Below, one piece after another: positions 1-59,678 of a stretch of 59,678 bases of DNA. The DNA comes from Bacteroidota bacterium (lineage in GTDB: Bacteria; Bacteroidota; Bacteroidia; UBA7662). The notes under the pieces are model-generated. The model was given only the letters and a program-made list of their open reading frames with translations. It ran no database searches and had not been told where the DNA came from. The translations under genes were made by a program, and so were the position numbers. Within the stretch, counting starts at the first letter, position 1. The number at the start of each line of letters is the position of its first letter. The stretch is taken from assembly GCA_005799025.1 (NCBI GenBank), contig SYHX01000052.1, positions 1 through 59,678 of the forward strand, in the 5' to 3' direction.

Positions 1-115
1 ACTCTGCCATCTCTCCGCCGCAAATGTACACCCAAAAGCGGTTTTGGAGGCCATAAACCCTCCTGTGGGCCCTTTAGGGCATAAAGGCAAGGACCCAGGG
101 TTTACCGAATTAAGA

Positions 116-1474
116 TTATACCGACTCGGGGTCCTTGGGCATTGCGCCAGCGGTCAGGTGCAGAAAGCGCAGGATCAGGAAGATGGCCGAAAGGAGCAGG
201 CCTCCAGCCAAGGCCATCCACATTCCATACAAGCCGTAGGAACTATGGAGGACCAGGTAGGTTCCCAGGGGAAGGGCCACGACCCAATACGCCACCAAAA
301 CCAAGAGGGTGGGAACGCGTTTATCCTCCATGCCCCTAAGCAGACCCACACCGAGGGCCTGCAGGCCGTCCACCAATTGGAAAGCCGCCGCGATCAGGAG
401 CAGGGTCGAAGCGGAGCGAAGTACCACCGAATCGCTTACATAAAAAGCCGGGAGTTCCCGGTTCCAACCCACAAAAATCAAAGCGCAGAGGCTCATCAAG
501 GCCAGGGTCATTCCCATGGCGACCCAACCAATGCGACGGGCCAGCCTCAAATCGTCCAAGCCCCTAGCGTACCCAATGCGTATGGATGCAGAGGAGGAAA
601 TACCAACGGCTACCATAAAACTCATGGAAGCGATGTTGATGGCTACCTGGTGTGCCGCCAGGGCCTCGGCTCCCAACCATCCAATGACCACCGCTGCTCC
701 GGCAAAGGCCGACGTTTCGAAAATGAACTGGAAGGCCGAACTCAGACCCAATACCAACAAGCGAAACAACGGTTGAATATGAACATAGCGAAGGCGGAAT
801 TGATGTGACCAATACACCCTTAATTCCTTCTGATTGAGAACATAAGCCATCATCGCCAAGGCCATGATCCATCGGGCGATGACCGTGGCCCAGGCCGCCC
901 CTTCAACCCCCATGGCCGGAAACCCCCAGCGACCAAAAATCAAAAGGCTGTTTAATCCAATATTCAAAGGGATACTCAAAACGGCGATCCACAGCGCAGG
1001 CTTCATCCATTCCAGCCCTTCGATAAACTGCCGAAAAGCTTGAAAAAGCATGATGGGCAAAAAGGAATACCCCAAGGCCTGCAAGTAGATCCGCATCTGT
1101 GCTTCCACTTCCGGTTTTTGGTTCAAAAGCGATAACCAAGGCATGCCAAGCATCAAGAGTCCTTGCATCAAGAACCCGGCCAAAAGGCATACCCAAAAAC
1201 CATGCAACAAAACCCTTCCGCCTTCTTCGGGATCTCCTTGACCGCGCGCATGGGCGCTCAGCGTGGTGACCGCCAGCGATAACCCAATACCAAAAACCAA
1301 AAGCACATTAAAAACCCCTACCGCCACCGATACCCCGGCCAGGGGCACGGCCCCCAGGCCTCCAACCATCACCGAATCCACCACCGATTGGGCCATATGA
1401 CTCATCTGCCCCAAAATGATGGGCCAAGCCAGGACCCAATGGTCCCTAAGCAGGGTGCGGTTGGTAGGAATCAC
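116..1474 (-). CDS. MATE family multidrug/toxin efflux transporter
   Basis: The 452-aa ORF is polytopic and hydrophobic throughout. The N-terminus (WPIILGQMSHMAQSVVDSVMVGGLG) matches the typical MATE/NorM-DinF opening. The long antisense ORF 44..808 is treated as a shadow of this gene. Confidence 0.85.
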   Translation of the reverse strand: MIPTNRTLLRDHWVLAWPIILGQMSHMAQSVVDSVMVGGLGAVPLAGVSVAVGVFNVLLVFGIGLSLAVTTLSAHARGQGDPEEGGRVLLHGFWVCLLAGFLMQGLLMLGMPWLSLLNQKPEVEAQMRIYLQALGYSFLPIMLFQAFRQFIEGLEWMKPALWIAVLSIPLNIGLNSLLIFGRWGFPAMGVEGAAWATVIARWIMALAMMAYVLNQKELRVYWSHQFRLRYVHIQPLFRLLVLGLSSAFQFIFETSAFAGAAVVIGWLGAEALAAHQVAINIASMSFMVAVGISSSASIRIGYARGLDDLRLARRIGWVAMGMTLALMSLCALIFVGWNRELPAFYVSDSVVLRSASTLLLIAAAFQLVDGLQALGVGLLRGMEDKRVPTLLVLVAYWVVALPLGTYLVLHSSYGLYGMWMALAGGLLLSAIFLILRFLHLTAGAMPKDPESV

Positions 1475-1478
1475 GACC

Positions 1479-3152
1479 TTATTGGGTTGGAACGCGGCGA
1501 AGGTAGCGAAAGTCCGGGAGGTTCAGTGGACTCACATACCAACCCGTCCAACCGTTCTGCAGAACATGCTGCATTTGGTCGTAATACAAGGCCAAATACG
1601 GCCTATCCATTTGCATGAGGGAATCCATTTGACGGTACAAAAGCACGCGCTCAATGGGATTACTTTCTTGCAAAGACTGGAGGTAAAGCCGATCATAGTC
1701 AGGGTTACGGTAACACGTATAATTGGGACCGTTCGGTACGGAATAAGGGCCGTATCCCAGGGCGAGGTAATTCTCGGCATCAGGATAGTCGGCGATCCAG
1801 CTGGCCCTAAACATCGCCGCTTCTTGTCCGCTGATCATTTGGCGAAGGGTAGGGCCTTGGCTTATTCGAATTTGGACTTGAATGCCAAGCGCAGCCCATT
1901 GGCTTTGAAGATATTGGGCGATGTCTGCATACGATGGATTGGTTTCCAAAGGTAAGGGAAGAGGTCGGTCTGGACCATACCCAGCTTCATTCAAATACTT
2001 GAGGGCTAATTGCTTATCATAGGGATCGTGGTGCAATGGGGAAGACTCCAATTTGCTGGAATCAAAGCCGGGCAAACCTGGAGGAACGAGACCCCCAAAG
2101 GCCGGATAACCAATACCGCGTCGTAGGGCCCTCACTAAAGTTATTCGGTCGGTTCCATGGTGTAAGGCCTTACGGACCCGATCATCTTGCAACGCAGGAT
2201 GCGCCGCTTGTGCCGAGGGATTCATCAGGAAGCCAATGTATTCGGTGTTGAGGTAGGGACCCTTTATGATTTGAAAATTGTTGCGATCATGAGATTTCAA
2301 GCCTTGGGATTTCTTGGACAGGTATCGTTGGAACGCCGGATCCCAACCCCATAGTACGTCCAATCGGCCTTGAAGGAAGGCCATGGCAGCGGTGCTTTTG
2401 TCCGCCATGAAGTGAACCTGCACAGCCTCGAGGTAGGGGATGGCTCGGCCTTCGGCATCCTTTTCGAAATAAAGCCCATGACGGTGCAACGCCATACTTT
2501 CGCCCTCTTCCCAAAACGCCAATCGAAATGGGCCCGTGCCCACAGGGTGCGACCTAAACTCTTCGGAATAATTTTTCACCGCTTCGGGTGCAACGACCGA
2601 ACAATAGCCCATGCTGAGCAAACCTAGCATCGGAGGGAATGGCGAGCGAAGGTGAATCTCCATATGCAATGAATCGGTAGCCAGGATTCCGCGAGGGGCG
2701 AGCCTATCCCGAAATATCCAAGCACCCGAGGAAGCTGTAGCAGGATCCATGAGCCTCTTGAGCGAGTACACCACGTCATCGGCCCTAAGTAGACGAGTAG
2801 AAGCATCGTGTCCGCCGAAACATGCATTGGGATGAAACCAAACCGAATCCCTGAGGGTAAACCGGTAGATCAACCCCCCAGAATCGATGGACCATTGGGA
2901 GGCCAAGGAGGGAACGGGTTCTTGAGCATGGTTCAATTCCACCAAGCGATTGTACAAGAGCCTTGCTGTCCAATTTCCTGCCTGATCCCTCGCATGGGCG
3001 GGATCTAAACTCAGGATGGGGCTTTCTTGGTTGTAATGAAAAACATCACCACGAGGGCTTGTTTTGTGGCATGATGCAAGGATGCCCATCCCCAATAACC
3101 CAATAAACCATGGAATCAGGGCACGTATCATGGTTGTATCTTTGAACATCAT
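1479..3152 (-). CDS. ABC transporter substrate-binding lipoprotein, family 5 (peptide/nickel type)
   Basis: Size and sequence are typical of SBP_bac_5 (LVELN...PSLASQW, WFHPN, YRLAFWEEGES). The ORF opens with GTG at 3218, but ATG at 3152 (or 3131) gives a lipoprotein signal MMFKDTTMIRALIPWFIGLLGMGILASC. I therefore prefer the shorter start. Confidence 0.8.
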   Translation of the reverse strand: MMFKDTTMIRALIPWFIGLLGMGILASCHKTSPRGDVFHYNQESPILSLDPAHARDQAGNWTARLLYNRLVELNHAQEPVPSLASQWSIDSGGLIYRFTLRDSVWFHPNACFGGHDASTRLLRADDVVYSLKRLMDPATASSGAWIFRDRLAPRGILATDSLHMEIHLRSPFPPMLGLLSMGYCSVVAPEAVKNYSEEFRSHPVGTGPFRLAFWEEGESMALHRHGLYFEKDAEGRAIPYLEAVQVHFMADKSTAAMAFLQGRLDVLWGWDPAFQRYLSKKSQGLKSHDRNNFQIIKGPYLNTEYIGFLMNPSAQAAHPALQDDRVRKALHHGTDRITLVRALRRGIGYPAFGGLVPPGLPGFDSSKLESSPLHHDPYDKQLALKYLNEAGYGPDRPLPLPLETNPSYADIAQYLQSQWAALGIQVQIRISQGPTLRQMISGQEAAMFRASWIADYPDAENYLALGYGPYSVPNGPNYTCYRNPDYDRLYLQSLQESNPIERVLLYRQMDSLMQMDRPYLALYYDQMQHVLQNGWTGWYVSPLNLPDFRYLRRVPTQ

Positions 3153-3157
3153 CGACA

Positions 3158-3171
3158 GGGTAAATTTACCC
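3158..3171. repeat. Perfect 14-bp palindrome GGGTAAATTTACCC between the SBP gene and parA
   Basis: Read directly from the sequence; it is its own reverse complement. It sits 6 nt upstream of the preferred SBP start (3152) and 66 nt upstream of the parA ATG. Its function is unknown. Confidence 0.6.
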
Positions 3172-3236
3172 TCGTTCCTTGGTCCGGGACCACCAAAGCA
3201 CCTCAAACCAGCCAGCACCCTTCACATCGATAATCA

Positions 3237-4040
3237 ATGGGTAAAATCATCGCAGTTGCCAACCAAAAAGGGGGAGTTGGGAAGACCACCACGGCCATTA
3301 ACCTGGCCTCCGCATTGGCCATCCTGGAATACAAAGTCCTCATCATTGATGCAGACCCGCAGGCCAATGCAACTTCCGGATTAGGCACAGATCCCAAAAC
3401 CGTCAAAGCTGGAATTTATGAGTGCCTGGTCAATGGACTTAGCGTCAAAGAAACCTTAATTCCAACTCAGGCAGAGCGCTTGTGGATGCTTCCCGCCTCG
3501 ATTGATTTGGTGGGCGCAGAAATTGAAATGATTAATCGCCCACAGCGTGAACGAATCCTCGAAAATTCATTGGAGGGCGTTCTCGATTCTTTTGATTTTG
3601 TGATCATTGATTGTTCACCATCCCTTGGACTTATCACCATCAATGTTTTGACGGCAGCGAATTCCGTGATCGTACCGGTCCAATGCGAGTATTTTGCCTT
3701 GGAAGGTCTGGGCAAGCTCTTGAATACCATCAAAATAGTGCAGAACCGCTTCAACCCGGAATTGCGCATTGAGGGAATTCTTTTGACCATGTATGACGGT
3801 AGGTTGCGCTTATCCAACCAAGTGGCGGAGGATGTTCGTAATAATCTGGGTCACATGACCTTTGATACCATTATCCACCGAAACACCCGGCTTAGTGAAG
3901 CACCTAGCTTTGGTTTGTCGGTCATTCATCACGATGCCGCAAGCAAAGGTGCCACCAATTATCTGCACCTTGCCCGCGAAATTCTCCAGAAAAACAACTA
4001 TACCCAGGTGGCCGAAGAGGATCGCTACCTGAACGATTGA
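3237..4040 (+). CDS. parA: Chromosome partitioning ATPase ParA/Soj
   Basis: The deviant Walker [23 protein letters not shown] is present. The protein is 267 aa and is immediately followed by parB. Confidence 0.93.
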
Positions 4041-4041
4041 T

Positions 4042-4932
4042 ATGGCAGCAAATCCCAAAAAGCTTGCTTTAGGCAGAGGCCTGAATGCCCTCCTATCGTC
4101 CGAGGATCAAGAAGTACTCCAACAGGCTGTGCGCGAAGGCTTCATTCCCGTGGATCAAATCAAAGTCAACCCTTTCCAGCCAAGGGATCAATTCGATCAA
4201 CAAGCCATGGATGAGCTCAAACAATCCATTGAACATTTGGGGATCATTCAGCCCTTGACGGTGCGCAGATTGGGACCTGGTTCGTATCAGCTGATTAGCG
4301 GGGAGCGAAGACTGAGGGCGGCACGTTTGCTCAAGATGACCGAAGTGCCTGCCTATGTCGTGGACACTGGTCAGCAGGGTATGATCGAAATGGCCTTGGT
4401 CGAGAACCTCCAAAGGAAAGATCTCAATCCCATCGAAATTGGTTTAGCCTTGGCCCGCCTTCAAGAAGAATGCAATTTGAATCAGGACCAAATCGGTCTT
4501 CGGGTAGGGATGTCCAGGCCCAACGTTAGTCATTACATGAGGATGGTCAAATTGCCGCCCGATATTCAATGGTCCATCCGCAACGGGGATTTGGAAATGG
4601 GCCATGCCAAAGTCTTGGCGGGATTGCCTCTCATCGAGGTTCAGTTGGATCTGGCCAAACGTTGCCTTGCGGGGAATTGGAGCGTGCGTACTTTGGAAGC
4701 GGCCGCTAAGGCCATGGGTTCCCAAAGACCAACTTCAACGAGTAACGCCAAAGAAACCGCCCCATCGCTTTCAGGCCCCTACCAGCAGGTTCAAACCCGA
4801 TTGAGCAGACATTTTGAAAGTCCGACCAAAGTTCAGGTTCAAGCCAATGGCAAAGGCGAGATTCGCATTCCCTTCACCGATACCGATGACTTGAATCGCT
4901 TGTTGGATTTAATATTCGATGGGACCTTGTAG
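4042..4932 (+). CDS. parB: Chromosome partitioning protein ParB/Spo0J
   Basis: Carries the ParB box motifs LGRGLNALL and GERRLRAA plus an HTH region. It starts 2 nt after the parA stop. Confidence 0.9.
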   Translation: MAANPKKLALGRGLNALLSSEDQEVLQQAVREGFIPVDQIKVNPFQPRDQFDQQAMDELKQSIEHLGIIQPLTVRRLGPGSYQLISGERRLRAARLLKMTEVPAYVVDTGQQGMIEMALVENLQRKDLNPIEIGLALARLQEECNLNQDQIGLRVGMSRPNVSHYMRMVKLPPDIQWSIRNGDLEMGHAKVLAGLPLIEVQLDLAKRCLAGNWSVRTLEAAAKAMGSQRPTSTSNAKETAPSLSGPYQQVQTRLSRHFESPTKVQVQANGKGEIRIPFTDTDDLNRLLDLIFDGTL

Positions 4933-5500
4933 AGTGAAATATTTGTGGGTCTTTTTGTGGGTTTTCTGCGGACTTTCATGGACCTGTTTTGCAGGGGATG
5001 GGCAAGATTCCTTGTACCTTCAATCACCATCCAAGGTGACATTACGCGCAGCCTTGATACCTGGCTGGGGGCAAATCACGAACCGTGCTTACTGGAAAGT
5101 CCCGGTGGTTTGGGGCGGATTGGGTTTTATGGCATACCAAACATCGCAAACCGCTGATTTGTATCTCACATACCGCAACGCCTACCGCGATCGGACCGAT
5201 GGAGACCTCAACACAGTGGATCCCTTTGTGGGCAAGGATACCGAGGCCTCCCTCATCCAAAAAAGAGATTTGTTAAGAAGAAGCCGAGACGCCTACGTTT
5301 TGTTAAGTCTTGCCGCCTATGCCTTGCAGATTCTGGATGCCCATGTGGATGCTCACCTCAAGGCCTTTGATCGATTGGATTTCAGCGTAGTTCCCGCCAC
5401 ACCGAATGTGATTCCACGTTCTACCACGAATGATTTTTCCAACGTATGGGCATATCGGCCAAGCGCCTCACTTACCTTGAGCCTTCGTTATCGATTCTAA
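4919..5500 (+). CDS. DUF5683-like membrane-associated protein
   Basis: The motif PGWGQITNRAYWKVPVVWGGLGF is typical of the DUF5683 gene that follows parB in Bacteroidota. The start is either ATG 4919 (14-nt overlap with parB) or GTG 4934. Confidence 0.65.
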   Translation: MGPCRVKYLWVFLWVFCGLSWTCFAGDGQDSLYLQSPSKVTLRAALIPGWGQITNRAYWKVPVVWGGLGFMAYQTSQTADLYLTYRNAYRDRTDGDLNTVDPFVGKDTEASLIQKRDLLRRSRDAYVLLSLAAYALQILDAHVDAHLKAFDRLDFSVVPATPNVIPRSTTNDFSNVWAYRPSASLTLSLRYRF

Positions 5501-5517
5501 ACCAATACGTTGAAGGT

Positions 5518-6249
5518 ATGAATTTGGTCTTTTTGGGCAAAGGGAAATTAGCACAGGTCACCATGGAAATTGCCCAAGAAAGGGGGCACCAACTAGTGGG
5601 GGTTCATGATTCGGCTCACCCTTGGGTGACCCCCATCAACAAGAACGATGTGGACATGGTCTTTGAAATGAGTCGTCCTGAATTGGTCCATGCTCATGTT
5701 CTGTCGGCTTTGGAGCAGGGTCTACCTATGGTGATTGGGACTACAGGCTGGTATGATCGATTACCTGAAATCAAAGAACATTGCGAACGATTGGAGGGTA
5801 GCGTGTTATGGGCATCCAATTTCGCGCCTGGTGTTCAAGTTTTCAGGAGATTGGGGCGAACCCTTGCGGCCATGCTTGATGCATTACCTGATTTTCAATT
5901 GGAACTTCACGAGTCTCATCATTTGCAAAAATTGGACAGCCCCAGCGGCACGGCAATTCAAACAGCCCAGGACCTGCTGTCCTCTTCCAACCGTTATCGT
6001 CGTTGGTTGCCGGAATTATCCGCTGATCCCCAAACTTTACCAATAATTAGTCATCGATTAGAAGACGAGGTGGGCACTCATACTTTGGTAGCTCAAAGCG
6101 ATTTCGAACATATTTCTTTGGAGCACAAGGCTAACCACCGTAGGGCCTTTGGTTTGGGGGCTGTACTAGCTGCAGAATGGCTGAAACAGCGTCAAGGTTT
6201 TTTTACCGTGGATCATTACTATGAATCCTTGTGGGGACTGTGCCAATAA
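5518..6249 (+). CDS. dapB: 4-hydroxy-tetrahydrodipicolinate reductase
   Basis: Motifs seen are MNLVFLGKGKLAQ (Rossmann), VIGTTGW, ESHHLQKLDSPSGTA and the HKANHRRAFGLGA tail. I chose the ATG at 5518 rather than the ORF-track start 5446, which overlaps the upstream gene. Confidence 0.85.
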   Translation: MNLVFLGKGKLAQVTMEIAQERGHQLVGVHDSAHPWVTPINKNDVDMVFEMSRPELVHAHVLSALEQGLPMVIGTTGWYDRLPEIKEHCERLEGSVLWASNFAPGVQVFRRLGRTLAAMLDALPDFQLELHESHHLQKLDSPSGTAIQTAQDLLSSSNRYRRWLPELSADPQTLPIISHRLEDEVGTHTLVAQSDFEHISLEHKANHRRAFGLGAVLAAEWLKQRQGFFTVDHYYESLWGLCQ

Positions 6250-7302
6250 TTATCCAAACAAGTTCGGATTACGGGTAGGCGGAATTTTGCCTAGATGACG
6301 GTAGGCCCGCTCGGTGAGTTCACGGCCACGAGGGGTTCGTTTCAGATATCCTTCTTGAATCAGAAAGGGTTCATACACTTCTTCGATGGTCCCAGCTTCT
6401 TCGCTCACGGCGGTGGCTATGGTATTGAGGCCAACCGGTCCCCCAGAGAATTTTTCGTGAATGGTCATCAAAATCCGATTATCCATTTCGTCCAATCCGT
6501 GATGATCTACCTGCAGGGCGTTCAGCGCTATGGACGCAATCGCTTTGTTGATAATGCCTTGTCCCTTGATTTGGGCAAAGTCTCTGGTTCTTCGTAACAA
6601 GGCATTGGCTATACGGGGAGTGCCTCTGCTGCGACGTGCGAGCTCTTCGGCTCCTTCCGCTTCGATGGGAACACTCAAGATTGCAGAGGAACGAGTAATG
6701 ATCTTGGCGAGCAGGTTGGCATCATAGTATTCCAAACGTGCATTGATGCCGAAGCGTGCCCGCAACGGAGCCGTTAATAAGCCAGATCGGGTGGTGGCCC
6801 CGACCAGGGTGAAGGGTTGCAGACCAATTTGAACCGACCGGGCATTGGGTCCGCTATCGATCATAATGTCAATACGAAAATCTTCCATAGCTGAATACAG
6901 GTATTCTTCCACCACAGGACTGAGCCGGTGTATTTCGTCAATGAAAAGCACATCGCCTGCTTGTAGGCCCGTCAACAGACCCGCCAAATCCCCGGGCTTT
7001 TCCAAAACCGGACCACTGGTGATCCTAATCTGGGCCTTCATTTCGTTGGCGATGAGGTGTGCCAAGGTTGTCTTGCCCAAACCAGGAGGCCCGTGCAACA
7101 AGACATGATCCAAGGCTTCAGCCCGACCCAAAGCAGCGGCCACAAAGACCTTGAGGTTATCCATGACTTTGTCCTGCCCTGCAAAATCCCCGAAGGTCTT
7201 CGGCCTCAGCTGTACTTCTTGTTCTTGTTCTTGTTCAGGCTGAACGGATTCCAAACCCTCGGCATCGAGATGGGGATTGCGCATGTTCAAATTTACGGCC
7301 AT
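6250..7302 (-). CDS. ruvB: Holliday junction branch migration helicase RuvB
   Basis: Motifs seen are [12 protein letters not shown], Walker [23 protein letters not shown], and [12 protein letters not shown]. Confidence 0.96.
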
Positions 7303-7345
7303 GCGGCCTGCCCTAGCGTTGGAAGGTGAGGAATTGTGAAGTAAA

Positions 7346-8098
7346 TTGCATGCTATGGCATCGGACGCTCTAATTATTGTTCCTACCTACAACGAGAAAG
7401 AGAATATTACGGCCTTTCTGACCAAGGTTCTCAGTCTATCGTACCCCTTCGAAATACTCGTGGTGGATGATGGGTCTCCGGACGGAACCCAGGACCTTGT
7501 TCGTGAGGTTATACACCGAAATCCAGGTCGGGTCCATCTTCTTGCGAGAGCAGGCAAGATGGGCTTGGGAACTGCATATATCGCAGGATTTCAATGGGGA
7601 TTGCAGAGGGACTACAAGTATTTCTTTGAGATTGACGCGGACTTTTCCCATAACCCTGAAGATCTCCTTCGATTGCTTGCGGCATGCCTCGAAGAAGGCT
7701 GCGATATGGCCATTGGTTCACGTTATGTTACTGGGGTTAATGTGGTAAATTGGCCCATGAGCCGTGTAATGATGTCTTACTTTGCATCCCGTTATGTTCA
7801 GTTCATCACGGGTTTGCCGATTCATGATGCCACAGCCGGATTCAAATGCTATACCCGACCCGTCCTGGAGAAGATCAATCTTCAGCAAATTCGCTTTGTG
7901 GGGTATGCATTTCAAATTGAAATGAAGTTCAAGGCTTGGATGTGTGGCTTCAAAATCAAAGAAGTCCCCATCATTTTCACCGATCGGACATTGGGAACCA
8001 GCAAGATTTCTAAAGGAATTGTCCAAGAGGCTGTATGGGGAGTGATTAAATTGAGGTGGTGGGCGATATGGGGAATGCGCAATGCTTATAACAAATAA
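7346..8098 (+). CDS. GT2 polyprenol-phosphate mannosyltransferase-like glycosyltransferase
   Basis: The motifs [22 protein letters not shown] and [11 protein letters not shown] match the Dpm1-like GT2 signature. The protein is 250 aa. Confidence 0.85.
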
Positions 8099-8109
8099 AA
8101 AACGTTTGG

Positions 8110-8952
8110 ATGTTATCAATCGGGACCTATGATGATGTGTTGAAAGAAGCAGGTCGCTCCGGTATGTTCCTCATCGCTGGTCCTTGCGTTGTTGAATCGG
8201 AGGACTTATGCCAAGAAATAGCCGAAAGGGTCCAATTGCTTTGTGCTGAACGAAACCTGCTCTATGTATTCAAGGCTTCGTACCGAAAGGCCAATCGCTC
8301 ATCGGCAAGTTCTTTCACGGGCATCGGTGACCACGAAGCCTTGGGTATCTTGGGTCACATTCGGGAGCGTTATCGTTTGCCGGTTCTAACCGATATCCAC
8401 GATGCGCAGGAGGCCTCCCTTGCCGCGAACCATGTGGATGTACTCCAGATACCGGCCTTTCTTGCTCGGCAAACCGATTTATTGGAGGCCGCCGCCCGCA
8501 CAGGCCGTTGGGTTAACATCAAGAAAGGTCAATTCATGTCCGCTTCATCGATGAAATTCGCAGCGGAGAAGATAGAGCGACTGGGCAACAAACAGATTTG
8601 GCTCACCGAAAGGGGAACCCAATTTGGTTACCATGATCTGATTGTGGACTTTCGTTCCATACCGCGCATGCAGAGCCTTGGATATCCGGTGGTAGTGGAC
8701 ATAACCCATTCCCTGCAACAACCCAATCAAGATAGCGGGGTGACCGCAGGAACTCCGGAATTCATCGAAACCATTGGCAAAGCCGCCATTGTCTGCGGTG
8801 CTCAAGGTATTTTTCTGGAAACCCACCCCAATCCATCCCGTGCTTTATCCGATGGGGCGAATATGCTACCTCTCAATCAATTACCGCACTTATTGGACCG
8901 ATTGATAGCGCTGGACCAAACGGTTCGTTCCTTCGCTACGGAAGAATCTTGA
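8110..8952 (+). CDS. kdsA: 3-deoxy-8-phosphooctulonate (KDO-8-P) synthase
   Basis: Motifs seen are IAGPCVVES, FKASYRKANRSS, IPAFLARQTDLL and DITHSLQ. The protein is 280 aa. Confidence 0.9.
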   Translation: MLSIGTYDDVLKEAGRSGMFLIAGPCVVESEDLCQEIAERVQLLCAERNLLYVFKASYRKANRSSASSFTGIGDHEALGILGHIRERYRLPVLTDIHDAQEASLAANHVDVLQIPAFLARQTDLLEAAARTGRWVNIKKGQFMSASSMKFAAEKIERLGNKQIWLTERGTQFGYHDLIVDFRSIPRMQSLGYPVVVDITHSLQQPNQDSGVTAGTPEFIETIGKAAIVCGAQGIFLETHPNPSRALSDGANMLPLNQLPHLLDRLIALDQTVRSFATEES

Positions 8953-10774
8953 TTTGTGTACGGCGATTGAGGGCTCGGCCCTCGGTACTGTTGTTATCGG
9001 CGATGGGCTGCGAGGTTCCGTAGCCTACAGCACGGAGTTGATTTGCTGCGCACCCTTGACGGACCAGAGATTGACTCACGGCCTCAGCCCTTTGTTGAGA
9101 TAGGATTCGATTCTTTTCGTTGTTACCTGTATTATCGGTATGGCCTTGGATTTCGATGCGAAGCTCTGGGTTCATCTTGATCCATGCAGCCAATTGAAGT
9201 AAGGATGCCTTGGAAGCTGGCAAAGGGGTGGATTCATTCACCTCAAAATAAATATCGCGCAGAATCCATTCTTTTTCTGTTTTGAGACTTTGTTGTGAAT
9301 CAAGAATTTGAGCCAAAACGGGAGTCTCAGGATCCATTAGGGGTTGGGCCGAAGGGGCCAATCCAAGGCGATGCAAGATGATACGGCCTTGGTGCGGCCT
9401 ACTCATCCATGCTGAATTTCCGTTCGCTTCCAAAGCCAATCCCATTTCATCTTCATGGGTATTAAGGGGATAACCCAAATTGGTAGGTTCATCCCAGAGG
9501 ACGATGGGAACCCCCAAACTTGCCAGAAGCTGAAAGTCTTTAGTCCAAGAACTCGGAAGCATAGCAACGGAGTCTGCGATTTTTCGAGCTCTGTACAGAT
9601 CCATATTGCCCATACCTTCTCTGCCGGCAGAGGCAAAATACAAGTCCCTACCGTTGGGATGCAGGTATGGACTGTTCTCGTTATATGCAGTGTTCAAGGC
9701 AGGGCCAAGGGGTACGGGTGCAGTCCAAAGGAGTTTATCAGGTTCCATGTCCCTCCACTGCCACCAGGGCATGGGTTCAGGGTTTCCCAACGTATCCAGC
9801 GGCCAATCGGTGGAATCTATTTTCCCGTAACTAACCCACAAATCACTGCCACCAAGACCACCCTTGCGGGTACTTGCAAAATATAAAGTCAATCCATCAC
9901 TGCTGAGGGTGGGTTGCGCATCCCAACCGGAGGAGTTGATTACCGAACCAGCCCATACGGCATTTTGCCACCGTCCTTGCTGACGAATACTGTAATACAA
10001 ATCGCAAGATCCCAGGCCTCCATCTCTGTAACATCCCGTGAACCAAATCATTTGTCCATCCGAGCTTAACCAGCAGCCCCCTTCATCCAAATCAGAGTTT
10101 AGAGGACTTTCCAAAGCTTTGGCCTGTTCCCAAGTACTATCGATAAGATTGCTTTCATAAAAATCTTCGCCATCTGATCCCCTTCGCGTAAAAACGATTT
10201 GGGTTCCGTTGTGGCATAGGCAAGGCAGGTAGCTAGAGCCATCACCCAATAACGCTACAGGGGCCAACTGAGATTTGAGGGGTTCAGGTTTCTTCATGGC
10301 CTCCATTGCCCAAATGGCTTGTTTACGCCACAAGGCAAGATCACGGATTTGCATCTCCGAGGCTAATCGAAAGGAAGGTATATCTGCGCACTCTGCAAGC
10401 ACCATGGCATAGTCTCCAAGGTTCATCGCGGCTTGGGCCAAACCGTGGTAGGCTTTGATAGACAATCTATTATGAAGACGAATGGAAGTTTGTAGTGCCT
10501 TCACGGCAGAAGCCCATTCTTGCAATTTCATATGAAGCTCGCCCAAGGTCAACCAAGCGGGGGCATATTCCGGGTATTGTTGGCAAACTTCCAAAACCTT
10601 GGTTGCGGCTTTGGCGTATTCTCCCAAGGTGGCCGGTTCTATGGCCTTGGCTAAAGAAGCCTCAGCCTTGCGCTGATCCACGTAAATCAATTCGTCGTTT
10701 TGCGCAAAGACGCAAGGTCTGAGACCCAAGATGAGGGCAAAGCCTAATCCCGCCGTTAGCAGGGCCTTCCCCAA
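8936..10774 (-). CDS. OmpA-family outer-membrane/peptidoglycan-associated protein with TPR and TolB-like (PD40) repeats
   Basis: The C-terminal OmpA domain is present (IQGHTDNTGNNEKNRILSQQRAEAV...NRRTQIKI). It is preceded by repeated SDG..L.F(T/A) PD40-like units and N-terminal TPR-like helices. The ORF runs up to 10987, which would overlap queE by about 200 nt. TTG at 10774 (or 10795) gives the signal peptide (M)GKALLTAGLGFALILGLRPCVFAQ. The start is uncertain. Confidence 0.8.
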   Translation of the reverse strand: MGKALLTAGLGFALILGLRPCVFAQNDELIYVDQRKAEASLAKAIEPATLGEYAKAATKVLEVCQQYPEYAPAWLTLGELHMKLQEWASAVKALQTSIRLHNRLSIKAYHGLAQAAMNLGDYAMVLAECADIPSFRLASEMQIRDLALWRKQAIWAMEAMKKPEPLKSQLAPVALLGDGSSYLPCLCHNGTQIVFTRRGSDGEDFYESNLIDSTWEQAKALESPLNSDLDEGGCWLSSDGQMIWFTGCYRDGGLGSCDLYYSIRQQGRWQNAVWAGSVINSSGWDAQPTLSSDGLTLYFASTRKGGLGGSDLWVSYGKIDSTDWPLDTLGNPEPMPWWQWRDMEPDKLLWTAPVPLGPALNTAYNENSPYLHPNGRDLYFASAGREGMGNMDLYRARKIADSVAMLPSSWTKDFQLLASLGVPIVLWDEPTNLGYPLNTHEDEMGLALEANGNSAWMSRPHQGRIILHRLGLAPSAQPLMDPETPVLAQILDSQQSLKTEKEWILRDIYFEVNESTPLPASKASLLQLAAWIKMNPELRIEIQGHTDNTGNNEKNRILSQQRAEAVSQSLVRQGCAANQLRAVGYGTSQPIADNNSTEGRALNRRTQIKILP

Positions 10775-10781
10775 ATTAAAT

Positions 10782-11423
10782 TTAGGGAATATCAAGGTAC
10801 TTATGGGTTTGTAGGGACAAAGTCCATTGAGGTTTTTCTTGGATAAACTGCAATAAGAGCGGAGCAATGCTGTGCCGTTTATCCCATTCCGGCTGCACAT
10901 ACAAGAGGCAATCTTGGTGGAGCTCGCCCAAGAACCCTTGGGCCCAAGACAAATCGGAAGGATGATAAACCACGACTTTGAATTCATCGGCTACGGACAA
11001 GCATTCCGAAAGGGGGGGCTTGAACTTTTTGGGCGAAAGACAGATCCAATCAAATTCACCGCGAAGGGGATGGACGCCTGCCGTTTCCAGCCATATCTGC
11101 AGCCCCGCGGCTCGTAGTTGACGGGTTAAATCCGTTAAATCGTGCATGGAAGGTTCTCCTCCTGTGATGACAATGTTAGGAGAACCTGAACGAAGGGCAT
11201 CTTGAACCAATTTGTTGACGCTTCGTAAGGGATATTGCTTGGCGTCCCAGGAATCTTTGACATCGCACCAAACACAACCCACGTCGCAACCCGCCAGGCG
11301 AATGAAATATGCGACCTGACCGGTATGCTTTCCTTCTCCTTGTAAGCTAAGAAATTGCTCCATGACCGGGAGCTGTACCGATTGCAAATCATTAGTTGCG
11401 ACTTTGGCCGACATGGTGGACAA
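10782..11423 (-). CDS. queE: 7-carboxy-7-deazaguanine synthase (radical SAM)
   Basis: The radical-SAM cluster CDVGCVWCD follows LQGEGKHTGQVAYFIRLAGC. The 213-aa size is typical of QueE. Confidence 0.85.
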   Translation of the reverse strand: MSTMSAKVATNDLQSVQLPVMEQFLSLQGEGKHTGQVAYFIRLAGCDVGCVWCDVKDSWDAKQYPLRSVNKLVQDALRSGSPNIVITGGEPSMHDLTDLTRQLRAAGLQIWLETAGVHPLRGEFDWICLSPKKFKPPLSECLSVADEFKVVVYHPSDLSWAQGFLGELHQDCLLYVQPEWDKRHSIAPLLLQFIQEKPQWTLSLQTHKYLDIP

Positions 11424-11436
11424 GGATGCGGGGTTG

Positions 11437-12318
11437 TTATGGAGTTGTCGCTGCTTGCCAGGTGTTGGTCAAAAGGCTTGCGATGGTCATAGGCCCTACG
11501 CCACCAGGGACAGGGGTTATCGCCCTGCAGAGTGGAGCGACTTGGTCGAAGGCTACATCCCCTCGAAGGACAAACCTTGAGGGTCTAGAATGGTCTTTTA
11601 CCCTTGTGGTTCCCACATCCACCACCACCGCACCAGGTTTGATCATATCGGCGGTGACAAAGCCGGGTTTCCCCAAGGCCGCCACCAACAAATCAGCCCT
11701 TAAGCAATGCTCCTTGATTCCTATGGTCTTGGAATGGCAGAGGGTGACCGTACAGTTGCCGGGTTCTCCGGGCCTCGCCAATAGCTGAGCAAGGGGCGAT
11801 CCTACGATTGCACTTCGGCCAAGGATAACGGCATGCATACCGCCGGTAACAATACCGTTTCTTCGTAACAATTCACAGATCCCTGAAGGGGTAGCTGGCA
11901 AAAAGGTGGGGAGGCCCAAGGCCATGCGCCCTACATTGACGGGGTGAAAGCCGTCCACATCTTTGGATGGGGCAATGGCCAGATTAATTGCTTGCGAATC
12001 GATTTGCGGGGGCAAAGGGAGCTGGACAATGAAGCCATCCACCTGCGCATCGTTGTTGAGACTTTCCACGACGGATAGTAGCTTGTCTTGGCGAATGTCG
12101 GAAGCAAAGCGAATCAGCCTCGATTCAAATCCAACATCCGAACAAGCCTTAATCTTGTGCGACACATACGATTCACTACCACCATCGTTTCCAACCAATA
12201 CCGCTACCAACAAAGGCGGCCTTTGCCCTGAAGCAATTCGAAGGATATTGGCGGCTTTTAATTCTTCTCGAATCTGGGCAGCGGTTTGCTTGCCGTCAAG
12301 AATGAGGGGGGAGGGCAT
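11437..12318 (-). CDS. folD: Bifunctional methylenetetrahydrofolate dehydrogenase/methenyl-THF cyclohydrolase
   Basis: Motifs seen are LLVAVLVGNDGGSESYV, DGFIVQLPLP, ILGRSAIVG and PVPGGVGPMTIA. Confidence 0.93.
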   Translation of the reverse strand: MPSPLILDGKQTAAQIREELKAANILRIASGQRPPLLVAVLVGNDGGSESYVSHKIKACSDVGFESRLIRFASDIRQDKLLSVVESLNNDAQVDGFIVQLPLPPQIDSQAINLAIAPSKDVDGFHPVNVGRMALGLPTFLPATPSGICELLRRNGIVTGGMHAVILGRSAIVGSPLAQLLARPGEPGNCTVTLCHSKTIGIKEHCLRADLLVAALGKPGFVTADMIKPGAVVVDVGTTRVKDHSRPSRFVLRGDVAFDQVAPLCRAITPVPGGVGPMTIASLLTNTWQAATTP

Positions 12319-12345
12319 CTGTCAAAATGATTAATCCTCAATAAA

Positions 12346-14133
12346 TCAATCCAATTTGAGCACCGCCAAGAAAGCGCTTTGAGGAATTTCGACATTGCCT
12401 ACCTGACGCATACGTTTTTTGCCTTTTTTCTGTTTTTCGAGAAGTTTACGCTTACGGGAAATATCCCCGCCGTAACATTTGGCAGTGACATCCTTGCGCA
12501 AAGCCTTGAGGGTTTCGCGGGCAATGATTTTGGCGCCTATGGAGGCCTGGATTGCCACTTCAAACTGCTGCCGCGTGAGGAGCTCCCGTAATTTTTCGCA
12601 CATTTTCTTGCCTAAGTCATAGGCCTTGTCTGCGTGAATTAAGGCGGACAAGGCATCTACGGGTTCGCTGTTTAGACGAATATCCATGCGTACCAATTTG
12701 GATTGGCGGTATCCGATCAAATGGTAATCAAAGGAGGCATACCCACGGGATATGGTCTTGAGCTTATCGTAAAAATCAAAAACGATTTCACCCAGGGGCA
12801 TGTCAAAGGTGATTTCAACCCGGTTACTGCTCAAATAAGTCTGGTTTGTAATTATCCCGCGTTTGTGCATGCACAGGGCTATGACAGGCCCTATATAATC
12901 AGCCTTGGTGATGACCTGGGCATGAATATAGGGTTCCTCGATAAAATCAATTTGGCTGGGATCGGGGAGATCGGATGGATTGTTGACCGTCAGCATTTCG
13001 CCTTTGGTGGTCATACAGAAATACGAAACGTTGGGTACGGTTGTAATGACCGTCATGTTGAATTCCCGTTCCAATCGTTCTTGAATAATCTCCATATGCA
13101 ACATTCCAAGGAATCCGCAACGAAATCCAAAGCCCAACGCAGCAGATGATTCAGGCTCAAAGACCAAGGAAGCGTCGTTCAACTGAAGCTTTTCCATAGA
13201 GTCTCTAAGTTCCTCGTAATCTTCGGTATCCACCGGATAAATACCCGCAAAAACCATGGGTTTGACCTCTTCAAATCCTTTGATTCCTTCTTTGCATGGT
13301 TTTTCGAGGCTTGTGATGGTATCGCCTACTTGTACTTCTTTGGCTTGTTTAATGCCAGAGATGATATAGCCTACATCGCCTGTCTCCACAAATTCTCTAG
13401 GTTGGGGCTTCATCTTGAGAATACCAATTTCATCAGCCCCATATTCTTTACCGGAATTGAAGAACTTCACCTTTTCACCGTTGTGAATTCTCCCATTAAA
13501 CACTCTGAAGTAGGCAACCACCCCACGGTAATTGTTGTACATGGAATCAAAAATCAAAGCCTGCAAAGGAGTGGTGGGGTCTCCTTGAGGGGGAGGGATC
13601 CTATGGACGATGGCTTCAAGGACCTTTTCCACCCCTAAGCCGGTTTTGCCGCTGGCAGGAAGAATATCTTCTCTTTTGCAACCAATGAGTTCAACAATTT
13701 GGTCTTTGACCTCCTCAGGTGAGGCGGAGGGTAAATCCATTTTATTAAGGATAGGAATAATTTCTAAATCATGCTCCAGAGCAAGGTATAGATTAGAAAT
13801 CGTCTGCGCCTCAATGCCTTGGGAAGCATCCACGATCAGCAAAGCCCCTTCGCATGATGCAATAGCCCGCGAAACCTCGTACGAAAAATCCACATGGCCC
13901 GGCGTATCAATCAGATTCAAAATATAGTCTTGATTGTCAAGGCTATAGTTCATTTGAATGGCATGGCTTTTGATGGTAATACCTCGCTCCCGCTCTAAAT
14001 CCATATCGTCAAGGGTCTGGGCCTGAAGATCCCTATCTTCCACGGTACCGGTTATTTGGAGAAGTCGGTCGGCCAGGGTGCTTTTCCCGTGGTCGATGTG
14101 AGCGATAATACAGAAATTTCGGATATGCTTCAT
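12346..14133 (-). CDS. lepA: Translation elongation factor 4 (LepA)
   Basis: Motifs seen are [22 protein letters not shown] and [10 protein letters not shown], plus the LepA-specific C-terminal end. The protein is 595 aa. Confidence 0.97.
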
Positions 14134-14265
14134 TCGGCCATAAAAGTACTTTAAATCTGAGCCAAAGGGGAATTTTAAAAGCAGATTAAACCTCCAGTTT
14201 GAGCTCTCAAAATACTTTTTTAGCCAAAAAAGGCCTTAATTTTCGAGTTATCTAAAAGTCATACT

Positions 14266-16239
14266 TTGAAATTCAATTTTCAATGCACCAAAGTGCTGTC
14301 TTTGTTTCTCGGTCTGTGGGCATGTATGAGCATAGCCCTGATTACCATGAGCGGTGGAAAAGCCTCTGCTCAATCCTACGTAACAAGTACGGTACCATTC
14401 TCCCCCATGCCGTATGCAGGTACTTCCTTAACAGGACAATTCAGTCAACCTGATGACGGTGTTGCGGGGCCCTATCAAATCGGTTTCTCTTTTTGTTATT
14501 TTGGTAACAACTATACTCAGTTTTGGGTAGGGTCTAACGGATGGGTTAGCTTTTCCCCCGGTCAGCCTACGACCTACACATCAGCGGCCATTCCTAGCAA
14601 CGGTGCTTCGGTACCCAAGAATTGTGTCATGGGGCCTTGGCAAGATTGGTGGTCCAATCTCAACGGAAACGGAACGATCTCGTACCAATCGGTGGGTTCT
14701 TACCCCAATCGTAAGTTGGTGGTTTCCTTCCTTCAATTGCCCATGTTCCAATGTACTTCTTTGTTAGGGACATTTCAAATTGTGCTGAACGAATGCAACA
14801 ATACCATTGAAATTTATATTGAGAACAAACCCAATTGCACAACATGGGCAGGGGGTACTGCTGTTTTGGGATTGCATAATGCACTCGGTACGGTGGCGTT
14901 TGCGGTTGGTGGCACAGGCCCTAATTGGTCGAGGAATTCAACACAGTGGGTAGTTTCACCTACAACGCCCGGTTTGACCTATCCTAATTCGTCCCAAAGT
15001 GAAGGATGGCTATTCTCCCCAATTGGGCAATGTCAAGGCATTTATTTCGGAGGCTTCAAATCTATCGACACCACTTCTCGATGGCCAGTGATTAATCCGC
15101 CTTGCTATTCCAATCTCATTGGTCTCAAAGCTAAATCCGGTGCGCTTATCTGCAGCAGCATCGACACCAACGGAACGGATTTTAGGCTGTACAATCCTGC
15201 TGGTCAGTTGATGCAAATCCGCAAAGTTTCCTTTACCTGCAATGGAAATCGGGTAGATTCCATTACCGTGGAATCCGCGATTGATTTTCTGGTTAACGGT
15301 GATCATCATTTGGTCATACGAAGGGGATTGGATAACAATACCCTGTTGGGGGATTGTGGTTCAGGAACCCAAGAATTCGATACCATCATTGTCCGATTAA
15401 ATACCTGCTACGAGTACAATTCGCCCATCCGCATTCGCAATGTGGACGTTCAGCCCAACAACAGGGATATTGTGCTCACTTGGTCAACCCCTGAGAATTT
15501 TGACACCACCTTTTTCAAGCGCTATATACTTTACAAGAACGATAGCTTGAATTCGTCTCGGTGGTACCGATTCGCATCGGTGGCCAACCTTCACGATACC
15601 GTGCTGACTACAACTGTTCAAGATCCGGCCGAGGGTGGGCGTGATTTTTTGGCTGTATTGGAAATGAAATATTATGGTCAAACAGATTTTGGGGATTCGG
15701 TGAATAATATTTTTCTTCAGGCGGGAGATACCACTCTCAATAATGGAAACAGGGGAGTGGGGCTCATTCGTTGGCCAGCATACAAAGGGTGGCCCAACTC
15801 CAAGTACAACGTCTTTGTAACAGCGGTAAACGATACAATAGGATTGTGGGTGGGTTCCACCACAGATACGATTTTCAGTATTCAAAAAGGCACTAAACTA
15901 GGAAGGTACCGCCTCTGGGTTCAGGCGGTGAACGGAGATAGCAGCTTTATGGCGCATTCCAACCGGATTTTCTTTGATATCATTGATAGACCCGTCATTG
16001 TATTTAATGTGATTACGCCTAATGGAGATGGCGTAAACGATAATTTTACGATCAAGGATATTGAATACTTTCCAGGAACCAAGGTCGCCATTTATGATCG
16101 ATGGAATCAATTAGTTTTCAGCAGCGAGGATTACCTTAACGATTGGTCACCATCCAATTTACCTGCAGGAAATTATTATTATACAGTAAGGGTTATTGAT
16201 AAAAATCCGACCTATGGTCCTCTTCAAATAATTAAATAA
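14266..16239 (+). CDS. Secreted cell-surface protein with T9SS type B (gliding motility-associated, CHU_C) C-terminal sorting domain
   Basis: TTG start with a signal peptide ending KASAQS. The C-terminus VFNVITPNGDGVNDNFTIKDIEYFPGTKVAIYDRWNQLVF...NDW...GNYYYTV is the type B CTD signature. The central module is shared with the next gene. Confidence 0.8.
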   Translation: MKFNFQCTKVLSLFLGLWACMSIALITMSGGKASAQSYVTSTVPFSPMPYAGTSLTGQFSQPDDGVAGPYQIGFSFCYFGNNYTQFWVGSNGWVSFSPGQPTTYTSAAIPSNGASVPKNCVMGPWQDWWSNLNGNGTISYQSVGSYPNRKLVVSFLQLPMFQCTSLLGTFQIVLNECNNTIEIYIENKPNCTTWAGGTAVLGLHNALGTVAFAVGGTGPNWSRNSTQWVVSPTTPGLTYPNSSQSEGWLFSPIGQCQGIYFGGFKSIDTTSRWPVINPPCYSNLIGLKAKSGALICSSIDTNGTDFRLYNPAGQLMQIRKVSFTCNGNRVDSITVESAIDFLVNGDHHLVIRRGLDNNTLLGDCGSGTQEFDTIIVRLNTCYEYNSPIRIRNVDVQPNNRDIVLTWSTPENFDTTFFKRYILYKNDSLNSSRWYRFASVANLHDTVLTTTVQDPAEGGRDFLAVLEMKYYGQTDFGDSVNNIFLQAGDTTLNNGNRGVGLIRWPAYKGWPNSKYNVFVTAVNDTIGLWVGSTTDTIFSIQKGTKLGRYRLWVQAVNGDSSFMAHSNRIFFDIIDRPVIVFNVITPNGDGVNDNFTIKDIEYFPGTKVAIYDRWNQLVFSSEDYLNDWSPSNLPAGNYYYTVRVIDKNPTYGPLQIIK

Positions 16240-16242
16240 AAA

Positions 16243-18363
16243 ATGAGAATTTTACTTTATTACTGCCTTAGGACGACAGCATTGCTGATCATGTTCCTTC
16301 TGATACCAGGGAAAGCGAGTTCGACCCATATCGCTGGGGGAAATATTACGTACATCAAGTTAGCCAATCCCAACGAGTACCAAATAACACTTACCATTTA
16401 CAGGGATTGTAATTCAATCATGCAAGGTCCGTTCTCTACTTCCAATATGAACATGTACTATCGCAACGGTTGTGGTCAAACGTATACCTTGCCCGTTACC
16501 TGGATTCCAGGAACAGGTATTGAGGTTGTTACTGCATGTACCATTGATCCCAGCACATGTAACGGCGGTACGCGATACGGTTTGCAGGAATACAAATGGA
16601 CTGGAACGGTAACATTGCCCTTCTCCGCGACAAATCCGACATGCAACGATTGGTATTTTGTGTGGGGAAACAGCGTCACCGCGGGTTGGTGTTGCCGAAA
16701 CACGAATAATACACTGGGCCCTGCTCCGGGGCAGCAGAATTTCTTTATCGACTCCTATTTGAATAACAATGTGGCTGCGGGGAATACTTCGGCTCGTTTT
16801 AATTCCTTTCAGGTTCCTGCATATTGCATTCAGGAGCCGGTGACCGTTGTTTTTGATGTTTCAGAGCCTCAAGGTGACTCTGTGGTATATTCCCTTACAT
16901 CCGCTTTAACGGGTTGGAATGTGAATGCAAATTATTTGGCACCCAGAACACCCCAAGTTCCTGCTAATGTAGTCGGTAATCAAATCTCTATCAACCCAAG
17001 CAATGGGAATATCAGTTTTTTCTCCAATACGCAACAAACTTCAATTTTCGTCCTCAAAGTAAATGAGTACCGTAATGGTGTCTTAATCGGTTATGTAAAG
17101 GTGGATGTCCAGGTTATTTTGGGTATTGGACGATACTGTGATAATATACGACCGGGATTCAAGTTTGATTCAACCGCTGTTCAGTGCACCACCGATACTA
17201 CCTTCAAGGTGGAACTCAATTCACAGGTCGCTTGCAATTCAATTGCTCGAAACGGTTCGGATTTTAGGCTCTATGATCCAGATGGGGATTTGGTGCAAAT
17301 CCAAGAGGCAAGACCAGATACCTGCATCAGCGATGGACGTGCGCGAAATATTTGGATCCGATTGACAAGGGGCTTTGAGAAAAATGGTCGATATTTTCTG
17401 GTGAGCCGGAAAGGAACGGATAACAATACTTTCGGGAACCGGTGCGATTTGTTTATGAATGAGTTTGATACCCTCATTATCAATGTAAGCAATTGTCCTG
17501 ATTATCGCGCCCCGTTGTTGATGGAAAATGTAACACTCGACACCATCAACGAAAATGCGGTGATTCTGAATTGGCGAGTCGATCCCAACAACGATACCCT
17601 AAATCGATCTTGGTTCAACGGCTACAATCTCTACCGTTACAGATCGGGAGAAAATCCCGTGCGTTTAAGCAACCGATTTTGGATAGAATCCTCCGTTGAT
17701 TCCCTAAAGCACCGGGATGTCTATGCACCTGTATTACCCAAGGACGAGCCTATCAGCTATAATGTTGATCTTAACCTTATCAACGGAATTCGGAATATTC
17801 GATCACGCACATTGACAACCATTCGCTTGGTGAATGAGCCTGCGACCAACGAAGATGATTCCGTCATGTCTTTGCGATGGAACCATTATCTTGGATGGGA
17901 TAATGCGCTCTATCAAATAGAGCGGTTTGATCTCAAGCGTCCAGAATTAGGTTGGGTTGTGGATACGGCCAACTGGGCTGATACCATTTTATCTTATAGA
18001 AAACCTAGAAAGAAAGGATTGTATAAACTTCGTTTATACACCGAACGTCTTGATGCGGTTTTCCGATCCTATTCCAACGTGTTGGAGTTCGGAGTACCAT
18101 ATAGAGAAGTCGTGGTACCTAATGTAATTACTCCTAACGGTGATGATATTAACGACAAGGTCAAGATAAAATATTTATACCTCTACCCAGGGTCAAAATT
18201 CACTATGTTCAATCGATGGGGTCAAACCGTTTTTCATTCCGATGATTACCAAAACGATTGGGATGCCCCTGGGCTTGAAGCAGGGAATTATTATTATCTG
18301 CTCAAAGTGAATGACGACGGTAATGATGTCCCCTACACAGGGACGATTCGGGTTATCCGCTAG
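16243..18363 (+). CDS. Secreted cell-surface protein with T9SS type B (CHU_C) C-terminal sorting domain, paralogous to upstream gene
   Basis: A signal peptide is followed by the THIAGGNITY...TIYRDC N-domain common in CHU-type large proteins. The C-terminus VVPNVITPNGDDINDKVKIK...FNRWGQTVFHSDDYQNDWD...GNYYYLLKV is a type B CTD. It starts 3 nt after the preceding stop. Confidence 0.8.
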   Translation: MRILLYYCLRTTALLIMFLLIPGKASSTHIAGGNITYIKLANPNEYQITLTIYRDCNSIMQGPFSTSNMNMYYRNGCGQTYTLPVTWIPGTGIEVVTACTIDPSTCNGGTRYGLQEYKWTGTVTLPFSATNPTCNDWYFVWGNSVTAGWCCRNTNNTLGPAPGQQNFFIDSYLNNNVAAGNTSARFNSFQVPAYCIQEPVTVVFDVSEPQGDSVVYSLTSALTGWNVNANYLAPRTPQVPANVVGNQISINPSNGNISFFSNTQQTSIFVLKVNEYRNGVLIGYVKVDVQVILGIGRYCDNIRPGFKFDSTAVQCTTDTTFKVELNSQVACNSIARNGSDFRLYDPDGDLVQIQEARPDTCISDGRARNIWIRLTRGFEKNGRYFLVSRKGTDNNTFGNRCDLFMNEFDTLIINVSNCPDYRAPLLMENVTLDTINENAVILNWRVDPNNDTLNRSWFNGYNLYRYRSGENPVRLSNRFWIESSVDSLKHRDVYAPVLPKDEPISYNVDLNLINGIRNIRSRTLTTIRLVNEPATNEDDSVMSLRWNHYLGWDNALYQIERFDLKRPELGWVVDTANWADTILSYRKPRKKGLYKLRLYTERLDAVFRSYSNVLEFGVPYREVVVPNVITPNGDDINDKVKIKYLYLYPGSKFTMFNRWGQTVFHSDDYQNDWDAPGLEAGNYYYLLKVNDDGNDVPYTGTIRVIR

Positions 18364-19753
18364 TCTTTGATTTGGGTTTGAATAACTGGTAACGCTCTAT
18401 CTTGTTATAAAGGTGGGAGCGTTGTATCCCTATGCTTTCAGCAGTTTTGGCGATATTCCAATGGAATTCTTTGAGCTTACGTTCTACAAAAAAACGCTCG
18501 GTAAGCTCCTTGAATCGTTGAAAATTATCTTCCTCCAAGGTAGCAATAATAGAACGGTACTCCATTTGCTTGCTTTTCTCTGAAGGTTCTTCACCGTTTC
18601 CATCCAAGCCAATGGGTAGGATATAGCGTTGAACATCTTTTCGCGTAATATTGGGACCGGCTAGGATCGCGAGCCGCTCCACTGCATTTTTGAGTTCACG
18701 TAGATTACCTGTCCAAGGTAGAGCTTGTAGAGTCCTAAGGGCGTCTGGTTCAAAATGAAGGGTTGGAAGTTGATATTGCTTACAAATCCGATTGAGATAA
18801 ATACCGGCGAGCATGGGGATATCATCGCGACGTTGATTCAAGGATGGCAAGTGGACAAGGATAACACTAAGCAGATGGTACAAATCCAACCTGAATTTTT
18901 CCTCATCAATGAGTTGAACCAGGTCTTTTTGGCTTCCTGCCAGAATTCGAACACCGTTACGGTTGGTACCGCCTTGATTTTTGGAAGATTCCAATAGACG
19001 AACTAAGGTCAGCTGAGCCGGTCCTGGTAAATCAGCAATTTCATCCAGAAACAAAGTACCTCCCAAGGCTTGATTATAATAGCCTTTGGGCAAAAGGTTA
19101 TTTCCTACAGGATCTCCTTGGCCAAACAACTTAAATTCAAGGTTATCCGCTGGGATGGTGGCACAGTTGAGGGAAACGAAGGGGCCGTGACTTCTGGGAC
19201 TAAGACGATGAATGAATCGGGCAATCCACTCTTTTCCGGTTCCGGCTTGTCCACTAATCAGAATGCGAACATCGGTGGGAGCTACTCTTTGCAAGGTTTC
19301 CTTGAGTCTAAGGAGGGTAGGGGATTGGCCCTGTAGTTCTATAGGATCAAGGTCATCTTGAGTCCAAGAAATGGCCTCTTGCTTGAGGGCACGGATTTGG
19401 AGAGCATTGCGTATGGTAATCAAAAGCCTGTCAAGATCCAATGGTTTAGTAATAAAATCAAAGGCTCCTAGCTTGGTAGCTTCAACAGCAGTCTGCACAT
19501 TGCCATGGGCAGAAATCATAATTACGGGTAAATGAGCATAATTCCGTGCACAATGGGAGAGCAGCTCCATGCCGTCCATGTGGGGCATTTTGATATCAGA
19601 CAATATCAAATCAAATTCCTCATCGACCAAAAGTTGTAATGCCTGTATTCCGTCACCAGCCAAATCGACTTGGAAACCTTCAGCCTCCAGGATATCATTG
19701 AGACTATCCCGAATGCTTGCTTCATCGTCAACAACAAGAATCCGCATATTCAT
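18353..19753 (-). CDS. NtrC-family response regulator (REC + AAA+ + Fis-type HTH), atypical AAA+ domain
   Basis: REC domain: ILVVDDE, phospho-acceptor context LILSDIKMPHMDG, and FDFITKP. AAA+ domain: ISGQAGTGKEWIARFIH, GGTLFLDEI, and GNLRELKNAVER. The C-terminal HTH is NIAKTAESIGIQRSHLYNKI. The canonical GAFTGA loop is absent (see findings). Confidence 0.85.
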   Translation of the reverse strand: MNMRILVVDDEASIRDSLNDILEAEGFQVDLAGDGIQALQLLVDEEFDLILSDIKMPHMDGMELLSHCARNYAHLPVIMISAHGNVQTAVEATKLGAFDFITKPLDLDRLLITIRNALQIRALKQEAISWTQDDLDPIELQGQSPTLLRLKETLQRVAPTDVRILISGQAGTGKEWIARFIHRLSPRSHGPFVSLNCATIPADNLEFKLFGQGDPVGNNLLPKGYYNQALGGTLFLDEIADLPGPAQLTLVRLLESSKNQGGTNRNGVRILAGSQKDLVQLIDEEKFRLDLYHLLSVILVHLPSLNQRRDDIPMLAGIYLNRICKQYQLPTLHFEPDALRTLQALPWTGNLRELKNAVERLAILAGPNITRKDVQRYILPIGLDGNGEEPSEKSKQMEYRSIIATLEEDNFQRFKELTERFFVERKLKEFHWNIAKTAESIGIQRSHLYNKIERYQLFKPKSKTSG

Positions 19754-19769
19754 TGTCTAATTTACTATA

Positions 19770-19777
19770 CAAAGCTA
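19770..19777 (-). promoter_or_regulatory. Candidate Bacteroidota sigma-A -7 element (TAnnTTTG) for the response-regulator gene
   Basis: The minus strand reads TAGCTTTG about 17 nt upstream of the ATG at 19753, matching the TAnnTTTG consensus. I could not confidently place a -33 TTG. Confidence 0.3.
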
Positions 19778-19837
19778 AAGCAATTGCGATCCCAAATAAT
19801 TTATTGGGGGGTAGTATTGAATGATTTTCAAAAAAAT

Positions 19838-20153
19838 GGTTGCGCTATAAGCCAGATTCTGTATGCCTTGCGGCATTTCCACCATTTATCTAAGCGGCCT
19901 ACCCCCCGGGAACGCACGAGCAACGCTGCCCCGGTATACACGGCCTTGCAACCCAGGAGGTTTACCCCAAACCGATGTCACCATCGGAGCGCGTGAGCTC
20001 TTACCTCACGTTTTCACCCTTGACCTTGCGGCCGGTTCTTTTCTGTGGCACTTTCTACCGGGTTACCCCGGCCTTTGTTTCCAAAGCCTGGCGCTCTGCG
20101 TTGTCCGGACTTTCCTCCAGCACCAAGGTGCCAGCGGCGGAACGCGCAACCGC
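19838..20153 (-). ncRNA. rnpB: RNase P RNA, bacterial type A
   Basis: The minus strand carries these universally conserved blocks in order: GGAGGAAAGUCCGGAC (P4 5' strand), AGUGCCACAGAAAA, CAAGGGUGAAA, GUGAGGUAAGAGCUCACG, GGUAAACC, GGGUAGGCCGCUUAGA and ACAGAAUCUGGCUUAU (P4 3' strand). The terminal P1 pairs GGUUGCGC (5') with GCGCAACC (3'). Ends are approximate to within a few nt. Confidence 0.9.
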
Positions 20154-20160
20154 AACGAAG

Positions 20161-21564
20161 TTAAGCTCCATAGAGGGTATTTCGGGCTTCTTGGAGGATG
20201 GCCTCCGTTTCTTCTCGGGTATTGGATTCAGCATAAATCCTCAAAACAGGCTCGGTTCCAGAAGCGCGAAACATTACCCAGTCATTTTCGTTTAGCCAAC
20301 ATTTGAAGCCATCGGTCGATTCAGTTCGTTGCACGGTATAGGGTCCGAAATGAGTGTATGCCCCATTAGCCAATTGAGTCATGACTTCCGTCTTGTGTCC
20401 ATCTTCGATGTGCAAGTCCCATCGATCATACCAAAAGGTACCAGAAATAGCGTAGACTTCCTGGATAAGTTCTTCCAAGGTTTTGCCGGATTTGGCCATG
20501 TATTCCATCAGGGTCAAACCGATCCATATCCCATCCCTTTCGGGGATATAGCCGTCAATCGCGATCCCACCAGACTCTTCGCCTCCGACCAAAACCCCTC
20601 CCTTGCACATGATTTCACAAATGTATTTGAATCCTATGGGGGTGACCTCAAGGTCTAGACCGTAGTATTCGCATACTTTGGCTATACGGGGACTTACCGA
20701 AAAGGAAACGACGACACGGCCTCTTCGCTTTTGGACTCCTGCTAAGTAGGCTACTAATAACATCAAAATATGATGGGAATCCACAAAATTTCCTGAAGAA
20801 TCCACAAGCCCGATGCGATCGGCATCACCATCTACGGCCAAGCCAATTTTCAAATGGGTTTGATTCGCCATAGTTGTGGAAAGCTCATGGAGATTGCGAG
20901 CAATGGGTTCAGGGGCCTGGCCGTTGAAGCCAGGATTGTGCTGGCAATGAAGTAAATGAGCTTTGGGAAACAAGGCCGGAATAACGCCTTGACCCGCCCC
21001 GTACATTGCATCGAAGGCAAGGCCATGGGAAATACCGGCGATAGCTTCCAAATCAAAATTCGAGCGAATTTCTTCGAGGTAAGCCTGCATGAGGTCTATT
21101 TTCTGGACCATTCCTTGCGAAATCCAATAATCCATAGAACGGGTCAGCGTGGGAATCTCATCCGGAATAAGTTCCTCGACTTCGCTAATCATGGATGGAA
21201 TGGCAGGACCTCCATAGTGAGCTTTGATTTTGAATCCGTTGTATGCCGGTGGATTGTGGCTGGCGGTGAGAATAATACCTGCCTGGGCCCTATTTTGACA
21301 AGTACCTAAAGAAACCATGGGAGTGGATACAAAGTCGTTTTGGTCCCAAAGAACTTTGACCCCACTTTGAGCCAAGACTCTGGCAACCACCTCGGCAAAC
21401 ATGCGTCCTCCAAAGCGGCAGTCTGACCCCAAAACCACCAATGGCTGCGAATTATGCTTGAGAAGCCAAGATGCCGTTCCCTGAGCAACCCTTGATACAT
21501 GATCTACAGTGAATTCACGAGCGATAATCGCGCGCCATCCATCGGTTCCGAATTTGATTTTCAT
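20161..21564 (-). CDS. Alpha-D-phosphohexomutase (phosphoglucomutase/phosphomannomutase family)
   Basis: Motifs seen are MKIKFGTDGWRAII, the active-site loop TASHNPPAYNGFK, the metal loop AVDGDADR and GEESGG. I chose ATG 21564 over the upstream ORF start 21633. Confidence 0.87.
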   Translation of the reverse strand: MKIKFGTDGWRAIIAREFTVDHVSRVAQGTASWLLKHNSQPLVVLGSDCRFGGRMFAEVVARVLAQSGVKVLWDQNDFVSTPMVSLGTCQNRAQAGIILTASHNPPAYNGFKIKAHYGGPAIPSMISEVEELIPDEIPTLTRSMDYWISQGMVQKIDLMQAYLEEIRSNFDLEAIAGISHGLAFDAMYGAGQGVIPALFPKAHLLHCQHNPGFNGQAPEPIARNLHELSTTMANQTHLKIGLAVDGDADRIGLVDSSGNFVDSHHILMLLVAYLAGVQKRRGRVVVSFSVSPRIAKVCEYYGLDLEVTPIGFKYICEIMCKGGVLVGGEESGGIAIDGYIPERDGIWIGLTLMEYMAKSGKTLEELIQEVYAISGTFWYDRWDLHIEDGHKTEVMTQLANGAYTHFGPYTVQRTESTDGFKCWLNENDWVMFRASGTEPVLRIYAESNTREETEAILQEARNTLYGA

Positions 21565-21668
21565 GACCCAAATATAAATCTCAAGGATAAAGTGCTGTGG
21601 CATTGCAGAGATCTTGCTGCTCTTTTTGCCCAAAACCTTGTACTTTTACACAGTTAAAGCGACTTTCC

Positions 21669-22127
21669 ATGAAAAAAGACTCCTTGGAACAAGACCTTAG
21701 AGCCCTAATCGCATTGCGAAATAAATTAAGTGGGTTGCATTATTCAGATTCTGCCTACGACGAAGTGGAAGATGCGATGATGGAGGCCGAGGACGCCTTT
21801 AACGAGAAGCACGGCCATTATTTGGAGTCCAAACTCCACAAAATTCATGAAGCTCATTTTCCTGGTCAAGAAGTATTGTTGCCGACTGCTTATATGGCCT
21901 CTTATTATAACGATTCGGTTATTGAAGAGGGCGGCTACGAGCTGCCTATGGATGAAGGTATTTTGGTGGATTGGGAATCTGCGGGGCAATCAACACGTCG
22001 GGCCAAATTAGTTCTGGTTCCAGCTCCCTTGCGTTTCATGCTTTTTGATGGGGAAGCGTTGCAAATGTTATGGTCCATAGAGAATGAGGAGGTATACCAT
22101 GTTCCGCAAAGCAATGGTGAACATTAA
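21669..22127 (+). CDS. Hypothetical acidic cytoplasmic protein (152 aa)
   Basis: The ORF has an ATG at 21669 (MKKDSLEQDL...). It has no signal peptide and no motif I recognise. It ends 8 nt before the MbnP-like gene on the same strand. Confidence 0.5.
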   Translation: MKKDSLEQDLRALIALRNKLSGLHYSDSAYDEVEDAMMEAEDAFNEKHGHYLESKLHKIHEAHFPGQEVLLPTAYMASYYNDSVIEEGGYELPMDEGILVDWESAGQSTRRAKLVLVPAPLRFMLFDGEALQMLWSIENEEVYHVPQSNGEH

Positions 22128-22135
22128 TTAGCCTT

Positions 22136-22966
22136 ATGTTAATATTCAAATTCATGAAAAGTTACTTCATTTTCAATCTACAAATCTTGGGGTTTGGCAT
22201 ACTCTTAACTTTAATGTTAGGGTGTCAGCCAAATTCCCCTGAACCGCCCAACAACACAGGTTTAATTTTGGAATTAAACCATGTTTACGAAGTGGGACTA
22301 CCACCAGCGGCTTCCGTTCCTTTAGTTCTCAACCAAAGCTGGTTGCCCACCGCTATGAACCAAATTGAGATCAACCATTGTCAATATTATTTAACAGGCT
22401 TTGCTTTGCAGCGCTCGGACAGTACTTGGTTAGAATTTCCGGATGCAGTGGCCTATGCAGACTTGGAGCGTCAGTTTCAATATGCTTGGAAAATTTCTGA
22501 TACTGCTCCTGCCGGAACCTTTATTGGATATCGCATGGCCGTGGGTATAGATTCCCTACGAAACCACAGTGACCCCGCTGGATGGCCAGCGTCCAATCCA
22601 CTTTCTTTATTTAACAGTGCGCACATGCATTGGAATTGGAACACAGGGTATATTTTTTTCAAATTAGAAGGACAGTATCAACGTGTGGATCCGCCCTTAA
22701 ACGGGGGATTTTCCTATCATTTGGGCGGGGACTTCTTCTATCGCCCTATAATTCTCCGATTTCCACCGACTACATTAAACAAAGTTTTGGAAACCATGAA
22801 GGTTGAATTGCGTTTGCGTCAATTTTTTGACGGCAGCCACATCCATTGGATCACGGATTCTTCCTCATTTTCTCATGCATCCTTGGGGGACCGTGTTGCC
22901 GAGAAATTAGCTTCCAATCTTGGCGTTGCCTTTGAATGGAAAGGAATATCAAATACCAACCCCTAA
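22136..22966 (+). CDS. MbnP-like lipoprotein (partner of di-haem MauG/MbnH-type enzymes)
   Basis: Lipobox LTLMLGC. The strings INHCQYYLTGFAL and HMHWNWNTGYIFFKLEG resemble, from memory, the YYISN... and WSWxxGYxFxKxEG strings of Bacteroidota proteins annotated as MbnP family. Its position directly upstream of a di-haem peroxidase fits. The family call is tentative. Confidence 0.5.
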   Translation: MLIFKFMKSYFIFNLQILGFGILLTLMLGCQPNSPEPPNNTGLILELNHVYEVGLPPAASVPLVLNQSWLPTAMNQIEINHCQYYLTGFALQRSDSTWLEFPDAVAYADLERQFQYAWKISDTAPAGTFIGYRMAVGIDSLRNHSDPAGWPASNPLSLFNSAHMHWNWNTGYIFFKLEGQYQRVDPPLNGGFSYHLGGDFFYRPIILRFPPTTLNKVLETMKVELRLRQFFDGSHIHWITDSSSFSHASLGDRVAEKLASNLGVAFEWKGISNTNP

Positions 22967-22979
22967 GCCAAAGGGAACA

Positions 22980-24053
22980 GTGACTAATTTCCGATTTGCT
23001 TGGTTTCTGTTATTAGGACTTCTGTTGTTTGGTTGTAGGCCCGACAAGTCTAGAATTTTCCCTGCACCCACAACCTACAGCATAGATTTACCGCCACCTG
23101 GTCTTGGATTCCCCTCGTTGCCTTGGCCTACGGACAATCTTGCCACGGTCGAGGGTATTGCTTTGGGTCGTAAACTTTTTTACGATAAGGAATTGAGTTT
23201 GGATAGAACGGTAGCATGCGCATCTTGCCACCTGCCAAATCATGCATTCACGGATACTTTGGTGTATTCAAGAGGCGTGAACGGTACGCTAGGAACTCGC
23301 AATGCGATGCCTCTTTTTAATTTGTTATGGGCCAATCGTTTCTTTTGGGATGGACGCTCACCCAACCTCAGGGATCAGGTGGTTCAGCCTGTTCAAGATC
23401 CGTTGGAAATGCATTTGCCCTTGGAAGTGGCCCTATCTAGGCTTCAAGGTGATGCAGCGTACAGGGAGCGGTTTGGCAAGGCCTTTGGCGATGAAACGGT
23501 GAATGTCGAGCGCTTCCAAAAAGCGCTGGAGCAATTCCTCTTGTCCATGACTTCTTGGCGCTCCAAGTTTGACAAGGCCCGAATGGGACAGGCTACCATG
23601 AATCCTTCTGAGCAGCGGGGTTTGGATCTGTTCATGCGTGAATATTCTGCACCAAATACAGGGAGGCCATTAGGTGCCGATTGTTTCCACTGCCATGGAG
23701 GAGCACTTTTTACCAACCGTTTATTTGAAAACAATGGACTGGACTCGGTTCTCAAAACAGGCTATCAAGTGGTTACAGGGCTAGCAGGGGATCGAGGTAA
23801 ATTCAAGGTTCCTTCGCTTCGGAATGTGGGACTCACTTCACCGTATATGCACGATGGCCGCTTTGCTACTTTGGAGCAAGTTATTGATCATTATGATCAT
23901 GGCATCGTACAGAGCAGTACTTTGGATGCCAACCTAAGGATTCAGTCCGGTGGTTTGCGGCTGAGTTCTCAGGACAAGGCAGACCTTATTGCCTTTCTGC
24001 ATACCTTGACCGACAGCACGCTCGTTTCCAATCCTGCCTTCACTGAGCCTTGA
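22980..24053 (+). CDS. Di-haem cytochrome c peroxidase / MauG / MbnH-family lipoprotein
   Basis: There are two CxxCH haem motifs (ACASCH and CFHCH), a FWDGR motif between the haem sites, and PSLRNVGLTSPYMHDG. The ORF track starts at TTG 22920, which overlaps the upstream gene. GTG at 22980 gives the lipoprotein signal (M)TNFRFAWFLLLGLLLFGC. Confidence 0.85.
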   Translation: MTNFRFAWFLLLGLLLFGCRPDKSRIFPAPTTYSIDLPPPGLGFPSLPWPTDNLATVEGIALGRKLFYDKELSLDRTVACASCHLPNHAFTDTLVYSRGVNGTLGTRNAMPLFNLLWANRFFWDGRSPNLRDQVVQPVQDPLEMHLPLEVALSRLQGDAAYRERFGKAFGDETVNVERFQKALEQFLLSMTSWRSKFDKARMGQATMNPSEQRGLDLFMREYSAPNTGRPLGADCFHCHGGALFTNRLFENNGLDSVLKTGYQVVTGLAGDRGKFKVPSLRNVGLTSPYMHDGRFATLEQVIDHYDHGIVQSSTLDANLRIQSGGLRLSSQDKADLIAFLHTLTDSTLVSNPAFTEP

Positions 24054-24985
24054 GGACCTTTTTCTTAGGACAGATTTTGGTGATAATGATCTTCACATCA
24101 TGCGATGATCAAAGCATCGAAGGTCCCAAATCTTATTCGAAACAAGACCATGGAGAATCAGTGTTTGTTTCTTCTTCTTCTGCCTTAGGACAAGTTTTTT
24201 TTAGCGATCCGAGATTTTCCAGTGATGGCCGTGTGGCTTGTTCTTCATGCCATAGGGCAGAATTTGCGTTTGCCGATACAACGGCCATTTCAAGGGGTGT
24301 GTGGGGTAGACAAGGTATCCGAAATACACCCACTTTGGTGGGACTCCATGATGATATTCTACTCATGTGGGATGGGGGGGTTACCCCGCTACGTCACGGA
24401 AGTCAAGGCATCTTGGCTGCTTTGACCGCTCATCGTGACCAGGATATGAACCCCATTGACTTGGAAAAGAAATTGAGGCATTTTATAAATTATAAATTGA
24501 TTTTAAATCGATTATATCCTCGTCATTCCTTGGCGGCAGGATATCTCTTGTCCATCCGAGAATATGTGAGAGAGGTTGCCACCATTTCGAAAACAAGGGA
24601 TCGAAGTGCCAAAAACTCAAATGGTATTAAAAATAATTTCCAAAAAAATATAATCAACCAAGGTCTTGTCTTGTTCCAAGGCAAGGCAGGTTGTATTAGC
24701 TGCCACCATGGCCCCTCCTTGACCGACGGACGCTTCTATAATTTAGGTTTGGACTCGGTGGACCCAGGAAGGGCTGCCATTACATTATTGGAAGAAGACA
24801 GAGGCCGTTTTCGGACTCCACCGTTGGTGTTCCTCAAGAAGACGGCCCCGTATTTTCACAATGGATCTGCTCAGACATTAAATAATGTGTTGCAGCACTA
24901 CATAAATGGAGCGGGCGAGGCAGGGCAAATCAGCCTTAATTCAACAGAGCAAAACGCATTGCTAGCCTACCTAAATTCGCTGTAA
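24050..24985 (+). CDS. Second, shorter and more divergent di-haem cytochrome c peroxidase/MauG-like lipoprotein
   Basis: Motifs seen are CSSCH, CISCH, MWDGG and TAPYFHNG. The lipobox is IFTSC. The TTG start overlaps the preceding TGA (TTGA), which suggests translational coupling. Confidence 0.75.
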   Translation: MRTFFLGQILVIMIFTSCDDQSIEGPKSYSKQDHGESVFVSSSSALGQVFFSDPRFSSDGRVACSSCHRAEFAFADTTAISRGVWGRQGIRNTPTLVGLHDDILLMWDGGVTPLRHGSQGILAALTAHRDQDMNPIDLEKKLRHFINYKLILNRLYPRHSLAAGYLLSIREYVREVATISKTRDRSAKNSNGIKNNFQKNIINQGLVLFQGKAGCISCHHGPSLTDGRFYNLGLDSVDPGRAAITLLEEDRGRFRTPPLVFLKKTAPYFHNGSAQTLNNVLQHYINGAGEAGQISLNSTEQNALLAYLNSL

Positions 24986-25002
24986 ATTCCACAGGGGGGA
25001 AA

Positions 25003-26478
25003 TTAAGGGATCTCAATGCCGTAAAAGCCTTTGGTGCCATTGGGGTACAGTCCCTCAATGAGCAGCCCACCTTTCTTCCCACGAACAAGCTCCCGCAAAA
25101 CCTTTGGGCTGTTGACCGCGGTTTTGTCCACCTTGGTGATAATAAAACCCTCTCGGATGCCACTTTCCTTTAATTTGCCGTTCCCTAATTTGTTGATTTT
25201 GACCCCGGATTCTATTTTAAGGCTTTCGAGTTCTTTGCGGGATGCACCCTCAAGTTTGGCACCCAGCCAATCACTTGCCTCTTCCTTGGGGGCCGCTTTG
25301 ACCAATTCAGCTTTGCCATCGGAATTGCGTAATTTGACTTCGTAGGTTTGGGATTTTCCTTTACGGTTAATCTCCAAAGCAACTTTTTCGCCAGGTCTTT
25401 TACGGCCCACGATTTCCATAAGTTCTGGGGTGGATTTGATACTTTGTCCCTCGACTTTGGTTATCACGTCGCCCTTCTGGATTCCTGCTTCTTCTGCAGC
25501 TGAATTTGGCATGAAGTCGGCTACGTAGGCTCCACTAATTACTTCGAGGCTTTCGCTTTCGACCAAGGCTGCATCCACGTCCCTGATTTGGATGCCAAGG
25601 AAGCCACGCTGCACTGCTCCGTGGACCTTGAGATCCTCCACGACTTTGGTCACCAAATTTGCGGGAATAGCAAAGGCATATCCTTGATAAGCCCCTGTGC
25701 TCGATGCGATAGCGGTATTTATACCGATCAATTCACCCTGCACATTGACTAATGCTCCTCCACTGTTTCCTGGATTAACTGCGGCATCGGTTTGTATAAA
25801 GGCCTCAAGGCTAGTACCACCGCCCAAGATATTGATGTTACGGGCCTTAGCAGATACGATGCCTGCGGTAACGGTGGAATTCAAGTTGAAGGGGTTGCCT
25901 ACAGCCAAAACCCATTCTCCGATTTGAAGCTTATCTGAATTTCCTATTTTAACAAATGGTAAATCATTGGCTTCGATTTTGACCACAGCAAGGTCAGAGC
26001 TTGGGTCTTGGCCGATTACCTTTCCGTTGAAGCTACGTTTGTCGTTCAAAATGACTTCAATTTCGTCCGCTTCTTTGATAACATGATTATTGGTCACGAT
26101 ATACCCATCCGCAGAGAGGATGACTCCTGATCCAGAACCCATTTGAGGGCCCTTTGGCATCATATCGGGACCATTGAAAAAGTCCCGAAACATATCCATA
26201 CCCGGAGGGATTTCGCCATTGAAGGATCCTTGGGCACTTCCTTTGGTTTTAATGTGCACCACAGATGGCGTCACCGTAGCAGCGGTAGTTACAAAATTGG
26301 GATGTTCCACAATATGCTCAGGAAAGGCAGTCAAATTGACAGGGGCAGATCCCCAATTGGCAGGGTGCAAGGCAGGCCTTTTTTGAAGTCCGTACACAAT
26401 CCAGGCTCCAAACAAGCTACCCAAAAAAGCGACAAGCACAATACCTCCGTATTGACGAAATTTTGACATAATATTCAT
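25003..26478 (-). CDS. htrA: Do/HtrA/DegP-family periplasmic serine endopeptidase with two PDZ domains
   Basis: Trypsin-fold triad context: TNNHV, DLAVVKI and GNSGGALVN. Two PDZ-like regions follow. ATG 26478 (MNIMSKFRQYGGIVLVAFLG) is preferred to the TTG at 26526. Confidence 0.9.
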   Translation of the reverse strand: MNIMSKFRQYGGIVLVAFLGSLFGAWIVYGLQKRPALHPANWGSAPVNLTAFPEHIVEHPNFVTTAATVTPSVVHIKTKGSAQGSFNGEIPPGMDMFRDFFNGPDMMPKGPQMGSGSGVILSADGYIVTNNHVIKEADEIEVILNDKRSFNGKVIGQDPSSDLAVVKIEANDLPFVKIGNSDKLQIGEWVLAVGNPFNLNSTVTAGIVSAKARNINILGGGTSLEAFIQTDAAVNPGNSGGALVNVQGELIGINTAIASSTGAYQGYAFAIPANLVTKVVEDLKVHGAVQRGFLGIQIRDVDAALVESESLEVISGAYVADFMPNSAAEEAGIQKGDVITKVEGQSIKSTPELMEIVGRKRPGEKVALEINRKGKSQTYEVKLRNSDGKAELVKAAPKEEASDWLGAKLEGASRKELESLKIESGVKINKLGNGKLKESGIREGFIITKVDKTAVNSPKVLRELVRGKKGGLLIEGLYPNGTKGFYGIEIP

Positions 26479-26606
26479 TTTAAGAGTTAACGATTTTCCC
26501 TCAGCAATGTTCAAAAATCGTGCCAAAAGCTGGGATTGGCTTAAAGAACGTTCCCCTTACTCCGTTAGTATGTTTGCCTTAGTCCTAAAATCACGTCTTC
26601 CCTTCT

Positions 26607-27494
26607 ATGCAATTTGAATTTTATAAATACCAGGCTTGCGGTAATGATTTTGTTTTGGTGGATCTCATTTCTCCAACTACGACTTGGGCTACCCAGGCGT
26701 TTGATTCAAGGTTTTGGCAAAATGAAGCGGTGATGAGCATATGCTGCGATCGAAAATTTGGCGTAGGTGCAGATGGAATATTGGTTTTATTGCCCGTTAA
26801 GGAGTCTACTGACAAAAATCAAGACAAGCAGAGTAAGGCCGCCTATTACCTTCATTACTTGAATGCGAATGGCAAAGAAGGGTCATTGTGCGGTAACGGT
26901 TCGCGGTGTGCAGCGTCTCATGCTTTTCGCAAGGGTTATTTCCAAGGAGTTGAAGGGATTTTTGACTCAAGTGATGGAGAGCATCAAGTTTTACAGACTT
27001 CTGATGGTATGATTGCCTTGAGTATGCAAGCTCCTAAGGACATAAAGGTTTTAGAAATAGGAACCTATATTAACACTGGATCACCGCATTTGGTGTTGCC
27101 TGTTCGAGATCTTGTTAATTACCCAGTAGAACGCGAGGGCAGGTCTCTACGCGAACATTCGCTCTTTATGCCTATCGGTACCAATGTCAATTTCATGGAG
27201 GCAATTGATCTTAATCATTTGAAGATAAGAACATACGAACGTGGTGTGGAAGCAGAAACGCTTAGTTGTGGAACTGGGGCGGTAGCCTGCGCATTATTGC
27301 ATATGCAACAAAATTTAGCTGAGTTCAGCGACTCTGTTGCAGAAATTAATTTGCATTTCCGAGGAGGCAAAATGAAGGTAACCGCCTGCGTTGATTCTGT
27401 GGGTTCTATTCAACAAATAAACTTAATTGGCCCTGCTCATTGTGCATTCAAAGGTTTGTGGATGGGCTTTTCAGGCAAAACCTATAATTGGTGA
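26607..27494 (+). CDS. dapF: Diaminopimelate epimerase
   Basis: Motifs seen are FYKYQACGNDFVLVD and the catalytic Cys contexts LCGNGSRC and SCGTGAVA. Confidence 0.9.
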   Translation: MQFEFYKYQACGNDFVLVDLISPTTTWATQAFDSRFWQNEAVMSICCDRKFGVGADGILVLLPVKESTDKNQDKQSKAAYYLHYLNANGKEGSLCGNGSRCAASHAFRKGYFQGVEGIFDSSDGEHQVLQTSDGMIALSMQAPKDIKVLEIGTYINTGSPHLVLPVRDLVNYPVEREGRSLREHSLFMPIGTNVNFMEAIDLNHLKIRTYERGVEAETLSCGTGAVACALLHMQQNLAEFSDSVAEINLHFRGGKMKVTACVDSVGSIQQINLIGPAHCAFKGLWMGFSGKTYNW

Positions 27495-27566
27495 TTTATT
27501 TTTGAAAAAGATTCTTCGGTCCTCTAATCCACCACTTCGTTTAAGATTATTTACAAACTCGAATCC

Positions 27567-28943
27567 ATGACATTAATAGCATCCGTTTCAGGAATTCGAG
27601 GAACCATAGGTGGTCAACCTGGCTCGAATTTGACGCCTAACGATATCGTTTCTTTCGTCAATGCCTATGCAGGCATGTTGCTCGAAAAGGGGCATGGTCG
27701 CAAAGTTGTGGTGGGTCGTGATGCCCGTATTTCAGGAGAAATGGTGAGTCGCTTGGTTTGCGGCACCTTGATGGCTTGCGGATTAGATGTCATTGATTTA
27801 GGATTGACCACCACTCCAACCCTCGAGATGCAGGTACCTCGTGTTGGTGCATCAGGCGGTATTGTATTAACAGCATCTCATAATCCGGGGGAATGGAATG
27901 CCCTGAAATTATTGGATCACCACGGTTGCTTTATTAGCACTGAACAAGGGGCATCTCTGCTCTATAAGGTACAAAGTGGGGAAACAATCCCGTACGCTGC
28001 CGTGCATGAATTGGGCCAGTACCATTACGATGAATTCGCTTTGGATGCTCATATTCAAGATATTTTGGCTTTGCCCTTGGTGAATCGTCAAGCAATTGCA
28101 GACGCTGGCTTGCATGTTTTGGTAGATGGAATCAATTCGTCGGGTGCTGTGGCAGTTCCCGCGCTATTGGCCCAATTGGGCGTTCACCGTGTAGAGGTAT
28201 TGAATGAAGAGCCCAACGGCCATTTTGCTCATAACCCGGAACCTCTGCGAGAACATTTGGATGAGGTTTGCTCTGAGGTGGTTTCACGTCAAGTCCATTT
28301 GGGCATTGTAGTTGACCCCGATGTGGATAGACTCGCCTTCGTGATGGAGAATGGGGATTTGTTCGGAGAAGAATATACCTTGGTCGCAGTTGCGGATTAT
28401 GTAATGCGGCATCGTCCAGGTCCAGCAGTTTCCAATTTAAGTTCATCTAGGGGCCTTCGTGATTTATGCAACAGGTATCAACAGCCATATCATGCCTCAC
28501 CGGTAGGCGAAGTACATGTGGTCAAGGCTATGCGCGAAACAGGGGCTGTGATAGGGGGAGAAGGGAATGGAGGCATCATATTCCCTGATTTACATTACGG
28601 AAGGGATGCCTTGGTGGGTATTGCATTGTTTCTTACGCATTATGTGGAACAAGGACTGTCGATGAGTCAATTGAGATCCAAATACCCAGCCTACAGTATG
28701 GCCAAAGAAAAGGTGACCTTCGACCCCCACGCAAATCCTGAATTAATGTTGAAACGTTTGGCCGATTCTTTTCCTAATGCTGTGAAAAATTGGTCTGACG
28801 GACTCAAAATTGATTTGGAGGAAGGTTGGTTGCATGTCCGTAAATCCAATACGGAACCCATATTGCGCATTTATTCCGAAGCAGTTCAGGCGAGTGCCGC
28901 CGCCGAACTTGCGGCCAAAGCTCGCCAAATCCTAGGTTCATGA
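27567..28943 (+). CDS. glmM: Phosphoglucosamine mutase (Bacteroidota type)
   Basis: Motifs seen are LIASVSGIRGTIGG, TASHNPGEWNALK, DPDVDR and GEGNGG. The protein is 458 aa. Confidence 0.85.
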   Translation: MTLIASVSGIRGTIGGQPGSNLTPNDIVSFVNAYAGMLLEKGHGRKVVVGRDARISGEMVSRLVCGTLMACGLDVIDLGLTTTPTLEMQVPRVGASGGIVLTASHNPGEWNALKLLDHHGCFISTEQGASLLYKVQSGETIPYAAVHELGQYHYDEFALDAHIQDILALPLVNRQAIADAGLHVLVDGINSSGAVAVPALLAQLGVHRVEVLNEEPNGHFAHNPEPLREHLDEVCSEVVSRQVHLGIVVDPDVDRLAFVMENGDLFGEEYTLVAVADYVMRHRPGPAVSNLSSSRGLRDLCNRYQQPYHASPVGEVHVVKAMRETGAVIGGEGNGGIIFPDLHYGRDALVGIALFLTHYVEQGLSMSQLRSKYPAYSMAKEKVTFDPHANPELMLKRLADSFPNAVKNWSDGLKIDLEEGWLHVRKSNTEPILRIYSEAVQASAAAELAAKARQILGS

Positions 28944-30091
28944 CCAACGATATTTCCCGCATATACTTAGATAATTCTGCGACCACCCCGATACACCCGG
29001 AGGTTGCTTCCGTCATGTCCACTCTTTTGGTCGGGTGTTACGGAAATCCCTCCTCCATTCATTTTCTTGGAAGAGAATCCCGCATCATAATCGAAAAGTC
29101 CCGAAAAAGCATGGCCCAAGCATTAGGCTGCTCACCATCGGAAATATTCTTCACATCAGGTGGAACTGAGTCCGATAATATGGCTTGCCGTTGCGCCGTT
29201 GAAAATTTAGGAATTCGTCGCATCATTTCATCTTCCCTGGAACACCATGCGATTATCCATACCCTAGAGCAGCTTCATAAAGTTTATGGCACTGAAATTT
29301 GTTTGTTGCCAAACGATTCTCAAGGTTTCTTGGATTGTGATAAACTTCAACAATGGCTACAGGAATCGAGGGACCTAAAGATTCCAACACTAGTAACGTT
29401 GATGCACGGCAATAATGAAATTGGAAATTTGTTGGATATTGCAATGGTAGCTAATATGTGCAAATCCCATAACGCTCTTTTTCATTCGGATATGGTCCAA
29501 ACCGTTGGTCATTATCCGTTGAATTTTACAGATTTGGGTCTGGATATGGCAAGTGGCTCTGCTCACAAATTTTATGGCCCCAAAGGTGTAGGATTTATTT
29601 ATATCCGAGGTGGTCTCCAAATAGGAGCCATGTTGGCGGGAGGTTCACAAGAAAGAAACATGCGAGGCGGTACTGAGAATTTGCCCGGAATTGCAGGGAT
29701 GGGTTTGGCATTGGAATTGTCGGTATCCACCATGGAAGAGCGTCGTAAACGTATTACCGGTTTGAAAAAGAAACTCAAAGAAGGCATCCTTCAGGCTATC
29801 CCCGAGGTAACGTTCAACGGTGCCGAACCTTCCATGTACCAGGTTTTGAGTGTTTCTTTTCCTCCTCATCCCAAAGGAGAAATGCTACTCTTTCACCTTG
29901 ATATCGAAGGCGTATGTGCTTCCGGAGGCAGTGCATGCAGCTCAGGGGCTGAATCAAGATCACATGTACTCAACGGTATTGGTATGGCGAACGATCGTAC
30001 GGCAGTCCGATTTTCTTTGGGTTCTCATAACACCGAAGAAGAAATCGATAGAACCCTCCAGGTATTGCAGAAAATCCTTGCGAAATCGTAG
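28940..30091 (+). CDS. Cysteine desulfurase (class V aminotransferase, IscS/NifS family)
   Basis: Motifs seen are IYLDNSATTP, FTSGGTESDN, the PLP lysine SGSAHKFYGPKG and the active-site SGGSACSSG. It shares an ATGA overlap with glmM. Confidence 0.88.
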   Translation: MTNDISRIYLDNSATTPIHPEVASVMSTLLVGCYGNPSSIHFLGRESRIIIEKSRKSMAQALGCSPSEIFFTSGGTESDNMACRCAVENLGIRRIISSSLEHHAIIHTLEQLHKVYGTEICLLPNDSQGFLDCDKLQQWLQESRDLKIPTLVTLMHGNNEIGNLLDIAMVANMCKSHNALFHSDMVQTVGHYPLNFTDLGLDMASGSAHKFYGPKGVGFIYIRGGLQIGAMLAGGSQERNMRGGTENLPGIAGMGLALELSVSTMEERRKRITGLKKKLKEGILQAIPEVTFNGAEPSMYQVLSVSFPPHPKGEMLLFHLDIEGVCASGGSACSSGAESRSHVLNGIGMANDRTAVRFSLGSHNTEEEIDRTLQVLQKILAKS

Positions 30092-30149
30092 TTTCCATCC
30101 AAGCCGCCGTATTCAATGAACCAATGCGTGGGGGAGGGTGTAGTCGTGC

Positions 30150-31256
30150 TCAATTCCTTGAAACCCCCAAAAGAAACGACATGGTATCAATACCATCGGC
30201 ATATCTATCAATCTCCGGGAATTGGCATTGTCCAAATTCTACAGAATGGTAACACCAGGTATTCCATAATTCCTTATCAAATTGGCTTTTGAACGAAGAA
30301 TTCAGCCCCCACTTTTGAGTAAGTTGATTTCCTGACCAACATTGGATCACTGGAATATCCTCTATGACTTTTCGGGCTAAATCTTGACCCGATTGATAAT
30401 AGTCAAAGTGAAGAACGGCAAGGGGAGATGATGCGGATCTGTCCTCAACGAGGATGACCGAGCTGTTGTTATAGAATGGCTTTCGATTGAGCATATGTAG
30501 AGCCAATTGATAGTCTAAATTATTTCGGTAACGATGGTTCGAACCTTCCCATGAATAATGCTCTAAACCCTCCAAAATATGTTGCGGAGACATACCCTCT
30601 GGGACCAAAAGCTTTGACACGTTTCGGCATCCTTTACCGTAATACATAAAAATATCCTGACCCAAACGACCCCAATCTTCAGGACGTTCCTGACCGTCAA
30701 GGATGGCAATGGAATTTCGATGGGACCTGAACAAGTGAGGAATATGCCCAAAATACTGGTCGAAGTAGGGTATGGTAGACGCTGAACCCGTTGCAATCAG
30801 GGCATCCACCTGATTGAGCTTTTCGAAGATACTGAAACGACCACTCCACTCAGGTTTCAAGGCAAGTAACCCCTGCATTGCCCATGATATAAGACCTGCA
30901 TCCTCTGAGGACGGCTTAACGTGGGCCGAATGACCCGCAATTAAAGTGCAAAGCACATCGTGCAAGCCTGCCAGTGGAATATTACCAGGTAGGATTAAAC
31001 CCACATTCCTTGGCTTTTTATTGGCTGCCAATGCTTCTTCATAACGAGTAAGCCATCGTTCAAGTCGTGTATTCTGCAAGGAATTGGACCACGCTTCTAG
31101 GGCATACTGAAGCATTCTAGGCTCGAACCAAGGGTTTTGGACTGCAACAGAAGACGACCATTTCTGCCAATCATCGCGATCCACCGTTGACCTCATCCAT
31201 TGGCCCCATAGATGGAGGACCGAGACAAGGTGCGATGCTGCAGAATTTGATGACAT
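30150..31256 (-). CDS. LuxC-like acyl-CoA reductase family protein
   Basis: LPGNIPLAGLHDVLCTLIAGH and the overall size resemble the acyl-CoA reductase found divergent from a ferredoxin gene in Bacteroidota. I chose ATG 31256 because the ORF start at 31310 would overlap the ferredoxin start. Confidence 0.6.
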   Translation of the reverse strand: MSSNSAASHLVSVLHLWGQWMRSTVDRDDWQKWSSSVAVQNPWFEPRMLQYALEAWSNSLQNTRLERWLTRYEEALAANKKPRNVGLILPGNIPLAGLHDVLCTLIAGHSAHVKPSSEDAGLISWAMQGLLALKPEWSGRFSIFEKLNQVDALIATGSASTIPYFDQYFGHIPHLFRSHRNSIAILDGQERPEDWGRLGQDIFMYYGKGCRNVSKLLVPEGMSPQHILEGLEHYSWEGSNHRYRNNLDYQLALHMLNRKPFYNNSSVILVEDRSASSPLAVLHFDYYQSGQDLARKVIEDIPVIQCWSGNQLTQKWGLNSSFKSQFDKELWNTWCYHSVEFGQCQFPEIDRYADGIDTMSFLLGVSRN

Positions 31257-31299
31257 AGAAAGGTATTTGTTGTAAATTTGAGTTGCAAAATAGGATAGA

Positions 31300-31650
31300 A
31301 TGGCCATCATGATAACCGATCAGTGCATCAATTGCGGTGCATGTGAACCGGAATGTCCCAACAACGCGATTTATGAGGGAGGTATTTCTTGGAAATATGC
31401 CGAGGGCACCCAACTTCGTGAAATGGTTCAACGATCAGACGGATCCTTGGTTCATGCCCAAGACCCTATGACCCCGGTGAGCGATGATCTTTATTTTATT
31501 GTCCCCGATAAATGTACCGAATGCGAAGGTTTTCATGAAGAGCCTCAGTGTGCGGCGGTATGCCCAGTCGATTGCTGTGTTCCTGATCCCGAGCACAAAG
31601 AGTCCAAGGCTATCTTGCTCGACAGAAAGCAATACCTGCATGAATCATAA
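31300..31650 (+). CDS. 4Fe-4S dicluster ferredoxin
   Basis: Two cluster motifs are present, CINCGACEPECP and CTECEGFHEEPQCAAVCP. The protein is 116 aa. Confidence 0.87.
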   Translation: MAIMITDQCINCGACEPECPNNAIYEGGISWKYAEGTQLREMVQRSDGSLVHAQDPMTPVSDDLYFIVPDKCTECEGFHEEPQCAAVCPVDCCVPDPEHKESKAILLDRKQYLHES

Positions 31651-31658
31651 CATGGAAT

Positions 31659-34424
31659 TTGTATGATTATTTCTTTGAAAACATTACATACTCTGTGATT
31701 CCAGATTCGCCACAGCTACCGAAAATCAAAGTAGGGATTCTTTTTGGTGGTAATTCCCGCGAAAGAGAAGTTTCTTTTGCAGGAGGCCGTACGGTTTATG
31801 ATTTACTGAACAAAAGCATTTTTGAAGCAATTCCGTTTTTTGTTGATTCCTTTGGGTATTTGGTGGAGCTTGATTGGCCCTTTTTGTACAAAGGGAGTAT
31901 TAGAGACTTTTATCCTCCTTCAAGGTCATTCAACCACGAGTCAAAGTCTGATCATACCGATTCTACAAATACTGTTTCACAAAGCTCTTGGATGCCCTAT
32001 GCCGAACAGCATGAAGACTCGAGTCAACATGCAGAGGCATGGAGGAATGCAATAGGGAAACCTGTAGCTTGGGAAGACCTATCCCAAAGAATTGATTTGG
32101 TATTTATGGCATTGCACGGAAGGAATGGGGAAGATGGCCGGGTGCAGTCCATTTTGGATTTTTGGGAAATTCCTTATACGGGCTGTGGTGCTCGCTCTGC
32201 TGCATGGGGAATGAACAAGGTAGCTCAGCGGAGAGATATGCAGGCATCAGGCTGGGATGTTCCAAGTTACTTGTCCATTCCTAGGTTAGATTGGGTGGGG
32301 AATGGCTCTTCAGCCAGGGCTCTTTGGGTTGAGAAAATCATGATGCAATTTCCGAACGGTTGTGTTATCAAGGCTGCAAATCAAGGAAGCAGCATAGGTC
32401 TAACCTTGTTACGCGATTTGGATGCTAAGGCCATTGAAGAGGCCGTTGATAAAGCCTTTTTCACGTCAAGAATCTATAAGGCAGAATATCTAAATTCCGA
32501 CGGCACGGCCTTGGATCGATTGGCTGATTTTCGAACTGGCGTTGGATTTCCTTTGAGGGATCGAGCTTCAGGAAAGGTCTGGTATTCACCCACAGCTTGG
32601 GAGCATTGGTTTCTGAATGATTTTACGGGGGATATTTGCGAAAAGGAATCTTTGGATTCAGAAACTGATGTTTTGGTCGAAGAAATCATTGTTGGAAAAG
32701 AATTCTCTTGCATCGTTCTCGAAAAGATGGATTCTACTGTCTCTGCCTTGCCACCAACTGAAATTACATCTTCTCAAGAATTTTATGATTATCGATCCAA
32801 GTACCTCCCAGGACTTGCACGCAAGAAAACCCCCATTGATTTACCGAATGAACAAATTCATCAAATACGAAGGTCCTGTGAAAAACTTTTTAATGACTTT
32901 GATTTCTCAGTTTATGCACGTATTGATGGTTTTGTAACTAATGAGGGTAGAATCTACCTGAACGATCCTAATACTACATCGGGGATGATGCCCTCATCAT
33001 TTTTCTTTCAACAGGCTGCTGAAATTGGATTAAGTCCGTCGGCATTCCTTACCTATATCATAAGTGCCTCAATCAACGCAAGATTTAAAGAAAACCCCGC
33101 CTCCGATAGGTGCAAGAAATTAGAGAAACAGCTTGGTCAGTCTCTTGATTTGGTAAAGCAAGGTCAAGGGAAACGCAAGAGAATCGGCGTACTTATGGGG
33201 GGCTATTCTTCGGAACGGCATATTTCAGTAGAATCTGGTCGCAATATTTACGAAAAAATTTCTTCTACAGAAGGCTACGAAGCTATTTCTTTGTTTCTAA
33301 GCGGCAGCCCACAAAGTTGGGATCTTCATGAATTGCCAATTCATCTTCATTTGAAGGATAACGCAGATGATATTTTAACAGAAATTCAAAATGCTACAAG
33401 ACCGGGGGTGCTTGGACAAATCCGTGATGATTTCAAGGAGCTTTTGGGCATCTATGCTCCCAATGCCTTGGAATTTCCTATGCCCATTGCTTGGGAAGAA
33501 TTGGTAAATCAAGTTGATTTTGTTTTTATTGCCTTGCACGGAAGACCTGGTGAAGACGGGGCCTTGCAAGCACGACTGGATTCCTTGGGAATTCCATACA
33601 ACGGATCAGGGGTTAGCAGCAGCGCTTTAACAATAGATAAATTTCTTACTGGTCAATTGCTTCGTTCTTCTGGTCTTAAAGTGGCTGAACAGAAGCGAAT
33701 TTCAATCGAAGATTGGCGCGATGGTTTATACAAACCATTGTTGAAAGAGAAAGGTATTTGGCCTATGATTGCCAAGCCGCTTGATGATGGATGTTCAACG
33801 GCGGTTTACCGAGTGACATGCAAGGAAGAATTAGAAGCGTATGCGGAATTATCTTTTCGTGAAGTCAATGTTTGGCCCACGGAAGCCGCCTCATTACTGA
33901 AAGTTCATGGGGCTGAATGGTTTAATCGTTCGAGTGCATTTTTACTTGAGGAATTTATTTCAGCTCGCGAGAATGAATATTTATTGGAAATAACAGGGGC
34001 AATGTTGGTTCAAACGAATGCTGCAGGTCAGCGGTCTTACGAGGTCTTTGAGCCCTCGGAAAGTATTGCTGGACAAGGGATATTAAGCCTTGAAGAAAAG
34101 TTTCTGGCAGGACAAGGAACCAACATAACTCCAGCAAGTTTTGCAGAAGCACACGATGAACAGTGTCGGATAATGGGAATCGTGCAAGCAGAACTTTGCA
34201 AAGCAGCAGAGGTGGCCGGCGTTGAAGGTTATTGCCGAATTGATGCCTTTGTTGGAATATCCAAAGATGAGGATATTCGCGTAGTCATCATTGAGATTAA
34301 TTCACTCCCGGGTATGACACCCGCTACATGCATATACCATCAGGCGGCAATCGCCGGTTACTCTCCTCATCAGTTTATCGCAAAATTAATTGAATTAGGA
34401 ATCGAAAAAATGCAAAAAACATGA
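31659..34424 (+). CDS. ddl: Tandem double D-alanine--D-alanine ligase family (ATP-grasp) protein, 921 aa
   Basis: There are two full Ddl modules in one frame. Module 1 has VGILFGGNSREREVS, ALHGRNGEDG, KAANQGSSIG and ARIDGF...NDPNTTSGM. Module 2 has IGVLMGGYSSERHIS, ALHGRPGEDG, KPLDDGCSTAV and CRIDAF...IEINSLPGMTP. The start is TTG 31659 or GTG 31695. Confidence 0.8.
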   Translation: MYDYFFENITYSVIPDSPQLPKIKVGILFGGNSREREVSFAGGRTVYDLLNKSIFEAIPFFVDSFGYLVELDWPFLYKGSIRDFYPPSRSFNHESKSDHTDSTNTVSQSSWMPYAEQHEDSSQHAEAWRNAIGKPVAWEDLSQRIDLVFMALHGRNGEDGRVQSILDFWEIPYTGCGARSAAWGMNKVAQRRDMQASGWDVPSYLSIPRLDWVGNGSSARALWVEKIMMQFPNGCVIKAANQGSSIGLTLLRDLDAKAIEEAVDKAFFTSRIYKAEYLNSDGTALDRLADFRTGVGFPLRDRASGKVWYSPTAWEHWFLNDFTGDICEKESLDSETDVLVEEIIVGKEFSCIVLEKMDSTVSALPPTEITSSQEFYDYRSKYLPGLARKKTPIDLPNEQIHQIRRSCEKLFNDFDFSVYARIDGFVTNEGRIYLNDPNTTSGMMPSSFFFQQAAEIGLSPSAFLTYIISASINARFKENPASDRCKKLEKQLGQSLDLVKQGQGKRKRIGVLMGGYSSERHISVESGRNIYEKISSTEGYEAISLFLSGSPQSWDLHELPIHLHLKDNADDILTEIQNATRPGVLGQIRDDFKELLGIYAPNALEFPMPIAWEELVNQVDFVFIALHGRPGEDGALQARLDSLGIPYNGSGVSSSALTIDKFLTGQLLRSSGLKVAEQKRISIEDWRDGLYKPLLKEKGIWPMIAKPLDDGCSTAVYRVTCKEELEAYAELSFREVNVWPTEAASLLKVHGAEWFNRSSAFLLEEFISARENEYLLEITGAMLVQTNAAGQRSYEVFEPSESIAGQGILSLEEKFLAGQGTNITPASFAEAHDEQCRIMGIVQAELCKAAEVAGVEGYCRIDAFVGISKDEDIRVVIIEINSLPGMTPATCIYHQAAIAGYSPHQFIAKLIELGIEKMQKT

Positions 34425-34993
34425 ATCCTTCAGTACGTAAATTTTGGTTATGGTTTTTTTCGATAAACCTTGTGTTGATTATTGGAATATTTCTAAGTAT
34501 TAAAATCTATACTGCACATGGTCAATCCATTAAAATCCCGGTTCTTGTAGGTCTTTCTGTTGAGAAGGCTAAAAGTATTTTGGATGAAATGAAATTAGAA
34601 GTTGTGATTGCAGATTCTTTGTTTGAATTAAACATGCCACCCGGCTCTGTTATACATACAGATCCTTCAGCGGGAATTGAGGTTAAGGTAGGTAGGAGGG
34701 TATACCTGACCTTAAATTCATTTACCCCAACACTATCGAGAGTTCCGAATTTAACGGATCTATCATTACATAAAGCCTCCATCGATCTAAAAGCGAAGGG
34801 CTTTTTCATCGGACAAATCGTTAAGCGGCCTGATATTGCTAAAGATTTTGTCCTCTTTGGTGAATTTAATGGTAGGACCTTAAGGGAAGGAGAAATGCTT
34901 CCGATGGGTTCAACGATAGACCTCTATGTAGGTACGGGCGAGAATGTAAATGAGGTAGATAGCACTTCATTGGTTTATGAAGAAGAATATTAA
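34421..34993 (+). CDS. PASTA domain-containing membrane protein
   Basis: An N-terminal TM helix (FWLWFFSINLVLIIGIFLSI) is followed by two PASTA-like repeats (IPVLVGLSVEKAKSILDEMKLEV... and VPNLTDLSLHKASIDLKAKGF...). It shares an ATGA overlap with the ddl-like gene. Confidence 0.7.
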   Translation: MNPSVRKFWLWFFSINLVLIIGIFLSIKIYTAHGQSIKIPVLVGLSVEKAKSILDEMKLEVVIADSLFELNMPPGSVIHTDPSAGIEVKVGRRVYLTLNSFTPTLSRVPNLTDLSLHKASIDLKAKGFFIGQIVKRPDIAKDFVLFGEFNGRTLREGEMLPMGSTIDLYVGTGENVNEVDSTSLVYEEEY

Positions 34994-35072
34994 TCGGGAG
35001 GTCATAAAGTATAAGGTTATAATTTAAGAAATTATTTTGCGTTTTAGATTTTCTTGAATCATCAAAAAATAT

Positions 35073-36995
35073 ATGAGTATTTTTGTTAAGAGTTTTATTT
35101 TACTTTTTTTCTTTTTCGGGAAAATACTGGTATATGCCCAGGAAGGAGTATTTCCTATACGTTTTAATTCAACCTTACAGAATTTTTATATCCAAGCGAC
35201 AAATACAGGACCTACCGGAATTCTACGTTCCAACGATACTCTGACTTTGCCATTTGTGGATGACTTCTCCTATTCCGGGTTTATTCCCAACCCTCATTTG
35301 TGGGCGGATCGTCATGTTTTTCGCAACAACGATATGGCGATACGACCTCCAGGACAAGGATTTGTGACCTTTGATGGATTGGATTCCACAGGTCGTCCTT
35401 ACGATAATAGTTCTTTGTCTGCCTCAGGTCGAGCGGATTTTTTAACAACGCTGCCAATCCGCCTTGGATCTTTTACTGTGGCAGATTCTTTGGTTTTGAC
35501 TTTTGCGTATCAACCGGCGGGTTGGTCAGAAAGCCCTGAGCCCACCGATTCGTTGATTTTGGAGTTTCAGTCGAGCAGCGGTGCGTGGAACCGGGTTTGG
35601 TATGCGAATGGTTCATCGGCCCTGCCTTTTCGGTATGCAATCATTGGCTTGAACGATCCGCAATATCTCTACGATGGGATGCGTATGCGGTGGGTGAATT
35701 ACGGATCCCTCACGGGCTTAGTGGATTGCTGGCATTTGGATTATGTTTTCCTTAATTCGAGTAGAACCATTTCGGATACTCTTTTTAATGACATTGCTTT
35801 GGTGCAAACCAATGCTACATACCTACGTCCTTACCGAAGTATGCCCCTGAATCAATTTTTGCAGGATACCTCCAGATTCCTGAATCCTACGCACGGTGTT
35901 TCTGTAGTGAATAACGGTGGCTCGGTAAGCTACGATCGCTCCTATCGCGTGTTTTCTCCAAGTTCCTCGGTTCCTTTGGTCACCAGTTCACCCTTACCCT
36001 CTTTGACGTTGGGGACCTTGGGCAGTACGGGATTGATTTTTCAGCGATTTGCCGTTCCCACAAGCAGCGCGGATAGCCTGACCCTTCGAATTGAATATGC
36101 GGTGCAGGCTGTAGGAGACAACCTCACTCGCAATGATACTTTGATGGAATCTGTAAAGCTTTGGAATGAATTTGCGTACGATGACGGGACCGCCGAAACC
36201 GGGTATGGAATTAATGTGATTGCTGGTTCCTGTGCGAATAAATTTTGGCTTTCGAGGCCCGATACATTGAGGGGAGTTTGGATATACTTCACCCAAGCCG
36301 CCGCTAATGCTTCCAACGAGTTGTTTGTTCTCAAAGTTTGGTCCCAAATTCAAGAAGGGGGCAGATCGGCAACCGAAATTTTTCGGTCTTCCATCCCTTA
36401 CCGCCCTCGGTATGGAGATAGCATTGGACAATTTCAATACTTTGCAATTAACCCTCCTTTGGTCGTTCAGGATTCTTTCTATATCGGGTGGCAGCAAGAA
36501 ACTTCAGGGCTCATTAACATAGGGCTTGATCGCAATGACACCTTGGTTCGCTATAACCGATGGTTTAATACCCAAGGTATTTGGGAGGAATCCTCAATCG
36601 CAGGTTCCTGGATGATTCGTCCTGTCATGGGGGGACCCTTTCGGTATCCAACGTATAACCAACCTCTCAAGAATGCAGTCCACTCGGAATGGCTGGTAAT
36701 TCCGAACCCTGTAAATAGCTCGATTCCAGTAATCAGCATTCGGGGATTCGGTCAATTGAAGTATGCTCAGGTACACAATGTTACAGGGGAATTAATGGCA
36801 CATTATCGTTTGGGAGTTTCGCAAGACGATCAACCAATCCCAAGTCAGGCAACGACCATATTTGAGTCACTCTTGGAGTCTGATGGATCCTACCAAATCG
36901 AAATTCCATTAAAGGCTACGAAGCCGGGTGTTTACTTCTTTTTGCTTCAGGAAGTTGACGGCTCTTTTCATCGTTGCAAATTCCTAATCCAATAA
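35073..36995 (+). CDS. Secreted protein of unknown function with T9SS type A (Por_Secre_tail) C-terminal domain
   Basis: Signal peptide MSIFVKSFILLFFFFGKILVYAQ. The C-terminus reads LVIPNPVNSSIPVISI...VHNVTGELM...KPGVYFFLLQ...CKFLIQ, which is typical of a type A CTD. I recognise no catalytic motif. Confidence 0.65.
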   Translation: MSIFVKSFILLFFFFGKILVYAQEGVFPIRFNSTLQNFYIQATNTGPTGILRSNDTLTLPFVDDFSYSGFIPNPHLWADRHVFRNNDMAIRPPGQGFVTFDGLDSTGRPYDNSSLSASGRADFLTTLPIRLGSFTVADSLVLTFAYQPAGWSESPEPTDSLILEFQSSSGAWNRVWYANGSSALPFRYAIIGLNDPQYLYDGMRMRWVNYGSLTGLVDCWHLDYVFLNSSRTISDTLFNDIALVQTNATYLRPYRSMPLNQFLQDTSRFLNPTHGVSVVNNGGSVSYDRSYRVFSPSSSVPLVTSSPLPSLTLGTLGSTGLIFQRFAVPTSSADSLTLRIEYAVQAVGDNLTRNDTLMESVKLWNEFAYDDGTAETGYGINVIAGSCANKFWLSRPDTLRGVWIYFTQAAANASNELFVLKVWSQIQEGGRSATEIFRSSIPYRPRYGDSIGQFQYFAINPPLVVQDSFYIGWQQETSGLINIGLDRNDTLVRYNRWFNTQGIWEESSIAGSWMIRPVMGGPFRYPTYNQPLKNAVHSEWLVIPNPVNSSIPVISIRGFGQLKYAQVHNVTGELMAHYRLGVSQDDQPIPSQATTIFESLLESDGSYQIEIPLKATKPGVYFFLLQEVDGSFHRCKFLIQ

Positions 36996-37006
36996 CCTCG
37001 TTGCTT

Positions 37007-37546
37007 ATGCCCTCGAATACAAATTCCAAGAATCCATCGCAATCCTTGACGGTGATGAATGAATTAGTATTACCTAATGATACTAATACGTTGAATAATT
37101 TGATGGGAGGCAGGCTCTTGCATTGGATGGATATATGCGCTGCAATTGCAGCTCAGAAGCATGCTAACCGAATTGTGGTAACCGCTTCTGTAGATAATGT
37201 GAGCTTCAGTCGAGCAATTCGACTTGGGAATTTGGTGAGTTTAACCGCCAGGGTAACCCGTGCCTTTCAAACCTCGATGGAGGTTCACCTTGAGGTCTGG
37301 TGCGAGAACATTCCTCAAGGAATTCGTCATCTGTGCAACAAGGCCTATTTCACCTTTGTGGCGGTGGATGATGCAGGTATGCCCACCCAAGTTCCGGAAC
37401 TTGTGCCTGAAACAGAGGAAGACCAGATTCACTTTGCAGGAGCATTGCGCAGACGGCAACTCAGGTTGGTACTCGGTGGTCGTATGAAGCCCAGCGAAGC
37501 CAATGAGCTGCGCTCAATTTTCGAAAGCAATCCAGGGAAACCTTAA
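37007..37546 (+). CDS. Acyl-CoA thioesterase (hotdog fold, YciA/BFIT-like)
   Basis: Motifs seen are VLPNDTNTLNNLMGGRLLHWMD and TASVDNVSF. ATG 37007 was chosen because the ORF-track start 36974 overlaps the upstream gene. Confidence 0.85.
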   Translation: MPSNTNSKNPSQSLTVMNELVLPNDTNTLNNLMGGRLLHWMDICAAIAAQKHANRIVVTASVDNVSFSRAIRLGNLVSLTARVTRAFQTSMEVHLEVWCENIPQGIRHLCNKAYFTFVAVDDAGMPTQVPELVPETEEDQIHFAGALRRRQLRLVLGGRMKPSEANELRSIFESNPGKP

Positions 37547-37578
37547 AAATCGGGATTGTGTGTGGCAATTGTTTAAGG

Positions 37579-39789
37579 TCAGTGATCAAAATCACTGTCC
37601 CTTAGTTTGGGATTAATTGTACCTTCTTTGACCTGAAATTCAATTTGCTGAGGCCCCATACTGATATTAACTTTGTGAGGAATCAAAAGCCCTTTGCCAA
37701 TATCCCTATAGTCCGAGAATGAAGTGGTATTCGAGGCTTCCTTACCGTCAGGGCCTTTGGAATTCCGTAACGTTTGAACCTTGAGACCTGTGCTAAGGTT
37801 GTAGAAATGGCTTTCGGTATTTCCATTCAAATAAGTCCAATCAAGTCTTACGCAAAGGTCTTTGTTGAGAATTGCCGCTCCTCCCAATTTCAATTTGCCG
37901 TTAGATTGAGCCAACCATTCGATCTCCGGACAAGGGAGCGCATCGAGTGCTTGCTGAGCAGTCTCCTCCGTATCCGTAGGCCTATCTCCTTGCATACTTT
38001 TGCGTGAAAGTTTCCCGTCCTTATACAAATCGGAGGACATGACCATCGTGCTGTTCAATTTAACGGTGGTCAATGAGGACAAGGGCTTGCGTTGTTTGAT
38101 TTCAATCAACTCCAAATTCATTCCTTGGAGGGTGGCGGACATGACCGTTCGCATGCTTTGGACTTTGGACCAAGCCTTGACGCCACCAGTTGCTTGGACG
38201 TATTGATTCAATATGGATTCCAAGGTGACATTGGCAGGTAATTTGATGGCGGTAGGGTCTTCGGTAATTTCACCATTCCAGTCCACCCATTCGATTTTCC
38301 CATCACTGTCTAGGGCCTTGAGCTTAGGCCCGATTTCTGAGCCTTTGCCTACGCAAATCACGACGCAATTTTGAGGTTGAATCATTTTGCGAGCCATATC
38401 TTGAACTTTGGGAGCATCAACCCCAGCTAATTCTTGCAGATAATTACGGTAATAGGAAGGTGACATTTTGTAGCGCTCCTGGTCAATGTAGAATCCAGCG
38501 ATGGTTTGGGGGTTCTGAAGAGAAATCGAAAAGGTTCCATTGAGGTAGTTCAGTACTCCCTGCAATTCTTCTTGAGGAACCAAAGTGTCACGGATGCGGT
38601 TGAGTTCGAAGAAGAATTCACGAACGGCACTGTCGGTGACCGCATTCCGAACTTGAGCATAGGCGCGGAATTGTCCTACCAAGGGATTCCGGCTCAGGGA
38701 AGAATAGGCGCCGTAGGTATAACCATGGGTTTCACGAAGATTATCAAAGAGACGAGCATCGCTTGCTCCAAGGATGGTGTTCATTACCGACGATGGAATA
38801 ACATCAGAAGAACCAGGCAAAAGTTGCACCGTGTTCGCAATTCGGATCACAGTTTGCACCGCTTCGGGGCGGTCCGCCACCACAATTCGAACGCCTTGTT
38901 GGACCTTAGGGAGCGAATGCTTTTGCATTGGGACAACGTTTTTGGACCAATTTCCCAAATATTGCCGAGTAAAGCTTTCTGCAGTGGCCCTATCGATATC
39001 CCCTACAATGGCCAAATACGCGCAATTGGGTCTAAGGTATTGATCTCTAAACTCTTCACAATCCGTTAACTGAATGGACTCCAGTCCAGTGGAGGTCATA
39101 ATCTCTCCGTAAGGGTGCGCCGGACCGTACAAGAGTTTGGACAAAACCCTTTCGGCAATAGATTCGGCATTGCTTTTCTCGGTTTCGAGGTTAGAAAGGT
39201 TTTGTTTGACCAAGCGCTCCAATTCATTTTGGCGATACTTGGGTTGGGTAAGCATTTCACCGACCAAACCAAATACGGATTCCATATTACGACTTAAGGC
39301 AGACGCGTAAACGGATGTTGCGGAGGAGGAGAGCGTTAGCCCTAGCCGGTCGACTGCTTCGTCAAATTCTTCTTTGGATTTGCTCGCGGTACCGCATTTA
39401 ATCAGATCCCCGGTGATGTTGGATAAACCTGCTTTGGTACCTTCGAGTAAGGGATCATAGTCCCAAACCAAGGATAAACTAACACGCGGCAACTTGCGAT
39501 TGCGGACCAAAAACACTTTGAGGCCGTTTTCAAGTTCCCAACGTTCAGCTTCGGCCCAACGGATTTCTGGAGCAGGCTGGGGAAGAGGTATACGACTGCG
39601 ATCAAGAGGCGGTTCCGGCACGATTGGCGGAGTAGGTTGCATAACTTTTCCTTTGATGGATTTCGACGGCCCAGAAGTAGTGGCCTTGGTTTTGGTCTGT
39701 GCCCAAGCAGAAGAAATGCCCGTCAATGGGTCAGCGGAGTTGCCATAAAGGAAGGCGAGAAATAGAAGGAAAAGAGATTTGAATTTCAT
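37579..39789 (-). CDS. M16 (pitrilysin/insulinase) family protein, non-catalytic type, with extra C-terminal domain
   Basis: The M16 two-domain body is present, but the position of HxxEH reads GLSNITGDLIKCGT, so there is no zinc motif. It has a signal peptide and a Pro-rich linker. About 230 C-terminal residues lie beyond the M16 body. Confidence 0.75.
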   Translation of the reverse strand: MKFKSLFLLFLAFLYGNSADPLTGISSAWAQTKTKATTSGPSKSIKGKVMQPTPPIVPEPPLDRSRIPLPQPAPEIRWAEAERWELENGLKVFLVRNRKLPRVSLSLVWDYDPLLEGTKAGLSNITGDLIKCGTASKSKEEFDEAVDRLGLTLSSSATSVYASALSRNMESVFGLVGEMLTQPKYRQNELERLVKQNLSNLETEKSNAESIAERVLSKLLYGPAHPYGEIMTSTGLESIQLTDCEEFRDQYLRPNCAYLAIVGDIDRATAESFTRQYLGNWSKNVVPMQKHSLPKVQQGVRIVVADRPEAVQTVIRIANTVQLLPGSSDVIPSSVMNTILGASDARLFDNLRETHGYTYGAYSSLSRNPLVGQFRAYAQVRNAVTDSAVREFFFELNRIRDTLVPQEELQGVLNYLNGTFSISLQNPQTIAGFYIDQERYKMSPSYYRNYLQELAGVDAPKVQDMARKMIQPQNCVVICVGKGSEIGPKLKALDSDGKIEWVDWNGEITEDPTAIKLPANVTLESILNQYVQATGGVKAWSKVQSMRTVMSATLQGMNLELIEIKQRKPLSSLTTVKLNSTMVMSSDLYKDGKLSRKSMQGDRPTDTEETAQQALDALPCPEIEWLAQSNGKLKLGGAAILNKDLCVRLDWTYLNGNTESHFYNLSTGLKVQTLRNSKGPDGKEASNTTSFSDYRDIGKGLLIPHKVNISMGPQQIEFQVKEGTINPKLRDSDFDH

Positions 39790-39845
39790 AATAAATTATC
39801 TTGATCGGATGGATTAAATAATCACAAATGGAAAGGCCTAAATGC

Positions 39846-41204
39846 TCAAGGTTTAGGTTTGGGCATATAATATAAGGTCACCTGATTGGTGGACACCAAA
39901 TAGGTATTGGCTACCCGGCGAATATCTGCTGGGGTTACCTTACGAAAACGCTCAAATTCCGTGTTGATCAGGTTGGCGTCGCCATAAAAGAGTTCGTAGT
40001 CACTCAATTGCTCGGCGATGCCTTGCACGGTTCCCAATTGGGCGACCCGATCGCTTTCGAGTTGGGTAAGCAATTTGTTCAGTTCAGACTGTTGAACGTT
40101 TTCTTCGCGAATCTGCCGGTATTCTTCCTTCATGGCCAGATTCAAGGAATCCACGGAAACGCCCATGTTGACAATGCCGTACATGATGGCCACCCCATGA
40201 TCCACCATTCCCAGTGGAAAAGCCCCAACCGCTACCGCTTTCTGCTGGCGATCCGCGATGGACTTCTGAAAACGAGAAGAAGCTCCCTGTGATAGTAAAC
40301 TAGTCAGCATGCTCATGGGATAAAAATCAGGAGTTCCTTGAGCGGGCATTTTGAAAGAATGGACAATGGCAGGCAATTGAATGTTATCATAAACGGTGTC
40401 AATACGCTCGGTGGTTTGGACAAGTTCTGCCGGATTGGGTCTGGGAATGGGGCGCGTTGACGATGGAACCGTCCCAAAATAGCGGTTAACCCATGCCTTG
40501 ACCTGTTCGGATTGGAAGTCTCCCGCAATGGAGAGCACCGCATTGTCCGGAACATAGAAGGTGCGGTAAAAGTCCATGAATTCTTCGAGTTTGGCAGAGT
40601 TGAGGTGATCCATTGAACCAATGACCGAACGGCCGTAGGGGTGCTGCAGAAATGTACGTCGCATGGTTTGATCCAATAGTCCGCCGTAAGGGGTATTGTC
40701 GTAACGCTGACGCCTTTCCTCTTTGACCACCTCCCTTTGGGTTTCAATTCCTTGGTCTTCGATTTTGGCATGGAGCATGCGCTCGCTCTCCATCCATAGA
40801 CCCAGCTCCAATTGGTTGGAGGGCAATATTTCGAAATAGAAGGTTCTATCGTAAAATGTGTTGGCATTAAGTACTCCTCCATTGGTTTTGACCAATTTCA
40901 TGTATTCACCACGTCCTATATTCTCACTGCCTTCAAAAAGCAAATGCTCAAAAAAGTGCGCAAAACCTGTTCGGGCAGGGTCCTCGTTTTTGCTACCGAC
41001 CTTGTAGGATACGGTAACAGCGACAATAGGTGTTGAGCTGTCTTGATGCAGAATGACTTTGAGGCCGTTAGCAAGTTGGTATTTCTCAAAGGAAATCACT
41101 TGGGCAGAGCTCCACTGAATTCCAACAAGGAAACCAGCAATCATCAGCATTAGTATCCAGTTCCTTGGAGTTGTACGGTTGGCGGTTTGGTTCGTTACTT
41201 GCAT
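39846..41204 (-). CDS. M16 family zinc peptidase (catalytic subunit type)
   Basis: The inverted zinc motif HFFEHLLFEG and a downstream E are present. The protein is 452 aa with a signal/anchor, and it lies directly upstream of the non-catalytic partner. Confidence 0.88.
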   Translation of the reverse strand: MQVTNQTANRTTPRNWILMLMIAGFLVGIQWSSAQVISFEKYQLANGLKVILHQDSSTPIVAVTVSYKVGSKNEDPARTGFAHFFEHLLFEGSENIGRGEYMKLVKTNGGVLNANTFYDRTFYFEILPSNQLELGLWMESERMLHAKIEDQGIETQREVVKEERRQRYDNTPYGGLLDQTMRRTFLQHPYGRSVIGSMDHLNSAKLEEFMDFYRTFYVPDNAVLSIAGDFQSEQVKAWVNRYFGTVPSSTRPIPRPNPAELVQTTERIDTVYDNIQLPAIVHSFKMPAQGTPDFYPMSMLTSLLSQGASSRFQKSIADRQQKAVAVGAFPLGMVDHGVAIMYGIVNMGVSVDSLNLAMKEEYRQIREENVQQSELNKLLTQLESDRVAQLGTVQGIAEQLSDYELFYGDANLINTEFERFRKVTPADIRRVANTYLVSTNQVTLYYMPKPKP

Positions 41205-41258
41205 TTTGATATTGGATTGGGGTTCATTGATGAAGGCAATTAGTGTTTGTGTTGGGGA

Positions 41259-42323
41259 TCAATTTAATTTCATGATCCAACCGCGGGTGTCCTGGGTTTT
41301 GCTGGTTTTGATATCGTCTAGCATATGACCCAACATGTTGGAATACGTTCGGGTCTCGAGAGATGGTAATTCCAAACGCCGATCTTGAACGGTGATGCTA
41401 GAAATTTGGGCTACGGTCGCCGCTGTTCCTGTACCGAAAGCGTCCTTAAGTTCGTTACGCTCGTAGGCAGCAACGACTTCGTCGATGCTGATTTTGCGAA
41501 CTTCGACAGGGAGGCCTGCTTCGATGGCCAGTCCAAGAATACTATCCCGGGTAATTCCTTCCAGTATGGTTCCGTCGGCAATAGGGGTTACCAGGGTATC
41601 ACCAATCTGAAAGAATAAGTTCATGGTACCCGATTCTTCGATGTATTTCATTTCCTTTCCATCCAACCAAACCAGTTGGTCAAAACCTGCTTCTCGGGCA
41701 TGCTTCAGCGGTAACATACCCGCAGCATAATTCCCGGCAACTTTGGCGAAGCCTGTTCCCATCGGAAAGGCCCTGACGTAACGATCCGAGACCTTTACGT
41801 GCAATGGTGCGGTATAGTAATTACCAACGGGACAATTGAAAATAATAAAGCGGTAGGAATCCGATGGCCGAATACCCACGTACTCATCTATCGCATACAT
41901 GAATGGACGGATATAGAGGGAATAACCTGCCTGACGGGGCACCCATTCTTGATCCAGATCGAGAAGGGCCTTGAGTCCACCTATGAAAATATCTTCCGTC
42001 ACGGCTGGCATGCACAATCGCCCCGCGGAGCGAATCATACGACTCATGTTATCGTAAGGACGAAAAATTTGCACCTGCCCTTTCTGGTTCCTGTAGGCTT
42101 TGAGGCCTTCAAAAATGGATTGTCCGTAGTGCAATGCGGAAATCGCTGGGTTGGTTGGAATTTCACCGTAAGGTAAAATGCGGGCATTTTGCCATTGGCC
42201 ATCTTGAAATTCGGCCACAAACATGTGGTCAGCGAAGACTTTGCCAAAGGGCAGATGGTCGAAATCAACTTGCGGTAAGCGGGAGTTTTCGATTCGGGTT
42301 GTAGGAAAAACGGGATGAGGCAT
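41259..42323 (-). CDS. ilvE: Branched-chain amino acid aminotransferase
   Basis: Class IV aminotransferase features are present: LHYGQSIFEGLKAY, the YIRP context and EESGTMNLF. The protein is 354 aa. Confidence 0.9.
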   Translation of the reverse strand: MPHPVFPTTRIENSRLPQVDFDHLPFGKVFADHMFVAEFQDGQWQNARILPYGEIPTNPAISALHYGQSIFEGLKAYRNQKGQVQIFRPYDNMSRMIRSAGRLCMPAVTEDIFIGGLKALLDLDQEWVPRQAGYSLYIRPFMYAIDEYVGIRPSDSYRFIIFNCPVGNYYTAPLHVKVSDRYVRAFPMGTGFAKVAGNYAAGMLPLKHAREAGFDQLVWLDGKEMKYIEESGTMNLFFQIGDTLVTPIADGTILEGITRDSILGLAIEAGLPVEVRKISIDEVVAAYERNELKDAFGTGTAATVAQISSITVQDRRLELPSLETRTYSNMLGHMLDDIKTSKTQDTRGWIMKLN

Positions 42324-42363
42324 GGTGCGTCGAAGTTAGGAAAGAGGCCCTTAACTTGCATCC

Positions 42364-42837
42364 TTGAAGAAATTGAAAACAATTGAAGAAGAGGCCACAA
42401 ATACCTTTTGGGCGGGTTCTACGATAGGGGATCCTCTTTGGGAAGAATGGGTCTTGGATCAAGAGGTCCTTGACCTGCTCGAAAAGCCTTTCAATCAAGC
42501 AAATCAACGGGAATTATGGGTCCTGGTTCAAGAAGAGCCCAATGAAGAAAACCAGGCTCTGCTGCTCAAGATTGCCGCGTCCATCGGGTACAATCCTTCT
42601 GAATTGCGAATTGTTGCGATGGCATCATTAGACAGTACCCGAAGCCAAGATTTTTGGACGGCTCAACCATGGCTTGCTCGAAAAGTCCTCTATTTGGGGA
42701 TATCTATGCCAGAACCTCCCCTTGGAACCCTTGTAAAGTGGGCAACGGCTCCCGATTTGACGACCTTGAGCGGCGATGAAAAGGCAAGGAAATGGCTATG
42801 GGGTCAAATCAAAGGTTGGCTCGATGCGACGAATTGA
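42364..42837 (+). CDS. Hypothetical protein with HolD(psi)/UDG-fold-like C-terminal signature
   Basis: The only available start is TTG. The C-terminus TAPDLTTLSGDEKARKWLWGQI resembles, from memory, the SPALTDLRANPTARAALWQQI end of E. coli HolD and the xP..K+..W..L end of UDG-superfamily proteins. Coding status is plausible but not certain. Confidence 0.45.
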   Translation: MKKLKTIEEEATNTFWAGSTIGDPLWEEWVLDQEVLDLLEKPFNQANQRELWVLVQEEPNEENQALLLKIAASIGYNPSELRIVAMASLDSTRSQDFWTAQPWLARKVLYLGISMPEPPLGTLVKWATAPDLTTLSGDEKARKWLWGQIKGWLDATN

Positions 42838-43426
42838 AGACCTACATCGTTGGGTGCTGGCCAGTCATAATATCCACAAGGCACAGGAATTACGTTCTAT
42901 GTTAAGTTTGCGAAGGATTGAATTGCTTACCCTTGCTCAACTTAATATTGTCAAGATTCCCGCTGAAACAGGAAATACCTTTCGAGAAAATGCCCTTATC
43001 AAAGCCCAAGCCGCCCATTCTGCCTCAAATTTACCTGCTTTAGCCGATGATTCAGGCTTGCAAGTTGAGGTATTGGATGGTTTGCCCGGGGTGCATTCGG
43101 CCAGATTTGCAGGACCAAATGCCACGGATGAAGAAAATATCCTACTTCTCTTAAAACGTTTGACAAATCAAGTTGATCGTAGCGCAAGCTTTGTATGTGT
43201 GCTGTGTTTTTGGGACGGAAAACATGCCACCTATTGGGAGGGCAAAGTTGAAGGCCAAATTCTAGAGACCCCGCGGGGTCATCACGGATTTGGCTACGAT
43301 CCGGTTTTTGAAGCCAAAGAAATTCCCGGACAAAGTTTGGCCGAACTTGACCCATCCACGAAGAATAAAATTTCTCACCGTGCGGCAGCGGTTCAATCCA
43401 TGTTGGCTTCCTTGGACTCCGTATAG
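42824..43426 (+). CDS. rdgB: Non-canonical purine NTP pyrophosphatase (RdgB/HAM1)
   Basis: Motifs seen are LASHNIHKAQE, ETGNTFRENALIKA, LADDSGL, GFGYDPVF and KISHRA. The chosen start is ATG 42824. Confidence 0.88.
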   Translation: MRRIEDLHRWVLASHNIHKAQELRSMLSLRRIELLTLAQLNIVKIPAETGNTFRENALIKAQAAHSASNLPALADDSGLQVEVLDGLPGVHSARFAGPNATDEENILLLLKRLTNQVDRSASFVCVLCFWDGKHATYWEGKVEGQILETPRGHHGFGYDPVFEAKEIPGQSLAELDPSTKNKISHRAAAVQSMLASLDSV

Positions 43427-43866
43427 CCTTGGTCTACAAACAATTCGGTCATTGATGCTGCTTCTTTGGCTAAGCAATCGCAACGCTCATTTTCAGGATG
43501 CTTGTTATGACCTTTGATCCATTTCCATTGCATGCGATGTTTTTCAGCAAGTTCAATCAAAGCCTTCCATAAATCAGGATTTTTGACATTTTTCCAATCC
43601 CTCTTGATCCATCCAAGCGTCCACTTGGCATTGAAAGCCTCAACTAGATATTTAGAATCGGAAATCAACTCAATATCATGTGCCGTTCCTTTGATTTCCC
43701 GGAGGGCGGCGATGGCCGCCATGAGTTCCATCCTGTTATTGGTAGTTAGTCGGAATCCACCGCTAATTTCTTTGCGATGTTTTCCACTAAGGAGTATGGC
43801 TCCGTAGCCCCCAGGACCGGGGTTGCCAAGGGCTGATCCATCCGTATACACGGTAATTTGAGCCAT
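43393..43866 (-). CDS. rnhA: Ribonuclease HI
   Basis: Motifs seen are VYTDGSALGNPGPGGYG, TTNNRMEL, SDSKY and KGHNKHPENERCD. The protein is 157 aa. Confidence 0.92.
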   Translation of the reverse strand: MAQITVYTDGSALGNPGPGGYGAILLSGKHRKEISGGFRLTTNNRMELMAAIAALREIKGTAHDIELISDSKYLVEAFNAKWTLGWIKRDWKNVKNPDLWKALIELAEKHRMQWKWIKGHNKHPENERCDCLAKEAASMTELFVDQGYTESKEANMD

Positions 43867-43874
43867 CGATAAGA

Positions 43875-45227
43875 TTAGTTTTGACCGTTGTGGTGAATCT
43901 CTGCCACCACAAAGAAGGATCCTGTAGCAAGCACAAGATCAAATTCTCCAGCAGCAGATACAGCTAATCTCCAGGCATGATCTACCGATGGCGATACGGA
44001 CCCATTTAGGCGATAGGTTTTGGCCTTTTCGGCAAGAGCTTCAGCAGGTAGGGCACGTGGAATTTGAGGGGCGCAGAAATAATATTGAGCATCTTGGGGC
44101 AACAAGGACAATATCGCATCGTGATCCTTATCGTTGACCATGCCCAAAACCAAATGAACTTGGGGCCGAGATCCGACCGATTTTTCGCTTAAACCAACAA
44201 GGGTGGATTGGACTTGTTCCAAAATGGCGCCAATACCTTCCTGATTATGCGCTACGTCCGTTATGCGCAAGGGACGGTGACCCCAGATTTGCCAGCGTCC
44301 TTGTAAGCCTGTTAATCCCGATACATTGCTCAGACCCTGCAAACACTTTTCATCATCCAAATCTTCCCCCAATTGACGCAAAATGTCCACGGCCATCAAC
44401 GCTTGTCCTATATTTTCGGATTGATAGTCCCCTAACAAATCACAGAAAAGAAGTTGTGGCCATTCCTTACCATTTCTTTGAATCTTCCAAGCAAAAGCTC
44501 CATCTTCCTGTACTTTCTTTAATTGGTAACACATATCCGCATTATAAAGCAAGCATCTTAATTCATTGGCTTTGCTGGAAAATACCTGTTGGATATCATC
44601 AGATTGTCTCCTTCCAAGAATAAGAGGAACACCTCGCTTCATAATTCCTGCTTTCTCCTTAGCGATAAGGGGTAAGGTAGGCCCTAGTAAATTCATATGA
44701 TCCCAGTCGATATGAGTGATTAAGGTCAGAATTGGCTGTACAATATTGGTGGAATCCAATCGCCCACCAAGACCTGTTTCAATAACAACAAAGTCAAGAT
44801 CAAACTCAGCAAAATGTGCAAAGGCCATAGCAGTCGTAAACTCAAAAAAGGAAGCCTGAGGATATTCTGAACATTTTTGCAAGATTTGGACCCAGTGTAC
44901 AACGCGTTCTTCTTCAATTGGTTGTCCGTTGATTCGGATTCTCTCTCTGAAATCGCGTAGGTGCGGAGAGGTGTACAAACCTGTTCGATACCCCTGTGAT
45001 TGTAACATAGCGGCTATCATATGCGAAACAGAGCCCTTACCGTTGGTACCTGCGACATGGATCACCTTGCCCAATCGACGTTCTGGATGATTTAAAAAGC
45101 GACACAGGATTTGAATTCCATCCATTCCTTGGCGATAGGCTGCAGGACCAATTCGATGAAACATGGGCAATTGTTCGAGGAGCCAACTTAGAGTTTCTGT
45201 ATAGGATTTGTTGAAAGATGATATCAT
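43875..45227 (-). CDS. folC: Bifunctional folylpolyglutamate synthase/dihydrofolate synthase
   Basis: The P-loop HVAGTNGKGSV and a Mur-ligase-like middle and C-terminal region are present. The protein is 450 aa. Confidence 0.88.
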   Translation of the reverse strand: MISSFNKSYTETLSWLLEQLPMFHRIGPAAYRQGMDGIQILCRFLNHPERRLGKVIHVAGTNGKGSVSHMIAAMLQSQGYRTGLYTSPHLRDFRERIRINGQPIEEERVVHWVQILQKCSEYPQASFFEFTTAMAFAHFAEFDLDFVVIETGLGGRLDSTNIVQPILTLITHIDWDHMNLLGPTLPLIAKEKAGIMKRGVPLILGRRQSDDIQQVFSSKANELRCLLYNADMCYQLKKVQEDGAFAWKIQRNGKEWPQLLFCDLLGDYQSENIGQALMAVDILRQLGEDLDDEKCLQGLSNVSGLTGLQGRWQIWGHRPLRITDVAHNQEGIGAILEQVQSTLVGLSEKSVGSRPQVHLVLGMVNDKDHDAILSLLPQDAQYYFCAPQIPRALPAEALAEKAKTYRLNGSVSPSVDHAWRLAVSAAGEFDLVLATGSFFVVAEIHHNGQN

Positions 45228-45286
45228 TGATAAATATTGGGCAAATAATTGCCCTTAATTTTCTGGATGCTGTAGAGAAATATTAC

Positions 45287-46042
45287 CTATTTTGTTTTAC
45301 CAATTATTAACTCGTATTTCAAAATACCACGTTGAATATCTTTTCCATTGTCACTGCGCTTAAAGCGAGCTTTTTGAGTAGCTTCCATCAAGGCTCGACG
45401 CTGTTCAGAAGTAAGGGGTATCGTGCTTTTGGGTGTACCGATAACTCGTACCCTTCCTTCGCGATCCACTTCGATAAGAATATTCACTGGGGCATCTTTA
45501 AGAAAATTAAATTTTTCCGGATCGGGCTCTTGCGCAAAACCTCTACTTTCCAAGCCATCCCCGCTGGCCGAAAAGCCACCACTCCCAGTGCTTTGGCCTG
45601 TGGATTCAGGGGATCCATCTTCCGCCCCTTGAGTAGGGCGTTTGTCCTTACTTTGTTTTGCGGAATTTTTGCGATCGAGCAAACGTTGTAAACGAGGATC
45701 CATAGGCTTGGTTTCAGCGGGTGGACTCGTTTTGGGGTTAACCACAGGCGCTTCCTCTAAATTCTGAGTCGCTACGGGTTGGGATTTGGTATCTGTAATT
45801 GCGGGCTTGGGCTCTGGAGAGGTAGGTTCTGCGCTTTGTTCCGAAGAAGAACTTACAGATGGATCTATATTCGGTAAACCGTCAGGGTTGCCCAAAGCCA
45901 AGGCCATGCCTCCAGCATTGTTCTCGGCAGAATCTTTTTGGGGAATACCCAAACTCAAGAGTCCAAGGATCAACACCAGAATCAGGTGTAGTATAAGGCT
46001 CAAAGCCCATGCTTTGATCTGCGAACCTTCTTGATTATTCAT
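45287..46042 (-). CDS. TonB-like energy transducer
   Basis: An N-terminal TM helix (AWALSLILHLILVLILGLLSLG) is followed by a Pro/Ser-rich spacer and a small C-terminal domain. It is the last gene of the exbB-exbD cluster and shares an ATGA overlap with exbD. Confidence 0.65.
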   Translation of the reverse strand: MNNQEGSQIKAWALSLILHLILVLILGLLSLGIPQKDSAENNAGGMALALGNPDGLPNIDPSVSSSSEQSAEPTSPEPKPAITDTKSQPVATQNLEEAPVVNPKTSPPAETKPMDPRLQRLLDRKNSAKQSKDKRPTQGAEDGSPESTGQSTGSGGFSASGDGLESRGFAQEPDPEKFNFLKDAPVNILIEVDREGRVRVIGTPKSTIPLTSEQRRALMEATQKARFKRSDNGKDIQRGILKYELIIGKTK

Positions 46043-46431
46043 CTTGGATCGGTAGCCAAAACCATTTTGAGACGAGCCTCTTGGGCCCATTGCATTACAT
46101 CGACCACTTCTTGAATCGGTACCAAACGATGACTCTGCAGCATCAAAGTTTGAGCGGTATCTACTGCAGCAAGGGACGCTAGCTTGCCTTTCAAAGCCTC
46201 TTTATTTATTTTTTCGTTTTCGAGGTAGTAATGCGAGAGGCTATCAATGCTGATTCGAATAGCCTGTTTCTGAACGGTTTGCCCTTTGCCTTTGGGCAAG
46301 AGTAATTTGAGGGCTTGAGGGGCCACCAAGGTTGAGGTTAGCAAGAAAAATATGAGCAAGAGAAAGACAATATCCGTCATGGAAGCCATGCTGAAATCAG
46401 CTTTGACCTTAGAGGTTTTTCGAAAATTCAT
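46039..46431 (-). CDS. exbD: Biopolymer transport protein ExbD/TolR
   Basis: The protein is 130 aa with the typical N-terminus (ASMTDIVFLLLIFFLLT). Confidence 0.85.
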   Translation of the reverse strand: MNFRKTSKVKADFSMASMTDIVFLLLIFFLLTSTLVAPQALKLLLPKGKGQTVQKQAIRISIDSLSHYYLENEKINKEALKGKLASLAAVDTAQTLMLQSHRLVPIQEVVDVMQWAQEARLKMVLATDPR

Positions 46432-47120
46432 GCTATAGGATGTTTCTCGGTAAGCTCGAGGGTATCGCCCACCATAAATTCTAGTTCCGTAAGCTGCCTT
46501 TCTACTTTGACGGTAAAGTAGTTATAGGCTAAATAGGCAAGAATTCCGACCATCAAACCTGCAGCAGTAGTGACCATTGCCTCGTAAATACCACCTGACA
46601 ATTTGGAAGGATCTATGGAGGCTCCTGATATGGACATTTGGTAAAAGGCACGGATCATTCCCGTAACGGTACCCAAGAAGCCAACCATGGGGGCAGCACC
46701 GGATACCGTGGCCATCATGGCAAGATTTTTCTCATAGTGTACGGATTCTTTTTTTCCATAATAGTCCATATGCTCACGCATCGAATCCATAGAAAGAGAA
46801 GATTGTTTCTCAAACATTTGAAGGTATAACCGAGCCAAGGGTAAATCAGAACGCTTACACGTTTCAATGGCCTTTGCAGCTTGACCGGCTTTGATGAAAA
46901 CCTGAATATCACGATGCAAAGTATCTAATCCTTGGCTGTAACGTTTGAGGGTCATGTAGCGTTCCACCATGAGGTAAACGATCAAAATCGAAAACGCGAG
47001 CAACGGAATCATAAACGGACCTCCTTTGAGAGCAAGGTCCAAGACGTTGAGTGACGAAGAAGGAGCCAACGGCTCAATTTTTAGCCACTGTGGTAAAGAG
47101 GAAACTACAAGGAAGGTCAT
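46428..47120 (-). CDS. exbB: MotA/TolQ/ExbB proton-channel protein
   Basis: It has three TM segments and the conserved MVGFLGTVTGMIRAF and GGIYEAMVTTAAGL motifs. Confidence 0.88.
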   Translation of the reverse strand: MTFLVVSSLPQWLKIEPLAPSSSLNVLDLALKGGPFMIPLLAFSILIVYLMVERYMTLKRYSQGLDTLHRDIQVFIKAGQAAKAIETCKRSDLPLARLYLQMFEKQSSLSMDSMREHMDYYGKKESVHYEKNLAMMATVSGAAPMVGFLGTVTGMIRAFYQMSISGASIDPSKLSGGIYEAMVTTAAGLMVGILAYLAYNYFTVKVERQLTELEFMVGDTLELTEKHPIA

Positions 47121-47351
47121 TGGGAAGTTTTAGAAAAGAACTTTTCGAAAATTAGTCAGATAAATAAGGGGGGGTGCAAGACAACATAAGAAAACGCCAA
47201 AATAGTTCAAAAGTGTTCGTGGTTTTGAGTTTAGGCGCTATTGATTTGAATTATGGGTTTAAGGGGATAAAAGTTATCAAATAATGACCTAAAATAGACC
47301 TGATCATGATTAAAATGACGTATTTTGTAGCGATAAAGTATAAACAAGTCC

Positions 47352-49868
47352 ATGACCGAAACGTCGAAAATTATACCCATTCTTATTGAAGAGGAAATGA
47401 AATCCGCTTATATCGATTATTCGATGTCGGTGATCGTTTCCAGAGCTTTACCTGACGTGCGAGATGGCCTGAAACCTGTGCATCGCAGGGTACTTTTTGG
47501 GATGAACGAACTTGGGCTTTCCTACAACAAGCCCTATAAGAAATCAGCTCGTATTGTAGGCGAGGTTTTGGGTAAATACCATCCCCACGGTGATTCATCG
47601 GTTTACGATACCATGGTTCGCATGGCTCAGACTTGGTCGATGCGCTATCCGCTAGTGGATGGCCAGGGTAATTTTGGCTCGGTGGATGGGGATAGCCCTG
47701 CGGCTATGCGTTATACCGAAGCCCGTTTGACCAAGCTTGCCGAGGATATGTTGGCCGACATTGAGAAAGAAACAGTTGATTTTCAGCTAAATTTCGATGA
47801 TTCTTTGGAGGAGCCCACGGTCATGCCTTGCAAGTTCCCCAACCTGCTCATGAACGGCTCTGCGGGCATTGCTGTCGGTATGGCGACCAATATGGCGCCT
47901 CATAACTTGTCCGAAATCATCGATGGCATACATGCTTATATCGACAATAGAGATATACAGTGCGATGAACTTCTTCAGTATGTCAAAGCACCTGACTTTC
48001 CAACCGGGGGTATACTGTACGGATACGAAGGGATTCGGGAAGCCCTGCTAACAGGAAGGGGTAGGGTGGTGATTAGGGCCAAAGCCTCCATCGAAGTTTT
48101 GGATAACGGCCGTGAACGAATTATCGTCACCGAAATTCCGTACTTGGTCAACAAAGCAGACATGCTGCAGAAGACCGGAGACCTGGTCAACGAAAAGAAA
48201 CTGGAAGGCATCTCAGAAATCCGCGACGAATCAGACCGTGACGGAATGCGTATCGTTTACGAAATACGCAAAGACGCTTTGGCCTCAGTAGTGCTCAACC
48301 ACTTATACAAATACACCGCTCTTCAAAATTCATTTTCCGTCAATAATATTGCCTTGGTCAAAGGAAGGCCACAAGCCCTGAACATCTTGGACATGATCCG
48401 GCATTTTGTGGATCATCGCCACGAAGTCGTGCTTCGGCGTACCAAGTATGAATTGGCTGAAGCTGAACGAAAAGCCCACATTTTGGAGGGTTACCTCATC
48501 GCCTTAGATCATTTGGATGAAATTATCGCTTTGATTCGTGCATCAGCAAACCCCGATATCGCGAAGGAGGGTCTGGTATCTCAATTCGGTTTGAGCGAAA
48601 TCCAAGCCAAAGCCATTCTTGAATTGCGTTTGCAGCGTCTTACCGGGATGGAACGTGACAAAATCCGTCAAGAATACGCGGAGATTATGTCTTTGATTGC
48701 CAGGCTTAAGGCGATTCTTGCAGACGAAGGAATTCGTATGCAAATCATCAAAGACGAACTCATTGAAATCAAAGAGAAATTCGGTGACGCACGCCGTTCC
48801 GAAATAGTCTATGCCGCTGGTGATTTCCGTATGGAGGATATGATTGAAGAAGAAGACGTCGTCGTTACAGTCTCTCATCTTGGTTATATTAAACGTACCC
48901 CGGTCGCGGAATACCGAGTGCAGAATCGGGGAGGTAAGGGTGCCATGGGCGGAGCCACCCGTAATGAAGATTTCATTGAGCATATGGTGGTAGCTTCAAC
49001 ACACCATTACATTCTTCTTTTTACGGAACAAGGGCGATGCTTTTGGTTGAAGGTTTACGAAATCCCGGAAGGCTCCAAGAACACCAAGGGCAGGGCAGTC
49101 CAAAATTTGTTGTTAATCCCAGCAGACGACAAAATCAGAGCCTATATCACGGTCCGTAGTTTGGATGACCGAGCCTATCTCGAAAATAACTTTATTGTCT
49201 TCTGCACCCGCAGAGGTATAATCAAAAAAACAACTTTGGAGGCCTATAGCCGTCCAAGAGCCAATGGGATCATTGCAATTTCTGTCAATGATGGGGATCA
49301 ATTGCTTGAAGCAAGGCTGACCAACGGTCAGTCTGAGATCATCTTGGCGGTAAGTACCGGTCGGGCGATCCGTTTTCCGGAGTCCAAGGTGAGACCCATG
49401 GGCCGAAATGCCACTGGTGTGAAGGGCATCACCTGCGATGAATCCATTGAAGAAGTGATCGGGATGGTTTGTATTCAGCAAGCTTCCACTTCTTTGCTTG
49501 TGGTCTCCGAAAATGGCTACGGTAAACGCTCTGAAATGGAAGATTACCGTGTGACTAATCGGGGCGGGAAAGGGGTCCGTACCTTGAATATTACAGAAAA
49601 GACGGGTAAACTCGTGGCATTGCAAGCCGTAGAAGACAGCGACGATTTGATGATCATCAACAAAAGCGGAGTTGCGATTCGAATTGGTGTGGATTCCCTT
49701 CGAGTCATGGGCCGTGCAACACAGGGCGTACGATTAATTCGTCTTGAGGGCAAAGATCAAATTGCCTCTGTTGCCAGAGTCGAAAAGGATGAATCTACCG
49801 AAACAGACATTAACCTTTCTCAGAATCAAGAGGAACCACCTTCAGGAACAATAGATGCAAACACCTAG
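47352..49868 (+). CDS. gyrA: DNA gyrase subunit A
   Basis: Motifs seen are [17 protein letters not shown] and the active-site [10 protein letters not shown]. The QRDR context reads [11 protein letters not shown]-terminal beta-pinwheel repeats are present. The protein is 838 aa. Confidence 0.97.
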
Positions 49869-49927
49869 TTTTCAATCATACCCTAAACCAACATTACTTT
49901 TACAAATAATCACCTTATTCCAATCGA

Positions 49928-51061
49928 ATGAAAGCCGTCCTCCTCACCCTTGCCATAGTTTGTTCCTTAATGACCGCTTTGGCCCAACCTAACAAAGTTC
50001 AAAGTGCGATTATTTATATCAATTATGGGGAATACGACAAAGCCAAACAATCCATTGACGAAGCCATAGTTCATCCCAAAACAGAGAATTCGGCCAAAGC
50101 CTGGTTTTATAGGGGCGAGGTGCATTTGGGGATTTATGGCGATACATTATTAGGCCCACAATTCCCTGAGGCATTGGATATTGCTTGGGAGTCCTATCTC
50201 CGCTGCATTGAACTGGATACCAAAAACGACCACCGAGAAGATGCCGCTAAGAAGGTTGACATTATCCAAGCGGGTTTTTATAACGAAGGTGTCGACGCCT
50301 ATGTGAGGAAGGATTATGCTGAAGCCATACTGCGTTTCGAGCAGCTACTAAGCGTAAATCCTCAGGATACCTCGGTTTTATTCAATGCGGCATTAACCTG
50401 CGGAAAAATGAATGATAACGCCAAGGCAATGGAATATTGGCTTGCCTTGCTCGCCAACGGCTACAATAAACCTGGCGTTTTTGTGGAATTAGCACGACTA
50501 TCCAAAATAGCTGGTGATACCACAGCAGCTTTGACCTACTTGCAACAGGGACGGGACGTCTTCCCGAACGATATTGGTTTGGTCATTGACGAATTGAACA
50601 TTTATCTAATTCAGGGTAAGCAAGAAATGGCCATTGATAAATTAACTGCGGCTATAGCTCTGGAACCGTCGAATGTGAATTTGTATTTCGCTCGTGGTAC
50701 AGCCTACGATAACACCAAAAAATCAGATCTCGCTGAAGCCGATTACCATAAGGCGATTGAGATCAAGGCAGATTATTTCGACCCTTATTACAATCTAGGA
50801 GCCATGTATTTTAATGCTGCGGCTGAAATGGCCAACCTAGCGGACAAAATCCCATTTTCCAAACAAAAGGAGTTTGAGGCAGCGGATGCCAAAGCCAAAG
50901 CTGCCTTTGAAAAAGCAAAACCGTTTCTCGAAAAAGCACATGAATTGCAGCCAGACGACAGCAACACAATGATATCGCTGCAGCAATTGTATGCTCGTCT
51001 AAAGATGAACGATGAAATGCTGAATATGAAGAAGAAAAGAGAAGACGCAAAGTCAAAATAA
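49928..51061 (+). CDS. Secreted tetratricopeptide-repeat protein
   Basis: The signal peptide is MKAVLLTLAIVCSLMTALAQ. It is followed by multiple 34-residue TPR-like units such as AEADYHKAIEIKADYFDPYYNLG. Confidence 0.75.
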   Translation: MKAVLLTLAIVCSLMTALAQPNKVQSAIIYINYGEYDKAKQSIDEAIVHPKTENSAKAWFYRGEVHLGIYGDTLLGPQFPEALDIAWESYLRCIELDTKNDHREDAAKKVDIIQAGFYNEGVDAYVRKDYAEAILRFEQLLSVNPQDTSVLFNAALTCGKMNDNAKAMEYWLALLANGYNKPGVFVELARLSKIAGDTTAALTYLQQGRDVFPNDIGLVIDELNIYLIQGKQEMAIDKLTAAIALEPSNVNLYFARGTAYDNTKKSDLAEADYHKAIEIKADYFDPYYNLGAMYFNAAAEMANLADKIPFSKQKEFEAADAKAKAAFEKAKPFLEKAHELQPDDSNTMISLQQLYARLKMNDEMLNMKKKREDAKSK

Positions 51062-51079
51062 CCAAGACCGACAAGCAGT

Positions 51080-52447
51080 TTGCTCAGGAGGGTGACTCAT
51101 CGACCACTACCAACGCCATTCATCGCTCGTCTGCAAAAGGAATTTGGCTCTGAAGCAGAAGATTTAATTGCCCAAATTCACCACTCAGAATCTGCAGCCA
51201 GGACCCTAAGAATTTTGGAAGGAATCGATCCCCATGAGATAAAAGGATTTCAAAGTATTGGTCAAGTTCCTTGGTGTGAATCCGCGCATTGGTTTAATAG
51301 AACGATAGAGGAAGATTCTATACCCATCCATCATTATCCTGGTTACCAGACAGGGGCTTGGCATGTGCAAGAGGCTTCAGGACTTTTGCTTGATTATCTG
51401 TTACCCAAAATCCAAGGGATGGGATTGCAGATGAATTTGATATTGGATGCCTGTGCCGCACCCGGTGGTAAAACCCTCACCTTACTTAAGAATTTACCTT
51501 CAGAGGGAATCCTTGTCGCAGCCGAACCGCAACAAGATAGGCTTAACACCCTTTTGGAAACCATATCCCGGACTGGATCTTCCCAGGTCATGGTAACCAA
51601 CGCTAACGCCACAGCATGGGGTGCTGTTCCCAACCTTTGGGATGGAATTTTGGTGGATATCCCATGCAGTGGGGAAGGTATGTTTCGCAAAAATCATGAT
51701 GCCTTGAAGGAATGGTCCTTGAACAAATGCGAAGCATGTGCTCAAATCCAGTATCCTATTTTGGAGTCTTTGGTTCGAAGCCTAAGACCTGGGGGATGGA
51801 TGATTTACTGTACATGCACCTACGGCTTTTTGGAAAATACGGAAATGTTAAAGCCGTGGATATTGAATGATATTCTGGAGCCAATGGAAATTCAAATCCC
51901 TGAAGAATGGGGATTTACGCCTGCTTCTGTTATTGATAATCGTTGGCCAGATGGTAGTTCCGCGTGGTGGGCCATTCCAGGAAAGGTTGAAGGGGAAGGG
52001 TTCTTTTGTGCAATTTTGAGGAAATCTCAAGATGATGGATTTTCTTCTACGGCTTCTGCACGGTTAGCCTTCGATTCTTCTTTGGCAGACGCAGAAAGGT
52101 CCGTTATGCTGAAAGCCATTTGGCCTAAGAATATTAAAGTACTACGTGACGGATTACCCTTATGGTCCAAAGTGGGCGTACCTAGTCAGGACCTTGCCCA
52201 TGCCTTGGGGCGTCGTCGAACCACAGAACTTCAGGAGCAACTTAAAAAGATTGGTTTTGTGTGGCATGAAATGTCGCTGGAAGAACCGTTGGCCTCGTGG
52301 TACCTCCAAGGCCAATCTTTGAGAATAGGTGACCTACGCGAAGGATGGAATTTGATGTGTTACCAAGGTTTGGGTTTAGGATGGATGCACAAAAACGGCG
52401 AGACTATTAACAACTATTACCCTAAATCACGAAGGATCAGGCGATGA
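51080..52447 (+). CDS. rRNA cytosine-C5 methyltransferase (NOL1/NOP2/Sun; RsmF/RsmB-like)
   Basis: The SAM motif DACAAPGGKT and the catalytic Cys contexts DIPCSGEGMFRKN and YCTCT are present. It has a TTG start. Confidence 0.8.
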   Translation: MLRRVTHRPLPTPFIARLQKEFGSEAEDLIAQIHHSESAARTLRILEGIDPHEIKGFQSIGQVPWCESAHWFNRTIEEDSIPIHHYPGYQTGAWHVQEASGLLLDYLLPKIQGMGLQMNLILDACAAPGGKTLTLLKNLPSEGILVAAEPQQDRLNTLLETISRTGSSQVMVTNANATAWGAVPNLWDGILVDIPCSGEGMFRKNHDALKEWSLNKCEACAQIQYPILESLVRSLRPGGWMIYCTCTYGFLENTEMLKPWILNDILEPMEIQIPEEWGFTPASVIDNRWPDGSSAWWAIPGKVEGEGFFCAILRKSQDDGFSSTASARLAFDSSLADAERSVMLKAIWPKNIKVLRDGLPLWSKVGVPSQDLAHALGRRRTTELQEQLKKIGFVWHEMSLEEPLASWYLQGQSLRIGDLREGWNLMCYQGLGLGWMHKNGETINNYYPKSRRIRR

Positions 52448-53010
52448 ATGCGAATAACCTGTTGAATAAGGGATTGGGATCCATCGTTGGTAATGGTATA
52501 TTGGCAATGAGGCTTTAACTTTTCTTCACTCCATTGATGTTTGAGTCGATCCGAAATTTCTGTATCCGACCATCCATTTCGCTTGCGGATACGATTCACA
52601 CGTAACATTTCAGTGGTTGAAACTAAAATATTGCACCGCATTTGTAAGGATGAGCCGCTTTGCACCAAAAGCGCTGCTTCGTGCAAGGTATAAGGAGTGT
52701 TTTGCATCGCATCCCAATACTCAGAGTCGGCAGCAACCTTGGGATGAACCAAGTTATTTAAATCTTGTAGTAACGCTGCGTCCTGAAACACTCTCTCGGC
52801 AATATAAGCGCGGTCAATTGTTTCGTTGTTCAGATAGGCTTGTGGTCCTAGTAATTGAATAATTGCATCTTGCAGAGGACCTGGCCTGCTCATCAATGAA
52901 CGAGCGCGTAAATCGGCGTTGTAAACTGGAATACCCAAAAGATTGAAAATTCCAGCGACCAACGTTTTGCCTGACCCCATATTTCCCGTCAGGCCAACCC
53001 TCTTGTTCAC
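52417..53010 (-). CDS. coaE: Dephospho-CoA kinase
   Basis: The P-loop VGLTGNMGSGKT is present and the protein is 197 aa. The GTG start overlaps the yajC stop (GTGA). Confidence 0.88.
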   Translation of the reverse strand: MNKRVGLTGNMGSGKTLVAGIFNLLGIPVYNADLRARSLMSRPGPLQDAIIQLLGPQAYLNNETIDRAYIAERVFQDAALLQDLNNLVHPKVAADSEYWDAMQNTPYTLHEAALLVQSGSSLQMRCNILVSTTEMLRVNRIRKRNGWSDTEISDRLKHQWSEEKLKPHCQYTITNDGSQSLIQQVIRIHRLILRDLG

Positions 53011-53345
53011 TTGCTTGCTGGAGGATACGCGCTCAGTGTGGTTTCTTTGGAAATCGCGGATCGTTCAATTTTAAATCTCGCCTGAGATTCCGATTCGAGG
53101 ATTACCCATTCTGGAGAGGATTCGGCAATCTTCCCGTGCATTCCTCCAATGGTCACAACACGATCCCCTTTTTGGAGATTATCTCTGAACTTTCTCTCCT
53201 CTTTGGTTTTGACGCTTTGAGGTCGAATCATGAAGAAATAAAAGACCACAAAAATGGCCACCCATGGCAACAATTGCATCCATGGTGCAGGTGCAGCGGC
53301 ACCAGTAGGGGGAGGAGACATCAACATTAAGGCATACACGTTCAT
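53007..53345 (-). CDS. yajC: Preprotein translocase subunit YajC
   Basis: Motifs seen are FYFFMIRPQ, L.KGD.V.T.GG and HGKI. The protein is 112 aa. Confidence 0.85.
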   Translation of the reverse strand: MNVYALMLMSPPPTGAAAPAPWMQLLPWVAIFVVFYFFMIRPQSVKTKEERKFRDNLQKGDRVVTIGGMHGKIAESSPEWVILESESQARFKIERSAISKETTLSAYPPASK

Positions 53346-53380
53346 AAGGTAAGGAGTTTGGTGGGGGATAATTAATAAAA

Positions 53381-53902
53381 TCAGGGAATAATATTCGCTT
53401 TTATTCGAATTTCGTTGGTGTTAGGAAGGGTATTGGCAAGCACGGTAACTTGTTTTTCTTGAACACCGTTCTTTCCCTCAGAATTGAAGAGAACACGAAT
53501 AAAACCATCTTTTCCTGGGGATATAGGTTCTTTGGGAAAATCAGGTATTGTACAACCGCAGGATCCACTTGCATTTTGAATGATCAAATCACGTCGTCCA
53601 CGATTGACGAAACGGAAGGAATACGAGACTTTTTCGCCAGCCTTGATATTCCCAAAATTATGAAGTGTTTTGTCGAATTCCATTATAGGAAGGGCTTTTG
53701 GGTCTGATTGACCGTCTGCATGAACCGGCAAATCTACATCATCGGCATTCAATTTTCCTTTTTCACTCTTACTTTGACAACCTGATACAAGCATACCCAA
53801 AACAAGCCCAATGGGTATCCCAAAACTTAGAAAACAGGAAAAATTCAATATCGAAGAAAATTGTTTTAACATCCTAACAAATATTATTTTGGTAACCGTC
53901 AT
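53381..53902 (-). CDS. DUF1573 domain-containing lipoprotein
   Basis: FDKTLHNFGNIKAGEKVSYSFRFVNRGRRDLIIQNASGSCGCT is the DUF1573 signature. The ATG at 53902 overlaps the nusB stop (ATGA). An alternative ATG lies at 53872. Confidence 0.75.
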   Translation of the reverse strand: MTVTKIIFVRMLKQFSSILNFSCFLSFGIPIGLVLGMLVSGCQSKSEKGKLNADDVDLPVHADGQSDPKALPIMEFDKTLHNFGNIKAGEKVSYSFRFVNRGRRDLIIQNASGSCGCTIPDFPKEPISPGKDGFIRVLFNSEGKNGVQEKQVTVLANTLPNTNEIRIKANIIP

Positions 53903-54840
53903 GATTCAACGAGGCCACGACCACTTTTGGAAATTAATCCCTTGTGTAGCATATCCGCCTTGATTTTGTCCAATAATCCGTTGACAAAGGAAGCGGACTG
54001 GGGTGTAGAATAAACTTTGGCTAATTCTATATATTCGTTGATGGTAACCTTAACGGGGATCTCCGTAAAAAGGCTTAATTCTACGCATGCCATTTGAACA
54101 ATCAAAAAGTCAACCCGCGCCAACCTTTCGGGATCCCATTGCCCTGTGTGGGCTTCAATGAGCGGCTGATAGGCTGTTGAATCCTGGAGTAATTCTTTGA
54201 ACATGGTACTGACAAAACGATCATCGCTTTGCCACAATCTCAAGATACCGTGAGCATCCGGGAAGCCTTCTCCCTCCTCCATTTTCAACAATATTTGGAC
54301 GACTTGGCGGTCGATAAGGTAGCGATCGGAATCCCAATATAAATTATGTTCTGATTGCCAAGGGCTGTACCAATCGCCAGACGAAATGCATTTTTCAAAA
54401 ACAGTTTTGATCCCTGCAATCCCTCGCAAGTCTTCAAAAGCGATTTTGGCACCTAGGCATTTCCGGTCGTTGATAGCGTCAAAAAGAGCTCTTAGCATAT
54501 CTGACGAAACCTCCAAGTGTTCGACAGCACACAATTGCAGGGCTTTGCGATACAAAGAATCCTTTTCAAGAAGTTCCGATAAGGGATGATTAGCCAAACC
54601 ATGTCCGGGACCCGTTTGGCGGTTTCGTTCAAGGAGTTTACCGGAACGTTCTTCATTACGAAGGTTAGCATATTGAAACAATCGTTCCAGAAGAACGAAG
54701 GCCATGACCAGAGATCGTAACGAAAGCGTTGCGGAGTTCTGAAATTGTTGGGTTACAAAAGAATAATCCTCCTGTCCCTGTTGCCTACTCGCAAAAATCC
54801 ACTGTAGAAGTTTAACGCGCAGATGATGTCGATTGATCAT
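53899..54840 (-). CDS. nusB: Transcription antitermination factor NusB (long Bacteroidota form)
   Basis: The C-terminal NusB core is present (TINEYIELAKVYSTPQSASFVNGLLDKI). The protein is 313 aa and sits in the conserved nusB-DUF1573-yajC-coaE order. Confidence 0.8.
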   Translation of the reverse strand: MINRHHLRVKLLQWIFASRQQGQEDYSFVTQQFQNSATLSLRSLVMAFVLLERLFQYANLRNEERSGKLLERNRQTGPGHGLANHPLSELLEKDSLYRKALQLCAVEHLEVSSDMLRALFDAINDRKCLGAKIAFEDLRGIAGIKTVFEKCISSGDWYSPWQSEHNLYWDSDRYLIDRQVVQILLKMEEGEGFPDAHGILRLWQSDDRFVSTMFKELLQDSTAYQPLIEAHTGQWDPERLARVDFLIVQMACVELSLFTEIPVKVTINEYIELAKVYSTPQSASFVNGLLDKIKADMLHKGLISKSGRGLVES

Positions 54841-55916
54841 GATTGAACGGAGGACAAACGCTTTTGGGCCAATTGAATTGCTGCCTTGTTCGTGCTGATC
54901 TTGTCGTTGCTTGCTTGTTCGAAAATAGCTAGTGTTTGATGATAAATGTTATTAGTTTGTTCCATCGCCCAGGCACGGTCAAAACCTTTGATTTCGGCAT
55001 AGACATTGATTAGACCTCCAGCGTTGATGACAAAGTCAGGGGCATAGGCAATGCTACGGTCCATGAGCCTCTGCATATCCCCATCTTCTGCCAATTGGTT
55101 GTTTGCTCCACCTGCAACGAGGCTGCAGCGTAAATGTGGAATCGATTCGTTGTTCAGGGTTCCTCCCAAGGCACATGGAGCATATATATCCATTTCGGCA
55201 TCAATCACTTGCAATGGATTGACCACAATAAGCCCCTGATACTTCTTCATTAATGCCTCGATAGCTGGATCATAGACATCTGAAATCAAAACCTGGGCAC
55301 CTTCGGAAATTAAATGCCCGACCAAGTAGCCGCCTACGTTCCCCACGCCTTGTACCAAGACGCGACGACCTGCAAGGTCGTTTGTTCCAAAAACGGTCTG
55401 AGCTCCGGCTTTCATTCCCATGTAAACGCCAAAGGCTGTTACGGGGGAAGGATCTCCAGAACCCCCCATACTTTCGGGTAATCCACTTACATGGGGAGTC
55501 TCTGAGGCAATCCATGCCATATCAGTTTTGGAGGTTCCCACGTCTTCGGCTGTAATATATTTGCCGGACAGAGAATTGACAAAACGACCGTAGGCTTTGA
55601 ACAAAGCTTCGGATTTGTCCGTGCGTGAATTACCAATAATGACTGCTTTACCCCCTCCCAAATTGAGTCCTGCAACCGCTGCCTTGTAGGTCATTCCTTG
55701 GGATAGTCGTAACACATCACGAACAGCATCGTCTTCGCTCTTGTAATTCCACATTCTGGTACCCCCTAGGGCAGGACCCAAAACCGTAGAATGGATACCG
55801 ATCATGGCTTTTAGCCCTGAAGCCTCATCATGGCAATATACCAACTGTTCATGGCCCATATCTTCCATGGTGGCCATAGGGCCTTTGGCGGCGGTTGTAG
55901 ATAAGGTATCGAACAT
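54837..55916 (-). CDS. Leucine (Glu/Leu/Phe/Val family) dehydrogenase
   Basis: Motifs seen are LGPALGGTRMWNY, GLNLGGGKAVI and the Rossmann GVGNVG. The protein is 359 aa. Confidence 0.88.
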   Translation of the reverse strand: MFDTLSTTAAKGPMATMEDMGHEQLVYCHDEASGLKAMIGIHSTVLGPALGGTRMWNYKSEDDAVRDVLRLSQGMTYKAAVAGLNLGGGKAVIIGNSRTDKSEALFKAYGRFVNSLSGKYITAEDVGTSKTDMAWIASETPHVSGLPESMGGSGDPSPVTAFGVYMGMKAGAQTVFGTNDLAGRRVLVQGVGNVGGYLVGHLISEGAQVLISDVYDPAIEALMKKYQGLIVVNPLQVIDAEMDIYAPCALGGTLNNESIPHLRCSLVAGGANNQLAEDGDMQRLMDRSIAYAPDFVINAGGLINVYAEIKGFDRAWAMEQTNNIYHQTLAIFEQASNDKISTNKAAIQLAQKRLSSVQS

Positions 55917-55981
55917 GAGTCGGGGATTTGAGGAGATTTTTCGAATTCTTAAGGGTCAAAAATAACCCAAAGGCTAGTGGA

Positions 55982-57757
55982 ATGACCTTATTTTGCTGTG
56001 TGAAATCGATGGCAGCCCTTCTAAAGCATTTGCGCGGCCACGAAAAATGGGTGTTGCCTGGGCTTTTTTGCCTTTTGTTGACCAACATATTCGGTGTTTT
56101 ACCACCTCAGATTATACGGCGATTAATGGATGCGGTAGGGCAGAACGAGTCCTCCGGTTTAGAGACCCTTCTATGGAGTTTGCTAGGGGCTACATTGGCC
56201 CGCGGGATTACGATGTATTGGATGAGGCAAACCTTGATTGTGATGTCAAGGCGTTGTGAACAGTCCATAAAGGATAGGTTGTTTGCTCAAATTTTGGCAA
56301 TGTCCCCAACTCAGGCTAAGGAATATGCTAGCGGAGACCTTATTTCGAGAATGACTGAAGATGTGAGCAAAATTCGAATGTTTCTAGGCCCTGGACTCAT
56401 GTATAGTCTCAACCTTTTGGTCCTTTTTGTCATGGTCATCGGGGTAATGCTACGGGTAAGTCCCCAACTTACCCTATGGGTTTTGACCCCGTTGCCCTTT
56501 TTGGTCATGGGAATTTATCTTCTGAATCTCAAAATTTTGACGAGGTCTGCCGCAATACAGACGCAATTGGGGCGGATGACTTCATTCGTTCAAGAAAGTT
56601 TGGTGGGCATGAAGCTTATCCAGGCCTTTGGGGCTGAATCTGGTTTTCTACGGGTTTTCGAAGCAGAGCTTCAGGAGTACAAATACAAAAACTTAGCTTT
56701 TGCAAGGGCGGATGCCTTGTTCTTTCCTTTGGCTTTGGCTCTAGTAGGTCTGAGCACCCTGCTTACTGTTTGGGTTGGGGGGCATCTTATGGCCAAAGGG
56801 GAAATCACTCTCGGAAATATCGCGGAATTCATCATATACATCAATATGCTCACCTGGCCTGTGACCTCGCTTGGCTGGGTAGCCTCCATCTATCAACAGT
56901 CCAAAGCGGCCCAATCCCGAATCAAGCCTTTGATGGAAGCCCCCCTGAGATCTCATCGGGTACAAGGATGGTCGCAGCCTTTGCCTTGGGGTTGGTCGTT
57001 GAAGGCGCTACATTTTGCGTATCCCAATGGTAATTTTTCCTTGCATATTTCTGATTTTGAGGCTCTTCCGGGACAGTTTATTGGCATTACAGGTACCATC
57101 GGAAGTGGTAAAAGCACATTATGGCAATTGCTTGCAGGTCAATTGAATCCTCAAAACGGGGTGCTCAATTTGGGAACGGGTTCGCTCAAAGACTGGAACG
57201 AATCTGTGCTTTTTTCGCATACCGCTTGGGTTCCTCAGGAAAACTATTTTTTCAACGATACTCTTCTCGCCAATCTTCGCTTGGGTGCTCCGTCCGCCCA
57301 TAGGCAAAAATGCTTAGATGTTTTGGAATTGGTTGAACTAGGCTCATGGGTCAGCGAATTACCTCATGGGTTGGATACGGTGATTGGGGAACGTGGGGTC
57401 CAGTTATCAGGTGGGCAAAAACAGCGACTCTCTTTGGCCAGAGCATGGATTAGGGATCCGGAATGGGTAATTCTGGACGATGCTCTTTCGGCCTTGGACA
57501 GCGGAACTGAAGAGGCCCTGATGTCCAAACTTTTGGGTGACCAGGGGAAGCGAGGGATTATCCTTATTTCCTTGAAAATTAAGCCATTGGTTCAAGCAGA
57601 TCGCATTTATGTCATGCACCAAGGGGGTATTTTGGCCCAGGGAAAACACGAAGAGTTATTGACGGGATGTGAACTCTATGCGCAAATGCACCGACTGCAA
57701 GTGCAAGTAAGCGTCTCAAATACCCCGTCCTTGCCTATTTTTGAACCACAAACTTAA
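55982..57757 (+). CDS. ABC exporter, fused permease/ATPase (MsbA-like)
   Basis: A six-helix TMD is followed by Walker A GTIGSGKST, the signature LSGGQKQRLSLARA, and Walker B ILDDALSALD. The start is ambiguous among 55928, 55982 and 56009. Confidence 0.88.
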   Translation: MTLFCCVKSMAALLKHLRGHEKWVLPGLFCLLLTNIFGVLPPQIIRRLMDAVGQNESSGLETLLWSLLGATLARGITMYWMRQTLIVMSRRCEQSIKDRLFAQILAMSPTQAKEYASGDLISRMTEDVSKIRMFLGPGLMYSLNLLVLFVMVIGVMLRVSPQLTLWVLTPLPFLVMGIYLLNLKILTRSAAIQTQLGRMTSFVQESLVGMKLIQAFGAESGFLRVFEAELQEYKYKNLAFARADALFFPLALALVGLSTLLTVWVGGHLMAKGEITLGNIAEFIIYINMLTWPVTSLGWVASIYQQSKAAQSRIKPLMEAPLRSHRVQGWSQPLPWGWSLKALHFAYPNGNFSLHISDFEALPGQFIGITGTIGSGKSTLWQLLAGQLNPQNGVLNLGTGSLKDWNESVLFSHTAWVPQENYFFNDTLLANLRLGAPSAHRQKCLDVLELVELGSWVSELPHGLDTVIGERGVQLSGGQKQRLSLARAWIRDPEWVILDDALSALDSGTEEALMSKLLGDQGKRGIILISLKIKPLVQADRIYVMHQGGILAQGKHEELLTGCELYAQMHRLQVQVSVSNTPSLPIFEPQT

Positions 57758-57760
57758 TTT

Positions 57761-58084
57761 ATGGATGATTTTTACGGTGGCGAGCGCCACAGAGATCGCG
57801 AGGAAGTATTCAGTAAAAGAGTAAGGGCCGGTAAAAGGACCTATTTCTTTGATGTGAAATCCACACGAGGCAATGACTATTACCTGATTTTGACCGAAAG
57901 TAAAAAGGGTATTGATGACGGACAATACGTCAAACACAAAATATTTCTTTACAAAGAGGATTTCAATAAATTCTTGAGTGGCCTTCAGGAGGCCATTGAC
58001 TACGTCAAAACCGAGCTCATGCCGGATTATGACTACGATCGTCAGGAACGTGGGGATGACGATACCCCTCCTACGGCGTATTAA
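57761..58084 (+). CDS. DUF3276 / PUR-like nucleic-acid-binding protein
   Basis: VFSKRVRAGKRTYFFDVKSTRGNDYYLILTESKK is the characteristic DUF3276 repeat. The protein is 107 aa. Confidence 0.65.
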   Translation: MDDFYGGERHRDREEVFSKRVRAGKRTYFFDVKSTRGNDYYLILTESKKGIDDGQYVKHKIFLYKEDFNKFLSGLQEAIDYVKTELMPDYDYDRQERGDDDTPPTAY

Positions 58085-58096
58085 AATTTACTCCAT

Positions 58097-58594
58097 ATGG
58101 AGGGTCAAGAATTTCCCGAAGCGGCGTCCCTGAATCAGGTGGGTGAATTTCATCATTTGTTTCAACACCCGGTTCACCAGACTCCCCGCATCCCTTCCGA
58201 AGATCGCTGTAGGCTTCGCATTAATTTGTTGGCAGAAGAATTGCAGGAGTTCACCGTAGCTATTAAGCAAAGAGATTTGGTGGAAGCCGCCGATGCTTTA
58301 TGTGACCTTCAGTATGTGTTGAGCGGTGCCATCCATGAACTTGGTCTTGGACCCATTTTTGCGGAGTTGTTTACGGAAGTCCACGATTCCAACATGAGCA
58401 AGGCATGCGATACTTTGGAACTTGCCGAGCAGACAGCCGAATATTATCGTCAATCCCGTGGAGAGTCTTGCATAATCGAACAAGCAGATGACTTGTTCAT
58501 GGTGTACCGTGAATCGGACCGCAAAACCATGAAATCCATCGCCTACCGCCAAGCAGACCTTCGCCGTATTCTAGACAAACACAAAGCCCTATAG
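58097..58594 (+). CDS. MazG-like nucleoside triphosphate pyrophosphohydrolase family protein
   Basis: It has an all-alpha pattern with LRINLLAEELQEF...EAADALCDLQYVL, which gives EExxE and DxxxD type metal ligands. The protein is 165 aa. Confidence 0.6.
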   Translation: MEGQEFPEAASLNQVGEFHHLFQHPVHQTPRIPSEDRCRLRINLLAEELQEFTVAIKQRDLVEAADALCDLQYVLSGAIHELGLGPIFAELFTEVHDSNMSKACDTLELAEQTAEYYRQSRGESCIIEQADDLFMVYRESDRKTMKSIAYRQADLRRILDKHKAL

Positions 58595-58596
58595 CC

Positions 58597-59247
58597 TTGA
58601 GATTTTTGTTGGGGGCCTTGATGCTCCTGTTTCCTATGACCATATCCACTGCCGAAAACCACCCCAATTTCACTCCTTCTCCTGAGCACAATCCCTCCTT
58701 CGAAGAACAGACCCCATGGAAACGCATCACCTTGGGTGCAGGCTGTTTTTGGTGCGTGGAGGCCATTTTTGAACAAGTAGAAGGGATACGGAATGTACGT
58801 TCAGGGTATATGGGAGGTACACTACGAAATCCCACCTACCGTGAAGTTTGCACCGGTAGAACCGGGCATGCCGAAGTGGTGGACCTGGAATACCAGCCTA
58901 AGGTGATTGCATTGCGAGATATATTGGAAATATTTTTGGGAACCCACGACCCCACAACTTTGAACAGGCAGGGAGCAGATGTCGGTACACAGTACCGTTC
59001 AGCGGTTTTCTACTACGATGAGGAACAATTCCAAATCGCCAAGAACCTCGTGAAGAGTTTGCAAGCCGAAAAGATTTACCAAGACCCCATCGTTACGGAG
59101 ATCAAGCCCGCAACGGAGTTTTATGTCGCTGAGAATTATCACCAAGAATATTTCAAGCTGCATGGTGAAGAGCCGTATTGCCGCATGGTGGTACGACCCA
59201 AAGTGGAAAAATTCCAGAAACGCTACGCCCAGTTTCGCAAGAAATAA
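58597..59247 (+). CDS. msrA: Peptide-methionine (S)-S-oxide reductase MsrA, possibly exported
   Basis: Motifs seen are the active site GAGCFWCVEAIF, plus GHAEVV and YHQEYF. The TTG start at 58597 yields a signal-like N-terminus, MRFLLGALMLLFPMTISTAEN. Confidence 0.9.
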   Translation: MRFLLGALMLLFPMTISTAENHPNFTPSPEHNPSFEEQTPWKRITLGAGCFWCVEAIFEQVEGIRNVRSGYMGGTLRNPTYREVCTGRTGHAEVVDLEYQPKVIALRDILEIFLGTHDPTTLNRQGADVGTQYRSAVFYYDEEQFQIAKNLVKSLQAEKIYQDPIVTEIKPATEFYVAENYHQEYFKLHGEEPYCRMVVRPKVEKFQKRYAQFRKK

Positions 59248-59267
59248 ACCTATAAGCGATAATTAGG

Positions 59268-59678
59268 TTATACGGTCACCTCAAATTCGCGGAGCGCTTC
59301 GTTTAGTGATGTTTTGAGATCCGTGCCCGCATGGCGTTGCCCAATGATGAGTGCGCATGTTACTTGGGTAGGACCTGATGGAAAGTTCTTGGTCATGCTG
59401 CCAGGGATGACAACTGATCTTGTGGGTACTCTGCCTTTAAGAATACGAGTTTCTGAACCGCTTACATCGAGAATTGGGGATGAACCTGTAAGCGTAACCC
59501 CAGCGCCAAGGACTACACCTTGTTCAAGGTGGACACCTTCGACCACAATACAACGAGAACCGACAAAGCAATCGTCTTCCACGATTACTGGTTTGGCCTG
59601 AACAGGCTCCAAGACCCCTCCTATGCCGACCCCGCCACTGAGGTGAACTCTTCGCCCAACTTGAGCACAAGAACCCAC
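59268..59678 (-). CDS. dapD: 2,3,4,5-tetrahydropyridine-2,6-dicarboxylate N-succinyltransferase, C-terminal part (gene continues beyond window)
   Basis: The left-handed beta-helix hexapeptide repeats and VIVEDDCFVGSRCIVVEGV...VPTRSVVIPG are typical of DapD. The ORF is open at the window edge. Confidence 0.88.
   Translation of the reverse strand: MGSCAQVGRRVHLSGGVGIGGVLEPVQAKPVIVEDDCFVGSRCIVVEGVHLEQGVVLGAGVTLTGSSPILDVSGSETRILKGRVPTRSVVIPGSMTKNFPSGPTQVTCALIIGQRHAGTDLKTSLNEALREFEVTV

Follow-up and report, generated by a model that had tools for sequence, protein, structure and literature searches.

A tandem gene of the D-alanine–D-alanine ligase family with two divergent modules in Bacteroidota

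Introduction

The enzyme Ddl (D-alanine–D-alanine ligase) is essential and serves as a target for antibiotics (D-cycloserine), and in lactic acid bacteria a Tyr/Phe switch in its pocket underlies intrinsic vancomycin resistance. Tandem ATP-grasp modules in a single chain are known from the large subunit of carbamoyl-phosphate synthetase, in which each module carries out a different phosphorylation step and the steps are coupled by a tunnel. For Ddl itself, full-text literature searches returned no description of a two-module form, and every match to a "Ddl fusion" was a MurC-Ddl protein.

Here we analyse a Ddl-family gene that encodes two complete modules in one frame, located in a 59.7-kb stretch of Bacteroidota DNA that was analysed at its full length (hereafter the window). 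An original prediction from the sequence had already pointed to this double architecture, and had considered that it might be the ordinary, annotated Ddl of its lineage. The database survey largely bears this out: for the window alone the tandem gene is ordinary, being the standard form in its lineage and not a rarity. We describe the two modules, their relationship and their wider distribution.

Results

The tandem gene occupies positions 31659-34424 of the forward strand (921 codons from a TTG at 31659), and the public gene call of 909 aa corresponds to a GTG at 31695. The predicted single frame with two Ddl modules was recovered, as the 921 codons are uninterrupted and Ddl N- and C-terminal domains are found in each half. 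Module 1 (aa ~22-480; 31722-33098, forward strand) and module 2 (aa ~505-919; 33171-34415, forward strand) were identified by their Pfam domains and by residue mapping to DdlB, and for module 1 also by its TIGR01205 score. Taken separately, module 1 scores 87.6 bits for Dala_Dala_lig_N and 108.7 bits for Dala_Dala_lig_C, and module 2 scores 77.4 and 58.6 bits (PF01820/PF07478 cut-offs of 34.6 and 24). The full protein reaches 357.1 bits on TIGR01205 against a cut-off of 245.65, whereas the single modules (208.9 bits for module 1 and 154.9 for module 2) both stay below it, as they do on NF002378 (199.9 and 160.5 bits, respectively, cut-off 243). Both modules are thus divergent, and the tandem proteins owe the name Ddl solely to the summed scores of two modules that each fall short of the threshold.

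The structure model of the 909-aa protein is confident overall (pLDDT 84, pTM 0.86), with disorder confined to two omega loops and one insert, and the top Foldseek matches per chain are all Ddl, VanA, VanG or LmDdl2. The pTM of 0.86 indicates that the modelled modules are held in a defined relative orientation. The linker between them (33099-33170, forward strand) forms the end of a long helical segment (AF2 helices 448-466 and 471-489, model numbering), and its position is the exact end of the first gene in a split version of the locus. In that version each module has a gene of its own (477 aa for module 1, 425 aa for module 2), and a PASTA gene follows the two; the protein was found on 6 contigs, and the intergenic spacer, 138 nt with stops in all frames, was identical in the 3 that were fetched.

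The existence of a true two-gene form in one lineage lends some initial plausibility to the idea that a sequencing or assembly error merged two adjacent ddl genes in the window, and the original prediction had itself named a stop or frameshift at about 33100-33170 as the sign of such an error. The frame is continuous there, however, and the linker is very unlike the spacer of the split version. Both halves were collinear in 80 of 80 fetched related loci; 77 of these independent assemblies passed a strict continuous-frame test, and in the other three the only stop lay at the match's 5' edge. Database clusters of 890-935 aa further number more than 120. The clusters, the collinear loci and the frame test together refute this artefact.

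Module 1 has a canonical substrate pocket (E35, H153, S244, Y382 and S447), which includes the D-Ala:D-Ala-specific residue set E15-S150-Y216 plus S281 in DdlB numbering (as E35, S244, Y382 and S447), together with the ATP and Mg residues K187, K238, E341, E348, K381, R421, D423 and N438. We counted conservation over 119 family members that are only about 48% identical, and in DdlB numbering E15, H63, K97, K144, S150, S151, E180, E187, K215, Y216, R255, D257, N272, G276 and S281 were invariant in module 1. The single change is E270 to Asp. At this position, as originally predicted, D436 replaces the Mg-binding Glu, so that a D-P-N motif (D436, N438; LNDPN; 32964-32972, forward strand) stands in place of E-x-N; the Asp is invariant in the family (119/119 members), and module 1 of nearly every B and C representative has it too. 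It might weaken Mg binding, in which case module 1, not module 2, could be the impaired site. The Ser/His/Asp-rich insert described for the N-terminal domain of module 1 is also present (aa ~88-109; 31920-31985, forward strand), and has low pLDDT in the model (28-51 at model residues ~71-100) and family consensus columns that lack a majority residue. It is probably a disordered loop, judging from the model.

Module 2 retains all of the ATP, Mg and phosphoryl-transfer residues (E519, H627, K661, K706, E764, E777, K814, R860, D862, E879 and N881), and E15, H63, K97, K144, S151, E180, E187, K215, R255, D257, E270, N272 and G276 are invariant over the 119 members. Its pocket is altered (C712, F815, T890 and C891), corresponding to invariant S150C, Y216F and S281T substitutions, and in place of the D-Ala:D-Ala-specific set it has E519, C712, F815 and T890. 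The changed GSS loop noted originally is confirmed as G-C712-S, with Cys712 (33792-33794, forward strand) placed at the DdlB Ser150 position by an independent HMMER alignment to DdlB and invariant in 119/119. The residue differences by which the two halves had been said to diverge were thus all correct. In the omega loop, Lys814-Phe815 (34098-34103, forward strand) corresponds to DdlB K215-Y216, with Phe in 119/119 members, and the omega-loop motif LSLEEKFLAGQG is invariant in the window's family.

The C half finds its best PDB sequence match in 1iow, the DdlB Y216F mutant, and HMMER pairs EEKFL of the window protein with EAKFL of 1iow. In lactic acid bacteria, Phe versus Tyr at this active-site position decides between depsipeptide and dipeptide activity, as in L. 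mesenteroides F261Y (PMC5996685). Module 2 has the Phe-type residue, F815 lying at the DdlB Y216 / LmDdl2 F261 position; by this analogy, its likeness to the Phe-type depsipeptide Ddl is a resemblance of mechanism and not family membership. The basis of the F216 analogy is a single position together with C150, which counts against an altered specificity.

With regard to the origin of the pair, the two halves align with 25% identity (E 2e-26) and are equally conserved relative to the window protein (49.9% and 49.3%). The original prediction had argued for internal duplication from a string shared by both halves, and a recent event that doubled a single ddl gene, the copies of which then diverged within the lineage, would account for the fact that both belong to the Ddl family and that in this protein P(V/I)AWE(D/E)L precedes the ALHGR motif in both. 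Yet this string is common to both halves in only 1 of the 119 family members, and the 25% identity between halves is lower than the roughly 30% that each shares with E. coli DdlB. Group-wise identities moreover sort the modules by type, all modules 1 together and all modules 2 together, over three tandem architectures, including families labelled Patescibacteria, and module 1 of the ~800-aa family lacks the large inserts. This grouping rests on group-wise identities, and the searches for relatives returned almost only multi-module proteins. As the modules group by type and not by protein, the pair appears to be old and heterotypic, and we consider a recent duplication very improbable.

Collinear homologues of the tandem gene occur in at least 553 species-level genomes, and among the 80 homologue loci listed all are metagenome-assembled genomes (MAGs), nearly all labelled Bacteroidota. 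Their database name is already D-alanine--D-alanine ligase, while JGI sometimes carries the wrong label "UDP-N-acetylmuramate--alanine ligase". A second, single-module ddl was found neither elsewhere in the 59.7-kb window nor, in the 80 loci, at up to 8 kb from the tandem gene. Other tandem forms comprise proteins of about 800 aa (some labelled Patescibacteria) and about 720 aa, both of which repeat the two module signatures, the split two-gene form, and Ddl-Ddl-TM-PASTA fusions. In several Ddl-Ddl-PASTA fusions catalytic residues are lost, and some relatives appear to be pseudo-enzymes. Relatives of 570-634 aa have an intact module 1 and, where the tail can be aligned, only a decayed remnant of the module 2 N-domain. 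In view of these relatives and of the higher Ddl-model scores of module 1, module 1 may be the core enzyme. A gene of the module 2 type also occurs by itself: the 8 contigs that carry it show no module-1 gene at a distance of up to 5 kb.

The ATG of the downstream gene (34421-34993, forward strand) overlaps the ddl stop as ATGA at 34421-34424, confirming the tight coupling to a PASTA gene that had been claimed. The encoded protein is bitopic in the membrane, has its TM helix near the N terminus (a hydrophobic helix at residues ~5-27) and carries two PASTA repeats (PF03793, 59.2 bits; gathering score 23.2). A single-sequence search with this protein returned 5 proteins only, and a profile search returned 317, of which the 120 listed are all 250-360 aa, the named ones coming from Bacteroidota MAGs; two matches that we re-examined both adjoin tandem Ddl genes. 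A PASTA-rluD-ddl linkage may be found with canonical ddl of cultured Bacteroidota as well. In relatives of 1197-1285 aa, PASTA is fused to the tandem Ddl with exactly one TM helix between the parts. A PASTA gene lies directly downstream of the tandem ddl in 42 of 77 family loci and is absent there in the other 35, an observation that counts against a general coupling of the two.

Further downstream lies a gene for a 640-aa protein (35073-36995, forward strand), which is present in 38 of 80 loci. Its homologues carry the type IX secretion sorting domain Por_Secre_tail (L090/L091), the window copy had no Pfam match, and its membership in a functional unit is uncertain. Upstream is a gene for a 2x[4Fe-4S] ferredoxin, assigned by Pfam (31300-31650, forward strand). 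The predicted distance of 8 nt to the tandem gene holds for the TTG start (44 nt with the GTG start), but this adjacency is kept in only 7 of 80 loci; we rejected the ferredoxin gene as a candidate on this basis, and it probably lies outside the unit. The surroundings are chromosomal and of housekeeping type, with dapF-like and glmM-like genes upstream as well as lepA, gyrA and RNase P RNA.

Discussion

In our view the locus is best read as an intact gene, housekeeping in type, whose product links two Ddl paralogues of ancient divergence as a covalent heterodimer; both would be catalytic, with module 2 altered in specificity. To this reading we would assign a probability of roughly 0.6. The existence of modules 1 and 2 as separate genes in the split version fits the logic of a heterodimer. 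Given its canonical pocket, module 1 would make D-Ala-D-Ala for UDP-MurNAc-pentapeptide, and module 2, which has a complete ATP-grasp catalytic apparatus, is likely an active ligase as well. With its invariant C150/F216/T281, module 2 lacks the Ser/Tyr pair, with its hydroxyls, by which an amine nucleophile is favoured. This change is known to shift Ddl towards D-Ala-D-lactate (depsipeptide) synthesis or, in more general terms, to alter second-substrate selectivity, and it may do so here. The tandem enzyme would work together with the membrane-anchored protein, whose PASTA repeats are predicted to face the periplasm and which could plausibly tether the supply of dipeptide in the cytoplasm or tune it in response to the condition of the wall.

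Among the functional possibilities raised originally, two active sites that differ in second-substrate specificity are favoured by the residues, as module 2 combines an invariant C150/F216/T281 with retained catalytic residues. One catalytic and one regulatory half is disfavoured here, since the ATP, Mg and phosphoryl-transfer residues are invariant in both halves (with E270 to Asp in module 1). In that view module 2 is a non-catalytic pseudo-enzyme, able to bind nucleotide or D-Ala and serving module 1 as a support or regulator. The decayed, residue-less module 2 N-terminal domain retained by the 570-634 aa relatives, where alignable, suggests a structural role of this kind, and the loss of some catalytic residues in several Ddl-Ddl-PASTA fusions and the lower Ddl-model scores of module 2 are in line with it. 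Nevertheless, invariance of the module 2 catalytic residues and of the omega-loop motif over sequences only ~48% identical is the pattern expected of an active enzyme, and we regard a pseudo-enzyme as improbable in the window protein.

A simpler possibility is that both modules make D-Ala-D-Ala and that fusion only stabilises the dimer or fixes a 1:1 stoichiometry, the pocket changes of module 2 being neutral or a matter of kinetic tuning. Ddl is normally a dimer, both modules have all of the catalytic residues, the Ser-to-Cys and Ser-to-Thr changes are conservative, the annotation everywhere is Ddl, and the stand-alone module-2-type gene suggests that such an enzyme may serve as a general Ddl. 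A fused dimer of equivalent halves nonetheless sits poorly with the invariance of C150/F216/T281 in 119/119 members and its recurrence in two other tandem families, which points to selection for a distinct pocket rather than drift. The Tyr-to-Phe change at this site is also a documented specificity switch, and some lineages lose or decay module 2 while keeping module 1, indicating that the modules are not equivalent. We therefore see this explanation as rather unlikely, with a real share of the probability all the same.

The heterotypic reading can be taken a step further, with one polypeptide supplying two precursor termini: module 1 would produce D-Ala-D-Ala and module 2 a depsipeptide or non-canonical D-Ala-X, and the output would be set by the coupled or fused periplasmic PASTA sensor. 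We put this forward only tentatively. To our knowledge a Gram-negative lineage has no obvious use for D-Ala-D-Lac termini, which counts against a depsipeptide product.

A natural chain that joins a module of the Tyr type to one of the Phe type, and that hundreds of species share, would give Ddl a new structural form (a heterotypic pseudo-dimer) and would lend itself directly to the question of what sets second-substrate selectivity. That coupling to PASTA recurs, up to gene fusion, suggests a direct link from wall sensing outside the membrane to precursor synthesis inside. If the two-termini reading were true, a large part of uncultured Bacteroidota, together with the relatives labelled Patescibacteria, would have a manner of building or regulating wall precursors that is not described for any model organism.

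Comparison with known systems

Compared with canonical Ddl (E. coli DdlB, PDB 2dln, and DdlA-type enzymes), both modules have the same three-domain fold (PF01820 plus PF07478) and share the ATP, Mg and transition-state residues, and module 1 keeps the E15/S150/Y216 triad and S281. Canonical Ddl is a homodimer of 306-370 aa subunits, whereas here two non-identical modules, enlarged to 420-490 aa each by inserts, lie in one chain; module 1 differs by the Asp for E270 and module 2 by C150/F216/T281.

Module 2 shares its Phe with DdlB Y216F (1iow) and with the D-Ala-D-lactate ligases of Phe type that lactic acid bacteria have (Leuconostoc LmDdl2, PDB 1ehi). Module 2 differs from LmDdl2 in scoring 51 bits on 1ehi, in its Cys at the S150 position and in its Gram-negative Bacteroidota hosts. 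It is far below the equivalog cut-offs for both D-Ala-D-Lac and D-Ala-D-Ser ligases, which speaks against assigning it either activity by family. On the D-Ala-D-Lac model NF000206 module 2 reaches 91 bits and module 1 reaches 90, the cut-off being 550, so that the protein is not a member; scores on VanA/B/D-type models are 67-77 bits (cut-offs 650-775), and the best score among D-Ala-D-Ser ligases (VanC/E/G/L/N, NF000207) is 142 bits (VanG, module 1; cut-off 495).

The MurC-Ddl fusion of Chlamydiae (NF011171) likewise joins Ddl to a peptidoglycan-precursor ligase in a chain of 800-900 aa, but the window protein has no Mur ligase domain and its partner is a second Ddl module; it scores 182.5 bits against a cut-off of 1015, with the Ddl part alone matching. 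Carbamoyl-phosphate synthetase provides a precedent for two diverged ATP-grasp modules that divide labour in one chain, although it belongs to another ATP-grasp family with other chemistry, and the tandem Ddl gives no sign of sequential chemistry. Lastly, in its extracytoplasmic PASTA repeats, which follow one TM helix, the downstream partner resembles PASTA sensors such as the PknB/Stk1-type kinases and PBP2x. It scores 64 bits on PknB_PASTA_kin (NF033483, cut-off 450), with only the PASTA part matching, and unlike these sensors it has no kinase or transpeptidase domain; its cytoplasmic partner is instead a Ddl, either fused to it or translationally coupled.

Gene structure and domain content

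The tandem Ddl gene lies at 31659-34424 on the forward strand as a single unbroken frame that begins at a TTG and runs for 921 codons; in the public gene call, made on an identical sequence, the protein has 909 aa, matching a start at GTG 31695. Pfam places Dala_Dala_lig_N and Dala_Dala_lig_C in each half, whether the protein is searched whole or as separated halves, which bears out the original observation of two Ddl modules in one uninterrupted ORF. The NCBIfam Ddl models match the protein in several stretches: on TIGR01205 (cut-off 245.65) the whole chain scores 357, while module 1 (the N half) alone scores 208.9 and module 2 (the C half) alone 154.9, so that neither half reaches the NCBIfam Ddl cut-off. 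When each half was tested alone, neither scored anywhere near the D-Ala-D-Lac and D-Ala-D-Ser models. The two modules align to each other over their full length with 25% identity (E 2e-26).

The observation was correct and the gene is confirmed as real. A sequencing or assembly artefact that joined two separate genes has negligible probability, given that the halves are adjacent and collinear in 80/80 loci and that 77/80 pass a strict continuous-frame test; in the remaining three, stops are confined to the 5' edge of the match.

We also modelled the 909-aa chain with AlphaFold2 from a 44-sequence alignment (pLDDT 84.1, pTM 0.86), and confidence was low only at the far N-terminal end, in the variable insert and in the two omega loops. 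Because pTM is 0.86 for the whole chain, the model argues for a fixed mutual arrangement of the two modules. Foldseek matches were Ddl, VanA, VanG and LmDdl2 structures only, each spanning one module.

Active-site residues and proposed function

For a survey of catalytic residues, 119 full-length members of the family were aligned, half by half, to E. coli DdlB, whose numbering is used here, with a reference sequence checked to be identical to PDB 2dln/1iov; the equivalences were reproduced by an independent HMMER alignment. The DdlB residue is present in both modules of 119/119 members at E15, H63, K97, K144, S151, E180, E187, K215, R255, D257, N272 and G276. The modules differ, again in 119/119, at the positions of S150 (Ser in module 1, Cys in module 2), Y216 (Tyr, Phe), E270 (Asp, Glu) and S281 (Ser, Thr), and at L282 module 1 has Phe and module 2 has Cys in 118/119. 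The residue details listed beforehand for the window protein are all present, namely Asp436 at the E270 position (LNDPN) and a Ser/His/Asp-rich insert in module 1, and a G-C-S loop where G-S-S is expected in module 2.

Module 1 and module 2 alike carry the full ATP-grasp catalytic set, and within the family they are equally conserved (mean identity to the window protein 49.9% and 49.3%). Module 1 retains the canonical D-Ala pocket; in module 2 the two hydroxyls of the E15-S150-Y216 triad are gone. Among PDB sequences the C half matches best to 1iow, the DdlB Y216F mutant, slightly above the wild type. In lactic-acid-bacterial Ddl, Phe versus Tyr at the Y216-equivalent position sets depsipeptide versus dipeptide synthesis (PMC5996685).

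We regard it as highly probable that the gene encodes a real, functional, heterotypic two-module Ddl serving peptidoglycan synthesis. Module 1 would supply D-Ala-D-Ala, module 2 would be a working ligase whose selectivity for the second substrate is altered, and the PASTA partner would tether or regulate the two-module enzyme. As a whole, this explanation, a covalent heterodimer of two old Ddl paralogues, both catalytic, with module 2 changed in specificity and a PASTA partner, has in our estimate a probability of about 0.6; that module 2 gives a different product is, on its own, a tentative proposal. That both sites yield D-Ala-D-Ala is rather unlikely: such a reading is consistent with the catalytic set shared by the two halves and has to accommodate the missing hydroxyls of module 2.

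Origin of the module pair

Across architectures, mean identity is 32-39% between modules 1 and 31-38% between modules 2, compared with 23-29% between module 1 and module 2 and 28-30% between either module and DdlB. Because the modules group by type, not together, the heterotypic pair is old. An internal duplication had been argued from the string P(V/I)AWE(D/E)L shared by the two halves, an argument that did not hold up, since the string occurs in both halves of only 1/119 members, the window's protein alone. The halves are, moreover, less alike than either is to E. coli DdlB, and module 1 of the shorter class B proteins lacks the inserts. A recent internal duplication of one ddl fits none of these observations and is very improbable; the comparisons are instead consistent with either two Ddl paralogues that were distinct before they were fused, or a duplication of great age.

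Architectures across the family

When 1.84 billion representative proteins were searched exhaustively (E <= 1e-30), 379 representatives were obtained, the best 150 of which were almost all multi-module proteins or fragments of them. Domain parsing and Pfam scans defined the following classes: class A, the window's type (about 860-935 aa, long module 1 and long module 2); class A-PASTA (1197-1285 aa), in which one TM helix and PASTA repeats follow; class B (about 780-850 aa), with a canonical-size module 1 and a long module 2, from members labelled Patescibacteria plus one 'Rickettsiales' MAG; class C (about 705-754 aa), with two shorter modules of about canonical size; and a GNAT-Ddl-Ddl protein (987 aa) with an N-terminal acetyltransferase domain. 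In classes A, B and C, module 1 is almost always S150/Y216/D270/S281 and module 2 C150/F216/E270/T281, with isolated exceptions only.

The modules can also exist as separate polypeptides. In a split version (L081:6001-8850, also L082 and L083), genes of 477 and 425 aa are separated by a spacer of 138 nt, in which every frame is interrupted by stops, and a PASTA gene comes next; the module-1 protein is found on 6 contigs, and the spacer is identical in the three loci fetched. This spacer is AT-rich and contains TATCTTTG, which resembles TAnnTTTG, the -7 promoter motif of Bacteroidota. A 402-aa stand-alone gene of module-2 type (P0204, L087:5001-6209; 8 contigs) is a match to the window protein's module 2, and no module-1 gene lies within 5 kb of it. 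An M16 peptidase gene adjoins it, and genes for M16 peptidases are found close to the window's locus too (37579-41204).

In some lineages module 2 is dispensable or decayed and module 1 is kept. Proteins of 570-634 aa, such as P0184 (L086:2940-4844), have an intact module 1, and their alignable tails (P0184, P0192, P0195) are a decayed remnant of the module-2 N-terminal domain without E15 and the ALHGRxGEDG motif. Because this remnant persists, the module-2 N-domain may have a structural role. That module 2 of the window protein is itself a structural or regulatory pseudo-enzyme would accord with such a role, yet it is improbable in view of the invariant catalytic set of this module, and we continue to favour two catalytic modules.

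PASTA partner and genomic context

The PASTA gene (34421-34993, forward strand) begins within the ddl stop codon (ATGA, 34421-34424), as originally described, and encodes 190 aa with an N-terminal hydrophobic (TM) helix and two PASTA repeats. Of the class-A loci with enough sequence, 42/77 have a PASTA gene immediately downstream, usually overlapping the ddl stop or beginning a few bases from it. Those PASTA profile matches that were re-examined had the tandem Ddl gene adjoining, and after them come a cargo protein of type IX secretion and an RluD-like gene. The association is strong, not universal. At two loci with shorter tandem Ddl proteins the PASTA neighbour is absent and the contexts are quite different: NlpC/P60 and terminase-like genes adjoin P0207 (L084, 824 aa, in the MAG labelled Rickettsiales), and WD40 and ankyrin-repeat genes adjoin P0174 (L089, 754 aa, on a 1.1-Mb contig). 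Because exactly one predicted TM helix separates the tandem Ddl from PASTA in the 1197-1285 aa fusions, the Ddl modules would be cytoplasmic and the PASTA repeats periplasmic.

Most relatives have a PASTA protein of 246-277 aa (246 aa in the closest, L001 and L002), and the window copy is missing ~56 aa at its C-terminus. Six Ddl-Ddl-TM-PASTA fusions (P0171, P0173, P0176, P0189, P0193 and P0202; 1197-1236 aa, sharing 29-33% identity with the window protein) have lost most catalytic residues from both modules and are probably pseudo-enzymes that persist as the cytoplasmic part of PASTA membrane proteins.

The ferredoxin gene immediately upstream (stop at 31650), also highlighted at the outset, is not a conserved neighbour (7/80 loci). 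A 640-aa ORF without Pfam match follows the PASTA gene (35073-36995) and is kept there in 38/80 loci; at L090/L091 the protein in this position includes the type IX secretion domain Por_Secre_tail, and the gene that follows encodes an RluD-like pseudouridine synthase.

As a piece of Bacteroidota chromosome the window is ordinary, with lepA, gyrA, genes for type IX secretion cargo and a bacterial class A RNase P RNA (19832-20153, reverse strand, 200 bits), and no other Ddl was found anywhere in it. Genes resembling dapF (DAP epimerase) and glmM (phosphoglucosamine mutase), both peptidoglycan-precursor functions, lie 3-5 kb upstream on the strand of ddl (26607-28943); a second PGM/PMM-family gene is at 20161-21633 (reverse strand). 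At 22136-24985 an MbnP-family gene precedes two genes for di-haem cytochrome c peroxidases (MauG/MbnH-like), an arrangement that looks like a copper-acquisition-type MbnPH cluster. Positions 1-2000 have a GC of 0.536 and an AT skew of +0.21, above the rest of the window; the reverse strand there encodes a family-5 solute-binding protein and a transporter of the MatE type, and the skew probably comes from strand-specific codon composition.

Distribution and relation to known ligases

A protein search recovered more than 120 clusters (90% identity) of full-length relatives (887-935 aa, 47-77% identical) and one shorter relative (737 aa, 80% of the query covered), those with names being labelled as MAGs of Bacteroidota, Bacteroidia, Cytophagia or Flavobacteriales. 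The usual annotation is 'D-alanine--D-alanine ligase', and some JGI entries read 'UDP-N-acetylmuramate--alanine ligase'. When one genome for each GTDB species was scanned with two peptide motifs from module 1, relatives turned up in at least 553 species. The 80 loci listed are all from MAGs, most with Bacteroidota lineage labels; the few labelled as other phyla look like binning or labelling errors. Among the 80 is the complete genome of Candidatus Pollutiaquabacter aromativorans, which forms its own order of Bacteroidia in the NCBI taxonomy. The possibility raised at the outset, that the double-module form is the ordinary, already annotated Ddl of its lineage, thus largely proved true, and because the architecture is routine there and carries a Ddl annotation, the window itself holds nothing exceptional.

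The interest sits with the family as a whole, in its conserved pair of Tyr-type and Phe-type modules and its split, fused and PASTA-fused variants. The tandem Ddl family is uncharacterised in the literature searched: full-text searches found no paper describing or assaying a two-module Ddl, and every 'Ddl fusion' matched there is instead a MurC-Ddl fusion, chlamydial or verrucomicrobial.
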